Of a stretch of DNA of 32,000 bases, positions 1 to 32,000 are shown in pieces (position 1 is the first letter of the stretch; every line of letters starts with the position of its first letter). The stretch comes from Candidatus Saccharimonadota bacterium (lineage in GTDB: Archaea; Nanohalarchaeota; Nanosalinia; Nanosalinales; Nanosalinaceae): positions 420,001 to 452,000 of the forward strand of contig NZ_CP107255.1 of assembly GCF_029232205.1 (NCBI RefSeq), given 5' to 3'. Under the pieces are notes generated by a model that worked only from the letters and a program-made list of their open reading frames with translations, searched no databases and was not told where the DNA came from. A program made the position numbers and the translations under genes.

Positions 1-17
1 CGATAAAAATATTTGAT

Positions 18-836
18 ATGGATTCTGAACTTCAGGAGGTCTTCAAAAACAACTCAACCTCCTACTACTACAGCAGCCTCTTTTTCCCAGAAAAAGTCAA
101 AGAGGACGTATTCAAACTTTATGCATACGTAAGAACAGCCGATGACTTCGTAGATGAGGAACCGCAGGACGAGGAAGGCCTGAAAGAGTTCAGAGAAAAA
201 ACAATGAACAACTGGGACTCAGGAAAGTCAGGGGACAAAATAGTTGACAGCTTCCTGGAAGTAGCCCGGAAAAAAGATTTCCACAGAGAATGGGTAGAGG
301 CCTTCCTGGACTCAATGGAGGCCGACCTGCACAAATCAAACTACGTAACAATACAGGAAACCTTGGAGTACATCCACGGATCCGCTGAAGTCATCGGACT
401 AATGATGGCTGCACTTCTGGAACTTGACGAAGACTCTTACCAGTACGCAGAAATGCTCGGAAGATCAATGCAGTACTGCAACTTCCTCCGCGACATCAAG
501 GAAGACAACGAACTCGGAAGAGAGTATCTGCCGGACGAAGAACTGGAGAAATATGGTCTCGACGGCCTGGACGAAGCTGATATCGATGACGAAGACTTCA
601 AGGAATTCATGAGAGACCAGATCCAGCTTTACAGAGAATGGCAGAAAGAAGCCGAAAAAGGCCTGAAATACATTCCTTACAGAGTCAGAATCCCGGTAAT
701 TCTCTCATCCAGACTGTACAAATGGACTGCGAAAAAGATTGAAAAGAACCCGATGAAGGTTTACAGGAAAAAAGTAAGGCCTTCAAAGCCGAGAATTCTA
801 TTCGAACTACTGAAATCTTTGAGAGGTCGAAACTAG
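18..836 (+). CDS. crtB: Phytoene/squalene synthase family protein
   Basis: 272-aa ORF. Both Asp-rich family motifs are readable: YAYVRTADDFVDE and NFLRDIKEDNELGREYLP. Its stop overlaps the GTG start of the next gene. Confidence 0.8.
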   Translation: MDSELQEVFKNNSTSYYYSSLFFPEKVKEDVFKLYAYVRTADDFVDEEPQDEEGLKEFREKTMNNWDSGKSGDKIVDSFLEVARKKDFHREWVEAFLDSMEADLHKSNYVTIQETLEYIHGSAEVIGLMMAALLELDEDSYQYAEMLGRSMQYCNFLRDIKEDNELGREYLPDEELEKYGLDGLDEADIDDEDFKEFMRDQIQLYREWQKEAEKGLKYIPYRVRIPVILSSRLYKWTAKKIEKNPMKVYRKKVRPSKPRILFELLKSLRGRN

Positions 837-1816
837 TGTACGATACTTCGGAGAATAAAGAAAAGATAATATCTCGCCTGGAAGACTGCAAGAAAAACTG
901 TGAACTATCAAAATACGGCTGGGGAGAGGAAACAATTGAAATACTGTACGATCTCTCCACAAGAGGAAAAATGGTGAGAGGAAGCCTCCTCATGGATGCA
1001 ACAGAAATAATGGGCGGTGAAGAAGACAGCATACACTATGCAGCAGCCACAGAACTTATACACACCGGCCTTCTTGTCCACGACGACATAATAGACAGAG
1101 ATGAGAAAAGAAGAGGTGTAGACTCTGTACACGTCCAGTTCAGATCAGAAGAAATAACCGACAGACAGACAGAAAACCTTGCAATCTGCGCCGGCGATAT
1201 ATCATACTTCACAGCATACGAAATAATTTCACAGGCCTCCAATCTCGACTCAGAGGCCCTTTCAGAGTTCTCATCCACGTTTGCAAGAGTAGGAGTGGGA
1301 GAAATGTCGGACATAGTTCTCTCAGGAAGACTTGAAACAGTAGAGGACGAAGTACTGGAAATCCACAGAAACAAGACCGCATGCTACACCTTTGCAATGC
1401 CGCTGAAGATAGCATCAATACTTGCAGAAGGCCCGGAACTTGAGAAACTGCACGAGATAGGAATGAAAATGGGAGTACTCTACCAGATAAGAGACGATCA
1501 CCTGGACATCTTCTCAAATGAAGACGACACAGGAAAACCTGTGGCCTCCGACATACAGGAAGGAAAGAAAACACTTCACACAGAAATCCTCAGAGAAAAA
1601 ACCTCTGCAGGAGAAGAACTCTACGAGGAAAAAACAGTAGAAGAGGCCCGCGAAGTAGTCCGGAAAATGGAAGAATCCAGCGTACGGAAAGAAGTTGAGA
1701 AAAGAATCGAGGCCCGAAGAGCAGAAGTTATAGAGCTGATAGAGGGTCTGGAGAATCCTGAGCTCCGCGAACTGCTGAAAGACGTCCTCCAACTTGTAAT
1801 ACAGAGAGAAAAATGA
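836..1816 (+). CDS. trans-Polyprenyl diphosphate synthase (GGPP-synthase-like; chain length not determinable)
   Basis: 326-aa ORF. First and second Asp-rich motifs are LLVHDDIIDRDEKRRG and YQIRDDHLDIF. The GTG start at 836 overlaps the crtB-like stop (TAGTG), and the stop overlaps the next ATG (ATGA at 1813). Confidence 0.85.
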   Translation: MYDTSENKEKIISRLEDCKKNCELSKYGWGEETIEILYDLSTRGKMVRGSLLMDATEIMGGEEDSIHYAAATELIHTGLLVHDDIIDRDEKRRGVDSVHVQFRSEEITDRQTENLAICAGDISYFTAYEIISQASNLDSEALSEFSSTFARVGVGEMSDIVLSGRLETVEDEVLEIHRNKTACYTFAMPLKIASILAEGPELEKLHEIGMKMGVLYQIRDDHLDIFSNEDDTGKPVASDIQEGKKTLHTEILREKTSAGEELYEEKTVEEAREVVRKMEESSVRKEVEKRIEARRAEVIELIEGLENPELRELLKDVLQLVIQREK

Positions 1817-2679
1817 AAGACAGAGTAAACCGGAAAAATATTTTTCTATCAGTACTTACATCAACAGCCATACTACTGGCAATAGTATCGCTCACAGGCC
1901 TTGAAAGAACTCTGAGCTTTCTCTCACATACCCGGCCTCTACCCCTTACAGCAGCATTCATCTCCGCCAATCTAGCGATCGTAATAAACTCTCATATCTG
2001 GAAAAAGGTGCTCAACAGACTGGGCCTTGATATAACGTCTTTACAGGCAGTAAAACTGGTGTTTGCCAACGCATTCATCAACAACATCACTCCACTAGGC
2101 CATGCCGGCGGAGAACCATTCATAGTATATCACTTACACAGGAAGACAGAGAAAGAAACAGGAACAATCTTCTCAGGCATCCTAGTAGCTGACGTAATCA
2201 ACTTCACACCTCTCATAACTTCAGGCCTTGTAGGCGCAGCAGCAACTTCGGGAGCCAGAAATCTTCTATTGCTTCCAGCGGCAATAAAACAGAAAGTAGA
2301 AGAACAGATGGGAAACTTCAGGGAAGGCCTTCAAACACTCTCAATCGACAGAAAAAATCTTCTATTTCTCTCGTTATTTTCTCATCTATCAATACTGACA
2401 GACATAGCCGCAATCATGTTTCTGGCGTACTCTCTAGGCCTCCAGATATCGTTCGTCCCGCTTCTACTGATTCTTCCGCTGGCCAGAATCGCCAACTACA
2501 CCCCGACACCGGGAGGCACAGGCCCGTACGAAATAGCATTGACAGGTCTACTCAGCTTTTTCTACGGAATCCCAATTTTCCAGGCGGCCGCAATCTCGGT
2601 AATCTACAGAGGCATGACATACTACTTCGGTATAATTGCCGGAGGATATGCCGTAGCAACCCTTGAAATCGGGAAATGA
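1813..2679 (+). CDS. Multi-pass membrane protein, UPF0104 / lysyl-PG-synthase-TM-like (flippase-like) family
   Basis: 288-aa hydrophobic ORF. It carries the family-typical C-terminal motif NYTPTPGGTGPYE and is translationally coupled to the polyprenyl synthase gene. Confidence 0.6.
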   Translation: MKDRVNRKNIFLSVLTSTAILLAIVSLTGLERTLSFLSHTRPLPLTAAFISANLAIVINSHIWKKVLNRLGLDITSLQAVKLVFANAFINNITPLGHAGGEPFIVYHLHRKTEKETGTIFSGILVADVINFTPLITSGLVGAAATSGARNLLLLPAAIKQKVEEQMGNFREGLQTLSIDRKNLLFLSLFSHLSILTDIAAIMFLAYSLGLQISFVPLLLILPLARIANYTPTPGGTGPYEIALTGLLSFFYGIPIFQAAAISVIYRGMTYYFGIIAGGYAVATLEIGK

Positions 2680-2707
2680 TAAAAACAGGCCCGAGGTAAT
2701 TCATTAT

Positions 2708-3193
2708 ATGTTATATGAATTTGAGCAGTCGGACCTCCTGCTAGCGTGGGGAGTCACAACTGCACTTGGATGGCTTGCAACAATGATCATGGCCGTAGTA
2801 CAGCCCTCTGTACCAGCGGTGATGGCAATATGGACCGTTCTAATGGCCATCCCGGTAGTCATAACACTGCAGCTATACGCAGCAGGAAACTCGAACAAAC
2901 TGTTCAACTTCTGGGCAGTAGCAGTCTCACTGCTTATGATCGAGAACTTTGTAACACCGGCCTCAATATCGGTTTACAGCTACTTCCTGCTATGGATGGC
3001 AGCATCGGCCGCAGGATTCTACTACACAAGTAGAAAAATGCCGCCACCTTCCGACAAAACATACAGATACGCAGCAATCCTGGCCGCAATCGCACTGCCT
3101 GTAGTCTACTACGACTACAGAACAGGAGCAATCCTGGGAATACTGCTACAGGGAGGCCCAATGATCTACGACTACTGGACAGTCCACAGATAA
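2708..3193 (+). CDS. Hypothetical integral membrane protein (about 5 TM)
   Basis: The ORF track opens at a TTG at 2663, but the first ATG is at 2708 (MLYEFEQ...). Hydrophobic segments run throughout, with no recognisable motif. It is fourth in the co-directional isoprenoid cluster. Confidence 0.5.
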   Translation: MLYEFEQSDLLLAWGVTTALGWLATMIMAVVQPSVPAVMAIWTVLMAIPVVITLQLYAAGNSNKLFNFWAVAVSLLMIENFVTPASISVYSYFLLWMAASAAGFYYTSRKMPPPSDKTYRYAAILAAIALPVVYYDYRTGAILGILLQGGPMIYDYWTVHR

Positions 3194-3240
3194 CATTTCC
3201 CACTCCTTTTCTTTTTCCACCAAAAAACAGTCATCTATCC

Positions 3241-3280
3241 TATAAAGGTTGCCCCTCAATACTTGATTATAAAGGAGGTG
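3241..3280 (+). promoter_or_regulatory. Putative promoter plus ribosome-binding site of the cold-shock-domain gene
   Basis: A TATAAAG box lies at 3241-3247. A GGAGGTG Shine-Dalgarno lies at 3274-3280, 9 nt before the ATG at 3290. Confidence 0.45.
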
Positions 3281-3289
3281 TTTTGTAGT

Positions 3290-3514
3290 ATGAAAGGTAC
3301 AGTTAAGTTCTTCCACGATCAGAAGAAGTACGGATTTATCGAAGCTGAAGACATGGACGACGACCTATTCTTCCACGTCAGCGATCTCGAAGGCGATTCC
3401 ATCGAAGAAGACACAGATGTCGAATTCGAACAGGAAGAAGGCGATAGAGGTCCTAAGGCAGTCAACGTAGTTGAAGCAGGAGCAGAAGAAACTGACGAAG
3501 AAATCGAAGCTTAA
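3290..3514 (+). CDS. Cold-shock domain (CspA-family) protein with acidic C-terminal tail
   Basis: Sequence MKGTVKFFHDQKKYGFIE...LFFHVSDL matches the RNP1/RNP2-like motifs of the CSD fold. The ATG at 3290 is preferred over the ORF-track start at 3263 because of the upstream SD. Confidence 0.85.
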   Translation: MKGTVKFFHDQKKYGFIEAEDMDDDLFFHVSDLEGDSIEEDTDVEFEQEEGDRGPKAVNVVEAGAEETDEEIEA

Positions 3515-3552
3515 AGCTTCAAGCTCTTCACTCAACAAGCGTTACAACCAAC

Positions 3553-3558
3553 TTTTTT
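3553..3558 (+). terminator. Oligo-T tract, candidate archaeal terminator after the csp-like gene
   Basis: A T6 run lies 39 nt after the stop codon in a non-coding stretch. Confidence 0.3.
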
Positions 3559-3633
3559 CTTCACATTTCCCTTACTTAATTTTCTCCACCAACAACCCGG
3601 CATTTATTACTCATAAACCCTCTTTCTAAACCT

Positions 3634-3828
3634 ATGACACAGGAAAACCAGAAAGAAGACGAATGGGCCAGAAAAGTAATACAGAAAAACACCGAAGGCC
3701 TCAAAGAACTGGCAGAAGAAAAACCAGCAGCCAGAATGAGAAAAAACAAGATATACCGGAAAATAATCAAGGCCTACAGAAAATACATCTCAAGAAAAGA
3801 GGAAAAAGTCTCAACTATCGAACTCTAA
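3634..3828 (+). CDS. Hypothetical small basic (K/R-rich) protein
   Basis: 64-aa ORF. Its codon style (GAA, AAC, GAC endings) matches neighbouring plus-strand genes. No motif recognised. The 3' end overlaps the convergent Doc-like gene by 14 nt. Confidence 0.35.
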   Translation: MTQENQKEDEWARKVIQKNTEGLKELAEEKPAARMRKNKIYRKIIKAYRKYISRKEEKVSTIEL

Positions 3829-4357
3829 CCTCTTCAAGAGGCCCCTCCAGAAGAGACATCATGTACCTGTAAAGATCATCCTCATCCTTCTCCCTCACAG
3901 CAACCTGCTGCAACAACTCACGGAACTCAACAGTCAGATCAGGATAAACAGCCCGGGAAAAACCTTCCAGGGCCTGAGCCTTAATCAAAAACATCACACC
4001 GCTCAAATACGCAGTTCTCTTATTCCCCTCACCAAAGGCCTGTGACTCAGCAATCTCCTTCATCACAACCGCAGAAAGATAAACGGCATCACTGTTCTCA
4101 CCACACCTCTGAGGTAAAGTAAACTCGAAAAGATTCTCAATCAAACCCTCGCCAGAAGGCCTCAACTGGTGATAATCCTCATCACGAGCAACCTCAAAAG
4201 CATCCATACTGCCAACAGGAACACCGTTAACATGCTCCAGCTCCGCCTCACTCTCAATATCCGGAGCCCGCGTAACAGTAGCATTCAAACCCTTCACAAG
4301 ATCAAGGCCAATCATCTCCTCAACCTCTCCACAGTCAACCTCCAAAACCATAACCAA
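3815..4357 (-). CDS. Fido-fold protein, Doc-like (Fic/DOC family), catalytic His replaced by Gln
   Basis: 180-aa ORF. Residues 106-114 read QAFGEGNKR against the Doc signature H-x-F-x-[DN]-[AG]-N-K-R. The Q codon is CAG at 4040-4042. Confidence 0.65.
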   Translation of the reverse strand: MVMVLEVDCGEVEEMIGLDLVKGLNATVTRAPDIESEAELEHVNGVPVGSMDAFEVARDEDYHQLRPSGEGLIENLFEFTLPQRCGENSDAVYLSAVVMKEIAESQAFGEGNKRTAYLSGVMFLIKAQALEGFSRAVYPDLTVEFRELLQQVAVREKDEDDLYRYMMSLLEGPLEEVRVR

Positions 4358-4452
4358 CCAATACCTACCAACACCAAAAAGGATAACCCGATAAAAATTT
4401 CTACCTCAAAGCTACATAGGGGGAGAGGCCGATCACAGAAAAAACACGGATA

Positions 4453-5631
4453 ATGCACTTCGGCGACACACACCTGGGCAGAAAACAACCCAGCCAGATA
4501 GCCGAAAAACGCGTAGAATCAACAATCAAGGCCTTCCAATTTCTAATCGACAAAGCCATAGAAAAAGACGTAGACATCATAATACACGCAGGCGACGTAT
4601 TCGACACAGTATACCCATGGCACACAGTAATCGAACAGGCCCGCGAAACGCTGGAAAAACTGGAAAAAGCAGAAATCCCAATGTACATGATCCGTGGCAA
4701 CCACGACAGAAGCTACGGCCACGGAAGAAAACTCAAAGGCCTCGCCATCGAACACCTCGAAAACCAGTACGTAAAACTAATCGATCCTTCTCCTGAAGAA
4801 TTTGGAAAACCAGCAATACAATTCAAAGGCCTGAACATCTACGGCCTCGGATACCACTCCAGTAAAACCCGGGAAATACTGGAAGACTTCTCTCCAGGAA
4901 AAGGCACCAATATCCTGCTGATGCACGACTTCGTAGAGGGAGTTACAAGAACCTACTCCAACGACTGCACAGAAGCAGAAAAACTGGCCGATAAGAACCT
5001 GGACTACGTTGCTATAGGCCACGACCACCAGCCAAACACCTGGAAAGAAATCAACGGCACAGTTTTCTCAGCAACAGGAGGAACCGTAGACTACGACTTC
5101 AACTCCACAGAGTTCGGAAACCACTACAACATAATAGAAGCCGGCCCTGAAGGCGTACAACACGAGGAAACAGGAGAAATACCGCAGACACTTGAATTAA
5201 AGAAGATCAGAGTGCCGGTGGAAGAGGCCCGCGTCGAACCAACCATAGGAAGAATACAGGAACTTCAGGGAGAAAGAATAGCAGTCAAAGTCATGGTAAA
5301 GGGAGAAACAGAAAAAGAACCTGGCGAGATACCTGTCCAGGAGATAGAGGCCCGAGCAAGAGAGATAGAAAAAGTTGAAATGGTTGAAGTAGTCCTCGAC
5401 CTCCAGATAAAAGGATATGAAGATACAGAATCCGGAGAGGCCTTCAGTGTCGACGAATTTCTCGAAAAAGAACTTGAAAATCCCGAGGAATTCCGGGAGC
5501 TGCATGAAAAAACATCCTCCATGCTGGCAGACGACGAAAACCTCACCTCATCAGGAATCAACCTGAAAAAGGACGCCAGAAAAAAGCTAAGGCAGCAAGT
5601 CAAACAGAAAATCTTCGGTGGTAGTGAGTGA
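4453..5631 (+). CDS. mre11: Mre11-type DNA double-strand-break repair nuclease (calcineurin-like phosphoesterase)
   Basis: The phosphoesterase motifs appear in order: FGDTHLG, HAGDVFD, IRGNHD, LLMHDF, IGHDHQ. The stop overlaps the GTG start of rad50. Confidence 0.85.
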   Translation: MHFGDTHLGRKQPSQIAEKRVESTIKAFQFLIDKAIEKDVDIIIHAGDVFDTVYPWHTVIEQARETLEKLEKAEIPMYMIRGNHDRSYGHGRKLKGLAIEHLENQYVKLIDPSPEEFGKPAIQFKGLNIYGLGYHSSKTREILEDFSPGKGTNILLMHDFVEGVTRTYSNDCTEAEKLADKNLDYVAIGHDHQPNTWKEINGTVFSATGGTVDYDFNSTEFGNHYNIIEAGPEGVQHEETGEIPQTLELKKIRVPVEEARVEPTIGRIQELQGERIAVKVMVKGETEKEPGEIPVQEIEARAREIEKVEMVEVVLDLQIKGYEDTESGEAFSVDEFLEKELENPEEFRELHEKTSSMLADDENLTSSGINLKKDARKKLRQQVKQKIFGGSE

Positions 5632-8015
5632 AGCTGGAGAAACTTGAACTGGAAAACTTCAGAAAACTGAAAGACACAGAGATAAACTTCTCCAGAGGCC
5701 TGAACCTGATAGAAGGCCCAAACAACGCAGGAAAATCCTCTATACTCTACGCAATCTACTTCGCATTGACAGGAGAGGCCTTCAACTTCAGATCGCCGAA
5801 GGAATACATCAATTTTAACGAAACCAGCATGAAGGCCCGGCTAGAGTTCTCAATACAGGAAGACAGATACTACGTTATTTCTGAGTACTCGGAGACAGGA
5901 AGAGGAAACTACGAGGTAGGATCACTGAAAAACGGCGAAGAACAGGTACTTGAGTCAACAGATGGCGGCGCCCGGGTAAACGACGTCAGAAAAAAGGTCT
6001 TCCAGTTAACAGGCCTAGACAGCAAAAGACTTGAGCACGTCAACTACGCAGCACAGCAAAAATTCGTGGAAAAAGTAGAAGGAGGTCGAAGACAGCAGGA
6101 GGCCATGGACTACATCTTCGAAATAAAAACAGTAGACGTACTCTCCAACGCAGTAAAAGACGTCATAGGCCAGAAAGAAAGAGAACTGGACGGCCTCGAA
6201 GATAAAGAAGAGAGAAAAAACGAAATAAAGAAACAGATCGAAGAGAAAAAAGAAGAAATGGGTGAAAAGAAAGAAGGCCTTCAGGAACTCAAAGAAGAAC
6301 TTGAAGATAGAGAAGAGGAACTCGAAGAGGCCGAACAGGAAAAAGAGGAGAAACAGAAACAGTACAGAAAACTGAGAAAGGCCTCAGATATAGAGAAAGA
6401 AATAGAGAAACAGAAAGAATTCATCGAATCACTCAAACAAGATATAGCAGAGATAAAAGAGAAGTATGGGGAAGAAATCCTCGATAAAAAGGCCTCGCTG
6501 GAAGAAAAACTCGAAGAAGTCAATGAAAAGTTTGAATCAGTTCGGGAAAAAGCCGAGAAAATAGATAAGGCCTCCAAAAAACTTGAGAGAAAAGAGATGA
6601 ATCTCGAGAATCTTGAAGAGAAGATAGAGGAAAAAAGCGATGGAAGGGATCAACTGGAAACTCAGGCAGAGAACTTGGAGGAGAAAAAAGAATCTCTACA
6701 GAGCGAGATAGATGAATACGATTTCTCCGGCGATCTTGAAGAAGAACTGGAGGAAATTAATTCTGAAATAAAGGATCTGCGTGAGGCCAGAAGTGAGAAA
6801 AAGGCCCGGCTAGAGGATCTGGAAAACACTCATGACAGAGGAGAATGTGAGGTCTGCGGCCGTGAAGTAGAGGACCTCGACGAATACCACAGGAGAATAG
6901 AAGATGCCAGACAGAAAATCAAGAATACTAACGAAAAGATACAGGCCGGAGTTGAGAGAAAGCAAAAGCTGGAGGAACTAGCCGAGAAAAAACAGGAGCT
7001 TGATGAAATACAGCAAGAGTTGGATGAGAGAAGCCAAGGCCTTGAAGAAACCATTGAAAAAATAGATGAGCTGGAGAACGATAGAGAAGAGATTGAGGAA
7101 GATATCAAGATTCTGAAAGAGGCTCTGGATGAGAAAGATTCTGGCGAAGTTAAGGATGAGCTAGAGGAACTGAGGGAGAAACGCAGCGAACTGAAAAAAG
7201 AGATATCGGAGATCAAATCCGACGAGAAAGAAGTAGAGAGGAAACAGGCGAAACTTGAGGCCCGTGAGGAAAAACTTTCAGAGCTGAAGAACAAGCTCGA
7301 CGATCTTGAAGTAGAATACTCGAATATTGATTCAGAACTTGAAAAGGCCGAAAAACAGAAGGACAAGGCCTTATCCAGCTACAATTCTATTAATTCTAAA
7401 GTTGAGGAGATGGAGAAACGCCTTCAGGATAGAGAAAGGACAGTAGAAGAGAGCAAGGAACAGCTTGAAGAACTGGAGGCCCGAGCAGAGGAGACTCAGG
7501 AAGAAGTAGAGAAACTTCAACAACTACAGGAAAGAATTGAGGAGGTGAGGGAGGCCTCTGAGAAGTACTCAATGACGGAGTCAAAAATGAGGGAGGACAG
7601 TATCCGGAAGCTGGAAAGAAAAGTTTACAGATGGTACCAGGAACTGGCCGCGGAACCAGAATTCAGCTATCTAACCATAGATCAAGATGACTACAGGCTG
7701 AAAGGAGTTCCAGTAAATGCGGAAAGAGAGTACTCCATCAGCGACTACCAGGGAGGAGGCCAGAGAACGCTGACAGCGCTAGCATACCAACTGGCCCTCG
7801 CAGAGATGACAGGCACTGACTTCCTGATGATCGATGAACCTACTGATGCGACAGATTCGAATAATCGGGAAAACCTTCTGGAAATCATCCACAACGCAGT
7901 CAAACAGTTCAACCAGATAATCCTCATAACACATCACGGAGTAGGCCGGGAGAAGGCCGACAACATCATCAAGGTAGAGAAAGAAGGAGAGGAAAGCAAG
8001 GTAGCAACATTATAG
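5628..8015 (+). CDS. rad50: Rad50 ATPase (SMC-like, zinc hook)
   Basis: Walker A is GPNNAGKSS. A long E/K-rich coiled coil carries a central CxxC hook, CEVC (codons 6846-6857, residue about 407 of 795). Signature is QGGGQRTL and Walker B is FLMIDEPTD. Confidence 0.9.
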   Translation: MKLEKLELENFRKLKDTEINFSRGLNLIEGPNNAGKSSILYAIYFALTGEAFNFRSPKEYINFNETSMKARLEFSIQEDRYYVISEYSETGRGNYEVGSLKNGEEQVLESTDGGARVNDVRKKVFQLTGLDSKRLEHVNYAAQQKFVEKVEGGRRQQEAMDYIFEIKTVDVLSNAVKDVIGQKERELDGLEDKEERKNEIKKQIEEKKEEMGEKKEGLQELKEELEDREEELEEAEQEKEEKQKQYRKLRKASDIEKEIEKQKEFIESLKQDIAEIKEKYGEEILDKKASLEEKLEEVNEKFESVREKAEKIDKASKKLERKEMNLENLEEKIEEKSDGRDQLETQAENLEEKKESLQSEIDEYDFSGDLEEELEEINSEIKDLREARSEKKARLEDLENTHDRGECEVCGREVEDLDEYHRRIEDARQKIKNTNEKIQAGVERKQKLEELAEKKQELDEIQQELDERSQGLEETIEKIDELENDREEIEEDIKILKEALDEKDSGEVKDELEELREKRSELKKEISEIKSDEKEVERKQAKLEAREEKLSELKNKLDDLEVEYSNIDSELEKAEKQKDKALSSYNSINSKVEEMEKRLQDRERTVEESKEQLEELEARAEETQEEVEKLQQLQERIEEVREASEKYSMTESKMREDSIRKLERKVYRWYQELAAEPEFSYLTIDQDDYRLKGVPVNAEREYSISDYQGGGQRTLTALAYQLALAEMTGTDFLMIDEPTDATDSNNRENLLEIIHNAVKQFNQIILITHHGVGREKADNIIKVEKEGEESKVATL

Positions 8016-8105
8016 GCCCTATACAGAGCATAAGACCGAGCTAATCCGGCGCCAGCGAGTGTGTTGATTACTCTAAAAACAGTTAAGGCCTAAGAGTTAT
8101 TTCTG

Positions 8106-8738
8106 ATGACTGGAATAGATGGCTTCATCCAGAGAACACTTGAACCTGAGAGAGCGGAAGACCAGAGAATAATCGATGAAGGAGATGAAGTAGAGGAAGG
8201 AGCCGTGAAACAGGTGTTTGAAGGCCTGCACGGAGAAATGATAATGCCAATCCAGTCAGACGAAGAAATAAGACAGATATACAGAGACCTCCACGGAAAG
8301 GCCAGAGTCGTCAACACCTGGGCAGTAACCGAAGAAGGAGTAGACATGTTCAAACAGGACAGAGTACCCGACAAGTTCTACGACGTAATGTACCAGGAAG
8401 GCCTCGAACATGTAATAAGAGAAACAGTCGAAGTATTCGAAAGCTTCGCAGACCACGGATACGCCTACTGCGACCTATCACCAGACAACATAAGATTCCA
8501 CAACGGAAACGGCATAGCAATAGACTACCTCGACGAACACGCAGTAGAAAAACTCGACGGCAATCCAACCTTCGCAGCAGCCAAGTCATACGACCTCTTC
8601 ACCAGCGAAATAACCTCAGACATACCAGGCCTCCAACCAGAAGAAGTAGAAAGATACATCGACAAATACTCCAACCACGTATCAACAGAAAAATACACCG
8701 GAGATGTACTCGCCGACTTCGCATTCAAACCTGAATAG
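8106..8738 (+). CDS. Hypothetical acidic protein with protein-kinase-like catalytic-loop pattern
   Basis: 210-aa ORF. YAYCDLSPDNIRF...IAIDYLD resembles the HxDLxxxN catalytic loop plus metal-binding Asp of RIO/Bud32/APH-type kinases. An upstream GAVKQVF resembles the VAxK lysine motif. The functional call is weak. Confidence 0.45.
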   Translation: MTGIDGFIQRTLEPERAEDQRIIDEGDEVEEGAVKQVFEGLHGEMIMPIQSDEEIRQIYRDLHGKARVVNTWAVTEEGVDMFKQDRVPDKFYDVMYQEGLEHVIRETVEVFESFADHGYAYCDLSPDNIRFHNGNGIAIDYLDEHAVEKLDGNPTFAAAKSYDLFTSEITSDIPGLQPEEVERYIDKYSNHVSTEKYTGDVLADFAFKPE

Positions 8739-9054
8739 AAACCCTGTAAAAACCAGGCCTATGACCCTTAGCCTTCCGATCAGAAACACTACGATTACGG
8801 CCCAGAGAAGTCTCCTGATACCTCTTCTGAGGTTTTCGAACCCACTCCCACGACTCAAACTCTCCTTCATTCCGGGCCTCATCCAAGATGTTAACAATAT
8901 TCTGAGAAATACTCCGAAGATCACCCCGAATCTCCACAGCCTCACTGTTAGGGATTTCTCTGTGAAAAAGCTCAATTTTGAGAACAGGCCCAGACTGTTT
9001 CCTCACAGCCTTTACTCCATCGATGTCTCTGAGTTTGTCGATTAGTTGTTTCAT
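8725..9054 (-). CDS. Hypothetical protein, last gene of the minus-strand array
   Basis: 109-aa ORF whose ATG overlaps the stop of the YgjP-like gene (ATGA). The competing plus-strand ORF 8704-9045 is low-complexity. No motif recognised. Confidence 0.4.
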   Translation of the reverse strand: MKQLIDKLRDIDGVKAVRKQSGPVLKIELFHREIPNSEAVEIRGDLRSISQNIVNILDEARNEGEFESWEWVRKPQKRYQETSLGRNRSVSDRKAKGHRPGFYRVSIQV

Positions 9055-9779
9055 TCTGTATTTTTCTCGTTTTCCAATATTAGGGATTTGTCAAATACTA
9101 GTTGAGCACTATTTTTAGCGAGCCACTTGTTCGATCTCTGGTACTTTGGAAGTATTCCACGTACACGAGACCAGAATTTTTCACTGTGGTTTCTTTCTTC
9201 TAAATGTACTAATTCATGTACTACAACATATTCTAGGACGTGTTGTGGTGCTAGTACTAGCCGCCAATTGAAGTTTAAATTTGATTTACTGGAGCAACTT
9301 CCCCATTTAGTCTGCTGATCTCTTATGAATATCTCTTCATGTTCCCCGTCTACTTTATCCTTATGATCCTCTATTTTTTGTTCTATCACTTCTCTTGCTC
9401 TTTCCCTAAGTGCCTTTTCAAGTTGGTCTTTCAAAGAAGTCTGTTCTACCAAATGTTCTGCTAAGATAATTTTATCATTAATCTGATTCTTCCTAGCGGT
9501 TTGGACAGTTATCTCCTTCTCTTCACCTAAAATAGTGATTTTACTGCCGTTTGACAAGTTTCTATCTGGAATTTTTCTCTTAAAACGCAAAAATTCTTTC
9601 CGTTTCTTAGCAACCCAGCTTTCTTTCTGTTTTAGTAGTTCTTCAGCATCTAAATCTTGATCTTCGGGTATAACTACTGTAAAATCACCTAACTTATGAT
9701 CGATTCTTGGCTTGGATGCTTCAGAACTGTTGCGTATACTATAGTTTATTTTCAGGCCATCAATTTTAGCTTCCATCAT
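9051..9779 (-). CDS. YgjP-like (DUF45/M48-like) HExxH metal-dependent hydrolase
   Basis: WGSCSSKSNLNFNWRLVLAPQHVLEYVVVHELVHLEERNHSEKFW is the family hallmark, including HELVH. It lies directly downstream of hsdR, a common association. Confidence 0.8.
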   Translation of the reverse strand: MMEAKIDGLKINYSIRNSSEASKPRIDHKLGDFTVVIPEDQDLDAEELLKQKESWVAKKRKEFLRFKRKIPDRNLSNGSKITILGEEKEITVQTARKNQINDKIILAEHLVEQTSLKDQLEKALRERAREVIEQKIEDHKDKVDGEHEEIFIRDQQTKWGSCSSKSNLNFNWRLVLAPQHVLEYVVVHELVHLEERNHSEKFWSRVRGILPKYQRSNKWLAKNSAQLVFDKSLILENEKNTE

Positions 9780-9780
9780 A

Positions 9781-12700
9781 CTACCGATTCTTAATTACAA
9801 GATCTACGGTTTTAGACAGAAACTCATCTTTGTTCTCCTGAGCAAGCACATCAACAAAATCATGAGCCACGAGCTCCTGGATAATTCTACGTCTTATACT
9901 CTTACGTAAAGTTGACTCCACAGAATTGAAGTCTAATGATTCTGTACTCTCAGATATTGATTCTGCTATTTCCTCTGCGCCCTCCGGTGTGAAGTATTCT
10001 GAGTAACGATCTGTAAGCAATTGGTATATAGAGAAGGAAACATCATCCATTTTCTTCCTCTGTTGTTCTGATTCTAATTCTTCTATATCCTTTCTAACTT
10101 CCTCGTACTCCTGTATTGCCTGTTCGGCATTAATATCTTCGTCCTTCCAGTCCTGGATTATTTGTTTAACCCTCTCACTTAATGATTCATAAGCAGGATT
10201 ACTCTGAGCCTTCACCTCAACATTTTCTTCAAGGACTGCACCCTCTGCTGCGGCCTTGTATTCTGGTTCCTGGTCTTCTACATGTTTTACTTCAGGAGTA
10301 CCTATCTCATAGTAAACGTCTTCTTCCTCTGTTTCTATCTCATTAACCTCGAGATTTTCTTCAAGAATTTCTCTTGTCTTTTCTCTCACCTCTCCTGAAA
10401 TTTTGCCTTCTTCAGGACGTGCACCTTTCTCCATCTCCTTGTACTCGAAGTAGACTTGATTAATAATTTTCCATTTTGCTATGACGTTGTCTTCTCCCAG
10501 TTTTTCGTGAGGTTGAACAGATTCGTAGATATCTTCGGCTTCAGAAAACATTTCCAAGAATCTAGAGGCCTTACTGTCATTCTTCCTTAGAGAAGCAACC
10601 GCTGACTGAATTGTCTCAGGATCATTTCTAAACCTAATCTCAAAGAGGTTTAGAATCTCTTCTTGAAGCTCTAAAAATTCTTCTGCAAGTTCATCCGTCT
10701 CCTTTAGGCCATCTTTGATAATATTGAATTCTTCATACTGTAGTGCTTCTTCTGGGTTGTCAAATACACCTGCGAAGTCGACGATTTCTCCATTCTTTTT
10801 ACCTGTTCTAGGTCTGTTGGTTCTAGCAATGGCTTGTAGAAGGTTATGGTTGTTCAAGTTTTTGTCGAGATATAACGTCTTTAGTACGGGGGCGTCAAAG
10901 CCGGTAAGAAGTTTGTCGCATACTACAAGAAGCTGAGGGTCTTTCTTATCATCTTTAAAGTTCTCTATAATATTTTTCTCATCTTCTTCTGATCTGATGT
11001 ACTTCTGCATGAAATCATCGTCTTTCCCATCTCCTGAGATAATAGCCTCAACTTCATCGGAGTCGCGGTACTTTCTTAGCTCATCGCAGTAAATGGCAGC
11101 AGCCCTACGTGAAGGTGTAACTACCATCCCTTTCAGGTTGATGGGCTCGACTTTGCTCTCAAAGTGATCTAGAATTTTCCGGACAACTTTCTCCACTCTA
11201 GGCCTCAGTTCTGCCAGTTCAGATTCGTTTACATATTCTCTCAAGATTTTTTTCTGCTTAGGTAAAGGAAGATCTCCGAATTCTCCTTCAAACTCTTGGT
11301 CGAGTATTTCTTCAGGGATCTCTCCCCAGTCCACATTCATCTTAGTAAAGGTAACTTCCGTAATTACTCCATCTCTTTGACCTTCTTCAATTGAGTAACG
11401 GTGCAGATAATCCTCTCCTGTAGGTGAGAACTCCTTAAACGTGTTCCTACCATCTTTACTGTTTTCAACTACGGGGGTTCCGGTGAAACCAAAGTAGAAA
11501 GCATCGGGCAACGCATTTCTTAGTTTACTCCCTAACTTCCCCTCAGTAAATCTATGGGCCTCATCCACGTAGACAGCGGTCTCCCCCTCTGGGTCAGCAT
11601 CTATATGCGAGTTCACATTTTCAAATTTCTGGATCGTAGTAAGTACCAACTGATTCTTATTCTCTTCTAGTATATTCTCAAGATCGTTAATTGTGTCTGC
11701 TACTTCAAATATAGGAAAACCAATATCATGCAAATCATCAGACATTTGGCCTTCAAGTTTAGTCCTATCCACCACCAGTATCTGTTGCCTGTCTTTCACG
11801 CTAGGAGACTTCTTTGCTTTATGAGCTGCAAACATCATAGTAAATGATTTTCCTGAACCTTGAGTATGCCAAATAAGGCCTTTACGTGGCTCTCCTTTTC
11901 TCATTCTCTCAATCATTCTGTTAGATGCCTGGAACTGCATATATCTCGGTACTATTTTACCTTCATCAGAGAAGAAGACATAGTACCTGAATAGATCCAT
12001 GAGCTTGTCTGGCTGAAACAGATCTGTAATCGCATTTTTGACTTCGTAGTCTCCTTCCTTAAAACTCTCTGATCTCCAAGGGAAGTAAAACTTCTGAGGA
12101 GCGCCTGTTGCAGCGTAGCGAAACCTCTGTCCATCGCTAACTACGTTGAAAAGGTTAGGTACAAACATTCTTTGAGCGTTTTCCTGATACTCGTCCATTT
12201 CATTCATCGCTTTCTGAATGGTTGAACTAGGGCCTACGTTCTTCAACTCGAACTGCACAATCGGTATTCCGTTGACTAGAAGGGTTATATCCGGCCTAAC
12301 AGACTTCTTTCTCTCAAACTGAAATTGGTTTATTGCGACAAACTCGTTTTTCTCCATCAGTTCTTCTAGGTTGCTCTCATCTTCGGGAAGATGAATAAGA
12401 TCTATGTATTCGCTTTTCTCCTCACCGTCTTCATCTACGACGGTATGAGGTACGCCGTCGCGCATCTTTTCATAAAACTCTTCATTGGCGTCAAGCAGAT
12501 TTTCCGCGCCCAGGTTCCGCTTTAAGTTATCAACTATTTCCTGTGCATCATCATTGGAAATGTTCTCGTTAAGTTCGACAATTTTCTGCTTCAATAAGTT
12601 CCAGTAAACTGCTTCATCGCGGTCTCTATCGTACTTATCATCTAGCTGGCTGCCACCCCACTCGCCATTATTCTTAGGGTCTCCGTAAACATCCCAGCCG

Positions 12701-12783
12701 ACATCTTCCAAGTAATCTAGAACTTTTGCCTCAACGCCGCCCTCAGTAGTTTGTCTCAAGTTTCCAGCACCTTTAAGATTCAT
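9781..12783 (-). CDS. hsdR: Type I restriction enzyme, R (endonuclease/translocase) subunit
   Basis: 1000-aa ORF. SF2 helicase motifs are WHTQGSGKS (I), VYVDEAHRF (II, DEAH), FGFTGTP (III) and QAIARTNR (VI). The N-terminal nuclease region and a long helical C-terminus are present. Confidence 0.93.
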   Translation of the reverse strand: MNLKGAGNLRQTTEGGVEAKVLDYLEDVGWDVYGDPKNNGEWGGSQLDDKYDRDRDEAVYWNLLKQKIVELNENISNDDAQEIVDNLKRNLGAENLLDANEEFYEKMRDGVPHTVVDEDGEEKSEYIDLIHLPEDESNLEELMEKNEFVAINQFQFERKKSVRPDITLLVNGIPIVQFELKNVGPSSTIQKAMNEMDEYQENAQRMFVPNLFNVVSDGQRFRYAATGAPQKFYFPWRSESFKEGDYEVKNAITDLFQPDKLMDLFRYYVFFSDEGKIVPRYMQFQASNRMIERMRKGEPRKGLIWHTQGSGKSFTMMFAAHKAKKSPSVKDRQQILVVDRTKLEGQMSDDLHDIGFPIFEVADTINDLENILEENKNQLVLTTIQKFENVNSHIDADPEGETAVYVDEAHRFTEGKLGSKLRNALPDAFYFGFTGTPVVENSKDGRNTFKEFSPTGEDYLHRYSIEEGQRDGVITEVTFTKMNVDWGEIPEEILDQEFEGEFGDLPLPKQKKILREYVNESELAELRPRVEKVVRKILDHFESKVEPINLKGMVVTPSRRAAAIYCDELRKYRDSDEVEAIISGDGKDDDFMQKYIRSEEDEKNIIENFKDDKKDPQLLVVCDKLLTGFDAPVLKTLYLDKNLNNHNLLQAIARTNRPRTGKKNGEIVDFAGVFDNPEEALQYEEFNIIKDGLKETDELAEEFLELQEEILNLFEIRFRNDPETIQSAVASLRKNDSKASRFLEMFSEAEDIYESVQPHEKLGEDNVIAKWKIINQVYFEYKEMEKGARPEEGKISGEVREKTREILEENLEVNEIETEEEDVYYEIGTPEVKHVEDQEPEYKAAAEGAVLEENVEVKAQSNPAYESLSERVKQIIQDWKDEDINAEQAIQEYEEVRKDIEELESEQQRKKMDDVSFSIYQLLTDRYSEYFTPEGAEEIAESISESTESLDFNSVESTLRKSIRRRIIQELVAHDFVDVLAQENKDEFLSKTVDLVIKNR

Positions 12784-13195
12784 TTAGATTCAATTCTTTT
12801 CTGGTTTTCTCAAGAAATCTCTTCGAGGCCTTCAAACACCTATCGGCTTCAGTCAGAGATACCTTGGCATTCCTGTACTGGATCTCGGTCTTCTTATCAA
12901 CAACCCACTTCCTGACAGAATCAAGATTGGACTTGAAATCCTGCGAGATCATCCTTTCCTCATACATCTCCTGCAACTCATTGGCAGTAGTAGAATGATC
13001 CTTATTGGTATGGCCTCTATTCTCCAACATTAAAGCATCATTACACTTAATCATCGCCATAATACAGTTCACAACTACAGGATTCCAGATATCGGAGTCT
13101 TGCTCAAGCAAGTTCTCCCGAACCTTCTCCGCACCATAAATATAGGCCTCCGCCTCTTTAATCGACTTACTTGACCTTTGCACGAAGAGAATCAC
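12773..13195 (-). CDS. HEPN-domain protein (putative toxin partner of the upstream MNT)
   Basis: 140-aa helical ORF immediately downstream of, and overlapping, the nucleotidyltransferase gene. Candidate R-x6-H motif is RGHTNKDH. The start is GTG at 13195 or 13183. The stop overlaps the hsdR ATG by 11 nt. Confidence 0.6.
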   Translation of the reverse strand: MILFVQRSSKSIKEAEAYIYGAEKVRENLLEQDSDIWNPVVVNCIMAMIKCNDALMLENRGHTNKDHSTTANELQEMYEERMISQDFKSNLDSVRKWVVDKKTEIQYRNAKVSLTEADRCLKASKRFLEKTRKELNLNES

Positions 13196-13784
13196 CCCAT
13201 AAAACTTCTGAATCTCTCACAACATTTTGCTCAAACCGTTTCTTGTTTTCATAGTTTTCAGTAAACTCGGATTCGGTTTCTACCACAGGAACAATTTCTT
13301 TATCCGACTTACTCCTTGATTTGTTAATTATCTGGTTCTTGACATAATCTGTGTCAACACCGTCCTCAACCACAAATAAAATATCAATATCTGAATTAGA
13401 GTCGGCAGTACCACGCGCAACACTACCGAAAAGAACCACACTCACAATCTTTTCTTCCATCTCATCCGAATCCATCAGCTCATGGACAAAACTATCAGCT
13501 TCCTTAAAAAGTGGCGTTACCTCTACCTGGAAAATAGCGTCAACGGCATGGAAATAACGAGAATCCTGATTAAACTCGACCAAGTAGGAACTACCTTTCT
13601 TCCTAATCCTCACCAAATCCAAATCCTCCAACTCACGGATAAAATCCCTGACAGCAGGATAAGAACCATCAACACTCTCAGCAACCTCATTAATCGTAAA
13701 CATCTGATCAGGCCTATCCCTCAAAAACTCCAACACCTGACCACGATACTCCTTACCCAACAAATCCACAAACCTCTCTGCCAT
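13167..13784 (-). CDS. wHTH-fused minimal nucleotidyltransferase (MNT, putative antitoxin)
   Basis: The N-terminal winged-helix region reads VLEFLRDRPDQMFTINEVAESV...LVRIRKKG. The NTase motif is LFGSVARGTADSNSDIDILFVV. The ATG at 13784 is preferred over the ORF-track TTG at 13805. Confidence 0.75.
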   Translation of the reverse strand: MAERFVDLLGKEYRGQVLEFLRDRPDQMFTINEVAESVDGSYPAVRDFIRELEDLDLVRIRKKGSSYLVEFNQDSRYFHAVDAIFQVEVTPLFKEADSFVHELMDSDEMEEKIVSVVLFGSVARGTADSNSDIDILFVVEDGVDTDYVKNQIINKSRSKSDKEIVPVVETESEFTENYENKKRFEQNVVRDSEVLWGDSLRAKVK

Positions 13785-13803
13785 ATTACAACCTCTTTGA
13801 TCC

Positions 13804-13842
13804 AAAACTTAAATGTTTAAGTTTTTCCTTAAACGATTAAGG
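13804..13842. promoter_or_regulatory. Two adjacent inverted repeats (candidate operator) upstream of the MNT-HEPN pair
   Basis: IR1 is AAAACTTAAA-tg-TTTAAGTTTT (13804-13825). IR2 is CCTTAA-acga-TTAAGG (13827-13842). Together they give four CTTAA/TTAAG half-sites. They sit in the only real intergenic gap (13785-13876) of the 11-kb array. An AATAAAAT TATA-like box lies at 13855-13862 on the minus strand. Confidence 0.4.
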
Positions 13843-13876
13843 ATTTTCTTGAAGATTTTATTCTGGTTTTTAATTT

Positions 13877-14950
13877 TCAAAGTATCGGCCTCTTGACAAG
13901 TTTCATCGGTTTTTGAGAATGTTCTCTGAAAGATATAGTTAGGTAGTCCTCGTCCTTGATTTCCGCTCTCATGCTTTTGGCTAGAACCTCTCTAATCTGT
14001 GAATCGTCTTCTATAAGATACTCGTTTTCATCAGCTCTATCATCGTTTTCGAGAGCACTAATTACTGGCTTGACAAGGTTATCGACATCCAGAGCGTTAT
14101 CTTTGTCCGTGTAATGATAGACAATCGCAACATCAATTTCACTGTCTTTGTAATCCTCAAAATTTTCGTTCTTCATCCAGTTTGCCAAGTCAGTCCGCAA
14201 GTCCTCAATATTCTCAAAATTTTCTCTCCCACGGATAACCTTGTTGAAACCACCATGATAACCAACTGAATCAATCAAAACATCGCCCTCCTGATTCGCC
14301 CAGTGAGACATATCCTTCAAAACCTCAATCTTGTCGTTATTTATCACGTAGACTCCGGCCTTATTCTTCAGGTAATGGAAATTCTCATTCACTCTGAATA
14401 AAGTTCCATAGTACTCGTCCTTCTCAGTCTCAATAAATACGGCACGCTCGTCCTTCTTCATCTGGCTATATAGATCAGCGGTAGCAGTCGAAAAAATCAC
14501 AAAACACGTTAAACCAAAGATACCGCCCCAAACACCGAAACTGAAAAATCCAAGAGAAGCAGTAAAACTCAGCACAGTAGAGAAAAACAAAATTTTCCAA
14601 ATCTCCCAATCCTCATCGATCAAGTCGTTATCCGTCTCCCTGTAGTAATCAAGTTTTCTACTCATCCAGATAATCGCAGGCCCCAAAATCAGAAATGAAC
14701 CACCAAATAAAACCTGCATAACCGAGTCACTAAACCTCAATCTTAGAGGTACGCTCAACAGAAAACTCATAGCCAGAGGAATAACCATGAAGAGAATAAC
14801 AAAAGCCACACCATGACCATACCTGTCAGTATCATCCTTCAAATCAAGATCCCTATCAGAAATCTTCTTGCCATAAAAATAAACTGCAGCAGCAACCAAA
14901 GCACCAATAAACGAAAAATTAAGAACCAACCGAACCTCAGGAACAGCCAT
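13877..14950 (-). CDS. Membrane protein: about 5 N-terminal TM helices, linker domain, C-terminal RusA-like endonuclease domain
   Basis: 357-aa ORF with hydrophobic helices within residues 7-156. The C-terminal 135 aa are paralogous to ORF 15345-15857 and carry DVDNLVKPVISAL...YLIEDDSQI (RusA-type D-x-D-N-L-x-K...DD). A GGGAGG SD-like element lies 10 nt upstream. The gap to the upstream gene is 0 nt. Confidence 0.7.
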   Translation of the reverse strand: MAVPEVRLVLNFSFIGALVAAAVYFYGKKISDRDLDLKDDTDRYGHGVAFVILFMVIPLAMSFLLSVPLRLRFSDSVMQVLFGGSFLILGPAIIWMSRKLDYYRETDNDLIDEDWEIWKILFFSTVLSFTASLGFFSFGVWGGIFGLTCFVIFSTATADLYSQMKKDERAVFIETEKDEYYGTLFRVNENFHYLKNKAGVYVINNDKIEVLKDMSHWANQEGDVLIDSVGYHGGFNKVIRGRENFENIEDLRTDLANWMKNENFEDYKDSEIDVAIVYHYTDKDNALDVDNLVKPVISALENDDRADENEYLIEDDSQIREVLAKSMRAEIKDEDYLTISFREHSQKPMKLVKRPIL

Positions 14951-15352
14951 TCAATACCTGCCTCCCGTCGGAGTATTCATCTCATATTTTGCAGTCCAGT
15001 AAAACAGGCCTGTCGCAACATAAATCAAACCTGTGAAAATCCCCTGAATAGGAGTCTGGAGCACTACAGCAGTCAAAGGCATCAAAGAATTCGCTATCGA
15101 GATAAAAATCGCCTTAATAGCAGGACCAGCAGCCTCAACAGAACCAGAAGTCAACGCACCCCAGTTCAGCAAAAGAGAAAAACCGGTATTCAAAGCCAAA
15201 GCAAGCCCTGCACCAGTACGGTAAATATTCCTCCACTGTCCTGGTCCTGCCAACAAGTTACCTTTCGCATAATTCTTAGCCTGAGGACTAAATAGGCCTT
15301 TATGCGATTGAGTTCTCCTTCTCCGAGGTCTCTTCTTCCTTCTTCTACTCAT
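14951..15352 (-). CDS. Small membrane protein (about 3 TM) with polybasic N-terminus
   Basis: The ATG at 15352 gives MSRRRKKRPRRRRTQSHKG..., followed by Gly/Ala-rich hydrophobic segments. The ORF-track start at 15373 is a TTG. It overlaps the upstream gene by 8 nt and abuts the downstream gene. Confidence 0.55.
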   Translation of the reverse strand: MSRRRKKRPRRRRTQSHKGLFSPQAKNYAKGNLLAGPGQWRNIYRTGAGLALALNTGFSLLLNWGALTSGSVEAAGPAIKAIFISIANSLMPLTAVVLQTPIQGIFTGLIYVATGLFYWTAKYEMNTPTGGRY

Positions 15353-15857
15353 CCAGATAACCCCGTCCAGCAACCATCTTCATAGGTTTTTCCGGATCAT
15401 GTTCTCTGAAAGAAATCGTAATCCTGCCATGAGCCTCCCTCCAATCACCATTTTCTGTCTTATCTATTTTCACATCTTTCTGAATTTGATCGGTCTCACG
15501 TTTGATTTTCTTCGTCAAAATTCGGATAATCTGTGAATCGTCTTCAACAAGATAAGGTTCATCTTCCTCACTATCCTCTAAAACCGTAACACCGCTACTA
15601 CCGTCAAGAGCGGAAACAATAGGCTTCACCAAATTATCAATATCCACAGCATCGTCTTCCCTCCAATACTCATACACAATTGCCAAATCAATTTCCTTAT
15701 CCCTCAAATCATCAAAAACCTCATTATTCAACCACATACCTAAATCTCTCCGAATCCTCTCAATATTTTCCCCAAGTCCATCATTTCCTAAACGCTTGTT
15801 GAAACCACCCATCCTACCAACAGCATCCTCCAAATTCAACCCCTCAGCATGAGACAC
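15345..15857 (-). CDS. RusA-like (Holliday-junction-resolvase-family) endonuclease-fold protein, soluble
   Basis: 170-aa ORF with a GTG start. Motif DIDNLVKPIVSAL is residues D72-L84 (D72-K78 at 15624-15644). YLVEDDSQI gives D106/D107. These match the RusA catalytic core pattern (E. coli RusA RDLDNLQKAAFDAL...LDDAQV). It is paralogous to the C-terminus of 13877-14950. Confidence 0.7.
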   Translation of the reverse strand: MSHAEGLNLEDAVGRMGGFNKRLGNDGLGENIERIRRDLGMWLNNEVFDDLRDKEIDLAIVYEYWREDDAVDIDNLVKPIVSALDGSSGVTVLEDSEEDEPYLVEDDSQIIRILTKKIKRETDQIQKDVKIDKTENGDWREAHGRITISFREHDPEKPMKMVAGRGYLDE

Positions 15858-15862
15858 TAGCC

Positions 15863-17221
15863 CTACACCTCCACAACCTCATCCAACACCTCAACACCCT
15901 CAGAAGTACGAACACTCCCAGTCAACAAATCCTGCATAAGGCCTTTCTTCAGAGATTGGAGCTGCTCCTTCTCTTCCTTGTAAGTTCTAATTTGGTTCTC
16001 ATAAGTTGATAGGATTTCAGCTATTCTTTTCTGTTCCTTCAAAGGAGGTATTGGCATCTCAAATTTCCTTAAATCGCTGGTATTCAGGTGTTTGACTGTA
16101 GTTCCAACTGAAACAGATTTTATTAGCGATCTACCAATTTCAGAGTTCATGAAATAAGCCACATACTCCGGATAAACTTCCTTCTCATCGAATCTAGTGA
16201 TTATCAGGGCATGACAATTGGCGTTGTCATATCTCTCAGGAACTATAGCGGATTCTCCTATATGTCCTGACTGAACTGTCAGCATATTTCCCTCATAAAT
16301 CCTAGTATCCTGATTATCTTCATGGAACTCCTCCGAAATCTCTACCATTTCATCTTCAGAATCTATTTTGTTTGGTCTAACGTTGAAGCTCTGAAGATAA
16401 GGAATTCCACCTTCCTCATAATAGGGAGTAGCAGTTCCTACGAACCCATTCCGTATCTCAGTTGAAACTTCCAACATCTGTTTTTTCTCCCAGTTCTCTG
16501 GAAGCTCAAATGTTTTTGGCCCTATTCGGACTTCTTTTAGCTCTCTTCCATCTATCCCCTCGTTCATTAGGTCCTGCATCAGGCCTTTCTTGACCCGCTG
16601 GGTTTGCTCGATGATTTCCTCCGTCTTACTGATCGCCTGATCCACATTATACAGAACCGACGCAATCCGGCGTTGCTCGGATTTTGGAGGGTGAGGAATT
16701 TCGTGTAGTTTGAGAATATTTTTCCCGATGTTCGCCTGTGTGGTCTCCCTTTTCTTGCTAGCAAGTCTGTCTTGCTCGAAGTCAAGAGCGTAACGGGCAA
16801 ACTGGATATTTGTGTCTTTTGGATCCCAGAGGCCTATGATTCCCTGATTTGTGGAAACTGGCGCTGTGACAATCCCGGTTTCGCCGAGAGTTCCGTAGAT
16901 TGTCAGAAGGATTGTTCCAGGATCATAGATTCGAGTTTTTCCGTCTTCTATTGCTTGCTGAGTTGTGTATTCCTTAGCATCTGAGATTCCATCTCCTTGC
17001 TGTCTGTTGAGGTCTTCAATCTTGACGAATGGAATATCTCCACCTTCCCAATATTTGTCTTTTCCTCTTTTCGGGGTGCCTCCGCTTTTAATTCCGTCAA
17101 ATATGTCGCCAATTTTTTCTGAGGTCCAGCCTTCTGTCTCTTTAGTCTCTTCTCCATCTAATGAGCTTGAGCTTTCTACAGAGTCAGAAATATCTCCGAG
17201 TGAGGCCTGGTTACTCATCAT
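15863..17221 (-). CDS. hsdS: Type I restriction-modification specificity subunit
   Basis: It has two target-recognition domains separated and followed by the conserved helical repeat (RVKKGLMQDLMNEGI and LKKGLMQDLLTGSVR). The N-terminal WTSEKIGDIF...GGTPKRG...YW..GDIPFVK pattern is present. ATGs at 17221 and 17218 are preferred over the GTG at 17227. Confidence 0.9.
   Translation of the reverse strand: MMSNQASLGDISDSVESSSSLDGEETKETEGWTSEKIGDIFDGIKSGGTPKRGKDKYWEGGDIPFVKIEDLNRQQGDGISDAKEYTTQQAIEDGKTRIYDPGTILLTIYGTLGETGIVTAPVSTNQGIIGLWDPKDTNIQFARYALDFEQDRLASKKRETTQANIGKNILKLHEIPHPPKSEQRRIASVLYNVDQAISKTEEIIEQTQRVKKGLMQDLMNEGIDGRELKEVRIGPKTFELPENWEKKQMLEVSTEIRNGFVGTATPYYEEGGIPYLQSFNVRPNKIDSEDEMVEISEEFHEDNQDTRIYEGNMLTVQSGHIGESAIVPERYDNANCHALIITRFDEKEVYPEYVAYFMNSEIGRSLIKSVSVGTTVKHLNTSDLRKFEMPIPPLKEQKRIAEILSTYENQIRTYKEEKEQLQSLKKGLMQDLLTGSVRTSEGVEVLDEVVEV
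15866..15872 (-). promoter_or_regulatory. Shine-Dalgarno site for the RusA-like gene, embedded in the hsdS 3' end
   Basis: A perfect GGAGGTG on the minus strand lies 8 nt before the GTG at 15857. It is the same heptamer as the csp-like gene's SD. Confidence 0.5.
15930..15949. repeat. hsdS conserved-region direct repeat, copy 2 (C-terminal)
   Basis: TCCTGCATAAGGCCTTTCTT matches 16572-16591 at 19 of 20 positions. Both copies encode KKGLMQD on the minus strand. Confidence 0.8.
16572..16591. repeat. hsdS conserved-region direct repeat, copy 1 (central)
   Basis: TCCTGCATCAGGCCTTTCTT lies 642 bp from the other copy. The two copies bracket the AT-rich second target-recognition domain. Confidence 0.8.
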
Positions 17222-17783
17222 TCTCACCTTCTTTCTCTTCTAGGACTTTTTCAAGAAGTTCTTTGATGTCTTGTATTTCTTTCTTCATCTCTGTAATTTC
17301 TTTGCTTGTTTTCTCATTTTCCTTTATCCTATCTCTCTGAAGATCGAGTAGTTCGATAACTGCCCCATGATATTTTTGTTCAGCCACATTTTCTCTACGT
17401 TCAGATTCAAGTTTTTCCTCTTCAACTTCCTCTTTCATCTTCTCTATTTTGGCTTTTTCTTCGGTAGAGCTTTTTTCTAGTTCTACTTGTTCTTTCCAGG
17501 CCTTCAGGTTACGAAGTTTCCTGTTGATTTGATCTTCGTATCTATTCTGTCTTTGTTTACTATTTAGACCAATCGCTCCTGTAACTACATCAGGATAGAG
17601 ATTATCTTTTTTCTCTTCTCCATCCGAGAAGGCAGTTTTCGCAAAGTTATCTAATCTTGTTTCCATCTCCTTTTTCTCTTGCTTACCTTTCTCATAAGAA
17701 AGTTCTAGAAGGCCCTCTGCCTGCTTTATGAACTCATCTATCTTTTCTTCTGCTTTTTCAGGATCTATTTGAAGCTTACTCAT
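17211..17783 (-). CDS. Hypothetical coiled-coil protein inserted between hsdM and hsdS
   Basis: 190-aa E/K-rich ORF. Its ATG overlaps the hsdM stop by 8 nt, and its stop overlaps the hsdS start by about 11 nt. No enzymatic motif recognised. Confidence 0.6.
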   Translation of the reverse strand: MSKLQIDPEKAEEKIDEFIKQAEGLLELSYEKGKQEKKEMETRLDNFAKTAFSDGEEKKDNLYPDVVTGAIGLNSKQRQNRYEDQINRKLRNLKAWKEQVELEKSSTEEKAKIEKMKEEVEEEKLESERRENVAEQKYHGAVIELLDLQRDRIKENEKTSKEITEMKKEIQDIKELLEKVLEEKEGENDE

Positions 17784-19260
17784 AGTTGAGGGCCTCCATG
17801 TGTTCTTGCATCTGGTTTTCGATTTCTTCTCTTTCTGATTGGAGTTCTTTCAGTTTCTCCAGTTCTTCGGCGACTTCTATGTTTTCTTCGGGTTGGGTGG
17901 TGTCGACGTAGAGGGCGATGTTGAGGTTGTAGTCGTTTTCGCGGATTTCTTCGAGGTCGACGACTCGGGAGACTCTTTCCTCGGTTTCCCAGTTCCTGTA
18001 TTTTTCCACGATTTCTTTGATTCCGTCTTCTGTGAGTTTGTTCTGGTTGCTGAGTTCTTCGTAGAAGTTTTCGTCGGCTGCGTGGATGAACTGGACTTGT
18101 CCTTCTCTTTCTTCTGGTTTGTCTTTGTTGACTATGAGGATTCCTGATGGGATTGAGTTGTTCTGGAATAGGTTTTCTGGTAGGCCTATGACTGCTTCTA
18201 CCATGTCGTTTTCTAGCATTGGTTCTCTGAACTTGCTCTCATGTTTTCTGAAGAGGACTCCGTGTGGTATGACGCAGGCCATTTTTCCTTCTTCGTTCAG
18301 TGATTTGATCATGTGCTGGATGAATGCGTAGTCGGCTCTGTCTGCTCGTGCCATTCCCCAGTCGAAACGGTTGTATTTGTCGTCCTGGCATGCGTCTTTC
18401 TGCCAGTCAGCTGAGAACGGAGGATTGGCTAGTACATAGTCAAACTTCTCTAGTTTGCCGTTTTCCGTGAACTGTGGGTTGGCGAGTGAGTCTTCCCGCG
18501 TGATTTCTCCGTCTAGGTCGTGTAGGAATAGGTTCATTCGTGCGATTGGTGCGATTCCAGGGTTGATTTCCTGGCCTTTCAGCAATAGATCTTTCTTGGG
18601 GTCGCCGATTTCTCTGTAGTGTTCGGCCATTTCTACGAGCATTCCTGCTGATCCAACTGTTGGATCGTAGATCTTGATGGTTCCGTCTCCGTTCTCAGGG
18701 TTCAGTACGTCGGCCATTAGCTGGACCATCTCCTGTGGTGTGAAGAACTGTCCGCCATCCTTTCCTTCTGATTCAGCAAAGTCCCGAACGAGATCCATGT
18801 AGGCTTCTCCTAGAATATCTGGTTTTACTCTTTGCAGAGACATGTTTTTCGTGTTCAGGTGTTCGAGCATACGGTGAAGAGTATCGTGATCGATTCCGTC
18901 CGCATTCACGAAGTTGACTCTGAAGATATTCTCAAGTTTCTCTGGGTTTTCGGATTCTAGTGCGTCAAATGCTTCGTTTAGGAACTGATCTACGTTTTCT
19001 GTCTGTTCTAGAGCTTTTTCGTATCTGTAGTCTTCCGGGATTTGGAAGTCGTGGAAGGCTTGGTCTTTTGCTAGTTCTTCGTCTCCTGTTTCTTCCAGTG
19101 CTTCTTCGTACCGGTCCTGGTATGTGTCATCTATTGCTTTATAGAAGACGACGGGTAGTATGTATGTTTTGTAGTCTGTAGGGTCTACTCTGTCTCTGAT
19201 GATGTCTGCGCATTTGAAAAGATGGTCGCGTAGTTCTTCTTCGGTGATTTCTTTTGCCAT
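17776..19260 (-). CDS. hsdM: Type I restriction-modification N6-adenine DNA methyltransferase subunit
   Basis: Motifs GGQFFTPQEMVQLM, IYDPTVGSAGML (AdoMet motif I) and VLANPPFS (motif IV, NPPF) are present, along with the N-terminal HsdM helical domain. Confidence 0.93.
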   Translation of the reverse strand: MAKEITEEELRDHLFKCADIIRDRVDPTDYKTYILPVVFYKAIDDTYQDRYEEALEETGDEELAKDQAFHDFQIPEDYRYEKALEQTENVDQFLNEAFDALESENPEKLENIFRVNFVNADGIDHDTLHRMLEHLNTKNMSLQRVKPDILGEAYMDLVRDFAESEGKDGGQFFTPQEMVQLMADVLNPENGDGTIKIYDPTVGSAGMLVEMAEHYREIGDPKKDLLLKGQEINPGIAPIARMNLFLHDLDGEITREDSLANPQFTENGKLEKFDYVLANPPFSADWQKDACQDDKYNRFDWGMARADRADYAFIQHMIKSLNEEGKMACVIPHGVLFRKHESKFREPMLENDMVEAVIGLPENLFQNNSIPSGILIVNKDKPEEREGQVQFIHAADENFYEELSNQNKLTEDGIKEIVEKYRNWETEERVSRVVDLEEIRENDYNLNIALYVDTTQPEENIEVAEELEKLKELQSEREEIENQMQEHMEALNYE

Positions 19261-19799
19261 TAGTTTTGAACCTCGTCTAGTATTTTTTCAGCTTCTTCTT
19301 CAATTTTTGAGTTGTCAATAAATGCGTTCGATCTGTCTGTTATTAGTCCTAACATTTTTGCTTCTCCTTCTGTCTCTCTGAGAACTCTGTCGGTTTCTTT
19401 AAATACTGAATTCAACGATTCAAGATCTTCTCTGTTCTTTGCTACCCGTAAAACTTCGATAATTGTGTCTTGAACTCTCTGAGAGGTGACTTGTTCTGAG
19501 ATATTTTTCTTTACGAAAGTCCTCAACTCGTTTAGCTGGTTGGGTTCCTCGCTTCTTCGTACGAGAAATGTCTCTATGTGTTCGCGATAAAGTTGTTGTA
19601 TTTTCTCTAAATTGATATCTAGTTCTTTCTCTCCTTCTACTAGTTTCTTATCTCGTAGTTTCTTGACATTGTTTGAGACAGCGCCTTTACTGAGAGAGGT
19701 GTTCTCGACAAGCTCACTCTGTCTCTGAGGGGAATTATGGGCCAATGCGGAAAGTATTTCAAGTTGGCCTTTGCCAGTATTGTCTGTGAGTATTCTCAC
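19260..19799 (-). CDS. Winged-helix (MarR/ArsR-like) transcriptional regulator, first gene of the R-M array
   Basis: LEILSALAHNSPQRQSELVENTSLSKGAVSNNVKKLRDKKLVE is a typical wHTH, followed by a helical C-terminal half. The start is GTG. The stop overlaps the hsdM ATG (TAATG). Confidence 0.7.
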   Translation of the reverse strand: MRILTDNTGKGQLEILSALAHNSPQRQSELVENTSLSKGAVSNNVKKLRDKKLVEGEKELDINLEKIQQLYREHIETFLVRRSEEPNQLNELRTFVKKNISEQVTSQRVQDTIIEVLRVAKNREDLESLNSVFKETDRVLRETEGEAKMLGLITDRSNAFIDNSKIEEEAEKILDEVQN

Positions 19800-19883
19800 A
19801 TCTAGGTTTTTGTGTCCTGACCTTTAACATTCTTTCGATAACTAGAAATCACTTCTGTAAAACGTTTAGCAATACTGACTTTG

Positions 19884-20204
19884 TTAATTTTCTATTTTTT
19901 TATCTAGTTTCCAGCCTTTGAGGGCTTCTTTGGGCCTCATGTTGATTTTGTGGTATGTGTTGTAGAGTTGGATGGCTTTGTGGGCTTTTTCTGTGTTGAA
20001 GCCTTTTACGTTGTGTTCTGCTGTGAATTTTATTACTTGTTTGAGTGTTGAGATGTCGTTTACTGTGCGTACGTGTTTGTTGCCGTGTTTGAAGACTAGT
20101 TCTACTTCTTCGTCTACTTTCTGGCTGTCCTGTGCTGAGAGCCTGAGGTTCATGTTGTTGCCGTGGTTGTTCCATTTTCCGAATATTACTGCTTCTGTAT
20201 CCAT
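19884..20204 (-). CDS. Hypothetical protein
   Basis: 106-aa ORF and the most protein-like of three overlapping frames. No motif recognised. Confidence 0.45.
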   Translation of the reverse strand: MDTEAVIFGKWNNHGNNMNLRLSAQDSQKVDEEVELVFKHGNKHVRTVNDISTLKQVIKFTAEHNVKGFNTEKAHKAIQLYNTYHKINMRPKEALKGWKLDKKIEN

Positions 20205-20269
20205 TTTTTGTGCCTTTTCCTGTAGTTATTGGCGGCGAAGAGTTAAAAGGTGGAAGAAAATTTGTTTTT

Positions 20270-20596
20270 CTAGACTCCGTCGAGACCTGAAAGTTTTTTG
20301 TGCTTGTCAGGGGTCAGGAAGTGGAGTATTACGTCTGTAAATCTTTCATCTCCTAGTTGTTCTTCGAAGTTCTGGTCGTATGAGAACTGGGCCCAGTCCC
20401 TGGTTACGTAAAGTTCTACGTCCATTTTTTCTCCGTCGTATTCGAGGGTGTGTTCTCCTAGTTCGAAGTCTACGTGAGAGGGTGATACTTGTTCGATTAT
20501 TGAGTTCTTGTTGATGAAGCCGTGTGTTACGTATTTTCCGGCGTACTGGTGGCCTGCTACGTCTTCTTTTGTCCATGTGTGGTCCTGTAAGCCCAT
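20270..20596 (-). CDS. Hypothetical protein
   Basis: 108-aa ORF. The alternative frame is an Arg-rich artefact. No motif recognised. Confidence 0.5.
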   Translation of the reverse strand: MGLQDHTWTKEDVAGHQYAGKYVTHGFINKNSIIEQVSPSHVDFELGEHTLEYDGEKMDVELYVTRDWAQFSYDQNFEEQLGDERFTDVILHFLTPDKHKKLSGLDGV

Positions 20597-20743
20597 CTAG
20601 ATTATTGTTTATATGGAAGTCTTAAGGCCTTATCTGCGAGGAACTCCCTGTTTTTGTCCGCAACGCTTAAAAATCGGCTGTTGCAATTTTGCCTGTGATC
20701 AAACACAACCTTTATGTTCATCGAAGAGTAATAACAGTTATGG

Positions 20744-21607
20744 GTGGCTGTTCTGAGTACTAATCTGAGGGAGGCTGTTCTTCCGAGACTGGAGCAGGAT
20801 ACTGAAGCTGACAGTCTTGAGGAGTTCGAGTCCCAGGTAAAAGGCCTTTTGACGGGTGAAGAAGTCCAGAGAAGAAGTGTTGAGGATGAGGACTTTGTGT
20901 ATGAGGCCGATGATGAGTCAGGTAACTACAGCCTTACGAATGAGGCCGAGCTAGGTCTTGAGGGTCTTCCTGGCATGGATAGTGTTGAGAAGGATCACTC
21001 AGCTGTAATGGATAATTATGGAGGTATTGATCGTGTGGGTGTCAGCAGTGATGGAAGGGTCACTCTTGAGATGGAGAGTGGTGGTATGCAGACTTACTTC
21101 CTTGCTGGTGCTTATCAGGGCCAGGCCGCTGTGAAAGATGATAATGGAATAATCTGGAAGTACGATAAAAGAGATGATACTCTTGAATACCTGAATACTG
21201 AGAAGGGGTGGGTTGAATCGGACTCGGACAGGCACAAGTCGATGATGGATAAGATCGTTGATTTTCAGCATGAGACATGGGCTGTTGAGAGAGCAGTTGA
21301 AGAGGTCAGGGGCTGGAGCCATGATTCTGGAAGCAGAGGTATTCACGACAGGTTGAAGTCGCGTTTCGACATGGTTATGACCGAGCTTGCCCAGTACAAT
21401 GATGGGGACGAGTCGGTCTATGAGGCCGATAAGTCGAAGAATGTTACTCCTGGTGGAGCTAAAGGAACGGATGTGGTGAAGGATTTTGACGAGGCATCCG
21501 AAAGATTCCGGGCTTACGGCCTGCTGGAGTACGGTATCGACGTTGAAACCGAGGTAGAGGTTGCAGGAGACTATTCAGAAGCAAGGTTCGCTCCTGAAGG
21601 CCTCTAA
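20744..21607 (+). CDS. Hypothetical acidic protein
   Basis: 287-aa ORF with a GTG start as given by the ORF track, so the start is uncertain. No motif recognised. Confidence 0.55.
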   Translation: MAVLSTNLREAVLPRLEQDTEADSLEEFESQVKGLLTGEEVQRRSVEDEDFVYEADDESGNYSLTNEAELGLEGLPGMDSVEKDHSAVMDNYGGIDRVGVSSDGRVTLEMESGGMQTYFLAGAYQGQAAVKDDNGIIWKYDKRDDTLEYLNTEKGWVESDSDRHKSMMDKIVDFQHETWAVERAVEEVRGWSHDSGSRGIHDRLKSRFDMVMTELAQYNDGDESVYEADKSKNVTPGGAKGTDVVKDFDEASERFRAYGLLEYGIDVETEVEVAGDYSEARFAPEGL

Positions 21608-21653
21608 AAACCAGATCAAATTTCTTCCATTCTTAATATTTGAGGGATAATCT

Positions 21654-22139
21654 ATGAGTATGAACGACCGGTATGAAAACCTGGAGGATGTAGAGCTTTT
21701 CGAACTGAGGGAGCCGGATGTTTACTCGGTTGACTCCTATCTGGAGCCACGGGTAAGGCATGTGGACGCTCTTTTCGAGGAAGTAGATGAGACTCCACAG
21801 GTATACCCGATTGAAGAGACACTGTCCACTATCACGATGGACGGCGAGTTCTCTCCGCGAGACAGAGTGATGATGGGGGTATCAGGAAACTTCAGGGACT
21901 ACACTGTAGGCCTTGACAGATCCGACTTCAAGTCCTACCACGGAGAATATCTGCAGCCAAACACCTTCGAAGATATCATGCTGAAGATCGATCAAGAAGA
22001 GGTAGATGCCAGGCCTACAGATATTGAAACTCGAAATATCAGGTTTGAGATTCCTGTAGGCCAGCCTACCGTTGAAAAAGATGCCTTGCCCGACGACGGT
22101 GTCGAAGTGCGTTTCAACGACAATATTCCTACTCTTTAA
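21654..22139 (+). CDS. Hypothetical acidic protein
   Basis: 161-aa ORF with an ATG start. A GAGGGA purine-rich element sits about 9 nt upstream. No motif recognised. Confidence 0.55.
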   Translation: MSMNDRYENLEDVELFELREPDVYSVDSYLEPRVRHVDALFEEVDETPQVYPIEETLSTITMDGEFSPRDRVMMGVSGNFRDYTVGLDRSDFKSYHGEYLQPNTFEDIMLKIDQEEVDARPTDIETRNIRFEIPVGQPTVEKDALPDDGVEVRFNDNIPTL

Positions 22140-22993
22140 GAGATCCTGAATGTGTAAACTCCGTTGTTCTCCTCGTAATCAAGTACCTCGGGGTGATCAG
22201 GGAAATTAACTATTTCTTTCTCTCCATCAACCTCTATAACCAGTGATTGAGGCCCTACATCGAAATTAGCCTCCTCGTATCCTGACGGCATCATTACATC
22301 AAGCTCGTATTCTGCTTCAGAACTGTCTGGCGCCCTGTATCTCTGAGTTGCAATTTCTGTAGGGTCTGCTACCTCAGTATCTTCAAGATCGTCCTCCGAA
22401 AGCTCTCCCTGTTTTGCATGTAAAATATTCTGCACGAACTGTCCAGCGGTCATACCGTCCTCGCTTCTGAGAACTCCGTCACCGCTCATCAACGTGACAG
22501 GCGCGCTATCTTTGACACCGTTACCATCGTAGATAGCAGGCATCACGGCCCTGTTATTATCTATTTCATCCCAGAAGTACTCCGAAGGATTGCCCGCGTA
22601 CTGATCATCATATTCATCTACCTTATCTGCAACTTCCTGTGGATCTGCAACCCTCACTGCATAGGCCTGAGGGAAACCAGCCATTTTTACAACGGCCTCT
22701 TCTCCAAGAAGATCTCTTACTTCATCGCTGGCGAAAATCACCCTTTCTCCTCCATCAGCGAAGTCGCTGTAAAGGCCTTCGACAGTTCTCCTCTGAGCAG
22801 GAGTCATATTTCCGGCCTTGAATCGGTCCATGGAAGAGGCAATTGAACTTCCGGGCGTAGTAACTGCAGAAGTATCTCCGAATCGGGCTACCTGTGCATC
22901 AGGTATTTCTTCAAGTACATCAGGTTTTCCGAGCTTTTCAAGCTCTTCAGTTGTTAAAACATCTTCAATAGAGTGTTCGGCGCTTGTAGACAC
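22136..22993 (-). CDS. Hypothetical acidic protein; C-terminal about 60 aa weakly reminiscent of an Hsp20/alpha-crystallin-type beta-sandwich
   Basis: 285-aa ORF. The C-terminus YELDVMMPSGYEEANFDVGPQSLVIEVDGEKEIVNFPDHPEVLDYEENNGVYTFRIS has the alternating pattern of ACD/p23-like domains. This is pattern recognition only. Confidence 0.55.
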   Translation of the reverse strand: MSTSAEHSIEDVLTTEELEKLGKPDVLEEIPDAQVARFGDTSAVTTPGSSIASSMDRFKAGNMTPAQRRTVEGLYSDFADGGERVIFASDEVRDLLGEEAVVKMAGFPQAYAVRVADPQEVADKVDEYDDQYAGNPSEYFWDEIDNNRAVMPAIYDGNGVKDSAPVTLMSGDGVLRSEDGMTAGQFVQNILHAKQGELSEDDLEDTEVADPTEIATQRYRAPDSSEAEYELDVMMPSGYEEANFDVGPQSLVIEVDGEKEIVNFPDHPEVLDYEENNGVYTFRIS

Positions 22994-23048
22994 AACCTAT
23001 ACAGTTGCTGCCGAGTTTTAAAAAATTTCGGGATAAAAGGAGTTGTGC

Positions 23049-23309
23049 TCACCGGGAAAGAAGTTTGTCAAGTGGAGCAGTGGCCTCTTTCACCAGGAAT
23101 CTCATCGAAACCTCAAGCCAGATAGCAGCCACTATAATTCCGATAAATGCGCTGTAGGCCAGTGCCAGATTGCTTTCGATCTCAAGGCCTTTCAGATAGT
23201 AGACCGATCCCATGCTTGAAGCGATAAAGAGAACTATTGCGCCAGCCTTAGAATCCTCGATATTTAACATACAGAAAAAAGCTGAAAAATTTGTTAAAAC
23301 AGTTTTCAA
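23049..23309 (-). CDS. Small hypothetical membrane protein (2 TM) downstream of the SPFH gene
   Basis: 86-aa ORF with two hydrophobic helices, co-directional with the SPFH gene and 53 nt downstream of it. Confidence 0.4.
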   Translation of the reverse strand: MKTVLTNFSAFFCMLNIEDSKAGAIVLFIASSMGSVYYLKGLEIESNLALAYSAFIGIIVAAIWLEVSMRFLVKEATAPLDKLLSR

Positions 23310-23362
23310 ACCACTTATGAGGTTCTATGCTATACCTTCTGTAAAAAATATAATAGAAAAAT

Positions 23363-24199
23363 TTAGTCCTGGAGTTTGTCCAGGCCTTCCTCTACTGAGT
23401 CAATCTTCTCAAGATCTCCTACATCAAAGTTTGAGACATCCAGATCGGAAATTCTGTCAAGCACGGCCTGAAGGCCTTCCTCTGTATCGCCTGAGGTCAT
23501 GCCTCCCACTAACTCTGTTGGGAATGTCACGATTGTGGAGTTCTCCGCTGCTACAGAGTCCAGGGTCTGAAGTGTTCTCATTCTGTAGCCTTTGTCGCCG
23601 ATGATCTCTGAGGCCTGACGTAGTTTGACTGCGGCCTCTAGCTCTCCCTGTGCATTGGTTCTTCTGGCTCTGCGATCTCTTTCTGCCTCGGCCTCTGCAG
23701 CCATGGCTCTCTCCATTTTCTCAGGAAGATTGATGTTCTGGATTTCCACGTCGAGCACGTTAACTCCGAAGCTGTCGGTCTTATCGTCCAGTTTCTGTTT
23801 TATCTGGTCGCCGATCTCATCTCTGCGCTGAAGAAGATCATCCAGCTCTTTCTTACCCACGAGATCTCTCAGAATGCTTGTAGCATAATTCAGTGTCTGC
23901 TTTCTGTAGTCTCCTACATTTACAATCGCATCTTTCACGTCCTCGGTGTTGTCCTTCACCTCGAAGAAAACCACTCCGTCAACCTCCACAGGCACGTTGT
24001 CACGGGTAATCGCCTCCTGTTTCATCACGTCGACAGAATCCTCGTAGACCGGGACTGTCACCGGTTTCTCCACGAAAGGAATCTTGAAGTGAAGGCCTGA
24101 TTTTCTGCTGCGGTTATATGATCCGAACCTGAGCACAATACTTCTCTCCCACTCATCGTTGAGGAAGAAAGGTAGAGGCCCTGAAAGAGATAGACTCAT
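23363..24199 (-). CDS. SPFH / band-7 (stomatin-prohibitin-like) protein
   Basis: ERSIVLRFGSYNRSRKSGLHFKIPFVEKP...ITRDNVPVEVDGVVFFEV, followed by an Ala/Glu-rich helix (AMAAEAEAERDRRARR), is typical of SPFH. The ATG at 24199 is preferred over the ORF-track start at 24265 because a TATA-like box lies about 26 nt upstream. Confidence 0.85.
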   Translation of the reverse strand: MSLSLSGPLPFFLNDEWERSIVLRFGSYNRSRKSGLHFKIPFVEKPVTVPVYEDSVDVMKQEAITRDNVPVEVDGVVFFEVKDNTEDVKDAIVNVGDYRKQTLNYATSILRDLVGKKELDDLLQRRDEIGDQIKQKLDDKTDSFGVNVLDVEIQNINLPEKMERAMAAEAEAERDRRARRTNAQGELEAAVKLRQASEIIGDKGYRMRTLQTLDSVAAENSTIVTFPTELVGGMTSGDTEEGLQAVLDRISDLDVSNFDVGDLEKIDSVEEGLDKLQD

Positions 24200-24220
24200 A
24201 GAGAGGTATTTGATTTGCAG

Positions 24221-24230
24221 AAATAAAGAT
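24221..24230 (-). promoter_or_regulatory. TATA-like box for an apparently leaderless SPFH transcript
   Basis: The minus strand reads ATCTTTATTT, centred about 26 nt upstream of the ATG at 24199. Confidence 0.35.
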
Positions 24231-24283
24231 ATTTGGATAAGGCTGCGTAAAGTTTCTGTCTGCACTCTTCTTCTACCGTTAAT

Positions 24284-25126
24284 TTGTTAAACGTGTGTAA
24301 TACACTGTGTCGTGTGGTATCTCATCTTAGAGCTGCTGAAGAAGATGATATTGGCGAGATTCTAGGTCTAATTGAACGTGTCTACCCAGAAGGATATCCT
24401 AAGACTTGGGCCTCTAGAGAGGGGCTTGAGCCAGCTATAGGTGATTTTGTTGTCGCGGAGGAGGATAATAGTGTTGTAGGGACTGGCAAGGCTAACGATG
24501 AGTACTGGCCTGGAGCTGTTTATATAGAGTCTATTATGGTTGATCCTGATTCTCAGGGGCAGGGTCTTGGAACCGATATTGTTGATGAGCTAGGAAATTT
24601 AAGGGATGAGACGCTGGTAAGCCTGGATAGGTCTACTTCTGCAGGAATATTTCTGGGAGAAGGATATCTACCTGCTGCGTTCCTGCCTGAAAGAGAGTAC
24701 TTCGGTGATCGGCGAGAATCTCTAATGGTAACTTACAGGCCAGGCAATAAACATGGCAAGACCTGGGAAAAAGACCTCAGGGTAAAGAGCCGAGATGATG
24801 AACCTTATCTTGTTGAAATTACTGGTACAGATCTCTCCGAGCAGATAATACAGGAATCCATCGAAGAGCTACCCTCCACATATTTACAGGTAATAAACTA
24901 CGTTGATGGTGCTGCTGAAGGCCTTTCACTAGATCAAGAGGGCCTAAAAGGCGGGAAGATGGGAGAAATAGAACTTCCGGATGGCAGACTGGAGATACAG
25001 GCCTACGTACCTAGTCAAGAGGTAACAGAGGATTTTCCTCATGATGTTGAAGAGTTCAGGAACTCTCTTGATGGTTTCAATGAGGCCCAAAGCTTACTTG
25101 ATGAACAGGTACGGTTCTGGGACTAA
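24284..25126 (+). CDS. GNAT-family N-acetyltransferase with C-terminal extension
   Basis: The acetyl-CoA motif IESIMVDPDSQGQGLGTDIVDEL (Q-x-x-G-x-G) is present. The start is uncertain: TTG at 24284 per the ORF track, with GTG at 24314 giving a typical GNAT N-terminus. Confidence 0.7.
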   Translation: MLNVCNTLCRVVSHLRAAEEDDIGEILGLIERVYPEGYPKTWASREGLEPAIGDFVVAEEDNSVVGTGKANDEYWPGAVYIESIMVDPDSQGQGLGTDIVDELGNLRDETLVSLDRSTSAGIFLGEGYLPAAFLPEREYFGDRRESLMVTYRPGNKHGKTWEKDLRVKSRDDEPYLVEITGTDLSEQIIQESIEELPSTYLQVINYVDGAAEGLSLDQEGLKGGKMGEIELPDGRLEIQAYVPSQEVTEDFPHDVEEFRNSLDGFNEAQSLLDEQVRFWD

Positions 25127-26211
25127 AGGGTTTGATCTATTTTGTCGATAAATCTTTCCATTATGTTGATGTAGGGGCTGAGGGAGGGCTTGTATAGTTT
25201 TTCGTTTTCTGCATGAAGGTTGTAGCCTGTGGGCCCGAAAACAACGGCAGGAACTCCTTTATCGCTGAAGTATCTCATATCACTGGCCTCAGGGCTTTTT
25301 TCAGTCCTGCATTCGCCCTCAACCTCCTTGCACGCCTTTTTAAGAGCCTTCACGTAGTTGTTGCTAATAGGTGCCTGCATTTTTGGGGCTTTGTCAAGTA
25401 CAGAGTACTCTATGTCGTTTCCTGCCAGGATATCTTTTATCTTTTTCAGGTCTTTCTCTTGTGTAAATCTTACGTCTATATGTGCGTCTGTCTCTGGTGT
25501 TACAGTGTTTTTGGCCTTACCTCCTTTTATTGTTGTTAATGCTGCCGTAGTTGTCCATTTGTCTTTGCTTGATTCTGGAAGCTCTTCTGTTATCTCCTTG
25601 AATGCGTCTAGAAGTTTCACTGCGGAGTTTTGACCGTTCCATGGTTGGGAGGCGTGAGAGCCTTTACCTTTCGAGGTTACATCTATCTTGAAGACTCCTT
25701 TCTGCTCCGTTGTTATTTCAGGTACTTCTGTATTACGTGGTTCTGCGCTGAGTCCAAAAGATGGCCGGTATCCTTCCTCTTCGAGCAAGTACTTTATACC
25801 TTTGAAACCGCCGATTTCCTCGTCAGATACTATCATAAGGCCTACACTCGGCTGGTTTTCGCGTTGACCTAGTTTCTTCATCAGTATCATCAATGCTGCA
25901 ACCCCGCTTTTCATATCTGCTGATCCTCGGCCATAAAGCCAGTCTCCGCTTTCTTCAGGTTCAAAAAGTCTGTCTTCGGCCTCCACAACGTCTATATGGC
26001 CGTGTAACATAATATCTGGGCTATGTGTTTCCTCAAAGAGAACTACTAGCGATGGTTTGCCGTCTTTCTCGTATCTACGTGTGATAAACTCTGAACCTGA
26101 AAAATAGTTCTGTATAAACTCTATCGTCCTATCAAGTTCTTCAGGGTTGCTCTTAACCGATCTATACTTGATCAATTCTTTGGTCAACTCTACAGGATCT
26201 CTTTCAACCAT
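25123..26211 (-). CDS. M20-family metallopeptidase (ArgE/DapE/acetylornithine-deacetylase-like)
   Basis: Metal-ligand motifs MLHGHIDVV, GRGSADMKSG and VSDEEIGG are present. Substrate is not assignable. Confidence 0.85.
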   Translation of the reverse strand: MVERDPVELTKELIKYRSVKSNPEELDRTIEFIQNYFSGSEFITRRYEKDGKPSLVVLFEETHSPDIMLHGHIDVVEAEDRLFEPEESGDWLYGRGSADMKSGVAALMILMKKLGQRENQPSVGLMIVSDEEIGGFKGIKYLLEEEGYRPSFGLSAEPRNTEVPEITTEQKGVFKIDVTSKGKGSHASQPWNGQNSAVKLLDAFKEITEELPESSKDKWTTTAALTTIKGGKAKNTVTPETDAHIDVRFTQEKDLKKIKDILAGNDIEYSVLDKAPKMQAPISNNYVKALKKACKEVEGECRTEKSPEASDMRYFSDKGVPAVVFGPTGYNLHAENEKLYKPSLSPYINIMERFIDKIDQTL

Positions 26212-26259
26212 GTATCTGTATTGGAACTCCCCTATGAAGTAATTTACTGAAAATATTCT

Positions 26260-27510
26260 CTACCATTTCCGTTCTGCGCCAAGAATCATTGAGATGATTA
26301 CTCTGAGCCAGAGGTATCCGTTGATGAATACGAAGAAGGCCAGGTATGCGATTACCGGTATGAGGCCGTGTTTCATCAGATTCTCCTTGGTGTGCTGGGA
26401 TGCCATGTAGGCCATGGTGATTGATGTTCCGAACAGCGCTGCGATGAAGAAGAATGTGGTGTATCTTATGCTGATAATGTTCCAGTAGATGTCGTTGATC
26501 AGTGAGGAGACTGTGAATGGTTCGAACTGGAACACGTAGAATCCTATCTGTGCGAACTCTAGGAAGAACTCTACCAGAGGCCTTCCGAACATGTATGCCG
26601 TGATGAAGAGCACTACAAGTGATAGGAATGTCTGGGCTAGTTTGGCAGGTACTGCGAACATTCCGAGGTCACCGTATTCGCGGTTGAAAATCATGTACTT
26701 GTACTGTAGGGCGGTCTCAAGTGATCCGCGGTACCATCGGTATCTCTGGGCCTTGAATCCTTCCCAGGTGGAGGGTGCTACAGTGTATACTTCTGCGTGG
26801 CTGGCGTGGCCTATCTTGTAGTGCTTGTCCTGAAGCCTGAAGCAGATTTCCTGATCTTCTACCAGCGAGTCTTCGTCGAACATGCCTACCTCGATAATTT
26901 TCTCCCGGTCGTAGACTGAGAGAGGGCCTGGTGTGACGTGGATGGCGTTCATGATTCCCATGATGTTTCTTGTGAATATGCCGACGATGTATTCGACCCA
27001 CTGGAGTTTCTGCAGCAGATTCTCTGGCTCGTACACTTTCATCGCGGAGGCCACTCCTGCATACTTGTCGCCTTTCTCCGCGACCATGTGCTTCAGCGAG
27101 TCCTCCTGCAGAATTGAGTCTGCGTCGACACAGGCCACTACTTCTGCATCCGAGGCCTCTACTCCTGCGTTCAGTGCAGATCCTTTTCCGCCGTTCTCCT
27201 TGTCTATTATTGTTACATTTTCGTTGTCCTCGAACTTCTTCGCTTCTTCAAGTGTTGAGTCAGTGCTGCCGTCGTTGACAACTATGATGTCGTACTTGTC
27301 CCGTGGATAGTTTATGTCGAGTGCGGAGTCGATAGTCATTGCAATCGTCTCTTCCTCGTTGAACGCAGGAATGATCAGTGAAAGAGTTGGCAGATCTTCA
27401 AGATCTTTTACTCCTGGCTTGATGCTGCCCTCGTCGAACAGAGTTATCAGTAGGAAGAAGGTGATGAAAAGTACTATTCCATACAGCATCCACATGACAG
27501 GGTCAAGCAT
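26260..27510 (-). CDS. Membrane-integrated processive family-2 glycosyltransferase
   Basis: It has an N-terminal TM helix, LIIPAFNEE, VNDGSTD, DADS and the processive-synthase motif QRYRWYRGS, followed by several C-terminal TM helices. Confidence 0.85.
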   Translation of the reverse strand: MLDPVMWMLYGIVLFITFFLLITLFDEGSIKPGVKDLEDLPTLSLIIPAFNEEETIAMTIDSALDINYPRDKYDIIVVNDGSTDSTLEEAKKFEDNENVTIIDKENGGKGSALNAGVEASDAEVVACVDADSILQEDSLKHMVAEKGDKYAGVASAMKVYEPENLLQKLQWVEYIVGIFTRNIMGIMNAIHVTPGPLSVYDREKIIEVGMFDEDSLVEDQEICFRLQDKHYKIGHASHAEVYTVAPSTWEGFKAQRYRWYRGSLETALQYKYMIFNREYGDLGMFAVPAKLAQTFLSLVVLFITAYMFGRPLVEFFLEFAQIGFYVFQFEPFTVSSLINDIYWNIISIRYTTFFFIAALFGTSITMAYMASQHTKENLMKHGLIPVIAYLAFFVFINGYLWLRVIISMILGAERKW

Positions 27511-27584
27511 CTAATTGATTCAAGTGGCGACGACTGTTTTAAGACCAACCCTCGCCACACTACAGGCCCTCAAGTAGGGGTGTG

Positions 27585-27591
27585 TTTATAA
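27585..27591 (+). promoter_or_regulatory. TATA box of the 5S rRNA gene
   Basis: TTTATAA is centred about 26 nt upstream of the inferred 5S 5' end. Confidence 0.5.
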
Positions 27592-27613
27592 GAGTTGTAG
27601 AATGTATTTTGAG

Positions 27614-27733
27614 ATACTGGCGGCCATAGCGAGAGGGTAACACCCGTACCCATTCCGAACACGGAAGTAAAGTCTCTCCGCGATCCAAGCCGTACTGCCT
27701 TTTAAGGCGGAAGCCTTGGGACGCTGCCAGACT
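27614..27733 (+). rRNA. 5S ribosomal RNA (archaeal type), stand-alone
   Basis: CTGGCGGCCATAGCG...CCCGTACCCATTCCGAACACGGAAGTAAAG...GCTGCCAGACT. The universally conserved loop A-C block is present. Helix I pairs CTGGCGGC (27617-27624) with GCTGCCAG (27723-27730). Ends are approximate to within 3 nt. Confidence 0.9.
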
Positions 27734-27734
27734 G

Positions 27735-27739
27735 TTTTT
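27735..27739 (+). terminator. Oligo-T terminator after the 5S rRNA
   Basis: A T5 run starts 2 nt after the inferred 3' end. Confidence 0.45.
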
Positions 27740-27745
27740 ACTACT

Positions 27746-28693
27746 TTATTCTATATCCGTTCTCGGTATTACTGTTGTAAACTTGGCTCCACCAAGTTCC
27801 TCGGACTCTCCAATATCTACAGTTATATCGTATATATCAGCTATTCTTGAGAAAAGAAAGAGGCCTATTCCGGAGTTTCCTGTATCGCCGTTAGTTACGC
27901 CCTTCTGTATTATCTCATCTCTTAATTTTTCAGGAATTCCTTTGCCGTCATCCGCGACTTCGACCTTTGCAACCCTCTCATTGCCGGAGATGTTGATGTC
28001 AATTGTTTCTCCACCAGAGTGATTGATCGCGTTCTCAATAAGCTGTGCATACATGTCGTCGAGAAGAGGCCCAGCGTTCACAAGATAGTTCTCATCTGCG
28101 TCTACATCAATCTCAATATCGTTGTCGCTTGCAACAGCCTCGTAATCTTCTACTGCGGAGTCCACAGAATTATTCAGGTCTGTAGGATATGTTTCGCCAT
28201 TCTTCAGATTATTTACCACTCTTGAAGTATCTAGCAAATCCTCTATAGATCTCATCTTGTCGCCGATAACTTCCCAGTATCTATCGTTGCTCTCGTTATA
28301 GTCATCCTCCTCAAGCAGTTCAATATATCCCATTGCAACGTTCAGATCGTTTCCAGCATCATGCCTGAGCAACTGGAGGAACAGGTTGGCATCCTCATCA
28401 GGACAGCTATTCAGATAGTGATCAATTCTCTCTGCATCTACATCAGGCCTCCCACTCAAAATATCTGTATAATTAGTGCCGAAGCTGTCGAAGGCCATGT
28501 AGGGAATTCCTTCTTCCTCCGCGTCGTCGTAGAGAGCTCCGATCTCAGGTCCTACAATTCCGTCGTAGTCTATTCTTGAGAAAAGCTCTTTGGCCTCATC
28601 TCTAGTTGCTCTATCATATTCTATTCCTTGTTCCTGAAGAGATATCTCCAGTTCGCTGTACTCCTCAGGTTCTACAAAAAGTACTCTGGCCAT
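27746..28693 (-). CDS. Soluble sensor histidine kinase
   Basis: The H-box region is LQLLRHDAGNDLNVAMGYIELL. HATPase_c motifs are LIENAINHS (N), VADDGKGIP (G1) and GNSGIGLFL (G2). No TM segment is present, and the N-terminal about 95 aa are of unclear nature. Confidence 0.8.
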   Translation of the reverse strand: MARVLFVEPEEYSELEISLQEQGIEYDRATRDEAKELFSRIDYDGIVGPEIGALYDDAEEEGIPYMAFDSFGTNYTDILSGRPDVDAERIDHYLNSCPDEDANLFLQLLRHDAGNDLNVAMGYIELLEEDDYNESNDRYWEVIGDKMRSIEDLLDTSRVVNNLKNGETYPTDLNNSVDSAVEDYEAVASDNDIEIDVDADENYLVNAGPLLDDMYAQLIENAINHSGGETIDINISGNERVAKVEVADDGKGIPEKLRDEIIQKGVTNGDTGNSGIGLFLFSRIADIYDITVDIGESEELGGAKFTTVIPRTDIE

Positions 28694-28714
28694 ACCATTA
28701 TACTGAACAACAAC

Positions 28715-28724
28715 TTTAAAAATA
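28715..28724 (-). promoter_or_regulatory. TATA-like box for an apparently leaderless histidine-kinase transcript
   Basis: The minus strand reads TATTTTTAAA, centred about 26-27 nt upstream of the ATG at 28693. Confidence 0.35.
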
Positions 28725-28757
28725 GTAGCAATATTTTGTGACCTTTCGGTGAATGAG

Positions 28758-29633
28758 TTATTCGGGTGCTGGAAATGTGAATACTTCCAGGCCTTCTACT
28801 CCTTCTACAGTCACTGCAATATCGGAGTCTCCTCTTACATAATCTCTTATCGTGTTGATATTCAGAATCTCTCCTCTTCTCTGAGGATTCCAGTCATGGC
28901 CTTCCTTAACCATGTAACTTCCCATTGTGTGGCCGATCACCTGCGGAACCTCTGACTCCATCTCGTAGAAACGGTTCCAAACAATACCGCCTGTAGCAGT
29001 AAAACCTCTATCATCACGAACTACGTCAAAAAGATCAGGATACCTCGACTTCAACTCGTTACCTTTCTCAGTTTCAACTACCTCAACAAGATATCTCTGA
29101 GCATCGACAAAGGCCTGTTCATCGCCGTTCATCAACTTTTCATGTGCTTCAAGCAGCTTCCGACCGACCTCACGCAGCTGCCTGTTCAGATCTTCTACAT
29201 CAGACCTCTCCTCACTACCTGAATGACTGTATACATACTCGGGGCCTTCGAATGCAGCAGTTATCTCTCCTTCCGCAACTTTCTCCAGCAACCTGTGTCG
29301 CATCTTCTCAGGCATATCTCTCCAGTAAAGGCCTTCCTCGTCATGCGCCTCAAAGTAGCTCTCGCTCATGAACTCGTTAACCACATCTGGGAACATGGCG
29401 AAAAACTCGTGATTGCCAATATTGTATACGTCAGCATTCTCAAAAGCCCATTCAAGGCTCTCCCTGTTTTGAGGCCCTCTATCAAACATATCTCCATTTA
29501 GAATAAGTTTATCGTCGGAAATCCACTGTTTTCCATCCAGTAAATCTGTTTCAATTTCTTCCTCAAGGCTTTCAAGAGCATGAATGGCCTGATCCAGGTA
29601 TCCGTGGATGTCGGTAATGCAGACAAATCTCAC
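28758..29633 (-). CDS. PPP-family metallophosphoesterase (Ser/Thr phosphatase / ApaH-like)
   Basis: Motifs CITDIHG, NGDMFDRG and IGNHEFF appear in order. The start is GTG. Confidence 0.8.
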   Translation of the reverse strand: MRFVCITDIHGYLDQAIHALESLEEEIETDLLDGKQWISDDKLILNGDMFDRGPQNRESLEWAFENADVYNIGNHEFFAMFPDVVNEFMSESYFEAHDEEGLYWRDMPEKMRHRLLEKVAEGEITAAFEGPEYVYSHSGSEERSDVEDLNRQLREVGRKLLEAHEKLMNGDEQAFVDAQRYLVEVVETEKGNELKSRYPDLFDVVRDDRGFTATGGIVWNRFYEMESEVPQVIGHTMGSYMVKEGHDWNPQRRGEILNINTIRDYVRGDSDIAVTVEGVEGLEVFTFPAPE

Positions 29634-29724
29634 ATCCAGATAATTGTGTCTTAACGGTTAAATTTCTGGCCTCTTCGGCGCCATCCATTTAAGTCTTGAA
29701 CAATTGTTACTATAAGGTGGAAAA

Positions 29725-31839
29725 ATGTCAGTAGAAGGCAAACAGGGTGGCGAAAGAAAGCTGCCGGAAGGTAACGTCTTCGGTACTAAAGAAGACGATG
29801 AATTTACTGTAAACGTTGAAGGAGAAGAAGCAGGTACTTTCAAACGATTTGAATACTATTCAATGCCCTTCTCACTGACAGGCCAAGAAGAAGTCTTCGA
29901 AGAAGTAATGCACCGCGCAGAGGAAAACGACAGCAGCTTCGCAGAAGAACTTGAACAACACGAAGAGGCCCAGCAAGTAGTACAAGATTTCTACGACAGA
30001 ATGGAGGAGAACCCAGGCCTCAGCAAGGAAATGATGGACTCTCTGCTTGCAGATGTCTACGTGGACGATAACGTAATAGCAGAAATGGAGGCAGAGGACT
30101 CGCTTGAGGATAAAATGGGCAAGTTCACAGCAGGCTGGAAACACCTCTCAGATTTCTACGGAATCGAAGGCCTTGTAGGTGGCGACGCTGAAGAAATCAA
30201 TCCTTTCCTGAACGGAGACGACGCATCAATGGTTGCAGGAGGCCTTGACAGCCTTGAAACAGTGCTTCCAGCTCTGAGAGAAAACATGGGTGAGGAAGAG
30301 TGGACGAAGTCTGCTTTAAGGCTCTCTTCGATTGTGGAAAGAGAGCATGGGCAGATTGATGAGGCTGTGGATATGCTGGAAGAGATACATGGCGTCGGAG
30401 ACTACGATCAGGAATTTCTAGATAATTCCGCTCAGGTTCTCGAAGATCTTGCTAACTCAAGATTCGAAACCAATTCCGAGCACGGCAAGTTCTACAACAC
30501 ATTCATCAGATTCCATAACTGGATGCCATTGAAACTGAAGGAAGATGGCAGAGAAGGAGACCAGTACGACAGTCTCTGTGCGCCTACAGGAGATGGAATG
30601 GATAAAATTAAGGATAGATCTGTTCACGCAGATCTCGATGAGATAGGAGACGCCGACAGCCCGAAAGGCCTTGCACTTTCCTGGCTTCTTGACGAGGGAA
30701 TAGAGGTCGACGGAGAAACACTCGGCGACAGAGAAGAATTCCAGGACTCAGTTGATGAATGGGAACAGAGAATTAACGAAGAATTAAGCGAAGGCCGCGA
30801 AGAATACGCAGAATTCACAATGGACGACCCGGCGATGTACTCCGGACTGGTAGGAGGAAAATGGAAAGGCCTCAAACTGCTTGACGACGCAAAAGAGGCT
30901 CTTGACCTCGGCTATGATATAGCTGATGGAAAAGTGGTTTCCTCGGTTGGCGTTGAACAGATGCTGGAAGAAGCCGGCGTACAGGAATTAATTGAACAGG
31001 ACGTCTTTGAAATGGGAGAAGACAGAAGACAGGAGATCGTCGACAGAATCGATGATGTAGATGTCAGCGAGTACGTAGATGACGTAGAAGGCGGCACTAT
31101 TGCCCGTTCCAGTATGTACGGAGAGGATGGAGCCTCGAACTTCGCTGGAACATACGAATCGTTCCATGCAGATGGCTCTCCGGGCCAGGCAGTTAAAGAC
31201 GTAGTTAAAAGCTACTTCTCCGAGAAAGCAGTCAACGCTAGAGAAGACAAAGGCATGACGCACAACGGAGGCATCAGCGTAATCCTTCAGGACGCGATAG
31301 AACACGAAAGAGGAGGTGTAGTGCATCTTACTGATGAAAGCTATTCGATCAGCGAGGCCGAAGACGCCGAGAAAGCTGTAGAAGGAGAAGGCGAGACACA
31401 TACAGCAGAAACAGTGGAAGGCCTGGTAGAGGGCACTGCTATGGAAGGAATGGCACATGATCTTGAAGAACTCCATGAAACCTTCGGCGACATCGATCTA
31501 GAGTACGTAGCAGAAGGCGACGAAGTATACCTTACACAGATGAGGCCTAAACATAGAGCAGTGGATGGTGAAAGGCCTGACTTTGACTCAATGAGTACAG
31601 TACAGCTGGACTCTTTCGAGGATATGTACGAGGCCGAGCTTGATGGAGAAGCACCTTACGTGGTCAGAATGGACTTCCTCGGCCGCGACAATATTATGGA
31701 TAGGGAAAGAGAGATAGAAGAGTTCCTGCGTGAGAATCAGGATAAGATCGGTGGAGTAGAAGGCCACATGCCGGCACCGGCCCACATTCCGAACAATATC
31801 GAAGGCCACTTCAGAATACCTTACAGAGAGGCCTCATAG
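29725..31839 (+). CDS. Large hyper-acidic hypothetical protein
   Basis: 704-aa uninterrupted ORF. An AAGGTGG SD lies 5 nt upstream of the ATG. No motif recognised. Confidence 0.7.
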   Translation: MSVEGKQGGERKLPEGNVFGTKEDDEFTVNVEGEEAGTFKRFEYYSMPFSLTGQEEVFEEVMHRAEENDSSFAEELEQHEEAQQVVQDFYDRMEENPGLSKEMMDSLLADVYVDDNVIAEMEAEDSLEDKMGKFTAGWKHLSDFYGIEGLVGGDAEEINPFLNGDDASMVAGGLDSLETVLPALRENMGEEEWTKSALRLSSIVEREHGQIDEAVDMLEEIHGVGDYDQEFLDNSAQVLEDLANSRFETNSEHGKFYNTFIRFHNWMPLKLKEDGREGDQYDSLCAPTGDGMDKIKDRSVHADLDEIGDADSPKGLALSWLLDEGIEVDGETLGDREEFQDSVDEWEQRINEELSEGREEYAEFTMDDPAMYSGLVGGKWKGLKLLDDAKEALDLGYDIADGKVVSSVGVEQMLEEAGVQELIEQDVFEMGEDRRQEIVDRIDDVDVSEYVDDVEGGTIARSSMYGEDGASNFAGTYESFHADGSPGQAVKDVVKSYFSEKAVNAREDKGMTHNGGISVILQDAIEHERGGVVHLTDESYSISEAEDAEKAVEGEGETHTAETVEGLVEGTAMEGMAHDLEELHETFGDIDLEYVAEGDEVYLTQMRPKHRAVDGERPDFDSMSTVQLDSFEDMYEAELDGEAPYVVRMDFLGRDNIMDREREIEEFLRENQDKIGGVEGHMPAPAHIPNNIEGHFRIPYREAS

Positions 31840-31848
31840 AAGGATAAT

Positions 31849-32000
31849 CTACCCTTCTGGTTTCTTTTTTACGAATTTCTCTGCGTCTTCTTCGGCGAAT
31901 TCTTTGTTTGAGTATCCGTACATCGGTGTGTCGATCTCTGAACCGAATTTTTCAGAATTAATCGTCCAGAATCCGTTGTCTTTCTTCTCCAGTGATACTT
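31849..32000 (-). CDS. 3' end of a gene running off the window (C-terminal about 49 codons)
   Basis: My own translation of the minus strand gives ...VSLEKKDNGFWTINSEKFGSEIDTPMYGYSNKEFAEEDAEKFVKKKPEG-stop, with the stop at 31849-31851. It is not in the ORF track and no function is assignable. Confidence 0.4.
   Translation of the reverse strand, partial: VSLEKKDNGFWTINSEKFGSEIDTPMYGYSNKEFAEEDAEKFVKKKPEG

What the first reader, a model, noticed from the sequence alone, without database searches (positions are those of the whole stretch)
13877..15857. Three-gene cassette inside a type I R-M operon: two paralogous RusA-like nuclease domains (one membrane-anchored) plus a polybasic membrane protein
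Seen in sequence: ORF 15345-15857 (170 aa) and the last ~135 aa of ORF 13877-14950 (357 aa) are clear paralogs. Shared blocks are GGFNK, EID[LV]AIVY.Y, D[IV]DNLVKP..SAL, YL[VI]EDDSQI, ISFREH and KPMK[ML]V. Their D-x-D-N-L-x-K...D-D pattern and spacing match the catalytic core of the RusA Holliday-junction resolvase family (E. coli RusA reads RDLDNLQKAAFDAL...LDDAQV). The longer paralog places about 5 TM helices and a ~65-aa linker domain ahead of the nuclease-like domain. A 3-TM protein is encoded between the two. Packing is tight: a perfect GGAGGTG SD sits inside the hsdS 3' end, followed by a 5-nt gap, then an 8-nt overlap, then a 0-nt gap. Established knowledge: RusA-family enzymes are structure-specific endonucleases, mostly phage or prophage borne. 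The space between hsdS and hsdR is a known landing site for defence passengers such as anticodon nucleases, Abi genes and TA pairs. Inference: this is a candidate membrane-associated defence or abortive-infection module that senses or cuts branched viral replication or recombination intermediates. I know of no described defence system built on RusA-like domains, nor of a RusA domain fused to a TM anchor. A provirus remnant (resolvase plus holin-like protein) is the main alternative.
Basis: partly seen in the sequence, partly recalled or inferred. Interest (0 to 1): 0.85.

Follow-up and report, generated by a model that had tools for sequence, protein, structure and literature searches.

The report
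Membrane-tethered RusA-like nucleases in restriction operon
A salt-loving nano-archaeon carries, inside its type I restriction-modification operon, two copies of a RusA-type DNA-junction-cutting enzyme, one of them fused to a membrane anchor and an Sm-like ring domain; relatives of this enzyme sit next to restriction and other defence genes rather than in viruses, which makes it a plausible but untested new defence-linked nuclease.

Summary
ORF170 (15345-15857, minus strand) and the last ~140 aa of ORF357 (13877-14950) are paralogs (BLASTP 1e-34, 44% identity). Both belong to the RusA fold. Foldseek's top PDB hits for both models are E. coli RusA. Of 75 profile-detected relatives, 68 match Pfam RusA. 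The residues matching RusA D70, D72, K76 and D91 are invariant.

The middle gene is a real, conserved small membrane protein with a conserved polybasic N-terminus.

The source is Candidatus Nanohalovita haloferacivicina. All ten related nanohaloarchaeal loci place these genes between hsdS and hsdR, but in varying combinations, so this is not a fixed three-gene cassette. A wider family of ~150-aa stand-alone relatives lies next to type IIG, type I and type ISP R-M genes and other defence genes (14 of 45 loci, against 2 of 26 canonical RusA loci). None was found in viral contigs, phage genomes or plasmids. PADLOC and the literature search gave nothing.

Verdict: a new architecture and a new genomic context for a known nuclease family. 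A defence link is likely; the mechanism is untested.

The parts
15345..15857 (-). ORF170: soluble RusA-like protein (170 aa, GTG start, pI 4.6). Putative catalytic residues are D72, D74, K78 and D107.
   Evidence: Identical to NCBI hypothetical protein P0001. AlphaFold2 model has pLDDT 67.5. Foldseek top 5 PDB hits are E. coli RusA, E~5e-4, probability 1.0. All top BFVD hits are RusA-like resolvases. Residues are invariant in the family.
14951..15352 (-). Small membrane protein, 133 aa from the ATG at 15352 (listed as 140 aa from a TTG at 15373). It has a polybasic N-terminus (SRRRKKRPRRRR) followed by 2-3 hydrophobic segments carrying a conserved MP...L.TP..G motif.
   Evidence: Homologs P0088-P0095. 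The polybasic run and the SPQAKNYAKGN segment are conserved in P0090-P0092, whereas NCBI annotates only 100 aa (P0089). It is also found after hsdS in L005, L009, L086 and L087.
14459..14950 (-). ORF357 residues 1-164: five transmembrane helices. Predicted topology is N-terminus outside and C-terminus inside.
   Evidence: Kyte-Doolittle segments and K/R counts per loop. AlphaFold2 helices. The topology is an inference from the positive-inside rule.
14312..14455 (-). ORF357 residues 166-213: Sm-like (LSm/Hfq-fold) five-stranded beta-barrel.
   Evidence: Foldseek matches Hfq chains at probability 1.0, TMt 0.60-0.68, rmsd 1-2.6 A over ~50 residues. The family profile hits archaeal Lsm 6tfl at E=2.8e-4, followed by other Sm proteins. 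Three of 12 members match Pfam LSM weakly.
13877..14311 (-). ORF357 residues 214-357: RusA-like domain, paralog of ORF170. Putative catalytic residues are D288, D290, K294 and D316.
   Evidence: BLASTP 1e-34 to ORF170. Pfam RusA 14.8 bits, E=0.045, below the gathering score. Foldseek hits 1q8r and 2h8c at E=1e-4, TMt 0.65.
15863..17227 (-). hsdS, the type I specificity subunit.
   Evidence: Pfam Methylase_S 7e-48, two TRDs.
17776..19260 (-). hsdM, the type I methyltransferase.
   Evidence: Pfam N6_Mtase 7e-92 and HsdM_N 4e-22.
9781..12783 (-). hsdR, the type I restriction/translocase subunit, with an intact PD...ELK nuclease motif.
   Evidence: Pfam HSDR_N 1.5e-32, SWI2_SNF2 3e-52 and ResIII. 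The motif RPDITLLVNGIPIVQFELK is visible in the translation.
13167..13805 (-). wHTH plus nucleotidyltransferase (MNT-type), forming a probable TA/defence pair with the next gene.
   Evidence: Pfam NTP_transf_2 1.3e-10. PADLOC candidate system PDC-M05A 1.2e-22.
12773..13195 (-). 140-aa HEPN-like partner of the MNT gene.
   Evidence: No direct Pfam hit. Its homolog in L009 (phmmer 3.6e-46) carries a weak precomputed PF05168 HEPN hit.
9051..9779 (-). YgjP-like metallopeptidase downstream of hsdR, conserved in all related operons whose contigs reach this position.
   Evidence: Pfam YgjP-like 1.2e-48. Present in L001, L002, L004, L006 and L086.
17211..17783 (-). 190-aa acidic coiled-coil ORF between hsdM and hsdS; function unknown.
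   Evidence: No family match. L001 has a Shedu SduA_C gene in the same position.

Best explanation
The locus encodes a membrane-associated nuclease module of the RusA family. It is embedded in, and co-expressed with, a type I restriction-modification operon of a nanohaloarchaeon.

Shown:
- ORF357 has five TM helices, an Sm-like barrel and a RusA-fold domain.
- ORF170 is a soluble paralog of that domain.
- Both keep the Asp-Asp-Lys-Asp set that forms the RusA active site.
- A small polybasic membrane protein is encoded between them.
- The three genes occur in shifting combinations, always between hsdS and hsdR.
- Stand-alone relatives sit beside R-M and other defence genes, not in viruses.

Inferred:
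- The RusA domains face the cytoplasm and are active Mg2+-dependent DNA endonucleases with a preference for particular DNA structures.
- RusA works as a dimer, so the tethered domain probably pairs either with the soluble paralog (a heterodimer) or with a neighbouring tethered copy.
- The Sm-like domain probably drives ring-type oligomerisation under the membrane, as in MscS-type channels, and may also bind nucleic acid.
- The module adds a second nuclease activity, confined to the membrane, to the R-M system. It would cut foreign DNA as it enters, or cut branched or looped DNA produced during restriction or viral replication.
For: Fold and active site:
- Paralogy is strong.
- Foldseek places E. 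coli RusA first for both models.
- The viral-structure hits are all RusA resolvases.
- A profile of the domain finds 84 representatives. Of 75 scanned, 68 match Pfam RusA, and several score above the gathering threshold.
- The alignment to 1q8r pairs DxDNxxK with D70-L-D72-N-L-Q-K76 and DDxQ with D90-D91-A-Q93.
- These residues are invariant in the close family and at least 90% conserved across 75 sequences.

Architecture:
- TM helices and the Sm-like domain are supported.

Genomic context:
- All ten nanohaloarchaeal loci (window, L001, L002, L004-L009, L086) place the genes between hsdS and hsdR. Start/stop overlaps with hsdS or hsdR occur in L007 and L008.
- Stand-alone relatives lie directly downstream of type IIG Eco57I/MmeI-like genes (L012, L021, L027, L028, L032, L036) or next to type I genes (L017-L019, L025). 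Others lie in islands with type ISP, SIR2, NACHT-Cap4, PIN-TPR-GreABC, NERD, DUF3800, Schlafen and AIPR genes.
- An R-M gene lies within 5 kb in 14 of 45 such loci, against 2 of 26 canonical RusA loci.

Absence from viruses and plasmids:
- No match in IMG/VR, in phage genomes or in plasmids.
Against: - No experiment or activity data exist.
- The window proteins themselves fall below Pfam's RusA threshold (14.8 bits against 22.8; ORF170 has no hit).
- A profile of the close family alone did not retrieve RusA from PDB sequences.
- Both structure models have only moderate confidence (pLDDT 62-68; pTM 0.38 for the full-length protein).
- One TM-LSm-RusA-like homolog (P0076) has lost the catalytic motifs, so nuclease activity is not universally kept.
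- The three genes are separable. L086 has only the small membrane protein and L008 only a soluble RusA, so they may not form one machine.
- HsdR keeps its own nuclease motif, so the R-M system does not obviously need a second nuclease.
- Some stand-alone relatives lie in non-defence surroundings: glycosyltransferases in L052 and flavodoxin in L037.
- Topology, heterodimerisation and ring formation are all inferred.
Confidence: 0.5

Rival explanations
1. Self-repair accessory. The RusA-like proteins are true Holliday-junction resolvases carried with R-M genes. They would let the host complete recombinational repair of breaks that its own restriction enzyme makes, lowering the cost of acquiring or losing a mobile R-M system in lineages with reduced genomes.
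For: - The RusA active site is fully conserved.
- The genes are tightly coupled to R-M genes of three types that all cut away from their sites (types I, IIG and ISP).
- The host is a DPANN archaeon with a ~1 Mb genome.
- From established knowledge, recombination and junction-processing functions are needed to survive self-restriction in E. coli.
Against: - It explains neither the membrane anchor, nor the Sm-like domain, nor the small membrane protein, nor the need for two paralogs.
- Relatives also lie beside non-R-M defence genes such as SIR2, NACHT, NERD and PIN-TPR.
- Whether the genome lacks the normal archaeal resolvase Hjc could not be checked from this window.
Confidence: 0.2
2. Independent passenger defence system. 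The genes merely use the hsdS-hsdR gap as a landing site, as TgvAB or PrrC do. They would act on their own, for example as a membrane-located nuclease that cuts DNA on entry, or as an abortive-infection effector.
For: - The same gap holds variable TA pairs (RHH/ParE, PIN, MNT/HEPN) in related loci, so it is a hot spot.
- T1RM-embedded defence genes are documented (PMC11411939).
- A membrane-bound defence nuclease that cuts injected phage DNA is documented (SNIPE, PMC13190303).
- Stand-alone relatives occur in islands without an adjacent R-M gene.
Against: - The TM-fused form was found only in type I operons (7 of 7 loci).
- Start/stop overlaps with hsdS, hsdR or type IIG genes (L007, L008, L012) argue for co-translation with R-M rather than autonomy.
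- A 150-aa nuclease with no sensor is an unusual stand-alone system.
- There is no PADLOC match.
Confidence: 0.22
3. Provirus or mobile-element remnant: a viral RusA resolvase plus a holin-like membrane protein left behind next to an R-M system.
For: - RusA is typically phage- or prophage-borne (established knowledge; the BFVD hits are all phage RusA).
- Some stand-alone relatives lie next to integrases or recombinases (L011, L040, L049).
Against: - No viral structural, replication or lysis genes lie in the window island or in any of the ten nanohaloarchaeal loci.
- The arrangement is conserved across divergent operons (30-85% identity).
- There are no relatives in IMG/VR or in phage genomes.
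- Identity to viral RusA structures is only 7-18%.
Confidence: 0.04
4. A membrane channel or sensor protein of MscS-like layout (TM helices, Sm-like beta domain, alpha/beta domain), in which the RusA-like domain is only a structural cytoplasmic module and not a nuclease.
For: - After RusA, Foldseek lists YnaI and MscS (E 1.5e-3 to 1e-2, probability 0.7-0.8) over about 280-370 columns.
- The domain order is the same.
- One homolog (P0076) has lost the catalytic residues.
Against: - TM-scores to MscS/YnaI are about 0.13-0.19 with rmsd above 20 A.
- There is no Pfam MS_channel hit even at E<=10.
- Catalytic residues are invariant in 11 of 12 TM-fused members and in the soluble paralogs.
Confidence: 0.04

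Closest known systems
E. coli RusA Holliday-junction resolvase (Pfam PF05866; PDB 1q8r, 2h8c, 2h8e) and phage RusA-like resolvases
   Same: The alpha/beta fold is the same (Foldseek top hits). The catalytic signature is the same: DxDNLxK ... DDxQ, matching D70, D72, K76 and D91. The domain size is similar.
   Different: - Sequence identity is only 12-16%, and the window proteins score below Pfam's threshold.
- There is an extra conserved C-terminal motif, ISFR.H..KPM.
- One copy is fused to five TM helices and an Sm-like domain.
- The genes lie in R-M operons and defence islands rather than in phages.
- Junction resolution has not been tested.
Genes embedded in type I R-M operons (for example TgvAB in Vibrio cholerae VPI-2, PMC11411939; PrrC anticodon nuclease, from my own knowledge)
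   Same: They occupy the gap between hsd genes and are co-directional with the hsd genes, within a defence context.
   Different: The protein families are unrelated (GmrSD-type and anticodon nuclease, against RusA). Here the genes overlap hsd genes in some loci, and the TM-fused form is confined to type I operons.
SNIPE membrane-bound defence nuclease (PMC13190303)
   Same: The concept is shared: a nuclease held at the cytoplasmic membrane, which could tell incoming DNA from self DNA by its location.
   Different: The nuclease and accessory domains are unrelated. There is no evidence here for action during genome entry. The host is archaeal. SNIPE is a single protein, not part of an R-M operon.
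MscS/YnaI mechanosensitive channels
   Same: The domain order is the same: TM helices, an Sm-like beta domain, then an alpha/beta cytoplasmic domain. YnaI also has five TM helices.
   Different: No sequence-family match was found. The structural match is weak (TM-score below 0.2). The C-terminal domain here is RusA-like with a nuclease active site.
Sm/LSm/Hfq proteins
   Same: The 45-50-aa barrel matches in fold and weakly in sequence (6tfl E=2.8e-4; Hfq TMt 0.6-0.68).
   Different: Here the barrel is an internal domain of a membrane protein, not a free RNA-binding ring. Ring formation and RNA binding are untested.

Membership tests
RusA endodeoxyribonuclease family (PF05866) | Sequence match to the family profile at or above the curated score | tested here: inconclusive
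   ORF357 scores 14.8 bits against a cutoff of 22.8, and ORF170 has no hit. PHROG_140 RusA-like matches ORF170 at E=0.02. However, 68 of 75 relatives found with the domain profile match PF05866, and several exceed the cutoff at 24-32 bits.
RusA endodeoxyribonuclease family (PF05866) | RusA alpha/beta fold | tested here: met
   Foldseek PDB top hits for both paralogs are 1q8r, 2h8c and 2h8e, at E from 1e-4 to 7e-4, probability 1.0 and TMt 0.55-0.66. Model confidence is moderate (pLDDT 62-68).
RusA endodeoxyribonuclease family (PF05866) | Catalytic acidic residues and lysine (E. coli D70, D72, D91, K76) | tested here: met
   These align to D72, D74, D107 and K78 of ORF170 and to D288, D290, D316 and K294 of ORF357. 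They are invariant in the close family. The exception is homolog P0076.
RusA endodeoxyribonuclease family (PF05866) | Dimeric enzyme that resolves Holliday junctions | not testable with these tools
   This needs biochemistry.
Type I restriction-modification operon | hsdM, hsdS and hsdR genes present and intact | tested here: met
   Pfam N6_Mtase/HsdM_N, Methylase_S, and HSDR_N/SWI2_SNF2/ResIII. All are uninterrupted ORFs.
Known anti-phage defence systems (PADLOC-DB v2) | Match of any of the three proteins to a defence-system model | tested here: not met
   No hit at E<=1 for ORF170, ORF140 or ORF357. Only the neighbouring MNT gene matches a candidate system (PDC-M05A).
Provirus resolvase/holin module | Neighbouring viral replication, structural or lysis genes; relatives in viral genomes | tested here: not met
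   Neighbours are R-M, TA and peptidase genes. There are no relatives in IMG/VR or in phage genomes.
MscS-like channel | Match to the MS_channel family domains | tested here: not met
   No Pfam MS_channel hit. Foldseek similarity to YnaI/MscS is only weak, with TM-score below 0.2.
Sm/LSm domain | Sm-fold five-stranded barrel with the Sm1/Sm2-like sequence pattern | tested here: met
   The profile hits Lsm 6tfl at E=2.8e-4 and other Sm proteins at E about 1. Foldseek matches Hfq at probability 1.0 and rmsd 1-2.6 A. Pfam LSM is weak, in 3 of 12 members.

The most novel reading that the evidence does not exclude
RusA-fold proteins would be an unrecognised class of accessory nucleases for restriction enzymes that translocate or loop DNA (types I, ISP and IIG). 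In nanohaloarchaea this nuclease would be tethered under the membrane by a five-TM plus Sm-like ring. Each tethered domain would be completed by a soluble paralog to form the dimeric active enzyme, and the complex would destroy incoming or branched foreign DNA at the cell envelope.
Probability: 0.15. Interest if true: 0.85.

Novelty: new variant of a known kind. Interest (0 to 1): 0.62.

Why it matters
RusA is a textbook phage-borne junction resolvase. If a RusA branch is really a defence or R-M accessory nuclease, that would add a new nuclease fold to prokaryotic immunity. It would also give a new example of a membrane-confined nuclease, in archaea, where defence systems are poorly explored. 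The 5TM-LSm-RusA fusion is an architecture I could not find described. The family is small and has clear catalytic residues, so it can be tested directly by mutagenesis and in vitro cleavage assays. For DPANN symbionts, which exchange material with a host cell across their membrane, a nuclease at the membrane could bear on how they control incoming DNA.

Tried and rejected
Searches that gave little or nothing:
- A profile of the close family (A2) against PDB sequences did not retrieve RusA. The broader profile (A3) did, weakly.
- The search for related loci with the 75-sequence alignment failed because no stretch was conserved enough.
- With A2, the genome collection returned only the already known MAG contig, and the viral collection returned nothing.
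- The afdb50 structure library was not available.
- NCBIfam gave nothing useful.

Hypotheses rejected:
- I tested whether the polybasic N-terminus of the middle ORF was an artefact of translating a purine-rich spacer, given that NCBI starts the gene 33 codons later. I rejected this because homologs conserve it.
- I asked whether the RusA-like protein replaces a missing HsdR nuclease. I rejected this because HsdR keeps its HSDR_N domain and its PD...ELK motif.
- An MscS relationship is not supported by sequence.

Other limits:
- A rough NJ tree did not cleanly separate soluble from TM-fused RusA domains, so the order of duplication and fusion is unresolved.
- The taxonomic range of the stand-alone subfamily was not determined. 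One contig carries a TBP gene, so that contig at least is archaeal.
Full report
**1. The observation**

On the minus strand the window carries a co-directional gene row. In order it reads:
- wHTH (19260-19799)
- hsdM (17776-19260)
- a 190-aa coiled-coil ORF (17211-17783)
- hsdS (15863-17227)
- ORF170 (15345-15857)
- a small membrane-protein ORF (14951-15352/15373)
- ORF357 (13877-14950)
- an MNT-type nucleotidyltransferase (13167-13805)
- a 140-aa HEPN-like ORF (12773-13195)
- hsdR (9781-12783)
- a YgjP-like peptidase (9051-9779)

ORF170 aligns to ORF357 residues 214-352 at BLASTP E=1e-34 and 44% identity. Exact-match database hits identify the source as Candidatus Nanohalovita haloferacivicina, a DPANN nanohaloarchaeon with a ~1.05 Mb genome.

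**2. Is it RusA?**

Direct family scans are only suggestive:
- Pfam RusA matches ORF357 at 14.8 bits, E=0.045, below the 22.8-bit cutoff.
- PHROG_140 "RusA-like" matches ORF170 at E=0.02.

Three further lines settle the question.

(a) Transitive homology. A profile of the domain from ten family members, run against 1.84 billion representative proteins, found 84 relatives. Of 75 scanned, 68 match PF05866. Several exceed Pfam's own threshold, for example P0063 at 31.6 bits and P0042 at 29.8 bits.

(b) Structure. For the AlphaFold2 models of ORF170 (pLDDT 67.5) and ORF357 (pLDDT 62), Foldseek ranks the E. coli RusA crystal structures first. E-values run from 1e-4 to 7e-4, probability is 1.0, and TM-score on the target is 0.55-0.66. 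Against viral predicted structures, the named hits are almost all RusA-like resolvases, at 7-18% identity.

(c) Active site. The broad-family profile aligns to 1q8r so that DvDNiaK pairs with D70-L-D72-N-L-Q-K76, and edDsQ pairs with L-D90-D91-A-Q93. hhalign of the close family against the RusA sequence gives the same register (probability only 22% against a single sequence). These residues are invariant in the close family and at least 90% conserved across 75 sequences. That D70, D72, D91 and K76 are the catalytic residues of RusA is established knowledge, stated from memory.

One TM-fused homolog, P0076, has lost these motifs.

**3. Architecture of ORF357 and the middle gene**

Hydropathy analysis and the model agree on five TM helices, at about residues 8-27, 46-68, 76-96, 119-139 and 143-163. 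Lys/Arg counts favour the N-terminus outside and the C-terminus inside, which would put the RusA domain in the cytoplasm. That topology is an inference.

- Foldseek matches many Hfq chains at probability 1.0 and rmsd 1-2.6 A.
- A profile of the region hits archaeal Lsm 6tfl at E=2.8e-4, followed by eukaryotic Sm proteins.

After RusA, Foldseek also lists the MscS-family channels YnaI and MscS. These share the order TM helices, Sm-like barrel, alpha/beta domain. However, the TM-scores are below 0.2 and there is no Pfam MS_channel hit. I treat this as an architectural analogy only.

The middle ORF is real. Eight homologs exist, and three of them keep both the polybasic run and the SPQAKNYAKGN segment upstream of the start that NCBI annotates. 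The 133-aa form starting at ATG 15352 is therefore the likely product.

**4. Context of the close family**

Every locus I could fetch for the TM-LSm-RusA protein or its soluble nanohaloarchaeal paralogs is a type I R-M operon, and the genes sit between hsdS and hsdR. The content of that interval varies:

| Locus | Content between hsdS and hsdR (where the contig reaches them) |
|---|---|
| Window | RusA, small-TM, TM-LSm-RusA, MNT, HEPN |
| L001 | RusA, TM-LSm-RusA, RHH pair |
| L002 | a TM-LSm-only protein, TM-LSm-RusA, RHH, PIN |
| L004 | a divergent small-TM ORF, TM-LSm-RusA, RHH/ParE |
| L005 | small-TM, TM-LSm-RusA |
| L006 | TM-LSm-RusA, RHH |
| L007 | TM-LSm-RusA overlapping the hsdS stop |
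| L008 | soluble RusA alone, overlapping both hsdS and hsdR |
| L009 | soluble RusA, small-TM, MNT, HEPN |
| L086/L087 | small-TM alone, AbrB-like, PIN |

So the "three-gene cassette" is really a set of three modules that combine freely. A RusA domain and a membrane component co-occur in most loci. They may be fused (TM-LSm-RusA) or split (L009).

**5. The wider subfamily**

About 150-aa stand-alone proteins form a coherent RusA branch, with the consensus LDLAIV...QDVDNIAKVVLDAL...YLFEDDSQIVRLLVYK...ISFRxHDPxKQM. A metagenome scan gave 42 strong loci. Their neighbours include:
- type IIG Eco57I/MmeI-like enzymes lying immediately upstream, with a 2-nt gap or a 4-nt overlap (L012/13, L021, L027, L028, L032, L036);
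- type I hsdM/hsdS (L017-L019, L025);
- a type ISP enzyme together with SIR2_2/DUF4020 (L044);
- NACHT plus a Cap4 nuclease (L020);
- PIN-TPR-GreABC (L048);
- NERD (L042, L045, L046);
- DUF3800 (L043, L050);
- Schlafen AlbA_2 plus an M48 peptidase (L017);
- AIPR (L012);
- integrases, recombinases and IS elements.

An R-M methylase or specificity gene lies within 5 kb in 14 of 45 loci. Among the weak, canonical RusA-type loci from the same scan the figure is 2 of 26. The loci are not all independent, so this is indicative rather than a formal test.

None of the strong relatives is in IMG/VR. ORF170 has no tblastn match in 50,697 phage genomes. A stand-alone member has no match in 72,556 plasmids. 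Fusions to RNase H (P0049) and DUF7662 (P0045) exist.

**6. What is known**

- PADLOC has no model for any of the three proteins.
- Full-text searches combining RusA with defence, restriction-modification or transmembrane terms found no paper describing such a system. The library is limited, so this is absence of evidence only.
- The genome paper for this organism lists only a type III R-M system and no genomic islands (PMC10266531). It does not mention this locus.
- Documented parallels are defence genes embedded in type I R-M operons (TgvAB, PMC11411939) and a membrane-bound nuclease that cuts phage DNA on injection (SNIPE, PMC13190303). Both use unrelated protein families.

**7. Mechanism**

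My best reading, at confidence about 0.5, is a membrane-associated RusA-family endonuclease module that is functionally tied to the R-M system.

Shown: the fold, the conserved catalytic residues, the TM and Sm-like domains, the operon position, and the defence-rich neighbourhoods of relatives.

Inferred:
- The nuclease domain is cytoplasmic.
- The tethered domain pairs with the soluble paralog, because RusA acts as a dimer.
- The Sm-like domain assembles a ring.
- The target is foreign or branched DNA.

Rivals:
- A junction resolvase that repairs self-restriction damage (0.2). This does not explain the membrane parts.
- A fully independent passenger defence system (0.22). This is hard to separate from the best reading without experiments.
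- A provirus remnant (0.04). The context and the absence from viruses contradict it.
- An MscS-like membrane protein with a non-catalytic RusA-like domain (0.04). The invariant active-site residues contradict it.

**8. Verdict**

This is a new architecture (5TM-LSm-RusA) and a new genomic niche (R-M operons and defence islands) for a known nuclease family, that is, a new variant of a known kind. It is a credible candidate for experimental follow-up, but nothing here demonstrates a defence function.

Noticed in passing
window 4453-8015 (+): Mre11-like phosphoesterase (4453-5631) and Rad50-like SMC ATPase (5628-8015) lie just outside the R-M island. These are double-strand-break repair genes sitting next to a restriction system that carries junction-nuclease paralogs. 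This is probably coincidental.
   Followed up: no
window 9000-20000: GC content drops to 0.37-0.44 across the R-M gene row, against 0.44-0.49 in the flanks. That suggests a horizontally acquired island. The genome paper reports no genomic islands and only a type III R-M system for this organism (PMC10266531).
   Followed up: partly
window 14951-15373 (-): NCBI annotates the small membrane protein as 100 aa (P0089). The 33 upstream codons, including the RRRKKRPRRRR run, are conserved in homologs P0090-P0092, so the annotated start is probably too far downstream.
   Followed up: yes
window 17211-17783 (-); L001 1343-2302: A 190-aa acidic coiled-coil ORF with no family match sits between hsdM and hsdS. 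In the related operon L001 the same position holds a Shedu-type SduA_C nuclease gene. The hsdM-hsdS gap is therefore a second variable slot.
   Followed up: no
window 12773-13805 (-): The wHTH-MNT gene matches PADLOC candidate system PDC-M05A at 1.2e-22 and is paired with a HEPN-like gene. The same pair follows a soluble RusA-like gene and a small membrane protein in L009.
   Followed up: partly
L002 693-1349: A 218-aa protein made only of TM helices plus the Sm-like barrel, with no RusA domain, precedes the TM-LSm-RusA gene. This is a paralog of the N-terminal half, mirroring the soluble paralog of the C-terminal half seen in the window.
   Followed up: partly
P0076 (metagenomic homolog, 340 aa): This TM-LSm-RusA-like protein has degenerate DxDNLxK and DDxQ motifs (EKQNEVFR and VEDQV). 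It is a probably inactive member.
   Followed up: no
P0049, P0045 (stand-alone subfamily): N-terminal fusions of the RusA-like domain to RNase H (RVT_3/RNase_H) and to DUF7662. The RNase H fusion hints at action on RNA-DNA hybrids or replication intermediates.
   Followed up: no
L012 351-6836; L013: A compact row of AIPR, a type IIG MmeI-like enzyme, a RusA-like gene (4-nt overlap) and an AAA/NB-ARC-like ATPase. It looks like a composite defence operon.
   Followed up: no
window 9051-9779 (-) and L001, L002, L004, L006, L086: A YgjP-like metallopeptidase gene follows hsdR, often overlapping it, in every related operon whose contig reaches that far. L017 has an M48 peptidase in its type I locus.
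   Followed up: no
window 14813-15295 (+): A 160-aa ORF lies antisense to the small membrane-protein gene and the ORF357 start. No evidence supports it as a gene; it is most likely spurious.
   Followed up: no
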